Shown here one piece after another: positions 1-64,000 of a stretch of DNA of 64,000 nucleotides. The translations under genes were made by a program, and so were the position numbers. Below the pieces are notes generated by a model. The model was not told the origin of the DNA and did not search any database. It worked only from the letters and a program-made list of their open reading frames with translations. This stretch comes from Mucilaginibacter sp. (GTDB lineage Bacteria; Bacteroidota; Bacteroidia; Sphingobacteriales; Sphingobacteriaceae): NCBI RefSeq assembly GCF_028288105.1, contig NZ_JAQBOI010000090.1:119-64118 (forward strand), read 5' to 3'. Every line of letters begins with the position of its first letter. Within the stretch, counting starts at the first letter, position 1.

Positions 1-413
1 ACCTGCGCCTTCGCGAAAGTGTGACCATTCTGCGCGATCAGCCGGTGCTAACCTATCAGCGGGATGATATAAAATATGATAAGAACCGTCTTACGGCAGC
101 GTACATTCGTGTGCCGGTGGCTTTTGATTTTCGCACACATAACGATGAGGATGGCAGAAGGTTCCATTTTGTGGCCGGGGCGGAGATGGGTGTGCTGATA
201 GGCAGCAACACTAAACAGGAAAGCAAAGAAAATGGTGATATAAAACTGGGCGGCAATTACCACTTCACTAAGTTTAGATACGGTGCATCTGCCCGTATTG
301 GTTACGGATCGATAGGAGTGTTTGCCAAATATTACTTTAATGACATGTTTGACGATAGCCCGGCGCAAAATGGACTTAGAAACTTCTCCTTTGGGATGAG
401 TATTGGGTGGTAA
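1..413 (+). CDS. Outer membrane beta-barrel / porin-family protein, 5'-partial
   Basis: Frame is open back to the window edge; alternating beta-strand pattern and C-terminal aromatic residue (FSFGMSIGW). Confidence 0.7.
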   Translation, partial: LRLRESVTILRDQPVLTYQRDDIKYDKNRLTAAYIRVPVAFDFRTHNDEDGRRFHFVAGAEMGVLIGSNTKQESKENGDIKLGGNYHFTKFRYGASARIGYGSIGVFAKYYFNDMFDDSPAQNGLRNFSFGMSIGW

Positions 414-423
414 TACAATTTTG

Positions 424-431
424 TATCTTTG
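424..431 (+). promoter_or_regulatory. Bacteroidota -7 promoter element (TATCTTTG)
   Basis: Matches TAnnTTTG just upstream of the ATG at 438. Confidence 0.55.
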
Positions 432-437
432 CCCGCA

Positions 438-1436
438 ATGGCAGATGTATCTTTTTTACAGGCAAAATTAGTAAACAGAACCTATAGTGGGGCAGAGGCA
501 TCGGGAGTTAAAAATATAAGCCTTGATATTGAACCTGGAAAAATAACCGCTATAATTGGCGAAAGCGGCAGCGGTAAAAGCACCTTATTGCGCCTGTTAT
601 ATGGTTTGCTTTCGCCGGATGAAGGCACGGTAAGCTTTAAAGGCGAACGTATTTGGGGCCCCGAAGAAAAGCTGATACCGGGCCATGATGCCATGAAAAT
701 GGTAACCCAGCATACTGATGACCTAAACCTTTTTGCCCGGGTGTGGGATAATGTATCTGCCATGTTGCCCAGCACCAACGTAAAGCTTAAGGAAGAAAAA
801 ACCGAACAAGTACTTACCCAATTAAATATGATGCAGCTTGCCTACAAGCGGGTTGCAGATTTAAGCGGTGGCGAAAAACAACGTGTAGCCATAGCCCGTG
901 CCATTATTACCCGCCCCCAAGTATTATTGCTTGATGAACCCTTTAACCAGGTAGATACATCGTTCCGTGAGGGCTTGCAGCACGATATAAGGCAGATTGT
1001 AAAGGAAACCGGCCTTACAGTAGTAATGGTATCGCATGACCCGGCAGAGGTGCTCTCCATGGCTGATGAGCTGATTGTGTTGAAACATGGTGAGATCGTA
1101 GAACATGGACACCCTAAAACATTATATCACAATCCCCTTAAATTATACACGGCCGAGCTGCTTACTAATTGCAATGTGCTAACCATTAACGAGGCCAAAG
1201 CTTGTGGCATTGAAGCCAAAAAAGAATTTGTAGTGATATACCCGGAATGGATCCGCATGAATAATATTCTTAAAACCAGTAACTGGACGGTTAAACAGGT
1301 GCTGTTTAAAGGTTTTTATGAAGATCTGATACTGGAAAACAACGGCGTTATTTTACGCGCAGTGAATGACGAAAGTGGAAAATATACCGAAGGTGATATA
1401 ACAGGCCTTAAAATAAAAAAATGGCTGGAGTATTAA
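438..1436 (+). CDS. ABC transporter ATP-binding protein (Fe3+/polyamine-type)
   Basis: Walker A GESGSGKS, signature LSGGE, Walker B LLLDE, H-loop SHD; ATG at 438 preferred over TTG at 429. Confidence 0.9.
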   Translation: MADVSFLQAKLVNRTYSGAEASGVKNISLDIEPGKITAIIGESGSGKSTLLRLLYGLLSPDEGTVSFKGERIWGPEEKLIPGHDAMKMVTQHTDDLNLFARVWDNVSAMLPSTNVKLKEEKTEQVLTQLNMMQLAYKRVADLSGGEKQRVAIARAIITRPQVLLLDEPFNQVDTSFREGLQHDIRQIVKETGLTVVMVSHDPAEVLSMADELIVLKHGEIVEHGHPKTLYHNPLKLYTAELLTNCNVLTINEAKACGIEAKKEFVVIYPEWIRMNNILKTSNWTVKQVLFKGFYEDLILENNGVILRAVNDESGKYTEGDITGLKIKKWLEY

Positions 1437-1471
1437 CCTCAGCCATTTTTATTCATTAGAAGTAAATTCTA

Positions 1472-2389
1472 TTATATTATCTCGAAAGAAGACAGTTGTA
1501 CAAACTCTTGTACGCGTGCCGCGATTTCCTGCTCACTAAGATTCCTTATTTTCTCTGTACCAAATTTTTCCACACAGAACGAAGCAAGCGCAGAACCGAA
1601 AATAATAGCATTTTTCATGTTATTGAAATTAACGGTACCTACTTTAGCCATATATCCTATAAAGCCACCGGCAAATGTATCACCAGCACCGGTAGGGTCA
1701 AATACTTCGGCAAGCGGTAGTGCGGGGGCAGAGAATACACGATCTTCATGAAACAGCAATGCACCATGTTCGCCTTTTTTAATGATAAGGTATTTAGGCC
1801 CCATGGTTAATATTTTCTTTGCCGCTTTAACCAAAGAGTATTCGCCCGATAGCTGGCGGGCCTCTGCATCGTTAATTGTTAATACATCTATCAATTTAAT
1901 GGTTTCCAACAGGTCATCCATTGCAATGTCCATCCAAAAGTTCATTGTGTCCATTACAATAAGCTTAGGGCGGTTTTTAAGGCGTTTAATAACCGTTTGC
2001 TGTACTTGTGGAGTAAGATTGCCCAGCATTAGGTATTGGCAGTCCTGGTAAGCCTCAGGGATGATAGGGTCAAAATCAGCCAGTACATTTAACTCAGTTG
2101 CCAAAGTGTCGCGGCTGTTCATGTCGTTATGGTACTTCCCGCTCCAGAAGAATGATTTTTCGCCTTGTTTTATCTGCAGGCCTTCGGTATCAATATGGTG
2201 ATTGTTAAAATCTTTTATTTCTTCCGCCGGGAAGTCATCACCTACTACGGCAACAATTTTTATTTTATCAAAAAAGTACGAAGCGGCTAAACTTGCATAA
2301 GTTGCGGCCCCTCCAACAATTTTATCCGTCTTCCCAAAGGGGGTTTCAATTGCGTCAAACGCCACAGTACCAATAACTAACAAACTCAT
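1472..2389 (-). CDS. PfkB family carbohydrate/nucleoside kinase
   Basis: GGAATY N-terminal motif and DPTGAGDTFAGG PfkB signature. Confidence 0.92.
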   Translation of the reverse strand: MSLLVIGTVAFDAIETPFGKTDKIVGGAATYASLAASYFFDKIKIVAVVGDDFPAEEIKDFNNHHIDTEGLQIKQGEKSFFWSGKYHNDMNSRDTLATELNVLADFDPIIPEAYQDCQYLMLGNLTPQVQQTVIKRLKNRPKLIVMDTMNFWMDIAMDDLLETIKLIDVLTINDAEARQLSGEYSLVKAAKKILTMGPKYLIIKKGEHGALLFHEDRVFSAPALPLAEVFDPTGAGDTFAGGFIGYMAKVGTVNFNNMKNAIIFGSALASFCVEKFGTEKIRNLSEQEIAARVQEFVQLSSFEII

Positions 2390-2444
2390 GTAAAATATTT
2401 TTAATTTTTTTTGTGCAAATATTGTGAAATTACATCAGAAATCA

Positions 2445-2452
2445 TACTTTTG
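2445..2452 (+). promoter_or_regulatory. -7 promoter element of tRNA-Asn (TACTTTTG)
   Basis: TAnnTTTG 24 nt upstream of the tRNA. Confidence 0.6.
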
Positions 2453-2475
2453 CACCACTCCAAACCGGAAAACAC

Positions 2476-2549
2476 TCCTGAGTAGCTCAGCTGGTTAGAG
2501 CATCTGACTGTTAATCAGAGGGTCCCTGGTTCGAGTCCAGGCTCAGGAG
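2476..2549 (+). tRNA. tRNA-Asn (GTT)
   Basis: Acceptor stem TCCTGAG/CTCAGGA, D arm, anticodon arm TCTGA-CTGTTAA-TCAGA, T loop TTCGAGT. Confidence 0.97.
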
Positions 2550-2550
2550 C
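2506..2550 (+). repeat. attL (tRNA-Asn 3' half)
   Basis: 42/45 identical to 23592-23636. Confidence 0.9.
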
Positions 2551-2567
2551 TTGAAAATCAATGATTT

Positions 2568-2595
2568 AACCCCACTCTGGCGAGTGGGGTTTTTT
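2568..2595 (+). terminator. Rho-independent terminator after the tRNA, supplied by the element
   Basis: AACCCCACTC-TGGC-GAGTGGGGTT followed by a T run. Confidence 0.85.
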
Positions 2596-2598
2596 GTT

Positions 2599-2660
2599 TC
2601 TCACACATTTCTCACACATTTTTGAAGTTTTTTAAATCATGCGTGATTTTTTGTGCGAGA
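2599..2660 (+). repeat. Putative integrase arm-type sites, left end
   Basis: TCTCACACATT tandem at 2599-2620 and an inverted TCTCGCACAAA at 2650-2660; the same motif recurs at 23396-23481. Confidence 0.7.
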
Positions 2661-2993
2661 GCTAAAGGAGGATTGCGGGTAATAAAATAGTTAGAATTGT
2701 GGGTTTTGGACACAATGTGCTTGCCGATGGACAATAGACAACTATTAAGCCGCATGGGAACGGTCGCCGTAAACACCCGGCGCCTTCATTGAAATGCTTT
2801 TAACGGCAGAGGGTTTGGATGTGCCGCGGGCGACGAAGATGGTGGGTTGGCTATGGTTATGAGATTCGCTAAGGACGGTAATAGCGTCAAGGTCCTTTAT
2901 AGGTAGTTAGCCTGGTAATTGTCAAAGGATCGATCATGACGATCCATTTGTTTTTAAAGTTTATTAACTTTACCGGTCAACAACTGAGCCTGC

Positions 2994-5177
2994 ATGTCAC
3001 CTCACAAAATTTTTCTCTCCTATTCCTGGGCAAACAATGCTATCGCCGATGAGATAGATGGTCATTTTCAAAAATATGGTATATCGCTGATCAGGGATGT
3101 GCGCGCATTAAGGTACCGTGATGAGCTCAAGGCCTTTATGGCCAAAATCCAGGAAACGGATTTTGTGGTGATGCTGATTGGTCATGATTTTCTGCAGTCA
3201 GAGAATTGTATGTTCGAGATGCTGAAAATGATCCAGGCAAAGGATTTTGGGAAGAGGATCTTACCAATAAGCATTGGCGACGCTAAGTTTTACAATGCGG
3301 CGCAGCGCGCGGTGTATTACCGCCTATGGGATGAAAAGATCGCAGCTACTAGAAAGCTTGCCGCAGAGTTCGAAACCACTGATTTTGTTGAGTTGCTCAA
3401 ACATCAGCGGGATGTTCGCAACGAACTTCCGGATTTTTTTACGAAGATATGTGCTATTAACCTGAAAACCTTTGCCGAATTACGCGATCAGGGCTACCGA
3501 CCCATATTTCAGATATTGGGCTACAATGACCAGCAATTTATTGATCGCCTGAACCTAATCAGTGAGATCAAGGATGTTGATCTTAAGTTCACGGCATTGG
3601 AACAATTGAGTGTGGAATACGGGCCTGGTTATTTAATCGATTTTCAAAAAGCAAAACTTTATAAACAGGAGGGGAAATTTAAATTAGCCAAGTTATTTTA
3701 CGAAAAAGCCATCAACGTTCAACCCCAATACGCACATATCTATAATGACTACGGGGTTTTGCTGGAAACCCATTTCGATGATTTCGACCAAGCGCTCGCA
3801 ATGTATAAAAAGGCCTTAGCGATCGATCCGGCCTTACAGGCAGCCATATTGAACTATACCAATGTGATAGAAACACATTTCCAAAAGTACGACCAGGCTA
3901 AAAAACTTTGGGAAGAAGCGATCGAGCTTTATCCGGAAAATGTAAAATACAAGATCAATCTAGCCCATTTATTGGCTTGGCATTTCCAAGAACATGAACA
4001 GGCGCTGCACTATTATTTTCAGGTGCTACAGCAAAAACCTGCTTATTATAATGCGGTGATTGGGATCGCTGCGCTGCTCAATTCTATGAATCGCAAGCGG
4101 GAAGCGGCTTTATATTATCAGCAAGCGCTGGTTTTAAGACCGAGTGCCATGGTGTTTAGCGACTATATTTCCCTGCTGGTCTCCCTAGATGATCGCGCCA
4201 TTCTGAAAACGGTTATGGCCAGCGCCCTGCAGTTATCGCCCGCAGCGGACCTTTTCGCGCAATGCGCCCGGCTGGCCTATGAATTGTTCGCGGACCTGCC
4301 ACAAGCCAAGACATACTATTTGAAGGCAATCGCGCTGGCAAAGGACGATCCTAAGATCTTAAATCAATTCGCCGTTTTTTTGGAGTATCAGCTGCAGGAT
4401 TTTGATGAGGCCAAGCGATATTACGAAATGGCGATCAGCTGGAATGGCAAAAATGCTATTTATCATTTTAATTACGCTTACTTGGTTGACCACCGGTTCA
4501 ACGATTTCGAATTAGCAAAAAAGCATTATTTACTGGCAATCAAATATGCTCCTGAGGCTTACGATAATTATGTGAATTATGGCGACGTGTTATTTCGGGA
4601 GGGATCAGTAGTAGAGGCCATCGCCTGTTTTGAAAAGTCGGTCCAGTTGAACCCGGGCCACAAACTTGGTTATGCCAATATCAGCCGCTGTTATCTTCAG
4701 CTTGAAGAGCTGGAAAAGGCTAGTCATTACCAGGAAAAAGTATTGGAATTAGCCCCGGCCGATACGCGTGCCCGGGTAAGGTACGCGGAGCTATTAGCCA
4801 AAATGGAACGTTATGCGGAGGCAGAGGCGCAGTTCGAATTAGCTATCGCGGTGATCAAAAATGTGGATGATGCGAACGACTATGTGCAATTTTTGCTACA
4901 GCGGGGTAACTACAAAAAAGCAGAGGAGGTCATTGATCATGCGATCACTATAGCGCCTGATGATCTGCTGTTGCACGCCAATCATAGCGTGATCTTAATG
5001 GTAACAGGCCGGTCTGCAGAGGCAAGATCTCTGCTGGAGAATTTGTTGCAATATGAACCCGACTCGGGGATGATCCATCATAATCTGGCGTTGATCTATA
5101 AGGATCTACCCGATAAGGAGTTATATGAAAATCATCTCCGTTTAGCGAAACAATACGGTGTTGATCTCCAAAGTTAA
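2994..5177 (+). CDS. TIR domain + TPR repeat protein (putative anti-phage sensor-effector)
   Basis: N-terminal FLSYSW and FLQSENCMFE (TIR box with putative catalytic Glu), then many TPR-like repeats (e.g. YEKAINVQP, YKKALAIDP). Confidence 0.85.
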   Translation: MSPHKIFLSYSWANNAIADEIDGHFQKYGISLIRDVRALRYRDELKAFMAKIQETDFVVMLIGHDFLQSENCMFEMLKMIQAKDFGKRILPISIGDAKFYNAAQRAVYYRLWDEKIAATRKLAAEFETTDFVELLKHQRDVRNELPDFFTKICAINLKTFAELRDQGYRPIFQILGYNDQQFIDRLNLISEIKDVDLKFTALEQLSVEYGPGYLIDFQKAKLYKQEGKFKLAKLFYEKAINVQPQYAHIYNDYGVLLETHFDDFDQALAMYKKALAIDPALQAAILNYTNVIETHFQKYDQAKKLWEEAIELYPENVKYKINLAHLLAWHFQEHEQALHYYFQVLQQKPAYYNAVIGIAALLNSMNRKREAALYYQQALVLRPSAMVFSDYISLLVSLDDRAILKTVMASALQLSPAADLFAQCARLAYELFADLPQAKTYYLKAIALAKDDPKILNQFAVFLEYQLQDFDEAKRYYEMAISWNGKNAIYHFNYAYLVDHRFNDFELAKKHYLLAIKYAPEAYDNYVNYGDVLFREGSVVEAIACFEKSVQLNPGHKLGYANISRCYLQLEELEKASHYQEKVLELAPADTRARVRYAELLAKMERYAEAEAQFELAIAVIKNVDDANDYVQFLLQRGNYKKAEEVIDHAITIAPDDLLLHANHSVILMVTGRSAEARSLLENLLQYEPDSGMIHHNLALIYKDLPDKELYENHLRLAKQYGVDLQS

Positions 5178-5373
5178 TTCGCAGCCCGGCAAATAAGGAA
5201 GACCGTGTTTGTTAGGTACTGACTTTTATGATAGGCGGGCAAACGACTGGGCATTGGAATTGCCAGCCCTTAACCTAATATGCATGTGTATCATGAAGTT
5301 AAATACTGATAGGTAATTTTTGAACCAAACGCCGCAAATTTGTTGTTGAAATATTTATCTAACCAAATGGTAT

Positions 5374-6405
5374 ATGCAACATCTAAAAGAATTTCTAATC
5401 CGCATACAAACATTTGACCTGCGTATTATCGAAGATGATATTGCAACGGAAACGGGCACGAATGAAAAGAAGAATGTTAAAGCCTATGATTTAACCTATC
5501 AAACCCAATACTATGATTCCTTTTCCTACAGGAGTGAATTAAGGGTATTAAAGGATATGGCTTTTATTGATCTGATTGCATTAGATAAAGAACACATTAA
5601 ACTTCAGTTGGCTGAATTGTCTAAAGTTCGTAGCCGGTTTAAAGAGTTTTGGGGTAATTACAACCAGTACTATTCGGAAATGAAGCTGATTTATGATCGC
5701 TCTTTTATTTTTTCAGTCAGGTTACAGTACTTTTTTATCGTGAATAATCTGCAATCTGATAGTGCTGATATAGAAGTGATATCCAAATTTGTGGAAGATC
5801 TGGGCGACTCTGTTAAACTGCGCGAAAAGTTTTTAATGGAATTGATCTATGATTCCGAAAACTCGATCAAAGAACATATTTCATTTGAAGAATTTCAAAA
5901 AACGTTACAAGCCAAAAGGCAGATTGAAGAACCGACCGGATCGGAAAACAATGGGGAGTCGGAAATAGTGATTGAAAATGAATCTACAGCAAAGCCAATT
6001 GGTCGATACCCGACTTTCAAACCGGGTATTGCTTTGCAATTGCTCGATTTATTAAGAGAGTATTTTGTTGCAGAAGACCACCCCAAACTTGAAAAACTAT
6101 TAATAGCAGACGAAGTGCCGGCCAGTGCCTTGGTATTCCGTGGTTTTGGTAATCAGCTAGCCGATGCATTCAAGCAGCTATTTGATGCCAGGTTGATCGT
6201 AGGTTGCCAGATGGCAGACTTGGAGCGATGGATCGCTCCTAAATTTAACTATCTTTCTAATCAAGCTGAAGCAAGGGAGTTAACAGAGGGCTATCTTAAT
6301 GGTCTAATGTCTACTAAGACCCGTCCCTGCAAATCGCCTATATTAAAAATTGAACAAAAGGAGGATAAATTTTATATCCTACCAACACCTCGTAACAAAA
6401 GATAA
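5374..6405 (+). CDS. Hypothetical protein upstream of the excisionase
   Basis: 343-aa ORF; no motif recognised; position is typical of element backbone genes. Confidence 0.7.
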   Translation: MQHLKEFLIRIQTFDLRIIEDDIATETGTNEKKNVKAYDLTYQTQYYDSFSYRSELRVLKDMAFIDLIALDKEHIKLQLAELSKVRSRFKEFWGNYNQYYSEMKLIYDRSFIFSVRLQYFFIVNNLQSDSADIEVISKFVEDLGDSVKLREKFLMELIYDSENSIKEHISFEEFQKTLQAKRQIEEPTGSENNGESEIVIENESTAKPIGRYPTFKPGIALQLLDLLREYFVAEDHPKLEKLLIADEVPASALVFRGFGNQLADAFKQLFDARLIVGCQMADLERWIAPKFNYLSNQAEARELTEGYLNGLMSTKTRPCKSPILKIEQKEDKFYILPTPRNKR

Positions 6406-6502
6406 CAAAGAAATGAGTGGGTTGCAGTGAGGTTACAGTTTACCCTCTTGTAACCCAGCAAAACAAGCCACTACAATTGCAGCATTAAACAAATAATGCG
6501 CA

Positions 6503-6850
6503 ATGGAAACACTAACATTTGACCAATTACCGCAAGCGGTAAGCAAACTTCAGGATAAGCTTGAAAGCATTGAACAGCTTTTACTTCATCAGCATGAGCA
6601 GCCACCCGAACACGAAGAACTCCTGACCATTTCTAACGCTGCCAAATTTCTAAATCTCTCCGTACCTACAATTTACAGTAAAGTGTGCCGTAAAGAAATT
6701 CCCGTGAATAAGCGCGGTAAGCGGCTGTATTTCTATCGATCCGAATTGACGGAATGGGTTAAGTCTGGCCGGAAGAAAACGGCAGATGAGATCAGAGAAG
6801 AGGCGGTACAGCAATTGACTTCCTCTCGAAAAAGGCCTAAGACCTATTAA
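6503..6850 (+). CDS. Excisionase-like helix-turn-helix (HTH_17) protein
   Basis: LLTISNAAKFLNLSVPTIYSKV...IPVNKRGKRLYFYRSELTEW. Confidence 0.88.
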   Translation: METLTFDQLPQAVSKLQDKLESIEQLLLHQHEQPPEHEELLTISNAAKFLNLSVPTIYSKVCRKEIPVNKRGKRLYFYRSELTEWVKSGRKKTADEIREEAVQQLTSSRKRPKTY

Positions 6851-6899
6851 GCAATTAAGCATTTCGGGCTAAAGCGCGAAGTCTAAAATCAAACCAAAT

Positions 6900-7035
6900 G
6901 GAAAAGTCGCAAATCCCGGATACGAAGTATCCGGCTAACACGAGGGGCATTAGCCCCAAAGTGGAGCCAGCTATGTTTCGGCTCTGCCGAAACTCGCTGG
7001 CCCCCGCTCATGCTATCGCATTCGGGGGGATTTTT
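6900..7035 (+). other. Putative oriT
   Basis: Cluster of inverted repeats (CCGGATAC-GAA-GTATCCGG at 6916-6934; GTTTCGGC-TCT-GCCGAAAC) directly upstream of mobC and the relaxase. Confidence 0.6.
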
Positions 7036-7051
7036 TGAGAGAATTAAGCTT

Positions 7052-7465
7052 ATGGAAGATTTAATCAAAAAGATAAGTAGAACGGTTGGTAAGGAAAAGA
7101 AGGGCAAAATCAACAAGGGCGGACGCCCTAAGGTACCGCATAAAAAAAGTGAAGCCCTAAGTGTCATGTGCAACCTTTTGGAGAAAAAGATCATCCAGGC
7201 AAATGCAAGGAATGCAGGGAAAACAGTATCCGTATTTCTCCGTGATCTTGGTTTGCACAACCGGGCGGTGATCAGGGTGCGAACGCTACCGAGGTCAGTG
7301 TTGCAATTGACCGGGACATTGAACCACATAGCTGCCAATATTAACCAGCTTGCTAAAAAGCGTAACCAGGGAAATGATCTCAACGGGATGGAAAGAGCCT
7401 TGCTTAACCAAGAAATCAGGAGCCTACAAACGTTGGTTAAGGACATTAAAAACGCTATATCATGA
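7052..7465 (+). CDS. mobC: MobC-like relaxosome accessory protein
   Basis: KGGRPK, RHH-like segment, LNHIAANINQLAKKRN; overlaps the relaxase start. Confidence 0.85.
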   Translation: MEDLIKKISRTVGKEKKGKINKGGRPKVPHKKSEALSVMCNLLEKKIIQANARNAGKTVSVFLRDLGLHNRAVIRVRTLPRSVLQLTGTLNHIAANINQLAKKRNQGNDLNGMERALLNQEIRSLQTLVKDIKNAIS

Positions 7466-8331
7466 TTGGTAAAATAGGAACTGGTAAAAGTTTTCGGGGG
7501 TGTCTGAACTATCTTTTTGAAGGTCGTTTGCAACAAACCAAGGCGATGCAGTTACACGAGATGGAAAAGAAACAAGCAGAGGTGATTGCTTACAACCAAT
7601 GTTTTGGTGATAAGCGGCAACTGATCCGTGATTTTATTGAAGTGAGTAAGCTTAACCCAAATGTCAGCAAGCCCGTGTTCCATTTAGCTGTCAGTTTCGC
7701 GCACGGTGATGCGGGCAAATTAAATCCACAGGACAAAGTTGACATGGCTGAAAAGCTGGCTAAAGAGTTTATGTTTCATAATAACCAGTACGTAGTGATT
7801 GAGCATAGTGACCGGCAACACCAGCACCTGCATATTGTCGCCAATCGTATCGGTTATGATGGAAAAACAGCCAGTGACAGCAATAGCTATAAACGCATGG
7901 CAGAGTACTGCCGAAAGATGGAACTGGACTATAAACTAACCAAAGTATTAAGTCCCAATAAGTTTTTAAGACCCGAACAAAGAGTATCACAAGAGAAGCG
8001 GGTTGACCAGCGGAAGGAAGATTTAAAAAATCATTTATTCCAGGCTATTAAACAATGTAAAGATGTACCAGCATTAAGAAAGTACATGGAAAAGCAAGGT
8101 TATAGCGTAGAGCTTGGGCGAGGTATTGCATTTACAGATCAACAACAAGTCCGTTTCAAAGGCAGTCAGGTTGGTTATGCTTTGATGGATATTGAAAAGA
8201 AGCTTAAACAGGGACAGTTATTAAAACAACAGCAGATACAGCAGCAACGATTACAGGAACAACAGCAACAGGAAGAATTAATTAAACAACAGGAACAAAA
8301 ACTTAACTATTCGAAAGGGATTTCAATATGA
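7462..8331 (+). CDS. Relaxase / mobilization nuclease (MOB-P-like)
   Basis: N-terminal Tyr (CLNYL), HLAVSF, HUH motif HSDRQHQHLHIVANR; Gln-rich tail. Confidence 0.92.
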   Translation: MIGKIGTGKSFRGCLNYLFEGRLQQTKAMQLHEMEKKQAEVIAYNQCFGDKRQLIRDFIEVSKLNPNVSKPVFHLAVSFAHGDAGKLNPQDKVDMAEKLAKEFMFHNNQYVVIEHSDRQHQHLHIVANRIGYDGKTASDSNSYKRMAEYCRKMELDYKLTKVLSPNKFLRPEQRVSQEKRVDQRKEDLKNHLFQAIKQCKDVPALRKYMEKQGYSVELGRGIAFTDQQQVRFKGSQVGYALMDIEKKLKQGQLLKQQQIQQQRLQEQQQQEELIKQQEQKLNYSKGISI

Positions 8332-8765
8332 AGACACAGGAAGAAACACCAATGGACGAAATAACGCTAACAGAAATGCTTAAAGAGGTTTTCTTGCACA
8401 ATAAGCAGATGCAGGACTTTATGGTGATGCAAAAAGAAAAGCTTGATGAAAAAGACCGTTTTATTGAAGCCGGTAAAAAGCAAACTGAAAGATTGATTAA
8501 CAGTTTTGAAACTAAGTTTGGCAATATACAGGTACAGGCACCAAAACCAGATCTTTCAGTGGTTAACCAAACATTAGCCAGTAGTTTGTTAACCATTAAT
8601 CAAACCATTGAAAAGGGGCCTAAGCCGGTTACTAAGCAAATAAGGTTTCAAATATTCCCCGAACAAATGAGGAGCCCTGAATATTACAAAATAATGGTAT
8701 GGGGCATATTGGGGTTTGTATTTTTGATTATGGTTTATTTATTGTTGAATAAACTTATCAAGTAG
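8328..8765 (+). CDS. Mobilization-associated protein with C-terminal TM helix
   Basis: ATGA-coupled to the relaxase; hydrophobic C-terminus. Confidence 0.7.
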   Translation: MKTQEETPMDEITLTEMLKEVFLHNKQMQDFMVMQKEKLDEKDRFIEAGKKQTERLINSFETKFGNIQVQAPKPDLSVVNQTLASSLLTINQTIEKGPKPVTKQIRFQIFPEQMRSPEYYKIMVWGILGFVFLIMVYLLLNKLIK

Positions 8766-8766
8766 C

Positions 8767-8812
8767 TTAGTGAGTAAACAAGCAGCCATGAAGCTGCTTG
8801 TTTACTCACTAA
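8767..8812. terminator. Perfect 20-bp inverted repeat after the mob operon
   Basis: TTAGTGAGTAAACAAGCAGC-CATGAA-GCTGCTTGTTTACTCACTAA. Confidence 0.7.
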
Positions 8813-8870
8813 ATCTCTAATAGTTATTGTTTATTAAAAACAACTACCTATATTTACTTTTAATGTAACG

Positions 8871-8895
8871 ATAAGACCCATTTTTTAGGTCTTAT
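8871..8895 (+). promoter_or_regulatory. Putative AbiEi autorepression operator
   Basis: Inverted repeat ATAAGACC-N9-GGTCTTAT just upstream of abiEi. Confidence 0.55.
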
Positions 8896-8913
8896 AATGA
8901 CACTCGAAGTAAT

Positions 8914-9714
8914 ATGGCACATAGCGTTTACATATCATCCAACTTAACACAGCAACAACTTGAATTTATGAAATTGCTGGATGACTATGAAATAGAGCTA
9001 TTCCAATTTGAAGAAATTGAAAGCCAAATCAATAGAAAGTTTGACAACCTCAACGAAGTTCTTGAAAATTTAGTCCATAAAGAACTGCTTTCCCGGATAG
9101 AGCGGGGGAAGTTTTGCAAGGTTAATTTCCGTGATGAAAACGTAATCGGCACGTTTGTGGTAAAAAATAGCGCAGTGGCTTATTGGTCGGCTTTAAATCT
9201 ACATGGGTTAACCGAGCAATTTTCTAATACGATATTTATCCAGACCACATATAGAAAGACTGATAAAACCCTTTTAGGAACTCCATATAAATTTGTTACT
9301 ATAAATTCTGGTAAGCGTACCGGTATTATGTACAATGGCTATGGCAATACAAAATATCCTATAACGGATGTTGAAAAGACCATTATAGACTGTTTCGACC
9401 AACCACAATATTCTGGTGGTTATGCTGAACTAATAAGGGCTTTATCCCAGGCAGAGATTAATTCTGATAAGATGATCAATTATTGCAGACAAGTCGGCAA
9501 TAGTGCTGCTACAAAAAGGATGGGATTTTTGGTGGAGCTATTTGAAAAGCCATTTATGAATAAATTTATTGATTTCGCAAAAAAACAGATCACTGAGAAG
9601 TATAACCTTTTTGATCCGCAGGGAACAGAGAAAGGTGAATTTGTAGCAACTTGGAAGTTGAGGCTGAATATCAGCAAAGATGAATTGCTTAATCTAACGG
9701 ACAAACAATATTAA
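8914..9714 (+). CDS. abiEi: Type IV TA antitoxin, AbiEi family
   Basis: N-terminal wHTH, AYWSALNLHGLTEQ, ITDVEKTIIDC motifs; TAATG-coupled to the toxin. Confidence 0.85.
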   Translation: MAHSVYISSNLTQQQLEFMKLLDDYEIELFQFEEIESQINRKFDNLNEVLENLVHKELLSRIERGKFCKVNFRDENVIGTFVVKNSAVAYWSALNLHGLTEQFSNTIFIQTTYRKTDKTLLGTPYKFVTINSGKRTGIMYNGYGNTKYPITDVEKTIIDCFDQPQYSGGYAELIRALSQAEINSDKMINYCRQVGNSAATKRMGFLVELFEKPFMNKFIDFAKKQITEKYNLFDPQGTEKGEFVATWKLRLNISKDELLNLTDKQY

Positions 9715-10579
9715 TGATACTGAGGAAGGAAATAGAGAAAATTGCACTGCAAGAAAATGTATCCTGTAGTACGGTAGATAAGGATTGGGTATTAGGTCAT
9801 TTCATTGATGCTATATTCTCTGTCCCGTTATGCCGGGATAGTCTTGTATTTAAAGGCGGTACCTGTTTAAAAAAGTGCTATATACCTGACTACCGATTTT
9901 CAGAAGACCTGGACCTTACATCTGTAAACCCTGACTTTGTATTAAGCCGGGAATTATTACAGGAAAATAATCGAACTGATAACACAACGAACAGAAATTC
10001 CTTTATTTATTGATTCTATAAAAGAATTGAAGCATAAGGACATGCCTACCGGCTACAGCCATCATTAAGTTTTGGGGCGCAGATCATTTAAAGAACCAGG
10101 CACCACCTCCCCCCGAAAGATGGGCAACAAGCGTAAAAGTAGAGATTATCCTTTTTGAAAAAATGTTATTCCCGGTTAGCTTACGGCCCATAACACATGC
10201 GTATTCTGATAAATTGGCCTTAGCAGATCAAATTATCCCCTGTTATGATTTGCAAGAGGTAATGTCGGAGAAATTGAGAGCGTTAATACAGCGCTCCTAT
10301 TCTGCACCGAGGGACTACTTTGATATATGGTATCTATCCCATAAGCTTGAAGCTATAGAATGGCCGATAATAGTAAAAGCCTTTCACCAGAAAATGAAAT
10401 TTAAAAACTTGAAATTTACCGGCATAGACCAATTTTTAAATGATGATGTAGATAAAAAATTTAAAGGTGCATGGAAAAATAGCCTTGCCCATCAGATACC
10501 ACATGAACAATTACCACCTTATAGTCAGGTGAAAGAAGAGCTATCTTTATTGTTTGAAAAAATATTTAATGCCAATTGA
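9714..10579 (+). pseudogene. abiEii: AbiEii nucleotidyltransferase toxin, two frameshifts
   Basis: FKGGTCL..RFSEDLD in the first frame and EKLRAL..PRDYFD in the last; continuity is restored by shifts near 9964 and 10055. Confidence 0.85.
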
Positions 10580-10817
10580 GGCCAGCGGCTGCGGCAGGTG
10601 GCTTCATTACACCACGCGCTATCGCGCCGGGTTCCATTCCGCCGCCAGCCTCGCCGCCACGCAAGCAGGAATGAAATTCGCTATCGCTCATAACATACCT
10701 GCTACGGGCCTAGCCACTTAAAATGAGTTAAGTAAAGGCAACAGCAAATTAACAATAAAGATGACTATTAAGGGGCATTGTAAACAATAGTCGAAATACA
10801 ACAATAATCAGGTGATA

Positions 10818-11243
10818 CTACTGTATTCTCTTTTTGGCTTTAAGCTCCTCAGATAACCTTATAAAATTAACCGCAGGAAGTAGAATAGGGCTTATGCCTG
10901 CCTTCAAAGTAGTGGTAGCTAAATGCTCTCTTAAAAAAGGAAACATAATTGCAGGGCCATTGGCCTTTGCAAATTGTTCAATAGGTATAACGGGTTCGGA
11001 ATCGCATTTAAAGATGCCCATCATTTTTATTTTGGCCGAAATTTCTTTTACTCTTTTTTTACCAGCCGAATAATCTAAAGTGACAGTTATATGTAAAGTC
11101 TGATTTTCTAAAACTTGGTGGTCAACAGTTATGTCGGCATTGTTTTTAAACGATGGGTCTTCAAAATTCACATTTATTGCACGTTTAAAATTACTTTCGA
11201 GCAAGTAAATTTCAGTCAATCGAAAAGAGGATTTGTTTGCCAT
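10818..11243 (-). CDS. SecB-like chaperone
   Basis: 141 aa; YLLESNF, GIF, NGPAIMFPFLRE, PILLPAVNF are SecB-family motifs. Confidence 0.85.
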   Translation of the reverse strand: MANKSSFRLTEIYLLESNFKRAINVNFEDPSFKNNADITVDHQVLENQTLHITVTLDYSAGKKRVKEISAKIKMMGIFKCDSEPVIPIEQFAKANGPAIMFPFLREHLATTTLKAGISPILLPAVNFIRLSEELKAKKRIQ

Positions 11244-11797
11244 TATGCCGCTAAAGAATAGTCCGGTTCGTTTTCTACTTCATCAACTGGGCAGTCTTGC
11301 GCATTGACAGATTTTGAGTGCAAGTTGAAAGTTGGCGATTCAAAATCATTATTATGATTACGCAAATTCAAACTGAAGTTAAAAACCTTAGAATATTGTT
11401 TTACCTCGTAAATATCTTGCTTAAAAACCACAGATGTTGGAATTTCCGGCACAAAATCTTCCAACATTATATCAAGGTTCTCGTCATTCCACGATATGCT
11501 TATAGTGTTGGTGTGGTACTTATTACCACATTTAATATACTCAGGTTGATTTACCGTAAAAAGATCATCTTCTGTAATGAAAGCGAGCCCTTCACTTGGG
11601 TAGATCTTAATAAAGTCAACGATAACGTCATTTTGCTCTTTTACAAAACGACTATCGTATTGTTCAAAAACATCTTTTGGTAAAACTTCAATGAAATGCG
11701 TTTCGCTTAGTTCGTCCATCTGATAACTAAACTTCACGTAAGGAAAATGTTTAGCTAACTCGTTGATTTTAGAAACTATATATTTTTTTGAGCTCAT
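11243..11797 (-). CDS. Hypothetical protein, putative antitoxin with ChAD-like tail and ssrA-like C-terminus
   Basis: Translationally coupled between the HEPN and SecB genes; ends ...ENEPDYSLAA. Confidence 0.7.
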   Translation of the reverse strand: MSSKKYIVSKINELAKHFPYVKFSYQMDELSETHFIEVLPKDVFEQYDSRFVKEQNDVIVDFIKIYPSEGLAFITEDDLFTVNQPEYIKCGNKYHTNTISISWNDENLDIMLEDFVPEIPTSVVFKQDIYEVKQYSKVFNFSLNLRNHNNDFESPTFNLHSKSVNAQDCPVDEVENEPDYSLAA

Positions 11798-12213
11798 AGC
11801 TGAAAATGTTTTTTTAGAAGAGAATTCGCTTGCACTGAAAAGTCGTAAGCTAACAAAGCATCTCTATCTATAATGTTTTTAACGGAATAATCCGCCTTGG
11901 CACGTGCCGTACTTAAACTTTTTATTTTTGCATTAAATTTAGAAGCATCTGTACCGTCTCCGTCTATGCGAATAAATTCAATGTAAATAATATTTTGTAA
12001 CCACTTATGATACCCATTCTCATTTTTGGCTCCTTCTTTTCCCTCTGCAGTAATCTGCAATTCAGTTTTCCCAAAATGCGAACGGAGTATGTGCAGCATT
12101 AATTGCACACATGCGTAATACGCACAATGGACACTTGAAGAGAACAACGAAGCTTTAATAAGTTTGTTTGAGGCAATGATACTTTCATCTGATTTAATAA
12201 TTAAAACCGACAT
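11794..12213 (-). CDS. HEPN domain protein (UPF0332-like), putative RNase toxin
   Basis: SSVHCAYYA, H in GYHKW, R-x-x-ADY (RAKADY); ATG at 12213 gives 139 aa. Confidence 0.78.
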   Translation of the reverse strand: MSVLIIKSDESIIASNKLIKASLFSSSVHCAYYACVQLMLHILRSHFGKTELQITAEGKEGAKNENGYHKWLQNIIYIEFIRIDGDGTDASKFNAKIKSLSTARAKADYSVKNIIDRDALLAYDFSVQANSLLKKHFQL

Positions 12214-12369
12214 GCCTGTAATAAAGTGATTTAAGTTCCATGCAATGATAACTATTTTTTTAATATAACAAATGTTACCGCAGATTATTTTGTTATGATC
12301 GTCGTCAGTTAAAGCGAACAAAATCTTAAAAAGGGGAAGGGGGTAATGAAAGGTGAGAATTTAAATAAA

Positions 12370-12401
12370 TAGACAGGACAATAACTTTATCACCCTGTCT
12401 A
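12370..12401 (-). terminator. Hairpin after the YjzC-like gene
   Basis: TAGACAGG...CCTGTCTA inverted repeat. Confidence 0.5.
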
Positions 12402-12412
12402 TCCATTAAAGA

Positions 12413-12580
12413 TTAAGCGTAAGCTTCTAATCTCCAGGTTACGCCTTTGCCGCCGTATGGTGGCATAGTGTTTCCTTTAGCGATAGGGGCAGTTGTTGAT
12501 GGATTACCAACAACCTTCCATACGCCACTTTCAGGACACGAGTGGCCTGTACTTGCAGTGGTACCTATTGGTGCTTTCAC
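12413..12580 (-). CDS. 55-aa YjzC-like small protein (not in ORF track)
   Basis: MKAPIGTTASTGHSCPESGVWKVVGNPSTTAPIAKGNTMPPYGGKGVTWRLEAYA; GTG start with upstream AAGGAG; G-x-x-C-P-x-S-G-x-W...G-x-x-M-P-P...W pattern. Confidence 0.75.
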   Translation of the reverse strand: MKAPIGTTASTGHSCPESGVWKVVGNPSTTAPIAKGNTMPPYGGKGVTWRLEAYA

Positions 12581-12692
12581 AGTATTTGTATTAGCTCTCT
12601 CCTTGTTGAATCAGGGCAGGAACACATTAACCCTCTGAGAAATTATATTTAATTCAAGCAGGTTTTCTCATTAACTGCTTGAATGTTATGTC

Positions 12693-12863
12693 TTATTTTT
12701 TGGTTACGCCTTTAAAAGGTTTGCCGTCAGCCTTCTGATCCATGAATTTGTTTGTGCTTGTATCAATCTTCGTCCATTTTTCATTACGTGGATTATACAC
12801 TTGTACACGACCTTTCACTGCTCCTATTCTGTGCCCATCACCTGCGGGTGCATTTGTTGCCAT
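12693..12863 (-). CDS. 56-aa basic small protein (not in ORF track)
   Basis: MATNAPAGDGHRIGAVKGRVQVYNPRNEKWTKIDTSTNKFMDQKADGKPFKGVTKK; perfect AAGGAGGT upstream of the ATG. Confidence 0.8.
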   Translation of the reverse strand: MATNAPAGDGHRIGAVKGRVQVYNPRNEKWTKIDTSTNKFMDQKADGKPFKGVTKK

Positions 12864-12944
12864 GATTTATACCTCCTTCCTTCTTTGTTATAATGTGTTA
12901 AAAATATTAAGCTTGTTTCTATGGTATCAAAGGTGGGGAGCACC

Positions 12945-12963
12945 TATGCAGTGTATCTGCATA
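12945..12963. promoter_or_regulatory. Palindromic operator between the WYL gene and the divergent small genes
   Basis: TATGCAG-TGTAT-CTGCATA. Confidence 0.6.
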
Positions 12964-13008
12964 ACAAATTGTATTTTTATAATCTCAACAGCTAACCTTT
13001 AAACCCTT

Positions 13009-14028
13009 ATGGCAGTTAATAAAAATGCACTGATACGCTACAAAATTCTGGATAGGTGTTTTAGTAATCCGGGTAAAAGATATTTTATTGAAGACCTTGT
13101 TGAAGAATGCAATAAGCAGTTAATGGAAATTGATCCAAACTCAAAAGGTATTCAAAAAAGGCAGCTATTTGAGGATATCAAATACATGGAGAGCGCGGAG
13201 GGCTGGTCAGCCGAGATAGAAAAAGTCGCATTCGGAAAAAAGAAATATTACCGATATGCAGATAAAAACTTTTCGATCAATAACCAGCCATTAAATGCAG
13301 CAGAAATTGAACAATTACATTCTGCAATGGATATTATATCGCGATTTAAAGGTATGCCGCAATTTGAATGGATTAATGAGTTTACTCCAAAACTTGAGCA
13401 GGCATTTACATTGGATGCACATGTGATGCCTATTATTAGTTTCGATAATAATGAATACTTAAAAGGTGTCGAATACATTAGTGAACTTTTCCATGCTGTA
13501 CTATATAAAAAAGTACTACACATAACATACCAGCCTTTTACAAGTGGAACACCAAGATATTTCGTTATTCACCCGTATTATTTAAAGCAATACAATAACA
13601 GATGGTTCCTTTTTGGTCACAACGAACAAATGGAAAAGCTAACAAACCTGGCTTTAGATAGAATAACCTTAATTGAAGAACAAAATTCTATTTACCATGA
13701 AAATGATGAGTATGATTTTAATGAGTATTTTGAAGATATAATTGGTGTTACCAAGCCGGATGATGGCGTAGTGGAAAAAGTAATTTTAAAATTTAGTGAA
13801 CTATCATTGCCATACATTTTGTCGAAACCTTTACATGGCTCACAAAAAAGTATTCGCACAGAAGGCGAACAATTAATTTCTATTGAAGTAATGATCAACT
13901 ATGAATTAGAAAGTCTGTTATTATCATTTGGTGATCGCGTATCGGTTAGTGAACCTCAACACTTACAAGACAAAATAAAAATGAGATTGCAGACAGCCAT
14001 TGAGCAATACCCAACCATTAAAGATTAA
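13009..14028 (+). CDS. WYL-domain transcriptional regulator (HTH-WYL-WCX)
   Basis: N-terminal wHTH, HPYYLKQYNNRWFLFG, LALDRI, PLHGSQ. Confidence 0.92.
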   Translation: MAVNKNALIRYKILDRCFSNPGKRYFIEDLVEECNKQLMEIDPNSKGIQKRQLFEDIKYMESAEGWSAEIEKVAFGKKKYYRYADKNFSINNQPLNAAEIEQLHSAMDIISRFKGMPQFEWINEFTPKLEQAFTLDAHVMPIISFDNNEYLKGVEYISELFHAVLYKKVLHITYQPFTSGTPRYFVIHPYYLKQYNNRWFLFGHNEQMEKLTNLALDRITLIEEQNSIYHENDEYDFNEYFEDIIGVTKPDDGVVEKVILKFSELSLPYILSKPLHGSQKSIRTEGEQLISIEVMINYELESLLLSFGDRVSVSEPQHLQDKIKMRLQTAIEQYPTIKD

Positions 14029-14054
14029 ATTCGCACCCTTATACTCGATATTAA

Positions 14055-15524
14055 ATGCTTACACAATCCCTCAAATCACAAATAGATAAAGTTTGGACTA
14101 CCTTTTGGACCGGTGGCGTATCCAACCCCTTAACCGTTATCGAGCAGATCACTTACCTGCTTTTTATACGCAGATTGGATGAATTGCAAATTCTGGCAGA
14201 AAGAAGAGCGAATGCGTTGGGCGAACCAATTAAAAATGCGGTCTATCAGGCAAATGAGCAGGAATTGCGCTGGAGCGTTTTTAAGGATATGGATGCCGAA
14301 ACCATGTTTGATTTGTTTAGGAAGGCTGATGGCGTGTTTGACTTTATGAAGAACAAGGGTGCGTCAACCGATTCATCGTTCAACAAATACATGAAGGGGG
14401 CCACCTTTATGATCCCTACACCTCGATTGTTGCAGTTGGTGGTAGATCTACTGTCGGCAGTAGATATGAACGACCGTGATACCAAGGGCGACGTTTACGA
14501 ATACCTGCTCAGTAAAATTGCCAGCGCGGGCACTAATGGACAGTTCCGCACGCCGAGGCACATCATTCGCATGATGGTAGAAATGACCAATCCTACGCCT
14601 GAAGATATCATCTGCGATCCATCAGCAGGGACATCTGGTTTTTTGGTAAAGGCTGCCGAATATATTCTGGAGAATAACCCGCAAATATTGAATAATCCTG
14701 AAACCCGTAAAAGGTATGAGGGCGATATGTTTATGGGGATGGAGTTTGACGCTACCATGATCCGCATTGGCGCTATGAACCTATTATTGCATGGGATAGA
14801 AAACCCTCAGCTAAACGATGTGGACGCCCTTAGCGAGGCCAATAGCGGGTTTAAAAGCAAGGCTACGCTAATACTCGCTAACCCGCCATTTAAAGGGTCG
14901 TTAGATCAGGATGCGGTTGATAGCAGCCTGAGCAGCGTAGTAAAAACCACCAAGACCGAATTGCTATTTATTGCCCTGATACTGCGCGGTTTAAAGCTGG
15001 GTGGCCGGGCGGCAGTGATTGTACCCGATGGTGTTTTGTTCGGTTCATCAAACGCGCATAAACAGATACGCAAGGAAATTTTAGATAATAACCAGCTCAC
15101 CGGCGTAATCTCTATGCCCAGCGGCGTATTTAAGCCGTATGCTGGGGTAAGTACAGCGGTATTGCTGTTCACTAAAACCGGCGCGGGCGGAACCGATAAG
15201 GTTTGGTTTTACGATATGAAAGCCGACGGCCTTAGCCTGGATGATAAGCGCCAGGATATTGCTGCTAACGATATCCCCGATATTGTTGCCCGCTGGAACA
15301 ACCGCACTGCCGAAACCGGCCGCAACCGTACCGAAAAAAGCTTTTTAGTGCCACTTGCCGAGATACAGGCCAATAACTACGACCTGAGCATTAACCGCTA
15401 TAAAGAAACTATCCACGTAGAGAAAACCTACGATAAGCCCGCAGTGATTATAGAGCGCATTGTAAGCCTTGATGCCGAGCGTGGCACTTTAATGGCCGAA
15501 TTAAAAGCATTATTGATAAACTAA
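14055..15524 (+). CDS. hsdM: Type I R-M methyltransferase subunit
   Basis: GQFRTPRHII, DPSAGTSGFL (motif I), NPPF (motif IV). Confidence 0.95.
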   Translation: MLTQSLKSQIDKVWTTFWTGGVSNPLTVIEQITYLLFIRRLDELQILAERRANALGEPIKNAVYQANEQELRWSVFKDMDAETMFDLFRKADGVFDFMKNKGASTDSSFNKYMKGATFMIPTPRLLQLVVDLLSAVDMNDRDTKGDVYEYLLSKIASAGTNGQFRTPRHIIRMMVEMTNPTPEDIICDPSAGTSGFLVKAAEYILENNPQILNNPETRKRYEGDMFMGMEFDATMIRIGAMNLLLHGIENPQLNDVDALSEANSGFKSKATLILANPPFKGSLDQDAVDSSLSSVVKTTKTELLFIALILRGLKLGGRAAVIVPDGVLFGSSNAHKQIRKEILDNNQLTGVISMPSGVFKPYAGVSTAVLLFTKTGAGGTDKVWFYDMKADGLSLDDKRQDIAANDIPDIVARWNNRTAETGRNRTEKSFLVPLAEIQANNYDLSINRYKETIHVEKTYDKPAVIIERIVSLDAERGTLMAELKALLIN

Positions 15525-15642
15525 ACATGGCGTGTTTGCAACCTTACAATTGGTACCGGATAAGCCTTAACTACGATTGCCAGCGCATGCGCGATATGGT
15601 ACCCATTATTATCCGAGTAAATAACGGGCTTAAACAATATTT

Positions 15643-16857
15643 ATGATGAAGAAGACGATGAGTTCAGGTATGATAATGACGTTAGCTGATGTCTTTCCAT
15701 TAATTAGAAACGGTGCAAGTATAAAGCAGGATGACACCCAAGGTGGAATACCTATTACGAGAATTGAAACAATTGCAGATGGTACGATAGATAACTCCAG
15801 ACTGGGTTTTGCCGATATTGACACAGAAAAATATGCTACCTATTATCTACAAGATGGAGATATTTTAATGTCACATATAAATAGTTGGGCACATTTAGGT
15901 AAAACTGCTTTAGCTGAAAATATTAAGGCTAAAATTATTCATGGAATGAACTTATTAGTGTTAAGGCCAAACATAAATGAATTATTCCCCCGTTATGGAA
16001 AATACTTTTTTGAAACACCTTTATTCAAAAATCAGTTATACAAGATTTCAAACCAATCAGTCAACCAATCGAGTTTTGCTATATCAAAATTAAGGTCACT
16101 ACAAATCCCGGTACCTAAACTACGCGATCAGCAATATATCGCCGACATCTTAGACAAAGCCGACACCCTACGCAAAAAGGATCAGCAACTACTGCAATAC
16201 TACGATGACCTTGCCCAAAACTTGTTTATTGATATGTTTGGAAACCCGGTGAGGAATGAGAAAGGGTGGCCTCAAAAATCGCTTAGTAGTGCTTGTGTTA
16301 AAATAACTGATGGCACGCACTTTTCACCTCCAAGCCAGGCATCAGGAGTTCCGTATATAACAGCAAAACATGTGCGAAAAAACAAAGTTGATTTTTTTAA
16401 TAATCCAACATATGTAACCCAGGAAGATCATGAGGCTATTTACAGCAGGTGCACACCAGTAAAAGGAGATGTGCTGTACATTAAGGATGGTGCGACAACT
16501 GGTATTGCTGCCATAAACAACTATGACTTTGAATTTAGCATGCTCTCAAGTTTGGCGTTAATAAAAGTGAATAAGCAAGTTTTAAATAATTACTTTTTGG
16601 CACACTGGCTAAACAATGAAAATATAAAAGAAAATTACATTCGAAACTATATGGCAGGAGCAGCAATCAGAAGATTTACGTTGGACAAAATTAAAAGGTT
16701 CGAAATCCTGATTCCTCCTATCACTCTTCAAAACAAATTTGCCACACAAATCCAAAACATCGAACAGCAAAAGGAAAAACTAAAACTGCAAATGCAGGAG
16801 TCTGAGAATTTGTTCCAGTCGTTGTTGCAAAAGGCTTTTAATGGTGATTTAAATTAA
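15643..16857 (+). CDS. hsdS: Type I R-M specificity subunit
   Basis: Two TRDs with conserved repeats IPVPKLRDQ..IADILDK and ILIPPITLQNKF; start may be a downstream Met. Confidence 0.92.
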   Translation: MMKKTMSSGMIMTLADVFPLIRNGASIKQDDTQGGIPITRIETIADGTIDNSRLGFADIDTEKYATYYLQDGDILMSHINSWAHLGKTALAENIKAKIIHGMNLLVLRPNINELFPRYGKYFFETPLFKNQLYKISNQSVNQSSFAISKLRSLQIPVPKLRDQQYIADILDKADTLRKKDQQLLQYYDDLAQNLFIDMFGNPVRNEKGWPQKSLSSACVKITDGTHFSPPSQASGVPYITAKHVRKNKVDFFNNPTYVTQEDHEAIYSRCTPVKGDVLYIKDGATTGIAAINNYDFEFSMLSSLALIKVNKQVLNNYFLAHWLNNENIKENYIRNYMAGAAIRRFTLDKIKRFEILIPPITLQNKFATQIQNIEQQKEKLKLQMQESENLFQSLLQKAFNGDLN

Positions 16858-16891
16858 TTTTCATAGTTTAGTGCTTACCTAATCACTTCAA

Positions 16892-19800
16892 ATGCAGCAG
16901 GGTAACTTCTATTTTTTAACGGGCCAATACGAGGTGTTTTACGAACAGGCCCGTAAAGCGGAAACCTACCTGCAAACCGATGCGGAAATTTGCGCCATAG
17001 TATGCCGCAAATCGTTAGAGGAAATGGTGCGCTGGATGTTTGATACTGACCGCCAGCTGGACGTGATCCACGACGAGGACGAGAACACCCTGAACGCCCT
17101 CATGTATAAACCCGGTTTTACCAACTTGGTGGGGCGCCAATTGCTAACGGATATTACCGCCATCCGCCGCACGGGCAACCTGGCTGTTCACAGCGACAGG
17201 CATAAAAAAATTACCACTAAAGATGCTTATACCTGCCTCATCAATCTGCACGCCTTCGCGCAATGGCTGGTAAGTTATTATGGCGATACCATTTACCGCG
17301 AGCCATTTAAAGCATCAAAAATACAGGAGGAAGAAGCTGTTGAAGTTGTCGCAGCCGTTAAAAATGAGATTGAGGTATTGGCAGAAGAGCCGCTGGCTGA
17401 TGCCGTTGCCCAAACCGCTACGGGTATCGAATATCACTCCCCGTCAGAGAAATTAACTCGCGAGCTGTATATCGATATTCTGCTGAAAGAAGCCGGCTGG
17501 ATAGTAGGCGAGACCAATACAGTAGCCGAATATCCGCTTAGACACAGCGAAGCCGGTGCCGACCGTGCCGATTACGTTTTATTCGGTAACGATGGTAAAC
17601 CGCTGGCCGTTGTAGAAGCCAAAAAAACAACGGTTGATGGCCGAGATAAAGGCTTAGGCCAGGCAAAACGCTATGCCGACGCGCTTGAAAAAGAATTTGG
17701 CCGCCGCCCCATCATCTTTGTCAGCAATGGGTTCGAGCATGATATCTGGGATGATTTGCATTACCCTTATCGCCAGGTTTATGGGTTTTACAGTAAAGAG
17801 GATCTGGAAACACTGGTCAATCGCAGGTTGATAGAAAAGCCATTGAGCGGCCAGCCCGTCAACACCACCATAGCAGGACGCTATTATCAAATAGAAGCCA
17901 TACAGCGTGCTAAAGAAGCACTGGATGGCCATAGGCGCGACTTGTTGTTCATTATGGCCACCGGCAGCGGCAAAACGCGCACCGCCGCCGCTATGGTTGA
18001 TGTGCTTACTAAAACCAACAAAGTAAAACGGATCCTTTTTTTGGCAGACAGGACACCGCTGGTATCGCAGGCTAAAAACGCTTTTAACGATTACCTGCCG
18101 CAGTTAACATCGGTTAACCTTACAAAAGATAAAACATCCGATCAGGTACGTATGGTGTTCTCCACTTACCAAACCATGATCAATCAAATAGATAACGAGT
18201 TTGATGGCGAAAGGCGCTTATTCACCACAGGCTATTTCGATCTGATCATATTTGATGAGGTACACCGGTCCATCTACCAAAAATACCGGGCCATATTCAA
18301 CTATTTCGACGGTATCCGACTTGGTTTAACGGCCACCCCAAAATCTGAAACGGAAAAGGACACTTACGATCTATTTAAACTGGAAGCCGGTGTGCCAACC
18401 TTTAGCTACGAATTAAACAAGGCGGTCGAGGATGAGTTTTTACGGCCTCCGGCGGCGTTAAGCGTACCGTTAAAATTTTTGCGGCAAGGGATTAAATATG
18501 CCGAGTTAAGCCCCGAAGACAAAATTAAATACGAAGAAACCTTTGCCACCAGCGAAGACGATATCCCCGACGAAATAGATTCGGCAGCACTGAACGAGTG
18601 GCTGTTTAATGAAGATACCGTTAACAAAGTTTTGCAACTATTAATGGATAAAGGCCATAAGGTAAACAATGGTGATACTATTGGCAAAACCATCATCTTC
18701 GCTAAAAATCAAAAACATGCTAACTATATTGCTACTTGTTTCAACCACTTATATCCGCAGCTAAAAGGGCATTATTTACAGGTGGTCACCCACTCATCCG
18801 ATAAACCTGAGGCAGCTATCGATCTGTTTAAACAGGCCGATAAAATGCCGCAAATAGTGGTATCGGTTGATATGCTGGATACTGGGATAGATGTGCCTGA
18901 AATATTGAACCTGGTATTTTTTAAGCCGGTGCGTTCAAGCTCAAAGTACTGGCAAATGATTGGCCGAGGCACCCGCCTTTGTCCTGACGTATTTGGAATT
19001 GGGCTGGATAAAAAAGACTTTTACATTTTTGATTTCTGCGGCAATATTGAATTTTTCGGCGATAACCCCGCCGGGGTTGAGCCAGGCTTAACTATCTCAT
19101 TAACGCAGCGTGTATTTCTGTTAAAAGTCGAACTTGCCGTCACCCTCGAAAAATTTGTGGAGGATGATGAGCTGAACGAATACCGGACAATTCTGCTAAA
19201 TGAATTACACCAGGAAATTTTACTGTTAAATCAGGAGAGTTTTGTCAATCGCCAGCATTTACGCTTGATTATTGCTTTTGCCGATAGAAACCACTGGAAC
19301 AGCCTGACAGAAGATAAATTAAGGGATTTAAAAAAGAATATCGTACCACTGCTCATCAACTCCGACCCTGATTTTGATGCCCGCAAATTTGACGCGATTG
19401 CCTACCGGTTAATGAGCGCCTATTTAAATGACGATAAAGCCTTAAATAAATTTATCACCATAGTAAAAGACACAGCGACATCGCTGTTAAAGCAGACCAC
19501 CATACCGCAAGTGGCGTCAAAAAAAGATCTGCTGCTCTTACTTACCAACGACACGCACTGGCAGAATATCACTATTCCCCGGGTTGAACATATCCGTCAG
19601 GAGATCCGGGAGCTGATGAAGTTTATAGAGAAAGAGAATCAGGCTAAAATATATACCAACATTACCGACGAGCTAACAGGCGAAATCACCCTGATGGATA
19701 TCATAGTACCCTACGTTGGTTTAGATACTTATAATAAAAGGGTAGCCTCGTTTATCCGCAAGCACGAAAACTATCTTGCTATCAGTAAAATAAAAACCAA

Positions 19801-20188
19801 TCAGCCTATATCAACCGACGAACTTGAGCAGATAAAAACCCTGCTGTTTGAAGAAGAGCCTGAAGCTGCGGAGCATTTAGACGAGATACTAAAAGGCCGT
19901 GATTTTATAGCCTTTATCCGTTCCATTATCGGATTAGATGCTGTTGCTGCAAAAGCCCTGTTTGCTGAGTTTATAAACCGCCCTGGTATCACAGCCCCAC
20001 AAATGACCTTTATGGACACGCTGATCAACTACCTAACTAACAATGGTACTATAGGCAGAAGCATGCTATTTGATAGGCCATTTACAGACATTAATCAACA
20101 AGGAGTTTCAGGCGTGTTTAAAGATGAGGATACGGTTAAGATTATCAGTATAATTGATCGGTTCAATCAAAATTCAAATATCGCCTAA
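16892..20188 (+). CDS. hsdR: Type I R-M restriction subunit (EcoEI/EcoAI-like, DUF4145-like N-terminus)
   Basis: ADYVL...VVEAKK nuclease, MATGSGKT, DEVH, QMIGRGTR. Confidence 0.95.
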   Translation: MQQGNFYFLTGQYEVFYEQARKAETYLQTDAEICAIVCRKSLEEMVRWMFDTDRQLDVIHDEDENTLNALMYKPGFTNLVGRQLLTDITAIRRTGNLAVHSDRHKKITTKDAYTCLINLHAFAQWLVSYYGDTIYREPFKASKIQEEEAVEVVAAVKNEIEVLAEEPLADAVAQTATGIEYHSPSEKLTRELYIDILLKEAGWIVGETNTVAEYPLRHSEAGADRADYVLFGNDGKPLAVVEAKKTTVDGRDKGLGQAKRYADALEKEFGRRPIIFVSNGFEHDIWDDLHYPYRQVYGFYSKEDLETLVNRRLIEKPLSGQPVNTTIAGRYYQIEAIQRAKEALDGHRRDLLFIMATGSGKTRTAAAMVDVLTKTNKVKRILFLADRTPLVSQAKNAFNDYLPQLTSVNLTKDKTSDQVRMVFSTYQTMINQIDNEFDGERRLFTTGYFDLIIFDEVHRSIYQKYRAIFNYFDGIRLGLTATPKSETEKDTYDLFKLEAGVPTFSYELNKAVEDEFLRPPAALSVPLKFLRQGIKYAELSPEDKIKYEETFATSEDDIPDEIDSAALNEWLFNEDTVNKVLQLLMDKGHKVNNGDTIGKTIIFAKNQKHANYIATCFNHLYPQLKGHYLQVVTHSSDKPEAAIDLFKQADKMPQIVVSVDMLDTGIDVPEILNLVFFKPVRSSSKYWQMIGRGTRLCPDVFGIGLDKKDFYIFDFCGNIEFFGDNPAGVEPGLTISLTQRVFLLKVELAVTLEKFVEDDELNEYRTILLNELHQEILLLNQESFVNRQHLRLIIAFADRNHWNSLTEDKLRDLKKNIVPLLINSDPDFDARKFDAIAYRLMSAYLNDDKALNKFITIVKDTATSLLKQTTIPQVASKKDLLLLLTNDTHWQNITIPRVEHIRQEIRELMKFIEKENQAKIYTNITDELTGEITLMDIIVPYVGLDTYNKRVASFIRKHENYLAISKIKTNQPISTDELEQIKTLLFEEEPEAAEHLDEILKGRDFIAFIRSIIGLDAVAAKALFAEFINRPGITAPQMTFMDTLINYLTNNGTIGRSMLFDRPFTDINQQGVSGVFKDEDTVKIISIIDRFNQNSNIA

Positions 20189-20429
20189 CTAATCTTTTCT
20201 GTCGGCCTGCATAACACCATATTCACCACATTCGCAAAGATAGCCCACCGCCGGGATAAAAAGTAAAGGCCATGCAGAGCGGGCCATTTTGTTTTTTCTT
20301 TTCAGCGGTGGCCCGGCCTTGACTATTTACCCGGCTCGCGCTTTTGGTTGCTTAAGTGATAAATATGGGATGGAGTGTTCAAAAGAATTGTCGTAATCTA
20401 ACTTTCTTCAATTCAAGATACTGCAAAGA

Positions 20430-21419
20430 CTAATCCTTCATCAGCTGTTTGAGCCTGCCATGATACGATTGTAAATAATTCCGTTGGGTTGTTTCGTCAA
20501 GAAAAGAAGCTAATGTGAGTTTTTCGACAGTTGTTGATTCTGAAATCATTGATTGGGCTATTCCTTCAAATACTTTTTCGCTTATGCCTGATTGCTCAGC
20601 CAGTACTGAAAACTGGTGCCTAATCTTACCTTGTGTGAGGTTCTTTGGTAATAAGCCGTCATCAAGTGCAAAGTCATTGTCTTTGATATGTATGCGGCTG
20701 TTAAGCAGGTCATAAGCCGGACTTAGGCGGTAATCCCCCATCGGGGTTTCCAACAGCGAAAAGTTTTTGAAGTGGGCGTCTCCGTTTGAAAACAAATAAT
20801 TGAACATTAATAATTTCAATAATTTTGGTGCTTCCAGTTTATATGCAGGGACGTATTGCTCCATAATCTTAAAAAGATCTAAGTAGTTTCCGAGGTACTT
20901 ATAGTGTTCTCCGTGGGTCTGGGGCGTTCTTCCTGCAAGCGACGCAAAATCGTCCTGTGCCAGCTTTTCTCCTTCTTTCGTTACATCAAAACGTTTAGTA
21001 ATATAAGCAGGCTGCCCGTTCTTAAAAAATATCAATGCATTTTCAGCAGTTTCTATGCTATACACCTGCCGGGCAATTTGCATGGTTAAATGTTCATTAG
21101 CCGGCAATTGGTCAGATTTTCTGCCAGCGTTTGGAATCGGCTTCAATATATAGGTTCCTCGTTCACCCTCATTGATCAGCCTTAGTCTGTTTTTTTCGAG
21201 CAACACGGAAAACTTTTCCTGTACACCAGAGATAGACATCCGCCTCTGGTTTTCCTCAAATAGCTCATCCGTCTCTGGGTTTGAAGCAGGAGAATCATAA
21301 AGTAAAATATGATTTACTTTTTTTCCATTAAAAACCCGGTTAAGACAAGTCCGGCTATAAGTATTATAGCCGGGTGCCAATGTGCCCGGGCAATACTTTA
21401 TTTCTGGCAGGTTACTCAT
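20430..21419 (-). CDS. HipA/HipT-family Ser/Thr kinase toxin
   Basis: SISGVQEK Gly-rich loop, NGDAHFKNFS, LSPAYDL. Confidence 0.9.
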   Translation of the reverse strand: MSNLPEIKYCPGTLAPGYNTYSRTCLNRVFNGKKVNHILLYDSPASNPETDELFEENQRRMSISGVQEKFSVLLEKNRLRLINEGERGTYILKPIPNAGRKSDQLPANEHLTMQIARQVYSIETAENALIFFKNGQPAYITKRFDVTKEGEKLAQDDFASLAGRTPQTHGEHYKYLGNYLDLFKIMEQYVPAYKLEAPKLLKLLMFNYLFSNGDAHFKNFSLLETPMGDYRLSPAYDLLNSRIHIKDNDFALDDGLLPKNLTQGKIRHQFSVLAEQSGISEKVFEGIAQSMISESTTVEKLTLASFLDETTQRNYLQSYHGRLKQLMKD

Positions 21420-21744
21420 TATCTTCGGCTTTAAGGATAGTTACTGCACCTATGGTGTCGTTTTTTGCGATGGTTAACAAGAGTCCAAAATAATCAGTCT
21501 GGTCAATTCTGTTGAGCTTGCAGACCACCTGTTTATTCGATCCTTCCGGAAGCATGTTGTAAAAAAACGGAAAGAGAAACTCAGATTCGTAAATCTTTTC
21601 CGTTTTTGGTAAAGTGAGGCTAATATCTGGCTTGCTACCATCGCCAACCCAAGAAGGATGATACTGAAACGTAAAAAAACCATTATCAAGCTGCTCCAAT
21701 ATGCCGGCTTCTTGCTCCTTAAATAATACTTTGGCTTTTCTCAT
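21412..21744 (-). CDS. HipA N-terminal-domain protein (HipS-like antitoxin)
   Basis: FTFQY, ISLTLP, LFPFFYNMLPEG, DTIGAV. Confidence 0.88.
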   Translation of the reverse strand: MRKAKVLFKEQEAGILEQLDNGFFTFQYHPSWVGDGSKPDISLTLPKTEKIYESEFLFPFFYNMLPEGSNKQVVCKLNRIDQTDYFGLLLTIAKNDTIGAVTILKAEDNE

Positions 21745-21959
21745 CGAATATCTGGTTTATTCTTTATGGTCAAACTGAGTTCCAGACCTAATGTATCGCC
21801 GAGCTTTTGCAGCGTCATTAAAGTGGGATTGCCTTTACCACTTTCAAACTGCTTTAACGTTCTAAGGCCTACTCCTGATAGTTGCGCGAGCGTTTCCTGG
21901 GTAACCTGTAGAGATTCCCTGCGCAATTTAATTGTTCTTATTATTTCCTCAAAGTGCAT
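21741..21959 (-). CDS. HipB-like XRE HTH regulator
   Basis: TQETLAQLSGVGLRTLKQFESGKGNPTL; coupled to the HipS-like gene. Confidence 0.88.
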   Translation of the reverse strand: MHFEEIIRTIKLRRESLQVTQETLAQLSGVGLRTLKQFESGKGNPTLMTLQKLGDTLGLELSLTIKNKPDIR

Positions 21960-22122
21960 TATAGTGCTCTATTTACAACAAAGGTATCAATAATTTTTAT
22001 TAGTTCATTATAAAGTGCATTTTATAGCTCTTTTTAGCGCCATAGTTAACCTTATAGGTCACCGAATAGAAATCCAAATTGCTAAGTATAGAGCTGGGTG
22101 CTTTTTCCAAATAACGAAGATT

Positions 22123-23364
22123 CTATCCAAAATCCATTAGTTTATCAGCTATTTCCTGCTTTACGTTATCCTCAAAACCCGCCCAGTAGTTTTGAGTTGT
22201 ATTCAAGCTGCGATGGCCTAAACTTTCCTGTATCAACTCCATTTTAGCGCCATTACGGATGGCAGCCGTTGTGAAAGAATGCCGTGCGTAATAGGTAGAT
22301 ATATCGGCATCCAATTCCAGATCCTTCGCCAGTTTTTGAATATGCTGATTGACAAAACGAATAAAGTTCTGATTTACCCTTAGCTTCTCAGCCTCGTCCA
22401 TCTTTTTAGTTAATATCGGAAATACATAATTGTCGGGTAGAAAAGGACGGGTACCATAGCGTTCTATTACTGCTTTAATCGTTTCTGTTAAAGGAATAAT
22501 AATGGGCTTGGGCTTGTCTTTAGTGGTATGAAGCGTTTTATGTCGCAAAAATGAAATAGACTTTTTGTTAATGTTTTTATACTTCAATTCTGCAATGTCA
22601 CGGAAATTCATACCATTACACTGGTAACTAAAAAACCAAAAGTCCCTTGCTTTTTCTTTCGGGCTACCTGGTTCTACCGGCGCGGTATAAAGTTTTTTTA
22701 ACTCTTCCTTACTTAGGGCCTTCTTAATATTTTGGCCTGTAGGTATTTTATATTTTTTGAAAGGATACAGTTCAGCAGCAATACTGCCTTCTTCCATAGC
22801 CTTATTGAAAATAGCCCGTAATGGCCGTAAGTATATACCTACAGTAGTTTTGGACTTGTCGGCAGCTACCATCCAGTTTTCATATCTATTTAAAAAATCA
22901 ACTGTAACACGGGAGAAGGAAAGACTTGATGCGGGGTGGTTATCCTTGCCGGCAAATTCAAGCAATGACTTTAAGCTTAAACGGTAATTGGAAGCTGTGC
23001 CTGCACGGCCATATCTTGTCAATTCATCTATGTAATCCTGATAGTACGCGCAAACATCTGTAGTGGCGGCTTGAGAGCGAAACATTTCCCGCTCAAATTT
23101 ATCAAGGATAAACAAGCCATCCATTTTAGCAATAATTCTGTTCGCCTTTGCTTCTATGGCATCTAAAGATATTTTAATCTCCTGAAATGCTTTCTTAGGT
23201 TTTTCGGTTAAGTAGGATTGTTGGAATTGTTGAGCCGTCAGGTGGATGTCTGTAGGATAGTGCCTGATATCGGTACGGGAGATATATAACCTAATTTTTA
23301 CCGGTGCTTTTTTACCAGTTTCAACCTTCCGTTCATCTAAATATAAGTTAACTTTTACTGCCAT
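22123..23364 (-). CDS. Site-specific tyrosine integrase
   Basis: Arm-binding N-terminus, GMNFRD, YYARHSF, LGH, catalytic Tyr in TTQNY; adjacent to attR. Confidence 0.95.
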   Translation of the reverse strand: MAVKVNLYLDERKVETGKKAPVKIRLYISRTDIRHYPTDIHLTAQQFQQSYLTEKPKKAFQEIKISLDAIEAKANRIIAKMDGLFILDKFEREMFRSQAATTDVCAYYQDYIDELTRYGRAGTASNYRLSLKSLLEFAGKDNHPASSLSFSRVTVDFLNRYENWMVAADKSKTTVGIYLRPLRAIFNKAMEEGSIAAELYPFKKYKIPTGQNIKKALSKEELKKLYTAPVEPGSPKEKARDFWFFSYQCNGMNFRDIAELKYKNINKKSISFLRHKTLHTTKDKPKPIIIPLTETIKAVIERYGTRPFLPDNYVFPILTKKMDEAEKLRVNQNFIRFVNQHIQKLAKDLELDADISTYYARHSFTTAAIRNGAKMELIQESLGHRSLNTTQNYWAGFEDNVKQEIADKLMDFG

Positions 23365-23395
23365 TTTCGTTAAAATTAGGTAAAATGCCTATTTC

Positions 23396-23520
23396 TCTCA
23401 CACAAATTTTTTAGAACATTCGAAATTAAGCAAATTTCCCACAAAATCGCCTATTTTACTCTCACACATTTCTCACACAAATGGGCAAAAAATAGCCAAA
23501 AATAGCAAAATAGCACAAAA
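23396..23520 (+). repeat. Putative arm-type and accessory-factor sites, right end
   Basis: TCTCACACAWW at 23396, 23460 and 23471; three AAAATAGC repeats within 23488-23515. Confidence 0.7.
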
Positions 23521-23591
23521 TGAAGTTTTCATAAAACATTGATATATAAGTATTTAATAAAAAAACAAAGTATCGAAAAGCATCTCCCATA

Positions 23592-23636
23592 GACTGTTAA
23601 TCAGAGGGTCGCTGGTTCGAGCCCAGCCTCAGGAGC
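23592..23636 (+). repeat. attR (displaced tRNA-Asn 3' half)
   Basis: GACTGTTAATCAGAGGGTCGCTGGTTCGAGCCCAGCCTCAGGAGC. Confidence 0.9.
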
Positions 23637-23637
23637 G

Positions 23638-23667
23638 AAAAAGCCTTACATGTCCGCAAGGCTTTTT
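23638..23667 (+). terminator. Terminator-like hairpin, probably the original tRNA terminator
   Basis: AAAAAGCCTT...AAGGCTTTTT. Confidence 0.65.
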
Positions 23668-24062
23668 CTATTTTAAAAAAGCCTTAACGGGGGCAAAAAC
23701 GCGATTTTTCCGGTTTTTGAATCTACCCCCGGATACTTCAGGAGGCAGACATCCATAACGTAGATTGTGGGCAACACACTTAAAAACGCTTTACTGCCTC
23801 GTGTATCCCTTTGCAGTATGTACTTCTTCATCTTTATACTTTACGATCAGTCTCCTTCCGCGGTATACAGGGAAGAATGAAAATAACTATTAATGGCTAT
23901 TTGCTGAAGGTATTTTGCTCCATACCTTTAAAAGATGTTATTCAGGAACCTTCTGAACAAAGCCTAACATTGCCCTCGCATGGATCAATCAAATATTCAG
24001 CTAAAAAATACTTCGTCCCCAGTCAAATATCATGTTAGCTGGAACCGGCAAACGATTTGCAA

Positions 24063-25070
24063 ATGAATACTTTAATAACCGACCAAAATAGTCCCGCTCA
24101 AGAGCGGGCAATTCAAAAGCTTATCGAAATGTTAAAAGCGAAAATGCTACGGGAAAATCTCCCAGGGCAGATGAAACGCGACGCGCATCCTAAAATGATT
24201 GGTTTGTTAAGGGCTGAATTCATCATTGAAAAAAACCTGCCTGATGAATTAAAGGTGGGTATCTTTGCTTCCCAAAATACGCACCCTGCATGGATAAGGT
24301 TCTCAAATCAGCAGGCCCCGGCTACAGGAGACAATGTTAGGGATATAAGGGGAATGGCCATAAAATTACTGGATGTTAAAGGACAAAAGATACTTGATGG
24401 CCAACAGGATGGCAAAACGCATGATTTTATCACGATAACTACCGACGCGTTTGTCGCCAAAGATATTGTGGACTTTGCCGATCTGATAGCCGCACTCGTT
24501 ACCAGCAAGTTTCACTTTCTCTGGTACTTATTAACCAACCCCCAAAATTTATGGAATTTACTGCGCGCCAATAAACGTTTCGGCAGTTTATTGGAAGCTC
24601 ACTTTTTTAGCGTATCCCCTTACGCGTTTGGTGATAGGGTGGTAAAATATTCGGTAAAGCCACAGTCAGATCACCAGACCCCTGTTGCAGCAGGATCAGC
24701 ACAGAATTACCTGACAACAGTAATGGAAAAACAATTAACTGAAAAGGATTATTATTTTGACTTTTTAGTTCAGTTTGATACCAATTCAAAGAAAACCCCA
24801 ATCGAAGACCTGAGTGTGCGGTGGAAAGAAAAAGATGCACCTTTTATTAAACTGGCCACTATTAAAATTCCGATGCAGAAATTCGATAATGAAGCACAAC
24901 GGGCCTTTGGTGATCAACTTTCTTTTAACCCATGGCGGTGCCTGCCTGAACATACACCACTTGGAAGTGTCAATCGTGCACGAAAGATAATTTACCAAAC
25001 GCTATCCCAATTTCGTCATAACAAGAATAAGTTAATTGTTGCCGAACCGGATACTTTAGAAATCCCTTAA
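24063..25070 (+). CDS. Small catalase-related heme protein
   Basis: RDAHPK (distal His), RFSN, RDIRGMAIK, RARKIIY (proximal Tyr). Confidence 0.85.
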   Translation: MNTLITDQNSPAQERAIQKLIEMLKAKMLRENLPGQMKRDAHPKMIGLLRAEFIIEKNLPDELKVGIFASQNTHPAWIRFSNQQAPATGDNVRDIRGMAIKLLDVKGQKILDGQQDGKTHDFITITTDAFVAKDIVDFADLIAALVTSKFHFLWYLLTNPQNLWNLLRANKRFGSLLEAHFFSVSPYAFGDRVVKYSVKPQSDHQTPVAAGSAQNYLTTVMEKQLTEKDYYFDFLVQFDTNSKKTPIEDLSVRWKEKDAPFIKLATIKIPMQKFDNEAQRAFGDQLSFNPWRCLPEHTPLGSVNRARKIIYQTLSQFRHNKNKLIVAEPDTLEIP

Positions 25071-26431
25071 CCGGCCAATAGCTTAAGCGCCTTCATGCCC
25101 GGCATAAAAAAATAAGCGCCTCCTTTGGTTGTTACAAAATCAGGAAGCTGATGCACTCTGGTCCTGGCCGGGCAGCCCTGAATTGTAAATGCATTAATGT
25201 CGTTACGAACGCCGATAATGGGATCGTTCTCATAATTCAGTGAATCGAAGTTTGGATTATTTACCCAGGTTTGCTGTATGAATTCAAATTGCCTCTCAAT
25301 ATTGCTGTTAATGCACAAAAAAAACAATCCTCTTTCCTTTCCGTCGTTTTGATAAACATCCTTGGTCCTGTCTCCATACGATCTGCCCCGCCTAACAATT
25401 CGGTGACGGTTCACTGTAAGAAGCGATAATTCAGGATCACCGAACAGGGAGTCTCTCGGATTCGAGCGGCGGATATGGGCACCTATCGGGCAACCAAAAC
25501 CATCTTTATCATCCTTTGCAAAGCCGAAGTTGTTCTCTTCATTGATGGATCCTCCGGTGGCCGGATCTGATTGTCTATACACAGAAATTGGGGCGCCACT
25601 TTTCCATCTTCCTACCATTTTGGCGGCCAGCCTTTCTTGTTCAATTAAGGGACTGACGCCATCACTGTTAGTAGTTTTCTCCTTTAGATAATTCCACAAT
25701 TTATCAACCTGCTGTTCCAACTGACGAAAAACCACGTAGGTACCATTACGACCGAAATCCTTCATCGTATTTAATGATGGCAAGTCATCGATCTTTTGCA
25801 TTTCATTTTCATAGCCCAGGATAAATTCACCGGCTTTGATAACGGTTGCATGCCCTGTACGGTTCAGTTGGGTGGCTTTCTTGTCCGTCCCCTCGATCAC
25901 AGGTTGTCCGACACCGTCTAAAAAACCGAAATGTTCATGAGATGTAGGCTGACGGCCGGCCGATAGCGATTGGATGATTTCCACCCCTTTATTGAGATCG
26001 ATGCCCGCTCTGATGTCTGCCAATCTTTCAGCAATTTCAGTTTCATTAGTGGCAAATAACAGCAATACGATATCAACGGGAGATTCCTCGTTTCCCCATG
26101 ACCATGCGGTGGCCGCGCTATTGCCTTCATCTCCCAATATATTTTGTCGGGTTTTAGTGCTCATTCCTTCCAGGAATGGCACCGAAAAAGTAATAAGTTC
26201 GGACTCTGTAAAATTAAATTTACGAAAAGCGGTCGCGGTAAATGCAATGTTAAGGCAGTAATCATTTTTCCTGTCAACGCCGGTAGTGATCTGGTTAAAG
26301 ATTGCCTTCAGCCAATCCTTACATGGAGCAACGTTGTTGATCTTTAATAGCATGTAATTAGCACAGGGCATATTCTTTGCATAAGAGCTTAACACAAATC
26401 CCTGGATGTCTGCAGTGTCTAAATTTGCCAT
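25067..26431 (-). CDS. DyP-type peroxidase
   Basis: DIQG, FGFLDG (GXXDG), AHIRRSNPR, RRGRSYG, GGAYFFMP. Confidence 0.9.
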   Translation of the reverse strand: MANLDTADIQGFVLSSYAKNMPCANYMLLKINNVAPCKDWLKAIFNQITTGVDRKNDYCLNIAFTATAFRKFNFTESELITFSVPFLEGMSTKTRQNILGDEGNSAATAWSWGNEESPVDIVLLLFATNETEIAERLADIRAGIDLNKGVEIIQSLSAGRQPTSHEHFGFLDGVGQPVIEGTDKKATQLNRTGHATVIKAGEFILGYENEMQKIDDLPSLNTMKDFGRNGTYVVFRQLEQQVDKLWNYLKEKTTNSDGVSPLIEQERLAAKMVGRWKSGAPISVYRQSDPATGGSINEENNFGFAKDDKDGFGCPIGAHIRRSNPRDSLFGDPELSLLTVNRHRIVRRGRSYGDRTKDVYQNDGKERGLFFLCINSNIERQFEFIQQTWVNNPNFDSLNYENDPIIGVRNDINAFTIQGCPARTRVHQLPDFVTTKGGAYFFMPGMKALKLLAG

Positions 26432-26436
26432 GTCAG

Positions 26437-27717
26437 TTAAAATAATTTAAGCCATTCTTTTATCTCAGCTACAGATAGTTTATTAAAAAGGTTTTCTCTG
26501 ATCCTGCTGTCCTTATCAATATTTTGCACGGTCAAATCGCGATAAGCGCTATACCAAACCAAAGAAGGTACCTGGTGATTCCTTGCATATCCCTTAAACC
26601 TAATTTCATCACGTGCTCCATCGAGTACCAGAAACCTGGTGTAAGGAAAACCTTGCGTGTTGCTCCAAATGCCCGTTAGTCCGGCGGCAGCCTTATCAAT
26701 AAAATCATCCAAATAGCTGGTCCAGCTGCCATCATAATTGCTTAAGAAAAGCAGTTGTTTATTCTGATTAATGATGGACCAATGGGCAAAGTGTATACTC
26801 GGAATACCGCCCAGCTTTCCTTTGGTAGAAGTCCTGGCGAGCAAATTTGCAGCAAAAAGCACAACTTTAAGCAATATCAGGCGAAACGGTCCCGGCTTAA
26901 TATCCGTGATATTTGCCAAATGATTTTGTGTGATCCTATTCTCTGTATTAATTAACAGCTCAATTTCTGACACAGATGGTCGGGGTACGACCACTTGTTC
27001 ATGTTCTTCTTTAAAACGCAATATGAGTACCGTAACGAGGACAAGAACCACGATAATAACTAGTGTCACCGGAAAGCGTAATAATAACAGTGTGAGAATA
27101 ACGGCAATCAATAAAAACTGCCAGAATCGGGGAATAAACTTTTCTAAAAACGTTTGATGCGGCGGAAGTTGATGGTAGAGATCTGGCTTAAGGTCAGCTT
27201 TCACAAAATCCTGCATTTGTTCCCGAAGCCGCGTTGCACTAAACTCATTTGGGTTATGCACACTGAACAACTTGTCCAGGTAGGTTTGCAAGTGCTCGCG
27301 CAACTCCTGGTTCGCCCTGATCACTTTTGCTTGCCTGCCAACATTTCCAATATGATAGGCATTGGGCTTAACAATGTTTGCCTTCAAAAATTGCTTCAAA
27401 TGAGCGTGCTGAAAAACGGTATTCTGATATCCTTTGCAACACTGGTAGATCTGGTGAATACCAGCCCCCGCCACAGACAAAAGCTCGTCCAGGTAGGAAG
27501 AAACGTCACCATCAAAGTTGTTTTCAAAAATTAATAGGGGTGGCGATACCTTATTGTCAGAAATAACAATACTGGAAAAATGCAGCAAGCTAATTGATGG
27601 AAAAGGGATCAATGAATTGTTAAGCAAATCAAGCCGGATCTGTTCAAGCAATTGCTCCAATTGCGGCCTTTTTGACGGATCAACTTCCGTAATAATAGTT
27701 AATATAGTGTGCTTCAT
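26437..27717 (-). CDS. DyP-associated membrane protein with a duplicated domain
   Basis: LHF..LIFENNFDG..SYLDEL and IHF..LLFLSNYDG..SYLDDF flank a TM hairpin. Confidence 0.75.
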   Translation of the reverse strand: MKHTILTIITEVDPSKRPQLEQLLEQIRLDLLNNSLIPFPSISLLHFSSIVISDNKVSPPLLIFENNFDGDVSSYLDELLSVAGAGIHQIYQCCKGYQNTVFQHAHLKQFLKANIVKPNAYHIGNVGRQAKVIRANQELREHLQTYLDKLFSVHNPNEFSATRLREQMQDFVKADLKPDLYHQLPPHQTFLEKFIPRFWQFLLIAVILTLLLLRFPVTLVIIVVLVLVTVLILRFKEEHEQVVVPRPSVSEIELLINTENRITQNHLANITDIKPGPFRLILLKVVLFAANLLARTSTKGKLGGIPSIHFAHWSIINQNKQLLFLSNYDGSWTSYLDDFIDKAAAGLTGIWSNTQGFPYTRFLVLDGARDEIRFKGYARNHQVPSLVWYSAYRDLTVQNIDKDSRIRENLFNKLSVAEIKEWLKLF

Positions 27718-28060
27718 GCCTTTTCCTATTATTTTCCTGAAAATGGTTAAACAACGCTGCAGCTGCCCTTATATAAGTATTAGTATAAAAATAACACGAG
27801 GCCAACGAAAACACTCCACCTGATCAGATGCCGCATATTCATTATTTCTAAGTTACGGTTTAAAGTGAAATTTGGTGTAAATGCTTTTATTGAGTTTCCT
27901 AAAGTAACCCACTATTATCTGATCAGAAAATAGCTATAGGTAGTTATTTTTAGTTGTTTGCATATCTTCGTTTTCGCACTCATCAACCGTTTGCCGGAAT
28001 ATTCCATCGTTAAGCAATGTCAGCAGAACTAATTGGCAAAGCAAGTATTCATGTGTTTAT

Positions 28061-28729
28061 TCACTCAGTCGCCTGCTCCAGCGATTGAAGCATCGCGATC
28101 AGTTCAGGCTGCGGATGACAATCCTGCTTGTCGCCGGGAATGCGGTAGGAGGTATGCGTCCAAATTCCCTTAACGCCACCAATAGCATCCTTGCTTACAT
28201 CCCACATACCGGGATGATAAGTTTTAGGAATACCATATTTATCGCATAGGTATAATAAAAGTTCCTTTACGGCAACCAGTTGCGCCTCAGCATATTTCTC
28301 GAAAGCGGCAAAGCCCCTAAACGACGGTTCATATAACTGTACGCTATCGTCTGGTACGGTATTGCCAAGGTAATTTACCCACTTGCCATTCTTCCTGGTT
28401 AAGCCGCCCCAACAGGTTATTTCGATTCCTATGCTTTGTTTGTGCAGTATATCGCAACGCGTACTATAATCAGTAAACCCAAGGCCATGAATAAAAGACG
28501 ACGGTATCCCCAGATGGGCTGCATAATATTTTGAGCCGAAAGCTTGCTGGATTATGCCATCCTTCCCGATAACGAAAGCCGTAGCAACCGCTACCGGGTC
28601 GCTTTTCCAAAAGTCGATATTACCCTTAGCCGAAGGGCCGCTTGCCGTATGGTGAATTACGATCTGACTCTTGGGGAATTCTTGTTTATGATACTGGTTT
28701 TCTGGAAGAGGGTATTGCTGGATATTCAT
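28061..28729 (-). CDS. N-acetylmuramoyl-L-alanine amidase (Amidase_2)
   Basis: IVIHHTAS, SIGIEI, WTHTSYR..DKQDCHP zinc ligands. Confidence 0.85.
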   Translation of the reverse strand: MNIQQYPLPENQYHKQEFPKSQIVIHHTASGPSAKGNIDFWKSDPVAVATAFVIGKDGIIQQAFGSKYYAAHLGIPSSFIHGLGFTDYSTRCDILHKQSIGIEITCWGGLTRKNGKWVNYLGNTVPDDSVQLYEPSFRGFAAFEKYAEAQLVAVKELLLYLCDKYGIPKTYHPGMWDVSKDAIGGVKGIWTHTSYRIPGDKQDCHPQPELIAMLQSLEQATE

Positions 28730-28805
28730 GATCAGGGGTTTTAATATGTGTGATATTTTACTATGCTTAGGTCAATTTGAAGGGTGCTTTAGGTTTGTTC
28801 AGCAT

Positions 28806-28940
28806 TTAAGAAGGGGTTTCCGGATCTGCACCTGTAACCGCCGGGTTCGTGGACACCGGGCCGGGCAGCGGATTTCCGGTTGCTGGTGATGGATCATCGC
28901 CCGTTGGTTTCGGCGGTTCATTTTGTTCTTTGGTAGCTAC
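28806..28940 (-). pseudogene. Pro-rich 3' gene remnant with no start codon
   Basis: VATKEQNEPPKPTGDDPSPATGNPLPGPVSTNPAVTGADPETPS-stop, preceded by an in-frame TAA. Confidence 0.4.
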
Positions 28941-29323
28941 TTAAACTATTTACTATCAACAAGTTTAATCTTAAAATTTTTGAGCATCAATAGCTATAAA
29001 TAGTCATTTGATTTCCCTTATTACGGGCTACACGACACAATGATCCGGCGGGCGAGTGCACAGACGACAATCCGGGTGACACAACAAATTCAAGACTAAA
29101 CAACTTTACTTTCGAGTACATGTGCGGTTTTATTGCCAAACAGAGCCTCGTGGGTTAGATCCCAGTCGAGCGGAAATGCAGCTTAGTGCAGTATTATCCC
29201 TTTTTCAATATTTTTAAAAAAAGGTAATTCCCAATTTTCCACAAATGGTTCGATACAGTTTGATTCCTAATGCGGCTATTTTGTATATTAGTCGATTACA
29301 AAAATGATTAGCAGGATAACAAA

Positions 29324-29917
29324 TTGGATAACGAAGCAGATCTAATGATAGAAGATTCGGAATTATGGGACCTTTTCCGGACTGGCAATCAGCTTGCTTA
29401 TACACAATTGGTTAATAGATACTATAAACAATTATTTAATTATGGCCGGCGTTTTTGCCAAGACCGCGAATTTTTGATGGACTGCATACAGGAGGTTTTC
29501 TTTGAATTGTGGAAAAGAAAAGAAAAGATCAAATCGACGCCGGCGGTAAAATGGTATTTGTTCAAAGCAGTCAGATTGAGGATATTTCGAGATCAGTCGA
29601 AATGGACTAAAAATGAAGAACTTTCCGACGAGTATAATTTTTTAGTTGAATTCAACATTGAATCAAAGATCATCAATGATTTAGAAATAAATGACTTATC
29701 TGTAAAAGTAAAAAATATCCTGAATGCCTTGCCGCCACGTCAGCAAGAAATTATGTATTTAAGATTTTATGAAGGCTTAGCTCTTAATCAGATTTCGGAA
29801 ATCATGGGAATCAGTAACCAATCGTTACGTAATTTATTGCAGAAGTCCTATAAAAATTTCCGTGCAGAGTGGATTCCCCTTCTTATTTTCCTTTCCTGCT
29901 GTAAATTATTAAACTGA
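29324..29917 (+). CDS. ECF RNA polymerase sigma-70 factor
   Basis: DCIQEVFFELW (region 2), LPPRQQEIMYLRFYEGL..ISEIMGIS (region 4). Confidence 0.92.
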   Translation: MDNEADLMIEDSELWDLFRTGNQLAYTQLVNRYYKQLFNYGRRFCQDREFLMDCIQEVFFELWKRKEKIKSTPAVKWYLFKAVRLRIFRDQSKWTKNEELSDEYNFLVEFNIESKIINDLEINDLSVKVKNILNALPPRQQEIMYLRFYEGLALNQISEIMGISNQSLRNLLQKSYKNFRAEWIPLLIFLSCCKLLN

Positions 29918-30033
29918 CAATCAGTTTTTTACATAATAAATAAATTTTTACTCAATTCTTTTCGTCTTTTCCAGGGGTACATTTTGTAAGTTTTTGAATA
30001 TTGTTAGTATAAACCCATTGTAAATAAAATTTC

Positions 30034-31110
30034 ATGGCCAAATACGACAATTACGACATTGAAGATTTTCTGCAGGATGACTCTTTTATTGACTGGATAT
30101 TGAACGAAAAAGCTGAAAGCAATGCCTTTTGGACAACATTTTTATCAGAGTATCCCGAAAAACGAACTTTAATAGAAAAGGCCCGCGCTATTCTGATTTC
30201 GATAAACGTGAAACCGCTTGATGATCAGCTATCGGATACCGAAATAAACTTAAGGGTAAACTTAATTCAAGACCAGGCTTTCCGCCAGGTGCCCATGGTT
30301 AAAATTTACCAGCGGCAGTGGTTCAAAACAGCAGCTATTTTTCTTATTTTTATAAGTATCGGGTTTATCGCTTATCAAACACTGACTAAATCTGATGATC
30401 TTATTACCAAAGATGTGTTAAACAGCTTGGTAAAAATAAGCAACACCAGTAAAAAATCGAAATTGGTGCTAATGAACGATGGGAGCCTGGCAGTGTTGAC
30501 CCCCGGGTCTGAAATACAATTCCCTTCTACTTTTAAAGGGGAGGAAAGAAGTGTTTATCTGCAAGGCGAAGCTTTTTTTGAGGTTCACAAGGACCACGAT
30601 CACCCGTTTTTGGTTCACAGTCAGAATATGATCACCCGCGTTTTAGGGACAAGCTTTACCATTAAAGCATTTAAAGATGCAGCTGAGTTCAAGGTAATAG
30701 TTAATACCGGGAAAGTGTGGGTTTACGATCAGAAGACTAAACCGGCTGCGGAGAAAAAGGATGTTGTTATCGCCCTTACACCAAACCAGCAAGTCACCTA
30801 TACGCGAAACGTCTTTCAATTTAAAAAAGACACGGTAACCCATCCATTATTACTTTCAAAAGAAGTCGCTGATAAGGAACTAAACTTTGCTAACATTCCG
30901 TTCAGCACCGTCATCAGTAAATTAAATGCAGCCTATGGTATTCAAATAGAATATAACGAACAAAAACTTGGGAATCTAAGAATAACCGCGTTATTGGCTG
31001 AACATCCGCTTAATGAAAAAGTGGAGCTGATTTGTCGGGCAGTGAACGCAAAATATAGGTTTGCAGACGGCAGGATCATTATTGAAGAAGATACACAAAC
31101 TAATAAATAA
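30034..31110 (+). CDS. FecR family anti-sigma factor
   Basis: DDSFIDW N-terminus, one TM, RSVYLQGEAFFEV, VLGTSF. Confidence 0.92.
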   Translation: MAKYDNYDIEDFLQDDSFIDWILNEKAESNAFWTTFLSEYPEKRTLIEKARAILISINVKPLDDQLSDTEINLRVNLIQDQAFRQVPMVKIYQRQWFKTAAIFLIFISIGFIAYQTLTKSDDLITKDVLNSLVKISNTSKKSKLVLMNDGSLAVLTPGSEIQFPSTFKGEERSVYLQGEAFFEVHKDHDHPFLVHSQNMITRVLGTSFTIKAFKDAAEFKVIVNTGKVWVYDQKTKPAAEKKDVVIALTPNQQVTYTRNVFQFKKDTVTHPLLLSKEVADKELNFANIPFSTVISKLNAAYGIQIEYNEQKLGNLRITALLAEHPLNEKVELICRAVNAKYRFADGRIIIEEDTQTNK

Positions 31111-31184
31111 CCGATTATAAAACCATAAAAGCCAACCAAGCATGAGAAGAAAAAATACATAGATAAATCCCCCCCTAAAAAAAA

Positions 31185-31283
31185 GACCGGTAATATTTGC
31201 TGTATTACCGGTCATAGTTTTAGCCCCAATGCATTCGAACTCATTTTAATTAATCGCTTTAGCGATTAAGAGGGGCTTTTTTT
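31185..31283 (+). promoter_or_regulatory. Structured leader / terminator upstream of susC
   Basis: GACCGGTAATA/TATTACCGGTC hairpin, TTAATCGCT/AGCGATTAA hairpin, AGCCCC...GGGGCT plus T run. Confidence 0.6.
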
Positions 31284-31321
31284 GTCGAGTTTTTTATGAA
31301 TTATTAACCCAAACCAAATTT

Positions 31322-34300
31322 ATGAAATATAAACCTTTACTGCTAAAAATAATGAGAATAACATTTTTACAGTTAATCATAGTTTTTTCCATCATGGGAA
31401 GTGTTTATGCTAATGGCGTAAAAGCACAGGCCATACTGGATACAAAAATATCTATCAAAGAAACCAATAATCAACTTCGCCAGGTTCTTCAGAAACTGGG
31501 AAAGCAGTATCATATTGAGTTTGTTTACAGCCCGGATATTATCAATGAAAAACTCGTTGTAAACGTTGATATGCAAAGGAAAAAACTCTCGGATGTGCTC
31601 AGGAAAATTTTGCAGCCGTTGAATTTAAGCTTTGATATGGTCGGCAACGTGATTGTGGTCCGCAATAATAAAGACCCGAAAAGTGTTCCTTTTTCATCCA
31701 CTACACCGTCATCATCAGAAGCGCAGGCATACCAACCAGAGAGCGTCATACCATTTGAAGCCCAGGTTGTTATTACGGGCAAAGTTACCGATGAAAAAGG
31801 CGAAGCTATACCAGGTGTTACGGTAAGACACAAAGAAACAGGTAAAGCCCTGGCAACTAATGTTAATGGAGAATACACAATAGTATTGCCAGAGGCAGTC
31901 GGCACCTTATCATTTTCTTTCCTGGGTTATCAGACAAAGGAAGTAGCAATAGGTAGCGACCGACGCATTAACGTAACGCTTGTCGCAGTTAGCGGCAATC
32001 TGAACGAAGTGGTCGTTGTGGGTTATGGAACACAAAAGAAAGCTACGCTCACCGGTTCTGTTGTTGCGATAAAAGGTTCTGAGATTGTGAAAAGCCCGGC
32101 AATAAACGTGACAGCCTCCCTCGCCGGGCGCTTACCTGGTGTTATCATTAACAGCAGATCCGGCGAACCGGGACGGGACAATCCGTCAATTTCCATAAGA
32201 GGCAGCAGCACAACCGGAAATACTTCTGCGCTTGTGATCATTGACGGTGTGGAACGAGGTGGCTTAGGGCAACTTAATCCTAACGACATTGAAAGCATAT
32301 CCGTGTTAAAGGACGCTTCCGCTGCAATATATGGTGCGAGGGCCGCAAATGGCGTTATATTGGTAACCACAAAACGTGGAACCGCCGGGGCTGCGCCTCA
32401 GGTTAACCTTTCTTTTAATCAAGGGTTTACCCAGCCAACCAGAAATCCTATTATGGCCGATTCCTATACGTTTGGCAAAGTTTATAATGAAATAGAAATC
32501 GGAGAAGGCAGAACACCAAGGTACACAAACGATGAGTTGAATAAGTATCAGAATAATTCAGATCCGAATTACCCAAACACAGACTGGTATAAATTTATCG
32601 TTAAAAACTGGACGCCACAGCACAGGACTAATTTGTCTGTGTCTGGAGGCAATAATGGCACAACCTATTTTCTCTCATTCGGAGAGGTTATGCAGGACGG
32701 TCAGTATAACGGTGGAACTGAAAAGATAAGGCAGTATAATATCCGTTCGAATATTGATGTTCAGATCACAGATAATTTCAAAATAGGAATGAATTTGTCC
32801 GGGCGATTTGATAACAATCATTTCCCTTATCAGGGGGCCAATAATCTTAACAGCCATATTTTCTTATATCAGCCTAACTGGCAGCCCTACTGGCCGGGCA
32901 CTAATTTACCTCAGCCCAACCGGGGTAACGAAAGCATTCTCAATTGGGTGAATGATAATAATGGTTATCAGGACGTACACACCAATACGTTCCAAAGTAC
33001 CTTATTTTTTAACTGGAACCTGCCCTGGGTAAAAGGCTTATCGATCAATGGCAGCGGAAGCTATGATCCAAACAGCGTTTTCACAAAAACCTTTCAGACG
33101 CCAACTTTTGTATATTATAAAGACGCGACAAATAGTGAATACACGCGTGGGCGCTCTGGAATGGGTGCTGATTTAGCTGATCTTAATGACAGGACGAGCC
33201 TGGGCTCTTTATTTTACCTAACCGGCAGGATCAACTATGAACGGAAATTCGGGCTTCATAATGTTAAGCTGTTATTAGGATACGAACAACAAACCATCAA
33301 CAGCAATTATGATATCGCTTACCGGAGTGACTTTGTTTCTACCGTGATACCACAAATATTTGCCGGAAGCAGTGACAAAAACAAACAAGGTAATGATGGA
33401 TCTGCCACTCAGGGTGCCAGGAAAAATTACTTTGGCAGGATTAACTACGATTATGCAGGTAAATACCTGGCGGAGTTTACGATGAGGCGTGACGGCTCGC
33501 CAAATTTCGCGGCCAATAAGCGATGGGGGAATTTCCCGAGTGCTTCAGTGGGTTGGAGATTGTCTGAGGAAAACTTCATGAAAAAATTCAATTTCATAAA
33601 TGATCTAAAGATCAGGGCATCTTATGGCATTATGGGCAACGATCTAACCGATTCTTTTCAATATCTAACCACTTATGGCTTCGGTAATAATTATGTGATT
33701 GGGGGGAATGATGTTACCGGGCTGGTCCAAACCGGAGCGCCGAATCCTGATATTACCTGGGAAAGAGCAAAAACCGGTAATATTGGGTTAGACGCAACCC
33801 TATGGAACGGTTTTTTGGGCATAACATTTGACTACTTTAAAACCCGGAGGTCAGATATTTTAACCAAACGCACAGCGATAATTCCGGGCTATACGGGATT
33901 AATGCTGCCTGCCGAGAATATCGGTATCGTAGATAATAAAGGATTCGAACTGGTGCTATCCCATACAAATAACAACCATGAATTCAAATATAATTTCTCC
34001 GGCAATATCGCTTTTGCCAGGAATAAGGTGATCTTTAGTGACGAACAACCGGCCGCTACGCCTTATCAATTAGCTACCGGTCGCCCTATCGGCTCCACTT
34101 TATATTATAAGTCTATTGGCATTTTTCCCGATCAGGCATCGATTGATGCTTATCCCCACTACCTGAATGCGAGACCGGGTGATATTAAATTTGAGGATGT
34201 AAATAAAGATGGAAAGATCGATGCGTTGGACAGGATCCGTATCAATCAAACCAATGTACCGGAGATGACCTTTGGTTTTACCGCGAACTTAAGATATAAA

Positions 34301-34735
34301 AACTTCGACTTATCGGTACTACTACAGGGACAGGCCAATGTCAAACAGTATTTTGGTGGCTATTTCCCGGTAATGAGTTATTCATTAGGTAATTTTCTTG
34401 CCTGGCGAGCTGACGGACGCTGGACGCCAGAGCATACCAATGCTACGCAACCGCGTGCCAGTTATGAATTGTTTAATAATAACACACAGCGCTCAACACA
34501 ATGGTTGCTTGACGCAGGCTTCCTAAGATTTAAAAATATTGAATTTGGCTATAATCTGCCAAAGGCAATAACTGGTAAAATTGGTGTGAAAAATTTACGG
34601 GTTTCGGTTAGCGGCAGTAATTTATTCGTCATCTATGACCACATGAAGGATTTAGGATTTGACCCGGAAACCAATGATTACTGGTATTATCCCCCGCAAC
34701 GCGTAATTAATTTCGGAGTTAATGTAACCTTATAA
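31322..34735 (+). CDS. susC: SusC/RagA TonB-dependent transporter with N-terminal STN extension
   Basis: LNEVVVVGYG, VLKDASAAIYGARAANGVILVTTK. Confidence 0.95.
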   Translation: MKYKPLLLKIMRITFLQLIIVFSIMGSVYANGVKAQAILDTKISIKETNNQLRQVLQKLGKQYHIEFVYSPDIINEKLVVNVDMQRKKLSDVLRKILQPLNLSFDMVGNVIVVRNNKDPKSVPFSSTTPSSSEAQAYQPESVIPFEAQVVITGKVTDEKGEAIPGVTVRHKETGKALATNVNGEYTIVLPEAVGTLSFSFLGYQTKEVAIGSDRRINVTLVAVSGNLNEVVVVGYGTQKKATLTGSVVAIKGSEIVKSPAINVTASLAGRLPGVIINSRSGEPGRDNPSISIRGSSTTGNTSALVIIDGVERGGLGQLNPNDIESISVLKDASAAIYGARAANGVILVTTKRGTAGAAPQVNLSFNQGFTQPTRNPIMADSYTFGKVYNEIEIGEGRTPRYTNDELNKYQNNSDPNYPNTDWYKFIVKNWTPQHRTNLSVSGGNNGTTYFLSFGEVMQDGQYNGGTEKIRQYNIRSNIDVQITDNFKIGMNLSGRFDNNHFPYQGANNLNSHIFLYQPNWQPYWPGTNLPQPNRGNESILNWVNDNNGYQDVHTNTFQSTLFFNWNLPWVKGLSINGSGSYDPNSVFTKTFQTPTFVYYKDATNSEYTRGRSGMGADLADLNDRTSLGSLFYLTGRINYERKFGLHNVKLLLGYEQQTINSNYDIAYRSDFVSTVIPQIFAGSSDKNKQGNDGSATQGARKNYFGRINYDYAGKYLAEFTMRRDGSPNFAANKRWGNFPSASVGWRLSEENFMKKFNFINDLKIRASYGIMGNDLTDSFQYLTTYGFGNNYVIGGNDVTGLVQTGAPNPDITWERAKTGNIGLDATLWNGFLGITFDYFKTRRSDILTKRTAIIPGYTGLMLPAENIGIVDNKGFELVLSHTNNNHEFKYNFSGNIAFARNKVIFSDEQPAATPYQLATGRPIGSTLYYKSIGIFPDQASIDAYPHYLNARPGDIKFEDVNKDGKIDALDRIRINQTNVPEMTFGFTANLRYKNFDLSVLLQGQANVKQYFGGYFPVMSYSLGNFLAWRADGRWTPEHTNATQPRASYELFNNNTQRSTQWLLDAGFLRFKNIEFGYNLPKAITGKIGVKNLRVSVSGSNLFVIYDHMKDLGFDPETNDYWYYPPQRVINFGVNVTL

Positions 34736-34745
34736 ACTAAAGAAA

Positions 34746-36383
34746 ATGAAAAAGATATTTTATATCGTACTGATTATTTTTTCTGCCAGTTCGTGTAATA
34801 AGCTGGATTTGACACCTTTGGACAAAATATCCGAGGCCGATACCTGGACCGACCCCGCCCTGATACAATTATATGTGAACGCAACCTATAACTCTATGCA
34901 GCATGGATTTCAGCAGGATCTGTTATCCTCAGCGTGTGATGAAACTTATAGCATACATGGCTATGGTAACCTTGCCGTATTACAAAGAGGCGAACTAACA
35001 CAGGATAATGTCTCAGGACTTTCTACCAAGATCAACTATTTTAATTTCGCTTACGGATATATCCGCAACATTAACATCTTTTTTTCCAAGATCGACGCGG
35101 CTCCGGCGGAAGCGGCTTTTAAAAATAGCACTACGGGTGAAATGAAATTCATCAGGGCTTATATTTACGCGAATTTGATTTGGCGGTATGGTAGTGTCCC
35201 GTTAATCACTAAAGTGTTTGGCCTTCATGATGATTTTACGGTTTCACAATCTTCTTATGATGATTGTGTGAAATTCATCGTAACAGAACTTGATGATGCA
35301 GCAAAATTACTCCCGGCCAATCAGCCAGACAATCAGTTGGGAAGGGCTTCAAAGAACGCCTGCCTGGCATTAAAGGCGCGGGTATTGCTTTATGCCGCCA
35401 GCGCGCAAAATAATCCAAGCCACGACCAGGTAAAGTGGCAGGCCGCTGCAGACGCTGCAGGCGCGTTGCTTAATGCTGGTTACCAGTTAAATGACGATTA
35501 CCAGGCAACCTTCTTAAGTAACAACAACGAAGTTATTTTTGCACGCCAGTTTACGCAAGCCAATAACACGGGTGGTACCGGCTTTAACCTTGAACAGGGC
35601 CGCAATGGCTCTAATGGCTACGGGTCAGAAAATCCATCACAAAACCTCGTTAATGCTTATGAGATGGCGGCTACCGGAAAACAGCCCTATATTGTACAAA
35701 ATGACGGTATACTGGTCGCAAACCCCGGTTCCGGTTATGACCCGGCAAACCCTTACAGCGGCAGGGACCCAAGATTTGATGCTTCTATCCTGCACGATGG
35801 CTCCGTTTGGGCCGGCAGGGTTACAGAAACATTTCACGGTGGAGAGGATTCTCCGGAAAGCAGTTCCGGGTTTAATGCCTCGCTTACTTCTTATAATTTC
35901 AAGAAATTTTTGGTCGAAAGTATTCCGCCCTCTGGGTCCAGCGTTAGGCCCACCAATCCTTGGATCTTCTTTCGCTACGCGGAGGTGCTGCTGAATTATG
36001 CGGAAGCAAAATTTGAATTGGGTGATGAGGTTACTGCAAGGCAATATCTGAATATGGTGAGAAGCCGTCCAAGCGTGCACATGCCGGCGGTAACTGATGC
36101 TGGCGAAGCCCTCAGGAGCCGTATACAAAATGAACGCCGTGTGGAACTTGCTTTTGAAGAGCATAGGTTCTTTGACGTCCGTCGTTGGAAGATTGCAACG
36201 GTGGTATTGAACCAGCCATTTCTCCGTATGGATATCGCTAAACAACCCAATGGGACAAAAACCTATAACATTATAAAATTGAACGATAGTAAGTTTTTGG
36301 AACCACAGTATCTGATGCCTTTCCCGCGTGCGGAAGTGGACAAGAGCTTAGGCTCGCTTAAACAAAATCCGGGATACCAATAA
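34746..36383 (+). CDS. susD: SusD/RagB lipoprotein
   Basis: Lipobox SSC, RYAEVLLNYAEA, ERRVELAFE, QNPGY. Confidence 0.95.
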   Translation: MKKIFYIVLIIFSASSCNKLDLTPLDKISEADTWTDPALIQLYVNATYNSMQHGFQQDLLSSACDETYSIHGYGNLAVLQRGELTQDNVSGLSTKINYFNFAYGYIRNINIFFSKIDAAPAEAAFKNSTTGEMKFIRAYIYANLIWRYGSVPLITKVFGLHDDFTVSQSSYDDCVKFIVTELDDAAKLLPANQPDNQLGRASKNACLALKARVLLYAASAQNNPSHDQVKWQAAADAAGALLNAGYQLNDDYQATFLSNNNEVIFARQFTQANNTGGTGFNLEQGRNGSNGYGSENPSQNLVNAYEMAATGKQPYIVQNDGILVANPGSGYDPANPYSGRDPRFDASILHDGSVWAGRVTETFHGGEDSPESSSGFNASLTSYNFKKFLVESIPPSGSSVRPTNPWIFFRYAEVLLNYAEAKFELGDEVTARQYLNMVRSRPSVHMPAVTDAGEALRSRIQNERRVELAFEEHRFFDVRRWKIATVVLNQPFLRMDIAKQPNGTKTYNIIKLNDSKFLEPQYLMPFPRAEVDKSLGSLKQNPGYQ

Positions 36384-36398
36384 ATTTATCCATGTGGC

Positions 36399-36427
36399 AT
36401 AAGGCAGCTGCTCAGCAGCTGCCTTAT
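36399..36427. terminator. Intergenic stem-loop after susD
   Basis: ATAAGGCAGCTGC-TCA-GCAGCTGCCTTAT. Confidence 0.6.
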
Positions 36428-36460
36428 CTTATCTTTATTTCAATTCCTTAGCCATTTAAA

Positions 36461-38602
36461 ATGATCATTGTTTTTTCAAGTTTGAAGATGTGCATAAAAA
36501 AGTCTGTTTTATTATTATTTATTTTTAGCTATTTAGCTGCCGGGGCGCAACAGGTCAGCCGGGGAACGATCGATCGCCGGGCATTAGTAAGCCGTCATAA
36601 TCTAAAAATCACTGATGCCAAATCCCCCGGGCCAACACAGGTGGGAAACGGCAATTTTGCTTATGGGTTCGATATTACCGGGATGCAAACTTTTAACGAC
36701 CAGTTTACAACCATGTCTCAATGGAGCTGGCATAGTACGCCACCCCCAAAAGGTATGCAACCTGGCGACTTTAAACAGACCTTGGTGGCAACCCATGGCC
36801 GGATGGTTGGCTATGACCTGCCTGATCACAATCAGGCTGAATTAACTCAATGGCTCTCCAGCAACCCACACCGGTTTAACCTCGGAAGGATCGGGCTGAT
36901 ATTAAAAAAAAAGGATGGTACTACGGCACAGCAGGATGACCTGCAAGACCCGGTTCAATATGTAAACCTATGGACTGGTATCTCCGAAAGTAATTTTACT
37001 GTGGAAGGGCAAAAAGTAAAAGTTACCACCATTTGTGATCCGGACAAGGATATTTTAAGTTTCAAAATCGAATCCGATCTCATTCTTCAAGCCCGGCTGG
37101 GTATTTTTTTAAAATTCCCTTATGCAAGTTTAAAATATTTCAGTAACGGTTCGGACTATCAAAAGCCCCTGTTACATCAAACACGCCTTACGTTAAAACA
37201 CGGCAATTTGGCGTTATTTAACCGCCACCTGGATCAAACCAATTACCAGGTAGCTTGTAAATGGTCGGGAAACGGAAGTGTAAAGAAAGAAGCCGAACAC
37301 AGTTATGTTTTTTATCCGGATTTCAAAAATAAGAGCATAGAATATGTCTTTGCTTTTTCCCCTTCTAAAATTGGCTATAACTTACCCTCATTTGCTGAAG
37401 TTAAAGCCAAAAGTGTTAACCACTGGGCTGCATTTTGGAAAAGTGGGGCGGCAATAGACCTGTCCCAAAGTAAAGACCCACGCTGGTTTGAACTGGAACG
37501 GCGGATTATACTTTCGCAATATGTGATGGCCATCAATGCGGCAGGAAACTTTCCACCGCAGGAAACAGGCCTGGTCAATAACAGTTGGTACGGGCGCTTT
37601 CATTATGAAATGTACTGGTGGCATGCGGCTCACTATGCGTTGTGGGGTCGCTGGCCGCTATTGAATAAAAGCCTTCATGTCTATTCAGACAACCTGGCAT
37701 CGTCCATAAAGCGGGCAAAATTGCAAGGGTATGCCGGTGCCAGATGGCCAAAATGCACCGGTCCGGATGGCAGGGAATGGCCGGATAAAACCCATGCATG
37801 GTTGATATGGCAACAGCCACATCCAATCTTTTTTGCCGAACTTGATTATCGTACACAACCTACTTTGCAAACCCTAAAAAAATGGAATAAGATCGTTGAA
37901 AAAACGGCAGATTTTTTAGCTTCTTATGCCTTTTTGGATACGGCCCGCAAACAATATATTTTAGGCCCACCTATAAAAACAGTCCCGGAGAACAATGAGC
38001 CGCTAACAACACAGAACCCGGCCTTTGAGCTGGCTTACTGGCGGTACGGCTTGCAAACCGCACAGCAATGGAGAAAGAACCTGAAACTGCCGCCAAAGCC
38101 GGAATGGGAAAAAGCACTTAAAAATTTAGCACCGATAGCTGTAAAAGACAGTCTTTATGAGCAATGGGAAGGTATCGGCAACATGTGGACAAAATTCAAT
38201 TTTGAACACCCGGCCATGGCGGGGATATTTGGAGTGCTGCCCGGTAATGGTGTAGACAAACACATTATGGAAAATACCTACCAAAAGATCCAGGCTGTGT
38301 GGAAATATGATACGGGCTGGGGGTGGGATTTTCCGATGGTAGCCATGTCTGCTGCCAGGCTTGGGCATCCGGATCAAGCTGTTGACATGCTTTTACATCC
38401 TTCAAAAAAATTCGGATTTGATGAGCATGGCTTTGTGGGCGGGGGTAATCCATACCCTTACATCCCCTCAAACGGTGGCTTGTTATATGCAATAGCATTT
38501 ATGACTGCAGGCTGGGATGGTGATAAAAATATTCATGAACCCGGGTGGCCGAAAGATGGCTCCTGGGTGGTTAAATGGGAGGGATTTAAAAAAGCTCCCT
38601 GA
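36461..38602 (+). CDS. Secreted (alpha/alpha)6-barrel glycoside hydrolase-like protein
   Basis: Signal peptide, VGNGNFA, PPQETGL, GARWPK, WGWDFP; PUL context. Confidence 0.7.
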   Translation: MIIVFSSLKMCIKKSVLLLFIFSYLAAGAQQVSRGTIDRRALVSRHNLKITDAKSPGPTQVGNGNFAYGFDITGMQTFNDQFTTMSQWSWHSTPPPKGMQPGDFKQTLVATHGRMVGYDLPDHNQAELTQWLSSNPHRFNLGRIGLILKKKDGTTAQQDDLQDPVQYVNLWTGISESNFTVEGQKVKVTTICDPDKDILSFKIESDLILQARLGIFLKFPYASLKYFSNGSDYQKPLLHQTRLTLKHGNLALFNRHLDQTNYQVACKWSGNGSVKKEAEHSYVFYPDFKNKSIEYVFAFSPSKIGYNLPSFAEVKAKSVNHWAAFWKSGAAIDLSQSKDPRWFELERRIILSQYVMAINAAGNFPPQETGLVNNSWYGRFHYEMYWWHAAHYALWGRWPLLNKSLHVYSDNLASSIKRAKLQGYAGARWPKCTGPDGREWPDKTHAWLIWQQPHPIFFAELDYRTQPTLQTLKKWNKIVEKTADFLASYAFLDTARKQYILGPPIKTVPENNEPLTTQNPAFELAYWRYGLQTAQQWRKNLKLPPKPEWEKALKNLAPIAVKDSLYEQWEGIGNMWTKFNFEHPAMAGIFGVLPGNGVDKHIMENTYQKIQAVWKYDTGWGWDFPMVAMSAARLGHPDQAVDMLLHPSKKFGFDEHGFVGGGNPYPYIPSNGGLLYAIAFMTAGWDGDKNIHEPGWPKDGSWVVKWEGFKKAP

Positions 38603-38647
38603 TTAATATATATAGTGATTCCCGATTTTTTTAATATTACATTTTAT

Positions 38648-40792
38648 ATGAAAAAACATACGATTAGCGCGCTTGCCCTGTTCCTGATTTTGCAGGCTAC
38701 CCTTATCAATACTTTTGCACAGGTTACCAACCTTGCAGCCGGCATACAAAAATTATCTGCAGGCCATCCCGATAAATTTACGCCATACGCCTTTTGCGAG
38801 GAATTACCGATGAAGACAGTACTTGCCGGTCTGCCTGCCGGAAAATTACCTTTCAAACTGGCTGATATCAAAATAAGTACAAACGACCGGGGAGTAGTAG
38901 TAGAGATCCCGTTGGATAATAGCGAGCAACTTTATGGCTTCGGGCTGCAACTGGGTTCTTTTAACCAGAAGGGTTTAAAAATAAAACCGATTGTTAACGA
39001 TAACCCGTTAAACGATGTTGGTTATACCCACGGCCCTGCCACATTTTATGTATCTAACAAAGGCTACGGGATCTTAATAAATACAGCGCGCTATACCACC
39101 TTTTACTGTGGGACCACGGCTAAACTAAATGACCGTAACGGTGCACCTGTAGAAACAAAAGGAGGCAATTCAGTTGATGAGCTTTACAAAAGCGATGGCA
39201 AAGCGCAAGGCAATGTAACGGTGGATATCCCCGGCGCCAAAGGAATAGAAGTTTTTGTTTTTGAGGGCCCTGATCTTAAAAACGTTATGCAGCGGTATAA
39301 TTTATTTTCAGGGGGTGGTGCTTTACCCGCAATTTGGGGTTTGGGGATCAAGTACCGTGTGAAAGCAGATTTCAATCAGCAGCAGGTTATTAAAATGGGA
39401 AAATACTTCCGCGACAACCATATCCCGTGTGATGTATTGGGTATCGAACCTAAATGGCAAACCGCAGCCTATTCCTGCTCATATGTTTGGGCAAAGGACT
39501 TTTTTCCCGATCCCCCAAAGTTTATTGCCACCATGAAGGAGCAGGGGTTTCAGGTAAATTTATGGGAACATGCTTTTGTATCACCTAAATCTCCACTTTA
39601 TGAACCTTTGAAAACCAAGTCGGGTAATTACCTGGTATGGGGCGGATTAGTACCCGATTTCGCCGATAGCGCAGCAAGAGGGATTTTTGCCGATTATCAT
39701 GATGAGACTTTTGTAAAACAGGGGATCTCGGGCTTTAAAATGGATGAGTGTGATAACTCCAATATCGCTTTTGGAAGCAACTCGTGGAGTTTCCCCGAAC
39801 TTAGCCAGTTCCCGTCGGGCATTGACGGTGAGCAGATGCACCAGCTTTTCGGCTTGCTGTATCAAAAAACCATATATAACATTTATAAGCGCTCAAACAA
39901 GCGCACGTACCTTGATGTGAGGGCCTCCAATGCTTTCGCATCGGCTTATCCCGCCGCTTTGTATAGCGATACATATGATCATGACCAATATATTAAAATG
40001 ATACTTAATTCTGGTTTTTCGGGCATGATATGGTCCCCGGAAGTAAGGGAATCTAATTCGATAAAAGATTTTATGCGTCGCAGTCAAACGGCGGTGCTGT
40101 CGGCACAAACACTATTTAATTCCTGGTACTTGCAAAACCCGCCATGGTTACAGATCAATATTAAAAAGAACAATAATGGTCAATTAATGGACAATGCAAA
40201 GCAAATTGAGGCCGATATCCGGAAACTATTCGAATTTAGAATGAGCCTCATCCCATATTTGTATAATGCATTTGCTGATTATCATTTTAAAGGGATACCT
40301 CCGTTTCGTGCATTGGTTATGGATTATCCTGAGGATAAGAACACTTTTAACCTCGCGGATGAATACCTGATAGGTGAGGGTATCCTGGCCGCACCGTTAA
40401 CGGAAAAAATGGATGAAAGAAAGGTTTATTTACCGGCAGGTATCTGGTACGACTTTAATACCAACCAAAAATATGAGGGTGGCAAATCTTATATAGTAAA
40501 AACAGGCCTTACCGAACTGCCGATATTTATCAAAGAAGGAACGATACTTCCTTTGGCGAAGCCGGTCACTAATGTAACAGGAAACACGGTATTTGAAATT
40601 ACCTGCTACGTATACGGCGAGAAAAGCACTACAGCGACCTTGTTTGAAGACGATGGCGTAACTTTTAATTATGAAAAAGAAAAGTTTAATCGGATAACCT
40701 TGTTATGGAATAAAAATAAAGGCATGTTTAAACGGAACGGCACATTTAAAAACAAAAGATATGATATAAAAGAATGGCGGCTTATCAAATAA
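38648..40792 (+). CDS. GH31 glycoside hydrolase
   Basis: Signal peptide, GFKMDECD nucleophile region, RMSLIPYLY, YLPAGIWYDF, LFEDDG. Confidence 0.88.
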   Translation: MKKHTISALALFLILQATLINTFAQVTNLAAGIQKLSAGHPDKFTPYAFCEELPMKTVLAGLPAGKLPFKLADIKISTNDRGVVVEIPLDNSEQLYGFGLQLGSFNQKGLKIKPIVNDNPLNDVGYTHGPATFYVSNKGYGILINTARYTTFYCGTTAKLNDRNGAPVETKGGNSVDELYKSDGKAQGNVTVDIPGAKGIEVFVFEGPDLKNVMQRYNLFSGGGALPAIWGLGIKYRVKADFNQQQVIKMGKYFRDNHIPCDVLGIEPKWQTAAYSCSYVWAKDFFPDPPKFIATMKEQGFQVNLWEHAFVSPKSPLYEPLKTKSGNYLVWGGLVPDFADSAARGIFADYHDETFVKQGISGFKMDECDNSNIAFGSNSWSFPELSQFPSGIDGEQMHQLFGLLYQKTIYNIYKRSNKRTYLDVRASNAFASAYPAALYSDTYDHDQYIKMILNSGFSGMIWSPEVRESNSIKDFMRRSQTAVLSAQTLFNSWYLQNPPWLQINIKKNNNGQLMDNAKQIEADIRKLFEFRMSLIPYLYNAFADYHFKGIPPFRALVMDYPEDKNTFNLADEYLIGEGILAAPLTEKMDERKVYLPAGIWYDFNTNQKYEGGKSYIVKTGLTELPIFIKEGTILPLAKPVTNVTGNTVFEITCYVYGEKSTTATLFEDDGVTFNYEKEKFNRITLLWNKNKGMFKRNGTFKNKRYDIKEWRLIK

Positions 40793-41426
40793 TAAATGGC
40801 CTGACTATTAGTTAAGTTTTATTGGACCAAAATTTATATCCCCATTTCTAAAACAAAACACATAAAAGATTATCTTAAATATCGCAACGTTAAAGCCTAA
40901 GGTATTTTATGCTTATTCGGAAGCCAAAGCAATTTTGGGTTACGCATTTATTTATTTCTTATTCACCACGGTCGCGCTATTAGTTGCTTAAGTGATGAAT
41001 AAAGGACAGTGGGTTCAGTCGCTCACAGATCTGTCGCGGCACGAGTGTAATGGGGTAACTCGGACACTCGCATTTTTTGCAATACAACTAATCGTTTTTC
41101 GATTGTGACATTGCGCAAAATAATATAGTGTTAAAGAAAAGTTAAGATAAGCGCTACTGTTAATTATGCAAGTTCGAAGGCTTTTATCTGTGGCAAAATT
41201 AACAATTAATACAGTCGAATCGAACCCTTTCTAGGCAACATTTTAGGCCGTTCAAAAACTGCAACTGTTCTACCAAATGGTTCGAATTATGTCCAGTCAG
41301 AGGAGCAAGGCCCCGCATGTCCCCGGGGCTTTTTTGTGGGTAGACTTTGTGTTTGGTGAAGTTAGTGATGGGCACACGCGGCTCGCGTGCGTCAGCCAGG
41401 GTTGAACGGTGCAACTTAGACCCAGC

Positions 41427-41993
41427 CTATACCGGCAGGTATTTATTGACTATTTTTCCATTTTTGTAAGCGGTTGAACTATCTAATTTCAGTGCTTTTT
41501 GCTCCTTAAAAATTGAAAGCCCGCTCCCGATAGCAACTGGGTTCCTGAAAATAAAATATTCATCAATAAGGTTCTGGCTGATCAGCGAACTTACAAAATT
41601 GGCGCCGCCATAAACAATAATATCTTTGCCCGGTTCTTTTTTCAGCGCCTGTACTGCAGCAGCCAGGTCGCCGTTTTCCACTTCCAGGTTCCTGCCGTTG
41701 ATGGCGGTTTGTGTGTGGCTGAAAGCAATTTTGCGCATATTTACCATTAGTTGCGCCAAAGGTTGTTCCGGGCTGTCGGGCAGGTTGTCCACCACATTTT
41801 CCCAGTGATCGGTGAATCCCCGGGTCATCTTGCGACCCAGCAAAATGGTATCGCAGCTGTCGGCCAGCTCAATTACACGCTGGAATATAGATTCATCCCG
41901 TTCGCCGGGTATCCACATCCAGTCCAACTGGCCATCCGGCCCGGCTACAAAACCATCAAGGGTCATTTGTACCTGTAATTTTAATTTTCGCAT
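41427..41993 (-). CDS. Dihydrofolate reductase / RibD C-terminal family protein
   Basis: MTLDGFVAG, LLGRK, YGGANF, LIDEY, GSG. Confidence 0.88.
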   Translation of the reverse strand: MRKLKLQVQMTLDGFVAGPDGQLDWMWIPGERDESIFQRVIELADSCDTILLGRKMTRGFTDHWENVVDNLPDSPEQPLAQLMVNMRKIAFSHTQTAINGRNLEVENGDLAAAVQALKKEPGKDIIVYGGANFVSSLISQNLIDEYFIFRNPVAIGSGLSIFKEQKALKLDSSTAYKNGKIVNKYLPV

Positions 41994-42188
41994 AGCAATT
42001 GTTTTTAAAAAGTGATTGTGTTTCTTTCTATCAAATATCTGCAAATAGTCCATGATATTACGGGTATGATCACGACAAAACAGGGGGGTGATTTGCGCAA
42101 AAAATAAGTGAGAAGGATAGTATATATGTAAGCCTTAGATTGAAGATCTTGTTCAAGATATAGCGTAAGACAAATAAGAGATGGCTTT

Positions 42189-42956
42189 TTATAAAGGTAT
42201 ACCGAATAGCTGCGCGTGTAACAGAATGATACCCGGATAAGCCATCGGGAAGGTAACGATGAAATCGTTAAGCCCCATTAATATGGAAGTTGCCAAATGG
42301 AACGAAAGCATCAATGCCAGGGTAACGATGAGCAATGATTGAAATGGCAGGCAAAAACTTACAATTACGGCAAGCATCATCACCATAGCGCTATATGAAC
42401 ATGCTTTTTCTATTACCGGGTGTTTTGCCAAAAAACCGGAAACCTTAGGTATGCCGTACGAGTAAGTGCCTAATATGCCGGCTAATACATTGCCTTTTCG
42501 CCAATATGGCGATGTGAGTTTCATGATACCCGAGGTAGTATACCCCAATATTACCTGCAGGCCCATAAAATAAATGGATAGTAATTCGCCGGTATTGCTG
42601 CTCAGTAAAAAACACAGGCTGTATGATAAGTAGCCAATGAGGCGCACCTGGTCTGATCCGTCTTTGCCGCCGGTGCGTATTTGATACGAATACAGGTTAA
42701 CCGCGGCAATAAGTACAAAAGGTATCCTGAAATATACGGTATCGTACCCGATGATCAACACAAAGGCCATCACACACAAAACAACCTGGATAGCCTGAAC
42801 TGCGGCCCATCTTAAATACTTGCTTTTTACTTCGGTTGTAGGATATACAAAATTTACATATTTCTTCGGCACGCTTAAAAGCTCCGCCCCTGAGACAAAG
42901 CCCGATAACAGTAAAATAGAAACGCTGATCTTGTAATACAGGTGCAGGTTATGCAT
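42189..42956 (-). CDS. HTTM / SdpB-like multi-pass membrane protein
   Basis: DGSDQ, YTTSGIMKL..YWRKG, FHLATSILMGLNDF..AYP. Confidence 0.75.
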   Translation of the reverse strand: MHNLHLYYKISVSILLLSGFVSGAELLSVPKKYVNFVYPTTEVKSKYLRWAAVQAIQVVLCVMAFVLIIGYDTVYFRIPFVLIAAVNLYSYQIRTGGKDGSDQVRLIGYLSYSLCFLLSSNTGELLSIYFMGLQVILGYTTSGIMKLTSPYWRKGNVLAGILGTYSYGIPKVSGFLAKHPVIEKACSYSAMVMMLAVIVSFCLPFQSLLIVTLALMLSFHLATSILMGLNDFIVTFPMAYPGIILLHAQLFGIPL

Positions 42957-42958
42957 GG

Positions 42959-43450
42959 TTATAATTTTTGATATGCCGAGGCAAAAATGACATCGGTTAT
43001 TTGTATGGTTTCTACTCCTTCGGCAGCTACAATTGCAAACCTGATGGTTGCTTCTTTATCCTTAATATGGTCAACTATCAGCATCAGTATATTCAGGTAA
43101 TTTTCAGAGATTAGGATAAAATCTTTATTATCCTCGGCCAGGTTATTAAATTCGGCGATCAAAAAGTTAAAACAATCGATCATACCCTTGTTATAATATT
43201 TAAAAGGGTTCCAGAAAATCCTCTGTAATGAAAAATATTTATAAAGGGGCACTTCCAACCACTCTTCGCTCCCAATTATTTTATAAACAAGGCGATAATC
43301 ATTCACCATTGGTCTTGGCGCAAAGAAAGAATAGTTAGGCAACAGATGCAGTATATCAAACTTTGCAAACTTGCCCTGCAGGCTTTTTACCTGGTAAAAA
43401 ACACTTGCTATAAAAAATATAGCAAGTGTTGTAATAACAAACCAGACCAT
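42959..43450 (-). CDS. SdpA / DUF5819-like membrane-anchored protein
   Basis: N-terminal TM, LLPNYSFFAPRP, FWNP. Confidence 0.7.
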   Translation of the reverse strand: MVWFVITTLAIFFIASVFYQVKSLQGKFAKFDILHLLPNYSFFAPRPMVNDYRLVYKIIGSEEWLEVPLYKYFSLQRIFWNPFKYYNKGMIDCFNFLIAEFNNLAEDNKDFILISENYLNILMLIVDHIKDKEATIRFAIVAAEGVETIQITDVIFASAYQKL

Positions 43451-43454
43451 TACT

Positions 43455-43934
43455 TTAATTTAAAGCTTCTTTTCTGATCATAAGGAGCTGTTGAAGTGTT
43501 AAGGCCTCAACGCTGTTATTTTTTAGTCTTGAAGCGATGTTTTTTGTCATTTGAGCAGTTTTTGGCGGGTTTGCCAGTGCAGCTCCATCAGCCCCATCAG
43601 TAACAGCAGCGGTAATCGCACTTAGCACTGCCGATTTATTCGCAGTAACAAAATGTGCAACCCGAGTAGCCGCAGTTTTAGCATCATGGGCAACGTACGT
43701 AGCCGCAGTTTTAACATCGTGGGCGACATTCGTGATAATATTCGTAGCCGCAGTTTTAACATCATGGGCGACATTCGTGGCAATATTTTTAGCAGCAGTT
43801 TCAACATCATGTACCGCGGTCATAATAAAACTGATAAATCCGCCGATCACGGGTTTGTCAACAAGCATACTTTCGATCAGCTGGTCAACATCGGCCAAGG
43901 CCGATACATTTAAATTGGCTTCTTTTAACTTCAT
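43455..43934 (-). CDS. Putative peptide precursor with tandem repeats
   Basis: First gene of the operon; GG at residues 31-32; four HD[VA][KE]TAA repeats; no Cys. Confidence 0.7.
   Translation of the reverse strand: MKLKEANLNVSALADVDQLIESMLVDKPVIGGFISFIMTAVHDVETAAKNIATNVAHDVKTAATNIITNVAHDVKTAATYVAHDAKTAATRVAHFVTANKSAVLSAITAAVTDGADGAALANPPKTAQMTKNIASRLKNNSVEALTLQQLLMIRKEALN
43655..43815 (-). repeat. In-frame tandem repeat (33/45/45-nt spacing)
   Basis: GTAGCCGCAGTTTTA at 43666, 43699 and 43744, with a variant at 43789. Confidence 0.9.
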
Positions 43935-44206
43935 AATAATTTGTTGGTTTAGGTTAATGACTACTCTGTTAGATGCTTTTCGTCGTCCGCATTTATTAAT
44001 TGTGATATTTTTTATTCAGAGTTGAAAATCTTTCTTTGATATATAAGTATATATTTATAATCATTTAAAAAACTTACAAACAATGTTTTATGAATATATA
44101 AACATACGGGATTGATATGAATTATAGAAAATAATTATATTAAAATATCACAAAGAAATTTTTCTTTAATAAATTTACCACCACCACTACAGCCACTAAT
44201 ATTAAT

Positions 44207-44746
44207 ATGGTAACCATCATACTTTTAAATGGGACATCCAGCGCCGGGAAATCGAGCATTGCATATAAAATACAAGAGTTTGGTGAGCTGCCTTATCTGC
44301 ATGTAAAGATGGATACTTTTTTAAGGATGGCTCCTTATGATCACATTCGTCGCCGGGAAACATCAAATTTGATCATTAAGGGCTTTCATAACAGCCTTGC
44401 CGGATTGTCTATAGCCGGAAATTGCCTGGTGATAGATCACGTTTTCCAAGAGCAGGAATGGTTTCTTAATTGCCTTAAGGCTCTCAAAGATCTGAGGGTT
44501 TATTTTATTGGGGTGCATTGCGACCTGGAAACGCTTAAGCAAAGAGAGATCAACAGAGGCGACCGCTCTATTGGCACCGCCGAATATCAATATGAGCGTG
44601 TACACGCAAAAACCACGTATGACTTTGAGGTAGACACGGCAAACGCCACTGCCGAAACGTGTGCGCAGGCAATATTGAAATATGTTACCGAAACAGCACA
44701 TCCGCTTGCCTGGGAAAAATTGCTTGCCGAAAACAATATAGAATAA
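44207..44746 (+). CDS. Chloramphenicol phosphotransferase (CPT)-like P-loop kinase
   Basis: LNGTSSAGKS, VIDHV, REINRGDR, YDFEVDT. Confidence 0.85.
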   Translation: MVTIILLNGTSSAGKSSIAYKIQEFGELPYLHVKMDTFLRMAPYDHIRRRETSNLIIKGFHNSLAGLSIAGNCLVIDHVFQEQEWFLNCLKALKDLRVYFIGVHCDLETLKQREINRGDRSIGTAEYQYERVHAKTTYDFEVDTANATAETCAQAILKYVTETAHPLAWEKLLAENNIE

Positions 44747-44777
44747 ATATCATTTTTCGCGGAGAACTTTGGCAAAA

Positions 44778-45490
44778 TCAGTCAATTTTTGGAGCGTTGC
44801 TGTTGTAATCTTTGTCTGTTACTTTTCCTAACCATACAACGCTTCTCTTATCCATATTCGGGCTTAGAGCGATATGTGTCATGAATCTGCCTGGCGAGGC
44901 TCCATGCCAGTGGATCACATTTGGCGAACATTTAACAATGTCGCCTTTGTGCAGCAGCTGAATTTGTTTGCCTTTTTCCTGGTAATAACCCAGCCCGCCA
45001 GTTATCAGAAGTATTTGCCCCGAAGGATGTAAGTGCCAATTTGACCGGGCTCCCGGCGCAAAGGTTACATAGCCAATTTGGGTGTTATAGGCCTTATCTG
45101 TTGGAACGAGCATATTTAGCCATACATCACCTGAAAAATTGTTGCTGGCAATTTTATCGCCTTTGTTAAATATTCCTTGCTGAATACTTACTACAGGTTC
45201 CGAATGGATAGATGTAGTTGCTGTTTGGCCGAACATTTCATCTAAAATTTTAGCCGCACTATAGCCTTCCTCCCTGCCTATTTTTGTGTATAAGGCAGAT
45301 GCAACCGCCCTTAACTGTTGTTCTGTAAGACCGACATTTTTGCCAACATTGAGGTGGCCACGGAGCTGACTTTCTACCCCTCCCAGGCTGGCTAATGCAG
45401 AAATTGTTGAAATCTCGCGGCTTTGGTAATCAAGGTTATCCCGGCTGAATATATCGGCAAAAAGATGTTCTTTCAGGAATGTATATATAC
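44778..45490 (-). pseudogene. 5'-truncated carboxymuconolactone decarboxylase-cupin fusion
   Basis: Frame upstream of Met 45236 reads TFLKEHLFADIFSRDNLDYQSREISTISALA (CMD-like); cupin WHLHPSGQ...HWHGA. Confidence 0.7.
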
Positions 45491-45888
45491 AACCACTGTT
45501 GGCCAGGTCGTTAAAGTTTCACGAAAAGCAAACGGGAAAATCAAAATTGATAAAGTTTGGGCGGTTGTGGATTGTGGCTGGTACGTAAACCCGGATATTA
45601 TACATGCCCAGGTAGAAGGATCTGTTCTGATGGCGCTTGGTGCGGCAACCATTCATCAGATTACTTTTAAAGACGGATTGGTAGAGCAACGAAACTTTCT
45701 ACGACTATTTAATGCCAAGAATTACCGATATGCCTCCGGTAGAGGTGCATGTTATGGAGAATGATGCAAACGCTGGCGGTGTTGGTGAGCCGGGACTTCC
45801 GCCGTTTGCACCCGCGCTAACTGAAGCGATATTTGATCTGACGGGTAAACGAATACGAAAGCTTCCATTCGACCTTAATAAGTTATAA
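45491..45888 (+). pseudogene. C-terminal fragment of a molybdopterin oxidoreductase (isoquinoline 1-oxidoreductase beta-like), frameshifted
   Basis: VVDCG..VNPD..AQVEGS, then after a shift near 45698 GGVGEPGLPP..TGKRIRKLP-stop. Confidence 0.8.
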
Positions 45889-46034
45889 TGTTTGCGGCCA
45901 AGGAATGGGATAAATAGACAAGTTAACTATATCAAGCCAAAGGCAGCCCCAATTAATAGGCTGCCTTTTGTTTAATATTACTAAATGCAGTAATCGAAAC
46001 TTCAACAATGCTCACGATTTCCTTGAACACAATT

Positions 46035-47282
46035 CTATTTTACAGATGCCGCGGGCTTTACAGTATGCCAAACATTGATGGTATTATGTTTACCTTCTAT
46101 AACAACTTTATAAAAAGGTTGATTTAGCAAACCGGCAGAACTGTAGTTGAATTTTTCTGCGCCGGCAGATGGTGTACTAATCAATTTGTAAATATCCTTT
46201 TTACCTTCTTTTGCATGGTTTGTATAAGTAATATAAACTTTCAGCTTTTCCGTTTTGGTAAATGCTTTCCATTTCAGGGTAAATCCCTTTGCGGTGTTTT
46301 CCAGTCTGGCATTGCTTACTGATACCGGGCCTACGATGGGTACGCCATCAAGCTCCCTTTTAACCGGAACAGGCAGATTGATATTTAAATAACTGGCAGC
46401 TGAGGGCAATATGTCTACAATGCCGGGTTGAGAAGCTTTAAAATATGCGTTGGTGACCGGGTGGTTTAAAATAAACCAGGTGGTTCTTTCGCGCTTGCTT
46501 TGGTCGCCGTGTCCTGAACCTGTTAACGAGTCGCGGCCGTGATCTGTGGTGATCAGCAGCAACCATTTTTCTTTATAATTTGCCTCGCGGAAATGAATGG
46601 CAGCTGCAATTTTTTTCATTTGCTCATCCAACAAGCCTATGGCTTTATCGTATTCCTTCCCTGTGCCTTTGCTGTGGCCCACATCATCTGTATATTCAAG
46701 GTAGATCCATGACAGATCCGGTGCTTTTGCCCGGATAACTGAATCTGCGCAACTTACAACATGCTCGTCTATATGATGCAGGTAAAGGCTGGCCTTATCG
46801 TGCGGGAACGCGATGGTATCTTTTTCGTAACCGTCATAAACATAATCTACAGACAGGTTGCCTGTTTGCGGCAGGCCTGTTCCTAATAACATTTTCCGGT
46901 TTTCTACCCAGGTAGAAAATATGGCAGTGGTGCCGGTTGGTTTTGCCGTTTTAAATATCCGGAAAATGGTAGGGTAATTGTAATTAGGGTGCTGGTTGTC
47001 ATTATCCCACACGTTATGTTTATAGCCCCATGTACCGGTTAACATATTGTTGTACCCTGGTGCCGATATGGTAGGTGTTTCTGTATAAGTGCCTTTTGTG
47101 CCGCCAACATGTGCCCTTGTATAGGCACCCTCTTTAATGATCTGCTGCATGGCAGGGGGGCGCAGGCGTTCTATCACATCTGCCGGGATCCCATCTGCAA
47201 TAACAATTACAACTTTGGGTTTAAGCTGGGCGAATGTGGCCAAGCTTAGCATTACTAAAATTAAAGTGTTTATGATACGCAT
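46035..47282 (-). CDS. Alkaline phosphatase superfamily (NPP/phosphodiesterase-like) secreted enzyme
   Basis: IADG, TISAPGY, DDVGH, TTDHG; signal peptide. Confidence 0.88.
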   Translation of the reverse strand: MRIINTLILVMLSLATFAQLKPKVVIVIADGIPADVIERLRPPAMQQIIKEGAYTRAHVGGTKGTYTETPTISAPGYNNMLTGTWGYKHNVWDNDNQHPNYNYPTIFRIFKTAKPTGTTAIFSTWVENRKMLLGTGLPQTGNLSVDYVYDGYEKDTIAFPHDKASLYLHHIDEHVVSCADSVIRAKAPDLSWIYLEYTDDVGHSKGTGKEYDKAIGLLDEQMKKIAAAIHFREANYKEKWLLLITTDHGRDSLTGSGHGDQSKRERTTWFILNHPVTNAYFKASQPGIVDILPSAASYLNINLPVPVKRELDGVPIVGPVSVSNARLENTAKGFTLKWKAFTKTEKLKVYITYTNHAKEGKKDIYKLISTPSAGAEKFNYSSAGLLNQPFYKVVIEGKHNTINVWHTVKPAASVK

Positions 47283-47429
47283 ATATGTTGTTTTTAGGTG
47301 TTAAGTAAAATCATGAAATGTTTCCGCGGGTCAAAAGTAGATTCCCTGCATTAGCAAATTGTTAAGGTTATCATTTAATCTTCCTGGTTATCTCCATTTT
47401 CGTTAATCTTGTTAAATTAACCTAACATT

Positions 47430-47693
47430 ATGAGGCAAATTATATTGGCAAGTATGGGCTGGCTGGGTGTGGTTTTATGCACAGTGGGCTATCTATTATT
47501 AAGTATGAAAGTGATAAAAGCCGAATCGCTCGGCTTTCAGTTATTGAATATTGTAGGTGGCCTGTGTTTGGTGGCCACCGCTGTTGATAGCGACGATATG
47601 CCAAATGCAGTAGCTAACCTGCTATGGATGTTTATTGGGGTTTATGCCCTGGGCCGTCAGTTACGAACTCAAAATACCGCCCGAACCAATTGA
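47430..47693 (+). CDS. Small membrane protein (CBU_0592-like)
   Basis: 87 aa, three hydrophobic segments, GWLG, FQLLNIVG. Confidence 0.7.
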   Translation: MRQIILASMGWLGVVLCTVGYLLLSMKVIKAESLGFQLLNIVGGLCLVATAVDSDDMPNAVANLLWMFIGVYALGRQLRTQNTARTN

Positions 47694-48287
47694 TTGATCT
47701 ATCCCCAAAATTTGATAGGCTTTGTTCTTATAGTAATCAAGCCTTTCTACATAAGCCTTTTTGTCACTCTCCAGCGAAAGGTAAAAATAAGCGCCATCTA
47801 CCAGTACAAAAATCAGATCGGCGGCTACTTTGGGGGCGGGGACGTTTAATAACTGTTTTTCGTTGCATCGCTCTATCATTGATGCCAACGCAAAACGAAG
47901 AGAATCCAGAATGGTCTTGTACTTTGCTTTAATTTTTTTCTCTCGGAATGCCAGCGCGTAAAAAGTATAAAACAATCCGTCGTCGAATAGCAAATTCCAT
48001 TTTTTTGAAAAAAGCATTTCAATGGTTTTTTGCAGATCGGTAAGCGTAACCGCTTCTTTATTTTTAATGGTGTAGATGAGCAGGTACCTTTCGAGTATAT
48101 GATCTATTAACGCATACGTAAGATCTTCCTTTGTTTCAAAATAATGACTTACAAGGCTTGGATTAATATCCATCACCTTTGCTATTTTGGCTATAGAGGT
48201 ATTTTCGTACCCTTCTTTTTTAGCAACCTTATAGAAGGTCTTTATAATTTCTAATTGTCTTACCTCTTTAAGACTCTTTCTACCCAT
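47661..48287 (-). CDS. TetR family regulator, BetI-like
   Basis: MGRKSLKEVRQLEII...TSIAKIAK..SLVSHYFETKEDL. Confidence 0.88.
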   Translation of the reverse strand: MGRKSLKEVRQLEIIKTFYKVAKKEGYENTSIAKIAKVMDINPSLVSHYFETKEDLTYALIDHILERYLLIYTIKNKEAVTLTDLQKTIEMLFSKKWNLLFDDGLFYTFYALAFREKKIKAKYKTILDSLRFALASMIERCNEKQLLNVPAPKVAADLIFVLVDGAYFYLSLESDKKAYVERLDYYKNKAYQILGIDQSIGSGGILSS

Positions 48288-48349
48288 ATTAATTTTTATC
48301 TAAAACTATCAAACTATTCAAAGATAATCTTATTTTTAAATTTAATAAA

Positions 48350-48388
48350 TTGATTGTATGTTCAATTAATTTATTAATTGAACGCTAA
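48350..48388. promoter_or_regulatory. BetI-box-like operator
   Basis: TTGATTGTATGTTCAATTAA and TTAATTGAACG between the divergent tetR and susC genes. Confidence 0.6.
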
Positions 48389-48476
48389 CCTAAAGGTAAC
48401 ATGATAAACGGAACTTTAGCCTCGATTCTGATAGTACAACATACGGAAATTAAAATATGCTAAATCTTAATTAATT

Positions 48477-51400
48477 ATGAAAAAACAAATACTATTGATT
48501 TGCTTCATGCTCTTTGTTGCAAAAAGTTTCGCCCAAAATATCACCATTGGCGGTGTGGTTTTGGATGCGGAAACCAAGGTGCCTGTTTCATCGGCTAATA
48601 TCGGTGTAAAAGGTACAAGCCAGGGTACTACAACAAACATGGAAGGTAAATATTCCCTTGCCAATGTAAAGCCAAACGCCGTTTTGGTTTTTTCTTTTGT
48701 GGGATATAAGCCGGAGGAAATTACACTTAATGGGCAAACACAATTAAATGTAACCCTAACCCCCGACTATGGTAATCTTAACGAGGTGGTAGTTGTGGGT
48801 TTTGGTGCTAAGAAAAAAATAAACATTGCAGGCGCTATCGATCAAATTTCGGGGAAACAGCTCGAATCCCGCCCGGTATCAAACGTATTGCAGGGCTTGC
48901 AGGGCGCCAGCCCGGGCCTGAATATTACCTATCCCGGTGGTGCACCAGGTACGGTTCCTGTAATTAACATCAGAGGCTTTACATCTATTAACGGAGGGTC
49001 GCCATTAATTGTAATTGATGGTATCCCCGGAACTAACGATGATATGTTGCGGTTAACCCCTTCAGATATTTCATCTTTCACGGTATTGCGTGATGCGGCA
49101 TCGGCTGCTATTTACGGGGCAAGGGCTGCTTTTGGGGTTATCCTTATCACAACTAAGCAAGGTTCTATAGGGCATCAAACCATCAGCTACAATGCGCTTG
49201 CCTCATGGGGTAAAACTACCATATTACCGCAGCCAATAACCGATCCCTTTATCTATTCAAAAGTGCTCGAAACCTCTACAAATAATACCCCGTGGGATTA
49301 TGTAAATTATAGTGATGAATGGTACAAATGGGCTAAAGAAAGATCAGATGATCCGTCTATCGCTGATACACGGTTAGATCCGGCCGATCCAACCAAATGG
49401 GCGTACATGGGTAACAACAACTGGTATAAATATTTTTTTAATGATGCCAGCTTATCACAAAACCAAACACTAACGCTTTCGGGCGGGGCTACAGTAAATA
49501 ATACACCTTTAACCTATTATCTATCTGCAAATTATACCAAAGAAAACGGCCTCAATAAACTTTCAGATGATTTCTGGAACCGTTATGGCCTGAGGTCGAG
49601 GATTGGGTTTTCGCCTTTAAAATGGCTTAAAGTAGATAATAACCTTAATATCTACGAAACTAAACGCGCGCAGCCAACCACTAATATCACAGATATTTAT
49701 TACCTGCAACCAACAGATGTAGCTAAAAACCCGGATGGCACCTGGGCCAATACGGCAGCCGGCAGGCTTGCAGCGAGGTTGGTTGATGGCGGGAGTAACC
49801 TCCAAACCATGTTTGGGTTTCAAAATATTACCAGCGCCACCGCCTCATTTTTAAATGGAGATTTAACTGTAAATGGCGATGCTTCATTAAAAAGAGAATT
49901 GTGGAAGTATCATGCTGATGCCAATACATATAATATTGGATTTGGGCCGGATGATATACGGCAGGAAGGTGGTACAGGATCTGTAACCGAAAATAATGGC
50001 TACCTGTATAACAATGCGTTCAATTTATATACCACCTATAAGAAAACCCTTGGCGACCACTTTTTTAGCGCCATGGTTGGTTATAACTCTGAAGATTACA
50101 GCTATTCAACCATCAATGCATCAAAAGATGGGCTTATCTCACCTTCCCTACCTTATTTGGGGTTAACCAATGGTACGCCTTCGGTGGGCGCAAGTTATTC
50201 GGCGTATGCTACTACCAGCGTGTTTAGCCGGTTAAATTATACTTATAAAGGCAGGTATATATTAGAGGGCACCGGCAGGTATGATGGTTCTTCCCGCTTC
50301 CCCACAGAAAGGCGCTGGGGCTTTTTCCCGTCTGCATCTGCAGCCTGGATAGCAAGTGCCGAAGACTTTTTTAAACCACTGGCCCCTGTGGTATCTACAT
50401 TTAAATTACGCGCATCATATGGCGACCTTGGGAACCAGGAAGTTCAAAACTTTGGCTATATACAATCATTGGTGCCGGGTGCTTCGAACTATTTAATAGG
50501 CGGCAATAGCCAAAGTCCGATCATTAATGGTGCCCCGGGGTTATTTGTTGATCCAAATACTTATACCTGGGAGAGGGCATCTACCTTTAATATGGGTACA
50601 GATATTGGCCTTTTTAACGATAAATTTCTGGTAGGGTTTGATTATTATATCCGCAATACCAGGGGGATGCTTACAGCAGGGCAGGAATTGCCTGGCGTGC
50701 TTGGAACTATTGCTCCGGCACAAAATGCGGCAGATCTAAGAACCAAAGGCTGGGAATTATCTGTAACGTACCAGGACAGGTTCACTTTAGCATCTAAGCC
50801 TTTTAATTTCACATCAAAGATATTCCTTTCTAACTCCGATTCGGAGATCACCAAATTCCAGAACGATCAGGGGCTTTTTTCAAGCAATTATCGCGTAGGC
50901 CAAAAAATTGGAGAGATATGGGGATTGCAAAATGATGGTTTATTCCAGAACCAGGCCGAAATAGATAAGCTTGATGAATCGGCTATTATACCATGGGGCG
51001 CTTTAAGCATTGTTAATGGATGGCCAAAATACAAAGATCTGGATGGCAATGGTAAAATTGAAGCAGGGTTAAGTTCAAAGGATCCAAAAGACTTAAAAGT
51101 TATTGGTAATAGTGCCGATCATTATAGTATCGGGACTAATATAAATATGGATTGGAATGGAATTGATCTTTCGATATTCTTGCAAGGGGTATTAAAAAGA
51201 GATTTTTACCCACATAATTATTTGTTCTGGGGGCCGTATCAGCAACCTTACGCTAATATATACCCGTGGAACCTTAATTACTACCGTGCCACCTCTGATT
51301 CGCCAGAGCAAAGGGCTCAGTATTCCAAATCTTATATCGCAGCAGGCTTGGCCGATGCAAATCCTAACTCCTATTACCCTGTATTGCAGTCATGGCTGGC

Positions 51401-51683
51401 CGATGCCAATTATGGTTCGGGATTAGATATTCCTCAAACAAAGTACCTTTTAAATGGCGCTTATTTAAGAATTAAGAACGTTTCGGTAGGTTATACATTC
51501 CCTTCTAAAATGAGCAAGCGTTTCGGCATAAGCCGCCTGCGGATCTTTGCAACCGGCGATAACCTTTATGAATTCTCGGCTATAAAGAAATATATAGACC
51601 CCGAAGCCGTAAATGCAGGTGCAAGCGCCATGGCGTATCCATATCAGCGTAAATATGCACTTGGCATAAACTTAGATTTTTAA
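48477..51683 (+). CDS. susC: SusC/RagA TonB-dependent transporter
   Basis: LNEVVVVGFG, DAASAAIYGARAAFGVILITTK, C-terminal Phe. Confidence 0.95.
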   Translation: MKKQILLICFMLFVAKSFAQNITIGGVVLDAETKVPVSSANIGVKGTSQGTTTNMEGKYSLANVKPNAVLVFSFVGYKPEEITLNGQTQLNVTLTPDYGNLNEVVVVGFGAKKKINIAGAIDQISGKQLESRPVSNVLQGLQGASPGLNITYPGGAPGTVPVINIRGFTSINGGSPLIVIDGIPGTNDDMLRLTPSDISSFTVLRDAASAAIYGARAAFGVILITTKQGSIGHQTISYNALASWGKTTILPQPITDPFIYSKVLETSTNNTPWDYVNYSDEWYKWAKERSDDPSIADTRLDPADPTKWAYMGNNNWYKYFFNDASLSQNQTLTLSGGATVNNTPLTYYLSANYTKENGLNKLSDDFWNRYGLRSRIGFSPLKWLKVDNNLNIYETKRAQPTTNITDIYYLQPTDVAKNPDGTWANTAAGRLAARLVDGGSNLQTMFGFQNITSATASFLNGDLTVNGDASLKRELWKYHADANTYNIGFGPDDIRQEGGTGSVTENNGYLYNNAFNLYTTYKKTLGDHFFSAMVGYNSEDYSYSTINASKDGLISPSLPYLGLTNGTPSVGASYSAYATTSVFSRLNYTYKGRYILEGTGRYDGSSRFPTERRWGFFPSASAAWIASAEDFFKPLAPVVSTFKLRASYGDLGNQEVQNFGYIQSLVPGASNYLIGGNSQSPIINGAPGLFVDPNTYTWERASTFNMGTDIGLFNDKFLVGFDYYIRNTRGMLTAGQELPGVLGTIAPAQNAADLRTKGWELSVTYQDRFTLASKPFNFTSKIFLSNSDSEITKFQNDQGLFSSNYRVGQKIGEIWGLQNDGLFQNQAEIDKLDESAIIPWGALSIVNGWPKYKDLDGNGKIEAGLSSKDPKDLKVIGNSADHYSIGTNINMDWNGIDLSIFLQGVLKRDFYPHNYLFWGPYQQPYANIYPWNLNYYRATSDSPEQRAQYSKSYIAAGLADANPNSYYPVLQSWLADANYGSGLDIPQTKYLLNGAYLRIKNVSVGYTFPSKMSKRFGISRLRIFATGDNLYEFSAIKKYIDPEAVNAGASAMAYPYQRKYALGINLDF

Positions 51684-51719
51684 TTATTAAGCGATTTAAC
51701 AATCATTAAAAAATTAGTT

Positions 51720-53516
51720 ATGAAGAAATATACTATATATATCCTATTTATTGCGGTTGCATTTACTGCCTGCAAAAAAGACGCCCTCGACCGTTTCCCG
51801 CAAACGGCTATCTCGCCAAATCTTTTCTTTAATACAGAAAGTGACCTATCGTTATACGTTAATGGTTTGCTTTCACTGCCCGACAGGAATACCTACCTGA
51901 ACGATCAAAGCAGTGATAACGTTGCAACTACCGCTAACGTAGAAGTGAAAAATGTGATGGCAGGCAGTGCCAACTCACAAAATATTACCTCAGGCTGGGA
52001 TGCGGCCAGTTGGAGCAAATTACGTGACATCAATTACTTTTTAGAAAATTATAATAAAGCCAAAGTAACGGCCGAGATAAAAAATCATTATGTAGGGCTG
52101 GCTAAATATTACCGGGCAGTATTTTACCTTGATAAAGTTAAACGCTTTTCGGATGTACCCTGGTTTTCGGGCACTTTAAACCCTGGTGATAAAGATCTAT
52201 ATAAGGGCCGCGACCCAAGGGCGCTGGTTATAGATAGCGTGATGGCCGATCTGGATTTTGCTTATCAGCATGTACGGGAAGATGTCCCTACGGGTACACC
52301 TGGAAAATGGGCGGTGGCTGTATTTTATAGCCGTGCCGCGCTTTACGAGGGCACTTATCGTAAGTATCATTCAGAACTAAATTTAGCAGGTACTGCAAAT
52401 AGTTTTCTTGAAACCGCTGTTAAAATAGCCGGCGACATAATGGGTTCAGGGAAATTTACTATTTATAACACCGGAAAACCCGATCAGGATTATGCTGCTT
52501 TGTTTAACAGCCAGGACCTTACCGGGAATGAGGAAGTTGTTTTGGCTAATATTTTTGATTTGAGTAAGAATAGAAGCCAGAATGTGAATTCGGTAGTTTT
52601 TGGCGATTACGAACAGGCTCCGGCTAAAGATCTGATGCAAAGCTACCTGATGAAAGACGGCAGCCGTTTTACAGATCAGCCAAACTATACTAAACTTGGC
52701 TTTGTAAAAGAATTTGAAAACCGCGACCCACGGCTTGCTCAAACAGTAGCCTACCCGGGATGGGTTAGAAGTCCTGATAAACAACCTTACATCCAAAGTT
52801 TAAACAAAAATTTTACAGGCTATCACCAACTAAAAGGATACGTGAACAGCACTGAGGAAGCTACTTTAAATGGTGTTGATTTCCCGGTATACCGATATGC
52901 GGAAGTGCTGTTGAACTACGCCGAAGCATTGGCCGAACTGGGTACACTAACGCAACAACAACTTGATGCATCGGTGAACCTGATCAGAAAAAGGGCTGGC
53001 ATGCCTGATCTTAATATAGCGCAGGCAAATGCATCCCCGGATGTATTGTTGCAGCAACAATTTGGCAATATCGGTTCAAACGCCGGTGTGATCATTGAGA
53101 TAAGAAGAGAGCGCAGGGTTGAATTTGCATTTGAAAACACCAGGTATGATGACCTGATGAGATGGAAAGCCGGGAAATTATTAACCAAAAGCCCGGAAGG
53201 AATGTATTTCGCAGGTTTAGGGAAATATGATCTGACCGGTGATGGGGTAGAAGACATTATTTTGATCGACGGATCCTTAAGCATCCCGGCCGAAGATAAA
53301 AAGGAAAAGAACTCGTTAGGGGTAAAGTTGGTTTACTACCGCACAGGTACAATTGGTTCTGATGCTACCGTGTATTTGAAAAATGTTAATACCGGTAGTA
53401 ACATGGTAACCGAATCGGCAGTGCGCGATTTTCAGGAGCCTAAATATTATTACCGCCCTATACCACAACAGCAGGTAATATTAAACCCAAATCTTAAACA
53501 AATATTCGGCTGGTAA
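51720..53516 (+). CDS. susD: SusD/RagB lipoprotein
   Basis: Lipobox FTAC, RYAEVLLNYAEA, ERRVEFAFE. Confidence 0.95.
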   Translation: MKKYTIYILFIAVAFTACKKDALDRFPQTAISPNLFFNTESDLSLYVNGLLSLPDRNTYLNDQSSDNVATTANVEVKNVMAGSANSQNITSGWDAASWSKLRDINYFLENYNKAKVTAEIKNHYVGLAKYYRAVFYLDKVKRFSDVPWFSGTLNPGDKDLYKGRDPRALVIDSVMADLDFAYQHVREDVPTGTPGKWAVAVFYSRAALYEGTYRKYHSELNLAGTANSFLETAVKIAGDIMGSGKFTIYNTGKPDQDYAALFNSQDLTGNEEVVLANIFDLSKNRSQNVNSVVFGDYEQAPAKDLMQSYLMKDGSRFTDQPNYTKLGFVKEFENRDPRLAQTVAYPGWVRSPDKQPYIQSLNKNFTGYHQLKGYVNSTEEATLNGVDFPVYRYAEVLLNYAEALAELGTLTQQQLDASVNLIRKRAGMPDLNIAQANASPDVLLQQQFGNIGSNAGVIIEIRRERRVEFAFENTRYDDLMRWKAGKLLTKSPEGMYFAGLGKYDLTGDGVEDIILIDGSLSIPAEDKKEKNSLGVKLVYYRTGTIGSDATVYLKNVNTGSNMVTESAVRDFQEPKYYYRPIPQQQVILNPNLKQIFGW

Positions 53517-53538
53517 AAGGCACTACGCTTTATATTTT

Positions 53539-54477
53539 ATGATACAGAATAAAATGATGAATTTAAAAAGAAGATCTTTATTAAAGGCAGCAGGCTTAGC
53601 CACCGGTATAATAGTAACCAGCGGGCTGCCTGCCCTGGCTTCCGTTAGTGGTAATGAAGAAAAAAAAGGTAAAAAATTAGCCCTTACCGTAGCGCATATT
53701 ACCGATGTGCATATCAGTGATGGCCAAAACGCACCAGAAAGGTTTAAAAAATGCCTTAGGGAGATCATAACTAAGCGCAAGCCCGATTTTTTCCTGAACG
53801 GAGGTGATTCTATTAATGATGCATCTTATGATAATGTAATACGCGACCAGGTTACAAAGCAATGGAAGGTTTGGGATGATTGCATGACCTTGCTTGACAA
53901 ATATGAGGTGCATAGCTGTATTGGTAATCACGATTCATGGTGGAAAGCACCTTCAAAAGAGGATGAAATGTATGGGAAAGAATATGCGGTTAAACGATTG
54001 AAAATTCCGAACCGGTACTATAGCTTCACCAAAAAGAATTGGCATTTTATTGTGCTTGATGGAAATAACAGCAAAATTTCCCTGGATGAAGAGCAGTTTA
54101 CCTGGCTACAGGCCGAATTGGAAAAGATCCCTGCATCTGCGCCTACATTGCTCATGTCACATTATCCTATCCTGGGTACTACACAGGTGCTGGTAGGCGG
54201 TGGCCATTCAGATTGCAAAAAGTTAAAAGATCTGTTTTACAAGCACCGCGATAAGGTAAGGGTGTGTTTAAGTGGCCATAACCATTTATCTGACCAAACG
54301 CATTATAACGATGTTTTATATTGCTGCAATGGGGCTATGAGTGGTTTTTGGTGGGGCAAAGGCGATAAGGAATCAGCTGGTCCGGGTTATTATCTGGAAA
54401 CCCCGCCGGGTTATGCAATGCTTAATTTGTATGAAGACGGAAGTGTTGAAAACGAATATTTCCCGCATTCTTATTAA
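53539..54477 (+). CDS. Tat-exported calcineurin-like metallophosphoesterase
   Basis: KRRSLLK Tat signal; DVH, GGD, GNHD, SH, GHNH motifs. Confidence 0.9.
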   Translation: MIQNKMMNLKRRSLLKAAGLATGIIVTSGLPALASVSGNEEKKGKKLALTVAHITDVHISDGQNAPERFKKCLREIITKRKPDFFLNGGDSINDASYDNVIRDQVTKQWKVWDDCMTLLDKYEVHSCIGNHDSWWKAPSKEDEMYGKEYAVKRLKIPNRYYSFTKKNWHFIVLDGNNSKISLDEEQFTWLQAELEKIPASAPTLLMSHYPILGTTQVLVGGGHSDCKKLKDLFYKHRDKVRVCLSGHNHLSDQTHYNDVLYCCNGAMSGFWWGKGDKESAGPGYYLETPPGYAMLNLYEDGSVENEYFPHSY

Positions 54478-54709
54478 GAAGCGGGAAATATCCATTTATT
54501 ACTCATCAGCACTCAAAACAAAACCCCGCACGTCCGCGGGGCTTTTTTGTTTATATGATTTATACGGGTATCAGATAATTCAAAAAATATTTAACACTCA
54601 CAATTGTCCTTTCCAGCTTGCAATTTGCCTGCTTCACTCAGAAACTGCTCAAAGTTTCAACCGGTAAATATCAAATTTGGTCTTAAGAAAACACTTAAAC
54701 TAAAAGATC

Positions 54710-55108
54710 ATGACATTAAAAAATGCAAAACGAATTTATTGGACAGGCACTGTATTAACCTCCTTATGGTTTGGTGCAAGTGGATTTTTTGAACTGACCA
54801 GGAATCCAATTGTTTGGAACATCACCTTACAATTAGGTTACCCCGCCTACTTTATTTATGTGCTGGGTATCGCCAAACTATCAGGGATCATCGTTCTTTT
54901 AATTCCCGGCAAACTGTTGCGGTTAAAAGAATGGGTATTTGCAGGAGTATTTTTCGATATCATCTTTGCCTTTGCCTCCAAACTGAGTGTAGTTGGCCCT
55001 TTAGGTACTGTCGATGCCATTATTGCGTTCCTGATGGTAAGTATAACTTACCTTATGTTTCGGAAAATATACCGGGCGACCTATCTTAATCCTTCGGCTG
55101 GCATATAA
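54710..55108 (+). CDS. DoxX-like membrane protein
   Basis: LGYPAYF..LGIAK, LKEWVFAG. Confidence 0.85.
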   Translation: MTLKNAKRIYWTGTVLTSLWFGASGFFELTRNPIVWNITLQLGYPAYFIYVLGIAKLSGIIVLLIPGKLLRLKEWVFAGVFFDIIFAFASKLSVVGPLGTVDAIIAFLMVSITYLMFRKIYRATYLNPSAGI

Positions 55109-55207
55109 CAACGCGATTATGCAGTTGGGCGGATGAATCGATTCGAAAAACACCGCAACTTAGTATAAAGCCCCGCACATCTGTGGGGCTTTATGCCAGG
55201 TATGGAT

Positions 55208-55510
55208 TTATAATTTATCCCCTTTTATTAGCACTACTGATTCTATTGACTGTTCTTTAAGGTGAATGAATCTTTTTCTGTCCTCGTCATTCATGAAATT
55301 TTCAAGATCCTGTTCACTTGTAAATTTAACCAGGTGAATTTCATAGGGTTGTTCAACACTGCTTTCAATAATAGCTTTCTCATCCGGCCTTACCCTAAGA
55401 AGCAGTTGCCCGTTATATTTCGAAATAATAGGAATAGCAATATCCTCAAATTGGTGGAAAATTGCTTCTTGCCCCTCCCTGATGTAAATAAGTTGTGTTA
55501 TGTATAGCAT
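55208..55510 (-). CDS. DUF1330-like dimeric alpha/beta barrel protein
   Basis: KYNGQLLLR, EIHLVKF. Confidence 0.7.
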   Translation of the reverse strand: MLYITQLIYIREGQEAIFHQFEDIAIPIISKYNGQLLLRVRPDEKAIIESSVEQPYEIHLVKFTSEQDLENFMNDEDRKRFIHLKEQSIESVVLIKGDKL

Positions 55511-55597
55511 AATAATTAAAGATTATTCTTTTATCAATATAAAGCTATGAAAACAAAAGGATTAGGCTTATAAACTATATAAAAGAATAAATGCTAA

Positions 55598-56212
55598 GTG
55601 CGGGATTTAAGTGTACCTTACATCAATTTGGAAATCATCTTCAACGAACTCATTGATAGTTATCTGGCTACCAATGTAGGTACAGTTAAAAACTTTCTTA
55701 GTCAGGCGTTATCTGCACATTTAGTAAACAACATCAGCGCGCTTTATGCGGGCGATAAGCTACTTGCCGCCGGCACTGGGAACAAGCAACTGGTAAACCA
55801 CGATAAACTGATACGCAGTGATAAAATTTACTGGCTCGACCGCATACATAACGATGTTTATGAAAACGATTTTTTTGATTTAATGGATCGCTTTGTTAGC
55901 CACCTCAATAGCAGCTGTTATGCGGGTATTACAGGTTATGAGTTTCATTATACGCTTTACGAAAAAGGAAGTTTTTACAAACGCCATATAGACAATTTTA
56001 AGCAGAACGGTACAAGGGCGTTCTCTATGGTCATTTATCTAAACACTGAGGTTGACGGCGGGGCCTTGCGCATCTACCATGGAAATGGATCGCAGGATAT
56101 TACACCAAATGCCGGTAAAAGTGTGTTTTTTAAAAGTACCGAACTGGAACATGAAGTTTTGGTTACCCAGTTGCCACGAATGAGTATTACAGGGTGGCTA
56201 AAAGTTGGTTAA
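55598..56212 (+). CDS. 2OG-Fe(II) oxygenase (SM-20/prolyl hydroxylase-like)
   Basis: RSDKIYW, YKRHID, HEVL, RMSITGW; start uncertain. Confidence 0.85.
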   Translation: MRDLSVPYINLEIIFNELIDSYLATNVGTVKNFLSQALSAHLVNNISALYAGDKLLAAGTGNKQLVNHDKLIRSDKIYWLDRIHNDVYENDFFDLMDRFVSHLNSSCYAGITGYEFHYTLYEKGSFYKRHIDNFKQNGTRAFSMVIYLNTEVDGGALRIYHGNGSQDITPNAGKSVFFKSTELEHEVLVTQLPRMSITGWLKVG

Positions 56213-56267
56213 CCCCGGGTAATAATTATGAAAAACGGCCATGCATTTCTGCATGGCCGATAAAAAG

Positions 56268-57716
56268 TTAATTAACATCAAACCAGAGTTTGGTTGTCAG
56301 CGCATCGGCGCCCTGACTGGCTACCGCAGCATTATAACTCGCTCCGTTTAACGATTGCTCCGTTCCCGGATAAATGAACCTGACTGGAATTTTCCCCCCA
56401 AGTGTACCTGCAACAGCCGGCTGTAGCTGCGGGTAATCCAGCCTCCGCCATTCAGCAAAAGCTTCCAGTCCCTGGCCAAACAGCGCTATCCATTTCTGGT
56501 CGCCGATAGATTTTTTGTAGTTTGACGGATCGTACTGCACAGCGGGTGATGCCAGGTAAGTGTTAACCGTGGCATCGGTAATTCCATACTGTTTTAACGA
56601 AGCCCCAATTGCCTGTTTGTATAAATCTGCCGCGTCTTCAGCGGTAAAGCCGCGTGCGGCAGCCTCCGCTCTGTCAAACAATACTTCGGCATAACTGATG
56701 ATCACAGCGGGAGCGTTGGGCGCTAAAAAGTATGTGCCCGGTTTAGAGGTTTTTGTAAAGCCATAAGCACTCGCATCCCCTACTAACAAACCATTAGGTA
56801 ACCCTACATAAGTTTTAGGGGTTGCATCTTTAGTGGGGCTGGCGTATATAGGTAAGCGGGGGTCATTAAGCTCAAATAATTTATCTACTATTGTTTTGCT
56901 GATACGGTAATCATCCCTGGTATCAAACAAGTTGCTTATTGGGTTTTGATTAGGGGATGTGGAATATACCAGCTGGGCAATCTCGCTATTATCGCTGATG
57001 TAACCACTTCCTTCTGCCTGTATATCTGCTAAAACCTGTTTTGATTTTTCAGGTTCGCGGTCGGCTATTCGTAAAGCAATACGTAAACGTAAAGAGTTGG
57101 CAAATTTTTTCCATAAGCCAATACCATTAGCTTTACCACCATAAATAATGTCGCCGCCAATTGCGGGGCCTGACGTATTTAAAGATGCCTGTGCAGATTT
57201 CAGATCCTCTAATAAAGCAAAGTATACGTCTTTTTGTTTATCATAAGCTGGTGTAAGGTATTCTTTAATGTTTGTTGCCTGTGTATACGGAATATCGCCG
57301 TAAGCATCTGTTAATAAAGTAAAAACCCATGATCGTAATACCAGTGCCACACCTTTATAATTGGGGTTTGATTGTTCATCGGCTAACTTAATTAATTGAT
57401 TAAGATTAATTATTCCCTTCGTATAAGCTGTATTCCATAGGTCCTGAAAGGAAGTATTTGTATATATATATCTGTCAGGATCGGTATACTGTATTTTAGA
57501 CCAGTTTTGCACAAACAGTAAACTCGCATCCATATTATTAGATGTTCCCCAATAAGTATCGGCAATGTTTTTTGTTATGCCTGTTAACAGGTAATCTGGC
57601 TGGGCGGTTTCTGATGCATTTGGATTTCGGTTGATCTCTTCCAGATTTTTTTTGCAGGCTGTTACAGATAGTAGTAATGCGCCGGACAATATGATAGTTG
57701 AATATTTAAATTTCAT
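56268..57716 (-). CDS. susD: SusD-like lipoprotein
   Basis: Lipobox VTAC, YGDIPY, QKWIA, EWRR; ATG at 57716. Confidence 0.92.
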   Translation of the reverse strand: MKFKYSTIILSGALLLSVTACKKNLEEINRNPNASETAQPDYLLTGITKNIADTYWGTSNNMDASLLFVQNWSKIQYTDPDRYIYTNTSFQDLWNTAYTKGIINLNQLIKLADEQSNPNYKGVALVLRSWVFTLLTDAYGDIPYTQATNIKEYLTPAYDKQKDVYFALLEDLKSAQASLNTSGPAIGGDIIYGGKANGIGLWKKFANSLRLRIALRIADREPEKSKQVLADIQAEGSGYISDNSEIAQLVYSTSPNQNPISNLFDTRDDYRISKTIVDKLFELNDPRLPIYASPTKDATPKTYVGLPNGLLVGDASAYGFTKTSKPGTYFLAPNAPAVIISYAEVLFDRAEAAARGFTAEDAADLYKQAIGASLKQYGITDATVNTYLASPAVQYDPSNYKKSIGDQKWIALFGQGLEAFAEWRRLDYPQLQPAVAGTLGGKIPVRFIYPGTEQSLNGASYNAAVASQGADALTTKLWFDVN

Positions 57717-57720
57717 GATT

Positions 57721-60700
57721 TTAGAATTTAAGATTGATGTTAAACCCAATGTTACGTACAGTTGGCAGCGTTAAATCTTCCAAACCCTGTGCGTTACCGG
57801 TATTGAAAGCTGTTTCGGGATCGATGTTAGGGACATTTTTATGAATGATCCAAAGGTTACGGCCCACTAATGATACCGTTGCCGACTGCAGCCCAATGCC
57901 TTTAACCCATTGTGAAGGGAAGGTATAGCCAATTTTAATTTCCCGAAGCTTTACATAAGATGCGCTGTAAATAAAGGCTTCATCAACATTTGTAAAGCCT
58001 TTGTAGTACGATTGAGCAGGTACAATGGTGGTATTAGCTGTTCCATCCGCCTTTACTCCTTTAAACACCATCCCGTCGTCGTAAACGGTTTCGCCTGTGG
58101 GTGCACCTGCACCTGCGCTTACCTGCACCGCCGGCAAGGATGTGTTATTGTTGGGGTAGTAATAACTTAATCCACCGTTTGCTGTGCCGCGGCCGGGTAG
58201 GGTAGACGCTAATACTCCGGTATAAGTGCCGGTGCGGTTAGTATTAGAGTAAATAGAACCACCAATTCGTGCGTCAACTAAAAAGCTTACGTTTATATTT
58301 TTGTAGGTAACACTGTTATTGATACTTCCCAACCAATCCGGAGTAAATTTCCCCAAATACTTTTTGGTTGTATTAACAATAGGGGTTCCGTTGGCGCCAA
58401 TAATTATTTGGCCGGATGCATCGCGAGTATAGGAAGTACCAGAAAGGGTACCATAAGGCTGACCAACTGCTGCCAATACATCAACCGTACGGTTGGTGCC
58501 TAAGATATAACTTTGAAGATTTCCTTCATCATAAAGTGATATGACTTTGCTCTTATTGCGGGAGTAGTTTATAGTGACATCCCAGGTAAGATCATTCGTT
58601 TTTACAGGTGTTATACCCAACTGCACTTCAAGGCCTTTGTTATTAATGCTGCCACCATTAATTAGCTTGGTGCTGTATCCGGTAGACCCACTAACAAGCA
58701 CAGCTAATATTTGGTTAATACTGTTGGTATTATAAGCACTCACGTCAAGACGTAACCTATTATTAAAAAAGCCTGCTTCTATACCAGCTTCTGTAGATGT
58801 TGTAGTTTCGGGTTTAAGATTTGGATTCAAATCTATTGGGTTTATTGTTTGCTGCGGGTTTGCAATAGGCCCCTGTGGCGTGTTTAAAATAAACGGAGCC
58901 GCAAAATTGTAAGTATTGATAAGTTGATATGGTGTCGCCGCTTTACCAACTTTTGACCACCCGCCCCTTAGTTTTAAGTAACTTAATATGTCACTCTTTA
59001 AGTCCAGCGCTTCCGAGAGCACTAAACTTCCGTTAACGGATGGATAAAAGTAAGATAAGTTGGCCACAGGCAGGGTTGACGACCAGTCGTTACGCCCTGT
59101 TAAATTTAAAAAGGCGTAATTCCGGAACCCAATTTGTGCCGATGCGAAATAACTATAAGTTTTTAGTTTACCATAATAATTAGACGATACCAAAGGATCG
59201 CGTGAATTGCTTAAAGTATATAAACCCGCTACTGCAAGCTTAGGCGCTATCTGGTCATTTTGCTCATTTAGAATGGTACTGATGTTACCGCCTATAAAGC
59301 CATCGAATGAAAAATCTTGATTTAGCTTTTTTGTGTATTGTAAACGTGCTTCGGTATTGGTCTCGTTAACAGTATAGGCATCTTCTTCATAAGATCCAAA
59401 AGGGGTTCCGTTAGTGCCGTACGAAACTTTTATCTTGCGCCTGTCTGTATAATAGTCGGTACCCGTACGGAAGTTAGCAGACAAACCGCTGGCGATCTTA
59501 TAGTTTAATTCCACGCTTCCAATGATCCTGTTTTTGTGTTGGCCAACAGTATTTTCATAAGCAATAAAATACGGGTTGCTGTAATAGCTGTTGTTCCAGT
59601 TAAAGGTGTTGCCACTGGCATCACGATAGTCTTTTAACCTATTAATATCTACTTGCCGGCCAAACCAAGTGAATTGCAGCATGGTACTTGTAGCCCGCCT
59701 GCCGTATGCACCAGGAAGGTTGCCCGCGTCATCTTTAATGTAATTAGCGATTGTAGTGATCGTTAATTTAGAATTAGGGCGGAAGGTAGTATTTAACAGG
59801 AATGAGTTTCTGCCCTGCGATGAATTTGGTACTACACCGGTTTGGTGCAAGTTGTTATACGATAGCCTGTAATCGAACTTATCGCTGCTTCCTGCAAAGG
59901 CGATACCATTGTTTAGGGTAACACCTGTTTTGAAGAAATCACGTACGTTATTTGGGTGCGCCACAAAAGGCACAGCCTCGCCGTTTGAGTAAAACTGCGG
60001 AATAAGCCTTCCGTCCAGTGGCGGGCCCCAGCTTTCGTCAACACCATCATTTACACCTCCGCCTTTACCATCTACATAACTGAATTTGCCGTTAGCGCCT
60101 TGCCCAAATTGGTTTTGATAATCAGGAAACACCTTTAAAGTAGCAAACGAAGTATTGGAGTTTATGGTAATTCCCAATCCCTGAGCGCCCTTGCCTGTTT
60201 TGGTCTTGATCAGGATAACACCTCCAGCTGCACGATAACCATATAAAGCCGCCGCATTTGGGCCTTTTAATACGCTGATAGATTCGATATCCTCCGAATT
60301 AAGGTCAGAAATTGCATTCGCGAAATCTCGGGATCCGTTTGTGCCTTGGAACTGCGAATTGTCTACAATAACACCATCCACCACAAATAAGGGTTGGTTA
60401 TTGCCGGATACAGAGGTTTCTCCACGGATAACGATACGAGACGATCCCATATCGCCCTGGCTGCCGGTAACCTGCACACCCGCTATCTTTCCGGATAATG
60501 CATTGATCAGGTTGGTTTCTTTAGCCTCAGAAATATCTTTTGACTTAAGGCCCTGTACGGCATAACCCAGCGACTTTTTATCTTTTGATATATTAAGCGC
60601 TGTAACAACAACCTCGTTAAGGGAGTTTGGCGCTTCCAGTAAAACTATTTGGAGGGCTGTACTGCTATTGGTTACCGGAATTTCCTGTGTGGCAAAGCCG

Positions 60701-60933
60701 ATGTAAGACACCCGCAAAACATCGTTAACGTTTGCATTAAGGGTGAACTTACCCAAAACATCTGTTTGGGCACCTCCTGTAGATCCTTTGATCCCAATGC
60801 TGACGCCGGGAAGCGGCTGTCCGTCGGATTTGGCGGTTACCACACCGCTTACTTTAACAGACTGGGCGCTAACCGTCTGTATGATGAGGAAAAGCAATAA
60901 AATTGCCAATAAGGGTTTGTAAATTTTATTCAT
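57721..60933 (-). CDS. susC: SusC/RagA TonB-dependent transporter
   Basis: LNEVVVTAL, VLKGPNAAALYG, C-terminal Phe. Confidence 0.95.
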   Translation of the reverse strand: MNKIYKPLLAILLLFLIIQTVSAQSVKVSGVVTAKSDGQPLPGVSIGIKGSTGGAQTDVLGKFTLNANVNDVLRVSYIGFATQEIPVTNSSTALQIVLLEAPNSLNEVVVTALNISKDKKSLGYAVQGLKSKDISEAKETNLINALSGKIAGVQVTGSQGDMGSSRIVIRGETSVSGNNQPLFVVDGVIVDNSQFQGTNGSRDFANAISDLNSEDIESISVLKGPNAAALYGYRAAGGVILIKTKTGKGAQGLGITINSNTSFATLKVFPDYQNQFGQGANGKFSYVDGKGGGVNDGVDESWGPPLDGRLIPQFYSNGEAVPFVAHPNNVRDFFKTGVTLNNGIAFAGSSDKFDYRLSYNNLHQTGVVPNSSQGRNSFLLNTTFRPNSKLTITTIANYIKDDAGNLPGAYGRRATSTMLQFTWFGRQVDINRLKDYRDASGNTFNWNNSYYSNPYFIAYENTVGQHKNRIIGSVELNYKIASGLSANFRTGTDYYTDRRKIKVSYGTNGTPFGSYEEDAYTVNETNTEARLQYTKKLNQDFSFDGFIGGNISTILNEQNDQIAPKLAVAGLYTLSNSRDPLVSSNYYGKLKTYSYFASAQIGFRNYAFLNLTGRNDWSSTLPVANLSYFYPSVNGSLVLSEALDLKSDILSYLKLRGGWSKVGKAATPYQLINTYNFAAPFILNTPQGPIANPQQTINPIDLNPNLKPETTTSTEAGIEAGFFNNRLRLDVSAYNTNSINQILAVLVSGSTGYSTKLINGGSINNKGLEVQLGITPVKTNDLTWDVTINYSRNKSKVISLYDEGNLQSYILGTNRTVDVLAAVGQPYGTLSGTSYTRDASGQIIIGANGTPIVNTTKKYLGKFTPDWLGSINNSVTYKNINVSFLVDARIGGSIYSNTNRTGTYTGVLASTLPGRGTANGGLSYYYPNNNTSLPAVQVSAGAGAPTGETVYDDGMVFKGVKADGTANTTIVPAQSYYKGFTNVDEAFIYSASYVKLREIKIGYTFPSQWVKGIGLQSATVSLVGRNLWIIHKNVPNIDPETAFNTGNAQGLEDLTLPTVRNIGFNINLKF

Positions 60934-61095
60934 GATAATTATTGTAAAGCGTTTAAAAAGTCAATACAAGTACATACAGGCCGGTTTGATTCAAGACAGA
61001 TACTGTCAAAATCAATAGCCTATTTAAATTGTAAGGAATGAATTGGTAATAATTTCGGGCTTAGCAGAATTAACTAAAACCCTTAATTGCTATAA

Positions 61096-61209
61096 TTAAC
61101 AGCAACAACACATCGCTGGCATAGAGGTAGCTGTATACAGATCAGCGCGCAGATACGATGTTTTAGCGTAGAACTTACGGTTTTCGGGGTGGGTAGGGTT
61201 TGTTTTCAT
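61096..61209 (-). CDS. 37-aa Met/Cys-rich leader peptide
   Basis: MKTNPTHPENRKFYAKTSYLRADLYTATSMPAMCCCC, between the riboswitch and susC. Confidence 0.6.
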   Translation of the reverse strand: MKTNPTHPENRKFYAKTSYLRADLYTATSMPAMCCCC

Positions 61210-61307
61210 AATTAATATGGTTTGATATATAATTAATCGGCAATGGGAAGAGGAGGCGGATAAACGATATAATGAGTAGCCTATGAGGCATTGCAATATT
61301 TGCGAAC

Positions 61308-61412
61308 ATTATCTTTTCTGCATTACTGCAGACAGGAATTAGCACCTTTATACCTATGGCGTACAGGTTGCTAAGACATCATAGGGCCTTTCCCTCAGTC
61401 TTTCTTGATAAT
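61308..61412 (-). ncRNA. SAM-I (S-box) riboswitch
   Basis: Minus strand TTATCAAGAAAGACTGAGGGA..GGCCC..GATGTC..GCAACC..AAGGTGCTAATTCC..AAAGATAA. Confidence 0.9.
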
Positions 61413-61432
61413 TAATAAGAACTATTTCGATG

Positions 61433-61440
61433 CAAATATA
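61433..61440 (-). promoter_or_regulatory. -7 promoter element (TATATTTG) upstream of the riboswitch
   Basis: TAnnTTTG about 20 nt before the aptamer. Confidence 0.65.
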
Positions 61441-61679
61441 TATTTATAATCTATAAAAACTATAGACATTATATAATTTAATTGTCATATGAAACAGGAT
61501 CGATTTTTTTTACAGGCATCAATTGCTTTAACAGCCAAACCTGCGCGGTTTAAAGCTGTTGCAATAATTAACCCTGCCAACCGGTTTTTGGATGGATGAG
61601 TATTAAGAGAGGGAAAGGTATTTAATCCTTTAAGACATATGGATCGCTGGTTCGACCTACTCAGATCACGCTGTATAAA

Positions 61680-62765
61680 TCAATGATGAAGTATTTGCTG
61701 TGTTTCGGCTATTAGAGCCTGCATTAGCTCGGTTGCTTTAGTATGTTTTAGATTAACCGCATTCTGCCCCGACCAAAAATTGATCATATCTGTTTTACCC
61801 TGGGCTAATGCTGCTGCTCTTAATGGCCCCATTAAACGGGTTTGCAGCGGGAATGGCAGCACCGCGGTTTCATAATTAACTTCTTCCGAGATCCTGTTGC
61901 GGATCATCCTGCCCATGCGGCCGGTTAATGATTTAGAGAGTATCGTGTATTTTGATTCATCGGTAAAAAGCCTTGCTTTGTGAACAGGCGTTGCGCCCGA
62001 TTCATCGGTAACCAAAAAAGCTGTTCCTAATTGTACGGCATCTGCACCTAAAGTTAACGCGGCTGCAATGCCTTTACTATCTGCAAGGCCCCCGGCAGCA
62101 ATAACGGGTGTTTTTATCTTGGCCTTCAACTGCTGGATAAGGGCGAAGGTACCGGTTAGAGAATCATGTGCCGGCCTCAGGAATGATGGGCGATGGCCAC
62201 CTGCTTCAAATCCGGCAGCAACAATAGCATCAACTTTCGCCTCTTCCAAAGCCAGGGCTTCATCAAGTGTGGTGGCTGCGCCTATGGTTTTAATACCCAG
62301 CCTGCGGGCTTCATCTAATATCTCTTTTGAAGGAATGCCGAATATAAAACTAAACACGGCTGGTTTGATCTGGAAGATGGCTTCCACCTGTTTCAGGAAT
62401 TTGGAAGGGATATTGGTATCCAGATCAGGCAAAGGGATACTTAGTTCATCAAAATATGGTTTAAATAGTGTCTTCACCTTTTCCAGGCTTTCAGCCGGGT
62501 AATTAATTAAGCTATCATCAACATCCGACACCCATAGGTTGATATTATAGGGTTTGTCTGTTTTCGCTTTTATGGCCTTATCGGCTTCCAGTATCTGTTC
62601 GGGGGTAAGGGTGTATGCTCCAAAGCTTCCAAGGCCGCCCGCGTTTGATACCGCGGCTAAAAGTTCGGGAGTTGAAAAGCCTCCACCCATAGGGCCTAAC
62701 AGAATTGGGTATTTGATGCCTAAAAGCGAGGTTATTTTGGTCTGGTTCCACATGGCTTTAAACAT
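61680..62765 (-). CDS. Nitronate monooxygenase / FabK-like flavin oxidoreductase
   Basis: GPMGGG, AVSNAGGLG, EAGGH, IAAGG, VQLGTAF. Confidence 0.9.
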   Translation of the reverse strand: MFKAMWNQTKITSLLGIKYPILLGPMGGGFSTPELLAAVSNAGGLGSFGAYTLTPEQILEADKAIKAKTDKPYNINLWVSDVDDSLINYPAESLEKVKTLFKPYFDELSIPLPDLDTNIPSKFLKQVEAIFQIKPAVFSFIFGIPSKEILDEARRLGIKTIGAATTLDEALALEEAKVDAIVAAGFEAGGHRPSFLRPAHDSLTGTFALIQQLKAKIKTPVIAAGGLADSKGIAAALTLGADAVQLGTAFLVTDESGATPVHKARLFTDESKYTILSKSLTGRMGRMIRNRISEEVNYETAVLPFPLQTRLMGPLRAAALAQGKTDMINFWSGQNAVNLKHTKATELMQALIAETQQILHH

Positions 62766-63135
62766 TTACATGAGTTAATAACTTATTTACAATAACCCAC
62801 GCCCCGTTGATCTTGGTTAAGGAAAGCAGGTCGTAATAATTAAAGTCAAACATAGGCACATGTACTTTAGCGATAGCTATGGAGTTAATAATTTCTATCG
62901 ACAATATTTCCATGCGTGTTGTTTCGCCCAATTCAAAAGGGCTTTTGCGGTTTTTAACACCATCAAGATATTGATCAAGGCTTTTAAAATATGGTTGCCC
63001 ATTAATATCGCCACTTACCAGTGCTTGGGGATGAAAGGTACTGCGAAGAAGTTCTACATCACCTTTAAATATACCATTAAAGTAGTTTGATAATACGGCT
63101 GCTACAGCCGTTGCATTATCTGCATAATTGCTCAT
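62758..63135 (-). CDS. NTF2-like / lumazine-binding family protein
   Basis: YFNGIFKGD..FHPQA, YYDLLSL..WVIVNK. Confidence 0.8.
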   Translation of the reverse strand: MSNYADNATAVAAVLSNYFNGIFKGDVELLRSTFHPQALVSGDINGQPYFKSLDQYLDGVKNRKSPFELGETTRMEILSIEIINSIAIAKVHVPMFDFNYYDLLSLTKINGAWVIVNKLLTHVNV

Positions 63136-63212
63136 CGTTTTTTATTTAAGGTATGCACCGGGTATATTGTCTCGTTGCATACCTGTTTGTTTATTTAAAC
63201 TTACCTGACTAA

Positions 63213-63959
63213 TTAACCAATGTGGTGGCCGGATACATGCCCGCCATCTAAGTTGATGATCTCGCCGGTTACAAAATTGCTGCCTGCCAGGTAAAGGGCC
63301 AATTCGGCAACATCCTGTGTTTCGCCAATACGGTTTAATAGGTGTAAACCGGCAAGGTCATCAGCATTGCTAACGCCGTTTTTAGCCTGTAAAGGGCTCC
63401 TGATAATGCCTGGCGCTATCGCGTTCACCCTAATATTGTTTTTACCAAACTCGGCAGCCAATTGCCTTGTTAAAGCATGAATACCACCTTTGCTTGAAAT
63501 AGGTGCTGTTGCAGGGAAACCACCAATAGCATGGTCAACCAATACGGTGCCAATATTAATGATAGAACCTTCGCCTTGTTTCAGCATTTGTTTAATTGCG
63601 GCCTGGCTGGTAAAATAAGTGCCTTTCAGGTTGATGTTTAAAAAACTGTCAAGGTGTGCTTCATCAACATCTAAAAAGGGTTTTGGTTCAAATATACCGG
63701 CATTATTTACCAGTACGTCAACCGCGCCAAAGCGTTCAACCGCGGTATCAACAAGTTGTTGACCTGTTGCCGGGCTGCTAATGCTGCCGGTAACCATGGC
63801 TAATTGGTCATGATGACCCAGTTCGTTAAATGTTGCCGTTAAATTATCGCCATTAGCCGAGTTGATGACTACGTTATGGCCGTGTTGTAAGAATAAACCG
63901 GCAATAGCTTTACCAATACCTGTTGATGCGCCGGTTACTATAATTGTTTGTTGTTTCAT
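63213..63959 (-). CDS. SDR family oxidoreductase
   Basis: TGASTGIG, NNAG, SKGG, IRVNAIAPG, DGG. Confidence 0.92.
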   Translation of the reverse strand: MKQQTIIVTGASTGIGKAIAGLFLQHGHNVVINSANGDNLTATFNELGHHDQLAMVTGSISSPATGQQLVDTAVERFGAVDVLVNNAGIFEPKPFLDVDEAHLDSFLNINLKGTYFTSQAAIKQMLKQGEGSIINIGTVLVDHAIGGFPATAPISSKGGIHALTRQLAAEFGKNNIRVNAIAPGIIRSPLQAKNGVSNADDLAGLHLLNRIGETQDVAELALYLAGSNFVTGEIINLDGGHVSGHHIG

Positions 63960-64000
63960 GATCTTTTTTTAAGAATTGTCATTTAAATTATCTTTTAGCT

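Follow-up and report, generated by a model that had tools for sequence, protein, structure and literature searches.

A three-gene module in a defence-rich element of Mucilaginibacter sp. is probably a toxin-antitoxin-chaperone (TAC) anti-phage switch in which, by analogy with described TACs, a HEPN protein would act as the toxin, a protein here called X as the antitoxin and a SecB-like protein as the chaperone. The triad is real and conserved and apparently undescribed, and it apparently represents a TAC in which both the toxin class and the antitoxin family are new. All three genes lie on the minus strand of the 64,000-nucleotide stretch analysed (the window): the HEPN gene at 11794..12213 (139 aa from its ATG), gene X at 11243..11797 (184 aa) and the SecB-like gene at 10818..11243 (141 aa). 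The translational coupling described in the initial annotation was confirmed, with an ATGA overlap between HEPN and X at 11794-11797 and a TAATG overlap between X and the SecB-like gene at 11241-11245. A TTG upstream of the HEPN start could yield a protein of 175 aa, but the homologues begin at the ATG; the nearest named relatives are from Mucilaginibacter, at 73% identity in the HEPN. The GC content is low at the triad, 0.33 (11001-12000) vs about 0.42 across most of the window. A promoter scan gave a chance-level result (10 found vs 8.1 expected), and the only contig over X from the one RNA run is 151 nt long, which is no evidence of expression.

To assess conservation, every open reading frame in the collected loci was compared with profiles made for the purpose. 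Of the HEPN-anchored loci, those with 1,100 nt or more downstream were counted and shorter ones set aside; the order HEPN-X-SecB is present in 88/95 of them, comprising 6/7 loci from named genomes, 7/7 from the family, 44/46 from metagenomes (taken from the 80 listed of 343 matches) and 31/35 from viral contigs. When the search is anchored on X, the order is found in 8/8 genome loci, with one spurious match dropped, and in 25/27 viral loci, the remainder being one locus with HEPN and X in a single ORF and one with X alone. L013 (E 9.6e-4), a cas3/cas1-type region, was judged a spurious match and left out. The loci are related and many of the viral ones are near-copies; after dereplication the order holds in 76/80, a figure that leans upward because short loci were kept when complete, and the ATGA overlap is found in 65/80. 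The initial annotation had asked whether a neighbourhood search would find the three genes together, and they are kept together far beyond chance.

Several loci depart from the common arrangement. In L172, L179, L192 and L193, X keeps its AA end and lies next to a 138-aa, weakly SecB-like gene (hhalign probability 5.8% in L172). The X tail is interrupted in L008 and L151, where what is left of it keeps an AA end ahead of SecB. L138 is broken, and L121 has SecB and a called X ORF without the degron. L121 and the L172-type loci count against the TAC reading. Pairwise identities correlate at rho 0.42 between HEPN and X, and at 0.26 and 0.24 between either of these and SecB, a pattern that fits a tight HEPN-X pair with an exchangeable chaperone and to which shared ancestry also contributes.

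As in described TACs, the third gene encodes a SecB-like protein that is not of the housekeeping type. It matches Pfam PF02556 at 48 bits (cut-off 26), scores at most 43 bits against the housekeeping SecB equivalogs (cut-offs 103-277), and has its best PADLOC match in PD-T4-9_C, the CmdC chaperone, at 64.9 bits. It is the sole SecB match in its own genome, which is 88.5% complete. SecB is rare in the phylum, with 16 loci in 12/400 other genomes, and two of these loci (in G109 and G365) are HEPN-X-SecB. The other 14, classed by eye and without family scans, carry an ART/CmdT-like gene in seven cases, a RelE/HigB-like gene with an HTH in five and an HTH only in one, and one is apparently solitary. 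TAC-like Bacteroidota loci with CmdT-like or RelE-like toxins, again by eye, are L017-L019, L020, L023, L024, L026 and L028-L030, and their antitoxins also end in LAA, LVA, LAG or VAS-like small aliphatic motifs. L021 and L022 (G115 and G275) appear by eye to have the order small helical gene-SecB-ART/CmdT-like toxin, unlike TACs. Comparable short helical ORFs lie upstream of HEPN in L241, L242, L257 and L258, and P0113 and P0178 are fusions of such an ORF with X.

The toxin position is occupied by a HEPN protein of the PF05168 type and not by any of the known TAC toxin families (HigB, MqsR, HicA, ART). The window HEPN alone has no Pfam HEPN match; PF05168 is matched by 13/23 aligned HEPN homologues at E<=0.1 (best 1.6e-7), and the HEPN profile matches PDB 9xbd ('HEPN domain-containing protein', E 7e-6) and 9xbc (6e-5). 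Single-sequence searches for the HEPN in viral contigs and among PDB sequences were blank or uninformative. In 62/62 non-redundant complete triads, drawn from 103, the residues H29, Y32, Y33, H69, R104, D108 and Y109 are invariant. The last three form an RxxxDY motif, RAKADY in the window (R104-x3-D108-Y109, 11887..11904, minus strand), with D in place of the H of canonical HEPN RNases, and the RX4HXY of class I HepT finds no match, the canonical His being absent. By its sequence the HEPN follows the class II (HEPN-T, UPF0332-type) pattern of an R, a D for H, a conserved Y and an upstream conserved H. It has been proposed that in HEPN-T, where D replaces H, an upstream H could build an alternative active site (available text of PMC3710099), and the candidate catalytic residue in the window HEPN would be His69 (12007..12009, minus strand).

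The HEPN is predicted to be an RNA-cutting toxin. According to Yao et al. (available text of PMC7641770), the RNase motif is missing from class II HEPNs, which were biochemically unstudied. The canonical motif is confined to class I HEPN according to the available part of a 2024 paper (PMC11586414), and a literature search turned up no work on the activity of class II HEPNs later than Yao 2020. Given that the RX4H histidine is absent, RNase activity of the triad HEPN is a prediction rather than an established property. Of the HEPN-RNase TAC put forward in the initial annotation, the TAC part is supported, and the toxin is now placed in class II with RxxxDY and without the RX4H histidine. It is quite improbable that the module is a TAC whose class II HEPN is toxic in some other way, such as by binding RNA, a nucleotide or a protein target. 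Such a toxin would agree with the missing histidine, with the unvalidated activity of class II in the same two sources and with an invariant H29-C30-x-Y32-Y33 patch that is no known nuclease motif, but the invariance of R104, D108 and H69 matches the R plus upstream-H site proposed for HEPN-T.

In a HEPN tree of 34 rows, made from 21 of the 62 triad HEPNs, two SecB-less HEPNs and 11 canonical PF05168 proteins, the triad HEPNs cluster with L204 and L195, both of UPF0332 type, and apart from the other nine canonical rows (100/99 support), although the exact place of L204 and L195 is unsure because both are long branches. The L204 HEPN adjoins an intact MNT.

Judged by sequence searches, X is a large unannotated family. 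A profile search with its N-terminal domain (E<=0.001) yields 1,515 clusters at 50% identity, the best 150 of which were analysed as representatives. No Pfam, NCBIfam or PHROGs family is common to more than 2/138 members, the X profile finds nothing below E 0.25 among PDB sequences, and no sequence link to any known antitoxin was found in profile searches of PDB, Pfam, PHROGs and NCBIfam. Single-sequence searches of phage and plasmid records with an X homologue, and of viral contigs with a short X (P0093), were blank or uninformative. P0179 looks like an unrelated 827-aa protein and was excluded from the profile, yet it is within the 150 counted for AA ends. P0034 (215 aa) has two tandem X domains and no AA end.

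AlphaFold, run with 138 sequences, gives a confident α/β domain of about 90 residues (pLDDT 86-98 over residues 1-90), in keeping with the non-HTH antitoxin proposed in the initial annotation. The domain (residues 1-92; 11522..11797, minus strand) is modelled as helix-strand-strand-helix-strand-strand, with an MNT/KH-II-like fold according to fold searches. The KH domain of KhpB scores highest (Z 8.5, rmsd 2.9, 77 aligned, residues 2-80), and the MNT protein HI0073 (1no5) matches at Z 7.0 (rmsd 3.1, 83 aligned, residues 1-92); other MNT matches are 2rff (Z 5.8), 1ylq (5.7), 8xeh (5.7) and 5yep (5.6). These Z-scores are middling and within the range of common folds, and an ESM Atlas structure search with X returned KH-type and other rows and no MNT. 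As modelled, X resembles MNT and KH-type folds about equally.

The initial annotation had noted that no MNT motif was evident. With respect to sequence this stands: the 150 X domains have no columns corresponding to GSx10DxD, no triad locus contains a match to an MNT profile, and when the 150 domains were aligned by hhalign with 21, 10 and 31 MNTs the probabilities were 4.3, 0.5 and 1.9%, such that X was rejected as an MNT by sequence. A shift in X vs MNT scores has p=0.02, yet no MNT exceeds the 99th percentile of the background. With respect to fold the earlier statement may prove too simple, given that X resembles MNTs as well as KH-II and may be a dead MNT. A catalytically dead MNT is plausible because the MNT matches reach the last strand of the domain and because HEPNs of this class are usually paired with an MNT; the sequence tests do not support this hypothesis, which has somewhat less than an even chance of being right. 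Given the absence of GSx10DxD, X is not expected to AMPylate.

It is highly improbable that X is instead an RNA-binding (KH-like) or enzymatic co-effector that works with the HEPN, its tail and the chaperone merely setting the level of X. The KhpB match would suit such a role, but it falls among scores that common folds reach. Also in its favour are near-invariant residues of X (Y25, H34, P40, E55 and F73) and the locus L241 (1551-2477), where HEPN and X form one 308-aa ORF followed by SecB. L241 is a single record, either a natural fusion or a frameshift, and in described TACs a conserved degron on the middle gene product marks a labile antitoxin.

L195 (1489-2141), a more distant HEPN match without SecB that was kept outside the triad counts, has a canonical PF05168 HEPN overlapped by a 96-aa partner that lacks the MNT motif, a tail and SecB. 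The pair is possibly an intermediate with a weakly X-like partner; the partner scores only P=0.007 vs X and has just one further homologue.

The C-terminal half of X has the features expected of a TAC antitoxin, a disordered, aromatic-containing ChAD-like extension with a degron. In the window the tail (11246..11521, minus strand) has 10 aromatic residues and is modelled with low confidence, mostly pLDDT 49-62 with one helix at 77, and it ends in YSLAA (11246..11260, minus strand), a predicted ssrA-like ClpXP degron. Across 110 AA-ending X proteins the tails are 26-131 aa long and acidic, with a median of 7 aromatics. An AA end is found in 109/150 of the X representatives (the best 150 of 1,515), of which 65 end in LAA, and some of the representatives without AA may be cut by contig ends; the background is 18/3,577 ORFs of the window's own genome. 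In dereplicated triads X ends in AA in 69/76. The TAC reading of the initial annotation is thus supported both by the conserved order and coupling in Bacteroidota genomes, metagenomes and viral contigs with a CmdC-like sole SecB, and by an X tail of variable length whose conserved -AA degron is like that of CmdA.

The ends of X also closely match the Bacteroidota tmRNA (ssrA) tag. A tmRNA was not found in the window's own genome (88% complete), so relatives were used for the tag sequence, which is GENNYALAA in 4/5, including both from the same genus, and GDYSYAMAA in the fifth. At least 8 of the 10 positions of AGENNYALAA are matched by 8/148 representatives and 13/100 locus X proteins, and 4/100 locus X proteins match 10/10; the window X, ending in ENEPDYSLAA, matches 5/10. 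By comparison, 0/3,577 genome ORFs match the tag at six or more positions. Unlike the tag itself, the end of X is encoded in the gene, with varied codons, and the Ala that tmRNA provides without a codon is coded in X. This suggests protein-level mimicry of a host degron, although the tag on X may also have originated by ancient capture, followed by codon drift. A clpX is present, with two matches above the cut-off.

CmdA provides a precedent for these features. It also ends in LAA, and ClpP degrades CmdA once capsid protein displaces it from CmdC (available text of PMC11618068). According to the available part of a preprint (bioRxiv 2024.02.24.581848), an AA-to-DD change in CmdA abolishes toxicity, removal of the ChAD makes a TAC chaperone-independent, and HigBAC activation is independent of ClpXP. 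Going by HigBAC, X may be removed in another way. L006 and L076, with short X proteins of 113 and 120 aa that lack AA and are not followed by SecB, may be a natural counterpart of the ChAD deletion, since degron and SecB are both absent; these are two loci only.

In the proposed switch, by analogy with these systems, the folded domain of X would bind the HEPN dimer and silence it without modification, since X has no nucleotidyltransferase motif. A SecB tetramer would hold the aromatic tail of X and shield its -LAA end from ClpXP. Upon infection, an abundant nascent phage protein would compete for SecB, X would be degraded through the host tmRNA-tag pathway, and the HEPN would be freed. In the weakest step of the scheme, the freed HEPN would cut RNA by means of R104 and H69, stop translation and abort the infection.

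Of the described systems closest to the triad, CmdTAC (PD-T4-9; PMC11618068, PMC9519451, bioRxiv 2024.02.24.581848) has the same toxin-antitoxin-SecB order in the available texts and a non-HTH antitoxin whose long, unstructured tail terminates in LAA, and the window SecB scores best against CmdC models. However, CmdT is an ADP-ribosyltransferase whereas the toxin here is a HEPN, and the antitoxin of CmdTAC is a pair of helices whereas X has a folded α/β domain; in PADLOC neither HEPN nor X matches CmdT or CmdA. TACs of the HigBAC, MqsRAC and HicAB types (PMC3581621, PMC5105189) share the gene order, a variable ChAD-like extension, a dedicated SecB and the expectation of an RNase-type toxin, but have DNA-binding HTH or RHH antitoxins and the toxins HigB, MqsR and HicA. 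Class II HEPN/MNT pairs (available texts of PMC7641770 and PMC3710099; 9xbd and 9xbc) belong to the same RxxxDY subgroup, in which the Tyr that is AMPylated in class I is kept. The triad HEPNs lie near two UPF0332-type HEPNs in the tree, on long branches, and the fold of X matches MNTs at Z 5.6-7.0, but X differs from the partners in such pairs in having a tail, a degron and a chaperone gene, and in an hhalign probability to MNT under 5%.

The triad might have arisen by rewiring of a class II HEPN/MNT pair, where the MNT lost its motif and became a binding antitoxin with a tail that mimics the tmRNA tag, a captured SecB came to sense phage, and phages replied with a stand-alone, tail-less X that escapes degradation and thereby holds the toxin in check. 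This history is doubtful; if true, it would give a HEPN-armed class of TACs and a direct route to proving that histidine-less class II HEPNs are toxins. A stand-alone, tail-less X of 103 aa is encoded in a lysis-type cassette of a viral contig (L234:1611-1922), in a locus with no HEPN or SecB match, and ESM Atlas contains X-like clusters of 96-108 aa, one of them 64% viral. The tail-less X of phages is a candidate counter-defence protein, a degron-free antitoxin.

A HEPN-armed TAC was not found in full-text literature searches that combined TAC or SecB with HEPN or MNT, subscription papers and supplements being outside their scope. The main texts of Mets et al., the CmdTAC paper, Sala 2013, Sala 2014, Bordes 2016 and PMC11980606 contain no instance of the word HEPN, and the available text of the HEPN survey (PMC3710099) contains none of SecB. 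HEPN and SecB are unconnected in the available portions of PMC9519451, PMC10440598 and a 2026 ParA preprint, while PMC13000451, in the part available, concerns a fused class I-type MNT-HEPN. Sala 2013 (available text of PMC3581621) mentions TAC toxins of unknown function, which are listed in its supplement. In PADLOC 2023 no model matches more than 3/30 HEPN members. The triad would add a toxin class and a large antitoxin family to TACs, in Bacteroidota and their viral contigs; the published TAC work compared here deals with other phyla. With the triad one could test directly whether the widespread class II (RxxxDY) HEPNs are toxins and RNases. A degron on the partner would be a built-in means of toxin release and an ssrA-tag-like tail a clean handle on degradation.

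The setting of the triad bears on its likely function. The defence island noted in the initial annotation is confirmed, and it proves to be a 21-kb element integrated at tRNA-Asn. The element is flanked by a 45-nt repeat of the 3' end of the tRNA gene, with the left attachment site at 2506..2550 (plus strand) in the 3' end of tRNA-Asn (2476-2550) and the right one, 93% identical, at 23592..23636 (plus strand), which adjoins a tyrosine integrase gene at 22123-23364. In addition to the integrase, the element encodes a relaxase, NikA/MobC, TIR-TPR, AbiEi, a split AbiEii, WYL, type I R-M and a HipA-type module. This context, together with the presence of the module in viral contigs and the behaviour of other TACs, leads us to infer a role in phage defence.

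A true TAC might instead be an addiction or proteostasis-stress module that stabilises the element or a prophage and does not sense phage, but this is unlikely. Its location in an integrated, mobilisable element and its patchy distribution (9/300 family and 6/400 class genomes, with 2/400 genomes in the phylum) would fit either of these functions, and the TAC of M. tuberculosis is described as stress-responsive (available text of PMC3581621). However, three types of E. coli TAC protect against phage in the available published work, the neighbours of the triad are AbiE, WYL, type I R-M and TIR-TPR, and the tail-less X alone in the lysis-type cassette of a viral contig fits counter-defence.

Other parts of the element merit brief description. 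The TIR-TPR protein (727 aa, window 2994-5177), just inside the left attachment site, is a candidate stand-alone defence gene, and HTH, HipA N-terminal and HipA C-terminal genes at 20430-21959, a HipBST-like three-gene module, adjoin the integrase. AbiEii is broken into two ORFs (9714-10013 and 10163-10579). In this region contigs from two other runs differ by small indels (9964, 10055), and 9718-10707 is absent from one contig. At about 10703-10704 the contigs of two runs depart from the window sequence, and a 15.9-kb contig spans the AbiE part and not the triad, which points to the edge of a cassette immediately downstream of secB.

Follow-up and report, generated by a model that had tools for sequence, protein, structure and literature searches.

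A three-gene Mucilaginibacter locus joining a predicted leader-core-follower precursor to homologues of the linaridin proteins LinL and LinG

Main finding

We studied a three-gene locus in a window of 64,000 nucleotides of Mucilaginibacter sp. DNA (assembly GCF_028288105.1, contig NZ_JAQBOI010000090.1); the window is the whole stretch analysed, and all positions refer to it. By sequence comparison the products of the second and third genes, A and B, are homologues of the linaridin proteins LinL and LinG, and gene 1 belongs to a so far unnamed precursor family whose members combine conserved leader and C-terminal follower segments with an amphipathic core that is hypervariable and rich in Ala, Val, Thr and Ser. 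As a minimal RiPP maturation module the cassette would work like the linaridin pair, but it belongs to neither the linaridins nor the Sdp systems (see below). Gene 1 and A+B are very probably related as precursor and enzyme, and C-alpha chemistry by the pair is, from its homology, reasonably probable. The reading as a whole, in which A and B would form one enzyme that removes C-alpha protons of the core to give many D-residues, with some Thr dehydrated and an amphipathic membrane-binding peptide as the product, has in our estimate slightly better than an even chance, and an antimicrobial role of that peptide is proposed only tentatively.

Organization of the locus

The three minus-strand ORFs at 42189..43934 are all intact and lie 4 and 2 bp apart, so the coordinates confirm the tight operon, with gaps of 2-4 bp, described in an earlier sequence-only reading of this DNA. 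The neighbours are RibD_C, CPT-like and cupin genes. That reading also placed a very AT-rich promoter region in front of gene 1; the region is indeed AT-rich (22% GC against 41-42% in the window and genome), but no promoter was found, the scan upstream of gene 1 giving nine sigma70-like sites against 9.7 expected (chance level) and no TAnnTTTG motif. Logan contig X1, possibly from the source sample, was identical to the window over 41988-44300, and other DNA runs covered the operon only in pieces.

Table 1 Features of the three-gene locus (window coordinates)
Feature	Position	Strand	Description
Gene 1	43455..43934	-	Predicted leader-core-follower precursor, 159 aa, without signal peptide or Cys
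Gene 2 (A)	42959..43450	-	LinL homologue, 163 aa
Gene 3 (B)	42189..42956	-	Stand-alone LinG homologue, 255 aa, HTTM/GGCX membrane fold
Predicted leader, residues 1-32	43839..43934	-	Motif L-x3-[EQA]-L-x2-[ILV][DE]-x2-I-x2-M; ends IGG before F33
Predicted core, ~residues 33-125	43560..43838	-	13 Thr, 6 Asp, 1 Glu; boundaries set by judgement
Five [AV][AV]H[DF] repeats	43650..43817	-	Starts at residues 40, 55, 70, 81 and 92; spacing 15/15/11/11
Follower motif LTLQQLLMIR, residues 145-154	43473..43502	-	Family pattern L[ST]L-x2-L-x2-[IL]R
AT-rich intergenic region	43935..44206		Between gene 1 and the divergent CPT-like gene; presumed promoter

The predicted precursor

The leader pattern, defined post hoc, occurred in 30 of 33 precursors and in one of 28,307 background ORFs; the follower pattern, likewise post hoc, occurred in 30/33 precursors against 5/3,989 background sequences. 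A leader HMM trained without gene 1 ranked gene 1 first among the 28,307 ORFs of the genome (E 0.017), and gene 1 was absent among the top matches listed for the follower HMM alone. No convincing candidate for a second precursor turned up elsewhere in the genome. Cleavage of the gene 1 product would fall after IGG and before F33. The IGG end raised the possibility of double-glycine/PCAT export, which we rejected because GG is not conserved and no peptidase-ABC transporter lies nearby.

The repeats and the missing Cys described previously were both confirmed in the sequence, TRF reporting a 45-bp unit in 2.5 copies (89% matches, score 179). The core showed an amphipathic helical period of 97 degrees, and the hydrophobic moment of residues 33-98 was reached by none of 1000 shuffles. 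The variant P0028 lacks one 4-residue block in the repeats and a 3-residue block further on. A homologue search with the protein returned only itself and one 94% variant, and the structure model had a pLDDT of 0.46. The protein had no family match, and in a crude check its acidic N-terminus contained no uncharged 10-residue run.

A precursor family at related loci

An ORF of conserved leader and follower and variable core does lie upstream of related pairs, contrary to the refuting condition proposed in the sequence-only reading: gene 1-type precursors, called by eye, were present at 39 of 47 related A+B loci. In the closest clade a precursor was found in all 19 loci with enough flank, from several Bacteroidota families and unrelated neighbourhoods; the eight A+B loci without an adjacent precursor included some in sulfotransferase or other contexts. 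Dropped before counting were L013 (E 7.8e-4; a respiratory-complex-like membrane ORF by eye), L032, L033 and L035 (upstream contig ends) and the duplicates L029, L030, L041, L057-L061, L067 and L068. Re-fetched copies (L008=L053, L010=L052, L043=L054, L055=L003) were counted once, and the Sdp-type/other-HTTM loci L044-L051 and the plasmid loci were left out of the 47.

Precursors ranged from 75 to 258 aa and their cores from 31 to 153 aa, with strong alpha-helical periodicity in 30 of 31 cores. Identity was 35-36% in leader and follower, modestly above the 24% of the core. The residues preceding the core vary (GG, LA, YG, KS), so there is no conserved cut site. Two precursors per locus were present at L014, L015, L017, L024, L027 and probably L070; the copies at L014 and L027 have near-identical ends and are divergent in the rest, and wholly different cores occur within one genus, both typical of RiPP precursors. 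On held-out data the leader HMM caught the adjacent ORF in nine of 16 new loci (E<0.05; five of these nine are closely related to training rows); L070 was gained through the follower HMM. A DCC1-like oxidoreductase gene accompanied 20 of the 39 precursor loci and not that of the window, whose genome has a DCC1-like gene unlinked to the locus and fused to a membrane domain. A scan of 12 loci, to which 63 of the 95 ORFs listed there were submitted, found no conserved peptidase, exporter or immunity gene.

Homology of A and B with linaridin proteins

In linaridins, LinG is represented by the TM/HTTM domain of LinH/CypH, by LegG and by CrdG, and LinL by CypL and GrmL. A has a single N-terminal TM helix followed by an alpha/beta domain, with an invariant P-x-x-x-FFAP-x-P. 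In a 1,700-ORF database, an HMM of the close A family matched the LinL proteins of linaridin loci (E 3.6e-21 to 1.4e-11) and the LinL HMM matched window A (E 2.4e-11). With B, phmmer gave 7.5e-20 to 4e-17 for LinG/LinH vs 3.5e-4 to 0.85 for SdpB-type proteins. The window locus was the sole tblastn match in its genome for the LinL and LinG queries (9.7e-11 and 3.6e-16, respectively). The FFAPRP/WNP, DGSDQ, SGIMK, WRKG and FH...MGLN motifs noted earlier are all present in the A and B products, and linaridin LinG/LinL share with them G.DG[SA]DQ, Y..[SA]G..K, WR.G, FH...MGL..F and P.[WY].FFAP.P. B also matched 19 plasmid records, 13 of them from Streptomyces, and four of five plasmid regions opened were clusters of the linaridin type, encoding LinL, a methyltransferase and an ABC transporter next to either LinH or LinG+LinE.

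A PDB sequence search with the close alignment gave no match, and a single-sequence genome scan with B gave nothing, the alignment query yielding matches. No longer fused forms of A occurred among 7,994 candidates (weak evidence). In the B tree the 24 Lin-side rows formed a polytomy, split from Sdp/other HTTM at 94/96, just under the support bar. The best tree grouped the window clade with SdpB-type rows against LinG at 27/25, a grouping neither shown nor rejected, and did not place the window clade as sister to LinG.

Comparison with linaridins

Hydrophobic cores rich in Ala, Val and Thr and the presence of several precursors at one locus are common to linaridins and the window family, but the window locus is without the LinE hydrolase, LinM, LinT and PxxxTP. 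The linaridin product class is marked by Thr-derived dehydrobutyrine (Dhb) in the mature peptide; the window core has 13 Thr. Searched by tblastn at 1e-3, the 88.5%-complete genome yielded no match to two LinE queries; the hydrolase part of LinH had only a 6.9e-4 match on another contig, and no conserved hydrolase was found in 12 related loci. In linaridins, LinG/LinL come together with a separate hydrolase domain. Some unrelated hydrolases do occur close to L007, L009, L010, L022 and L062-L066. LinT and LinM, present in 96% and 70% of linaridin clusters, were not found in the window cluster, had their best listed genome matches on other contigs and were not conserved in related loci. The PxxxTP cleavage motif occurred in 0/33 precursors vs 9/11 small ORFs of linaridin loci, and a looser x[ATCV]P[VAEMSY] motif lies inside many related cores and not in that of the window. 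Linaridin precursors of ~58-70 aa have no follower (none of 11 fits the pattern), whereas those here carry one at the C-terminus, and the window core is ~93 aa against 14-80 aa in linaridins (Georgiou 2020). The host is a member of the Bacteroidota, a phylum with no representative among the 561 clusters of Georgiou 2020, where actinobacteria account for all except two; 382 non-redundant linaridin clusters were counted in the 2020 survey, against the 1,313 clusters collected by the B profile (see below). Further differences are the DCC1-like partner at about half of the precursor loci and a Glu-to-Met change in B.

The literature searched, which did not cover key linaridin papers, contained no description of such a cassette. 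The proposal of a new RiPP class was an overstatement at the enzyme level; what is new is the precursor architecture and the minimal gene set.

Proposed mechanism

CypH and CypL, in work by Xue from 2023, reportedly perform both epimerisation and dehydration. Deletion of cypL, cypH, legG or legE abolishes linaridins (10.1101/2020.07.09.196543), and type-A linaridins hold many D-residues, with grmL as candidate epimerase (PMC10373908). In the C-alpha reading of the window locus, the precursor would stay in the cytoplasm, as it has no signal peptide. The active site of B and the soluble domain of A would also face the cytoplasm by the positive-inside rule, because the conserved B residues E25, R94, D99-Q103, K146, W152, H220 and MGLN sit on Lys/Arg-rich loops and basic residues follow the TM helix of A. 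From the conservation pattern, leader and follower would act as recognition handles and the variable core would pass through the site. K146, the equivalent of GGCX K218, may supply the base or generate it, perhaps with the help of menaquinone and a DCC1-like reductant; this step is the weakest. The core would then be released and exported by proteins encoded outside the cluster, or never cleaved; no dedicated release or export gene was found in the cluster, and the missing LinE, PxxxTP, LinM and LinT leave core release unexplained.

The cores differ widely and share no common target side chain, which suits backbone chemistry. Scattered D-residues or many Dhb would destroy the helicity, which is compatible only with near-complete inversion or with little modification. 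Counting against the reading as a whole are the Met for Glu in the window clade, a tree that does not make this clade sister to LinG, the eight loci without precursor and the modest conservation of leader and follower.

Comparison with SdpABC

The Bacteroidota loci L044, L045 and L049, which we take to be SdpABC-type from motifs recognised by eye, form their own 100/100 clade. SdpABC/YitPOM (TIGR04034, TIGR04033, TIGR04032) likewise combines a small TM-anchored protein, an HTTM-fold protein and a precursor with internal hydrophobic core and C-terminal extension, and B is distantly homologous to SdpB. The window locus differs in having no HMM match, signal peptide, SdpC leader domain or Cys. 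Neither Pfam nor NCBIfam gave an SdpA, SdpB or HTTM model at E<=1 for any of the three genes, and gene 2 matched no family of either at that threshold; TIGR04033 (SdpB) had 0 matches in the genome and scored in the B. subtilis control, and gene 1 had no family match as a secreted SdpC-type precursor. Of the Sdp-like operon with precursor proposed earlier, the precursor and two membrane proteins were retained and the Sdp label was not, the pair being far closer to LinL/LinG.

Maturation of SdpC to its internal 42-aa toxin requires SdpA and SdpB (PMC6818787). The window pair might likewise cut out and release the hydrophobic core, which would be an antimicrobial helix left all-L and unmodified: the 12 loci scanned share no peptidase or exporter, so the pair might itself release the core, the helical period of the core is preserved, B proteins of other clades match TIGR04033 weakly (7e-6 to 3e-3), and the tree does not reject the SdpB grouping. 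We consider such release unlikely, given the missing TIGR04033 match of window B, the poor scores of SdpB-type proteins (3.5e-4 or worse), the lack of a signal peptide or SdpC leader domain in gene 1 and the separate hydrolase domain that comes with linaridin LinG/LinL.

An uncleaved amphipathic helix

The 11-residue repeats of gene 1 presumably resemble LEA, perilipin or apolipoprotein helices, and the product could be an uncleaved, membrane- or stress-associated amphipathic helix that A and B bind, anchor or lightly modify. Spacings of 11 and 15 between repeats, like the 4-residue indel, preserve the helical register, and the wide range of core lengths, the absence of a conserved cut site and that of a peptidase, exporter or immunity gene conserved in the 12 loci would agree with such a protein. 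It is nevertheless improbable: copies divergent between near-identical ends and different cores within one genus point to RiPP precursors, and an Atlas search with the protein gave no usable match.

Comparison with vitamin K-dependent carboxylases

The relationship of HTTM proteins with vitamin K-dependent carboxylases, also put forward in the sequence-only reading, holds by Foldseek and by profile match. With B, the top 14 Foldseek rows were all GGCX (TM 0.51-0.61, E 0.007-0.19), and the profile of the B family reached GGCX at E 0.002 with K218 aligned. A VIA-wide search returned generic helical bundles first, GGCX being rank 20 (Z 9.0, rmsd 3.6, 155 aligned). These individual matches are weak. 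A might supply the substrate-binding C-terminal region (GGCX clamp/DUF5819): fold searches with A, at a best Z of 3.8, detected no match to GGCX, and linaridin-locus LinL proteins match DUF5819 weakly (E 1.8e-4 and 9.5e-3). K146, W152, H220 and F232 of B are the equivalents of GGCX K218, W223, H287 and F299 and, with Y139, are invariant in 144/144 representatives. GGCX differs from B at H160 and D263, where B carries G100 and M194, and in that the active site of B is predicted to face the cytoplasm. The H160/G100 alignment is of low identity, but shifting it by one residue puts Asp or Ser there, again not His. At a position that is Glu in LinG and in 133 of 144 representatives, the window clade carries Met.

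Menaquinone-dependent carboxylation of Asp/Glu (+44 Da), as in GGCX/MloH, would accord with the GGCX fold and retained K218, with the DCC1-like association shared with vitamin K-dependent carboxylases and with the presence of Asp in each gene 1 repeat. In the genome futalosine MqnC scored above cut-off and MenB and MenD below; since MqnC did so, the host probably makes menaquinone. A 2026 preprint (10.64898/2026.08.19.745780) treats DUF5819+HTTM in its modelling as a split GGCX and refers to MloH as an Asp carboxylase. This carboxylation, suggested in the sequence-only reading, is very unlikely because the H160 position is Gly in 142/144 representatives and the cores, with no Glu-rich substrate among them, average 4% Glu and 4% Asp, two of 31 (L022 and L028) having neither. 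Mutation of H160 abolishes carboxylation by GGCX (10.1101/2025.02.18.638829), and among characterised proteins the closest relatives are enzymes of linaridins rather than carboxylases.

A chance neighbourhood of an unrelated gene 1, or a relic cassette, with A+B acting on another substrate, would fit the eight loci without nearby precursor and the Met for Glu in the window clade, but is highly improbable given the precursor at 19/19 close-clade loci across families and neighbourhoods and three intact ORFs with gaps of 2-4 bp.

Significance and distribution

The action of LinG/LinL- and SdpA/B-type membrane pairs on peptides is little understood. The cassette pares the system down to two small genes plus a substrate for which nature supplies dozens of cores between fixed ends, and so offers a direct test bed of whether a GGCX-like Lys and a quinone drive cofactor-assisted C-alpha deprotonation. 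If the C-alpha reading is true, linaridin-type chemistry would extend to Bacteroidota, and a tolerant multi-site epimerase/dehydratase for cores of 30-150 residues would be a useful D-peptide tool. A bolder reading, rather unlikely in our view, is a minimal leader/follower-programmed membrane epimerase, relying on menaquinone-driven base amplification taken over from the vitamin-K carboxylase scaffold and on a DCC1-like recycler, that would invert most residues of long (30-150 aa) amphipathic helices and be represented by 1,300+ LinG-like clusters. It would imply ribosomally encoded mirror-image helices, the Bacteroidota loci being a small sample and most LinG-like clusters lying outside described linaridin clusters. 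The B profile collected 1,313 clusters at E<=1e-30, counted by B match alone, and an A homologue was present in 21 of 228 other genomes of the host genus.

The cassette and its nearest relatives

The three-gene minus-strand cassette (precursor, A and B) noticed in the sequence-only reading is a real feature. The sequence bears out the size of each gene, the gaps of 4 and 2 bp between them, the AT-rich DNA upstream, the repeats and the motifs given in that reading. None of the three products had a meaningful Pfam or NCBIfam family match. GC content was 35% in A and 43% in both B and the precursor, near the 42% of the genome, a Bacteroidota assembly that is 88.5% complete. The window DNA was also present in soil metagenome runs.

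A tblastn search of plasmids with B returned 19 records, 13 of them from Streptomyces. Four of the five regions examined had the linaridin layout, i.e., small PxxxTP ORFs, LinL, a methyltransferase and an ABC transporter, with LinG and LinE encoded separately or replaced by an HTTM-hydrolase fusion; the fifth was a haloarchaeal A+B pair next to YcaO genes. Lin names at these loci were assigned from the layout in an excerpt of Georgiou 2020 (10.1101/2020.07.09.196543), and a weak match of one plasmid-locus precursor to NF033752 linaridin_CypA (E 5.7e-4) supports them. A was homologous to the plasmid-locus LinL by reciprocal HMMs. In its own genome (88.5% complete), LinL and LinG queries matched this locus only, and neither two LinE queries nor TIGR04033 gave a match.

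LinG/LinH matched B with E values of 7.5e-20 to 4e-17, versus 3.5e-4 to 0.85 for SdpABC-type proteins; with this and the missing TIGR04033 match, the SdpA/SdpB-like label first given to the pair is not supported. In the tree, Sdp and other HTTM rows split from 24 Lin-side rows (support 94/96); the Lin-side rows formed a polytomy and a grouping of the window clade with Sdp rows (27/25) was not rejected, so the tree gives no sister relation. B is closer to LinG in similarity and shared motifs. Sequence comparison thus places linaridin enzymes as the nearest characterised relatives of B, and the cassette probably works like the linaridin LinG/LinL pair. SdpABC-type loci do occur in Bacteroidota: L044, L045 and L049 carried SdpA/SdpB(/SdpC)-type cassettes distinct from the window's family. 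Excision of the core as in Sdp is unlikely.

The family resembles linaridin clusters in its LinL/LinG homology and differs in lacking PxxxTP (0/33 precursors) and, in the window's genome, a LinE match. By the features tested, the cassette lies outside the linaridin, Sdp and carboxylase families. Among the papers listed by literature searches, we found no description of it or of its precursor family, though further linaridin papers or supplements may mention LinE-less loci.

Precursor ends and cores

A leader helix was common to the precursor ORFs, as was the follower L[ST]L-x2-L-x2-[IL]R. Leader and follower patterns, both drawn post hoc, each matched 30/33 precursors, against 1/28,307 background ORFs and 5/3,989 of the background, respectively. 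A leader HMM trained without the window protein placed the window precursor at the top of its genome (E 0.017); it was absent from the best matches listed for the follower HMM genome-wide. Of 16 later-fetched loci, nine had their adjacent ORF recognised by the leader HMM, although five of the nine are closely related to sequences used in training; one further precursor was picked up with the follower HMM.

Cores were 31-153 aa long, rich in Ala (29%) and Val (13%), with 9% each of Thr and Ser and 4% each of Asp and Glu, and had diverged completely within the genus. In 30 of the 31 cores examined, the first 26 residues showed helical amphipathicity; the sequences are related and hence not independent. 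That gene 1 encodes a helical protein left uncleaved is quite unlikely. Two loci (L072, L073) had short, aromatic cores, one core at L070 had no Thr (by eye), two precursors (L010, L071) had leaders of roughly 190 aa, and several loci held two precursors. An L070 downstream ORF, apparently of tandem leader-core-follower units, extends past the fetched region. L024 had a VAHDV stretch similar to the window's. Because cores vary across the family, the window repeats appear to be a single-lineage expansion. The long-leader precursors of L052 and L071, which share the family follower, could be a bridge linking linaridin and follower-type precursors.

Fold and conserved residues of B

A protein search found 25 other homologues of B, 24 at 42-58% identity (those named were Bacteroidota) and a distant HTTM fragment at 34%. 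In the Atlas, the model of B grouped with HTTM clusters (TM 0.86-0.89) and with Actinomycetota HTTM-hydrolase fusions (TM 0.80-0.84). For an AlphaFold2 model (pLDDT 91.7), the top 14 Foldseek rows were GGCX, no row falling below E 0.001, and a 20-sequence B profile matched GGCX at E 0.002. In the profile alignment (numbered by an offset of 26 on the printed alignment), B K146, W152, H220 and F232, invariant in 144 representatives, aligned to GGCX K218, W223, H287 and F299. The kinship with HTTM proteins and vitamin K-dependent carboxylases claimed earlier therefore holds, with the GGCX fold and the catalytic Lys kept.

The catalytic residues of GGCX are K218 and H160 (10.1101/2025.02.18.638829, in excerpt). 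B differs in having G100 at H160 (Gly in 142/144 representatives) and M194 at D263 (Glu in 133/144, Met in 7/144). Carboxylation, for which the fold and the retained Lys might speak, is highly unlikely. The conserved motifs lie on loops with 3-6 Lys/Arg and the three alternate loops carry 0, so the active site is predicted to face the cytoplasm.

Conservation of the neighbourhood

Several sources supplied the loci: 300 family genomes, of which 12 had a match, a genome scan at species level (13 loci), metagenomes (9 loci), 400 phylum genomes (10 matches) and 228 genus genomes (21 matches); same-genus handles of the scan coincide with Mucilaginibacter-titled loci. After removal of duplicates, contig-truncated loci and non-Lin-type loci, a precursor-like ORF, judged by eye, adjoined A+B in 39/47 loci and in 19/19 of the window's close clade. 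Small ORFs with conserved ends and variable cores beside homologous pairs, the check proposed in the sequence-only reading, were thus found, and gene 1 as an unrelated neighbour is very unlikely.

Pfam searches of 12 loci (63 of the 95 listed neighbouring ORFs, all up to 700 aa; ~1.5 kb flanks at other loci) revealed no recurring peptidase, exporter or methyltransferase. The sole recurrent neighbour was a DCC1-like CxxC oxidoreductase, at 20/39 precursor loci by motif, its identity being supported by Pfam matches. The window cassette lacks it, the genome's own DCC1-like gene being unlinked; MqnC in the genome scored above cut-off. A second compact clade (L002-L007, L009, L062-L066, L069) consisted of a ~100-aa precursor, A, B and the DCC1-like gene, often with a response regulator ahead of it and a lipase-class-3-like gene behind. 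No precursor was seen in the L012/L078 cluster, which has sulfotransferase and oxygenase-like ORFs.

Proposed mechanism

The homology of A and B to LinL and LinG, the GGCX fold with its catalytic Lys, and the leader-core-follower family with its linkage are shown by these data. In cypemycin, CypH and CypL reportedly epimerise and dehydrate jointly. Linaridin formation requires LinL and LinG/LinH (Georgiou 2020, in excerpt), and type-A linaridins have many D-residues, with grmL a candidate epimerase (PMC10373908, in excerpt). By analogy, A and B would act together as a single enzyme, holding the precursor by its conserved leader and follower and deprotonating core C-alpha positions to yield D-residues or, at Thr, Dhb. 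Such chemistry on the backbone would account for there being no side chain common to all cores. The helical period kept in the cores is a difficulty for C-alpha chemistry unless inversion is nearly complete or light; near-complete inversion would give a mirror-image amphipathic helix. We rate epimerisation or dehydration of the core by A+B through C-alpha deprotonation as slightly better than an even prospect.

Genome setting

Features of the window and of compared loci
Locus	Coordinates (strand)	Feature
Window	43455-43934 (-)	Precursor, 159 aa
Window	42959-43450 (-)	A, 163 aa
Window	42189-42956 (-)	B, 255 aa
Window	44207-44746 (+)	CPT-like gene (chloramphenicol-phosphotransferase-like, PF07931), divergent from adjoining precursor gene
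Window	45423-45888 (+)	Two successive short ORFs resembling fragments of one oxidoreductase subunit (by eye)
Window	31322-40792; 48477-54477	SusC/SusD-like pairs on either side of the region, along with genes resembling glycoside hydrolases and phosphoesterases (by eye)
L016, Flavobacterium	3373-3924	PF07931 gene beside precursor
L012 (likewise L078)	797-3538	Divergent A+B-like pair, GAETEN replacing DGSDQ
L034, metagenomic	833-2260	Thoeris ThsB/ThsA-macro anti-phage genes directly upstream of cassette
L038, Streptomyces californicus plasmid	1-8341	Two divergent linaridin-type sets, one LinH-fused, other LinG+LinE
L039, Haloplanus plasmid	3795-12378	ATP-grasp gene, then A+B pair, beside YcaO/SagB/TOMM cluster
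L052; L071	3639-4415; 693-1466	257-258-aa precursors, long leader, possibly folded; short hydrophobic core starting linaridin-like xxTP-A-x-[IV]
L070	1-653; 2066-2461	Precursors flanking A+B on either side

A PF07931 gene lay beside the precursor at no scanned locus other than the window and L016; the divergent adjacency in both suggests that the cassette moved together with it. The two short oxidoreductase-like ORFs are possibly one frameshifted gene, and the flanking SusC/SusD regions are ordinary Bacteroidota utilisation loci.
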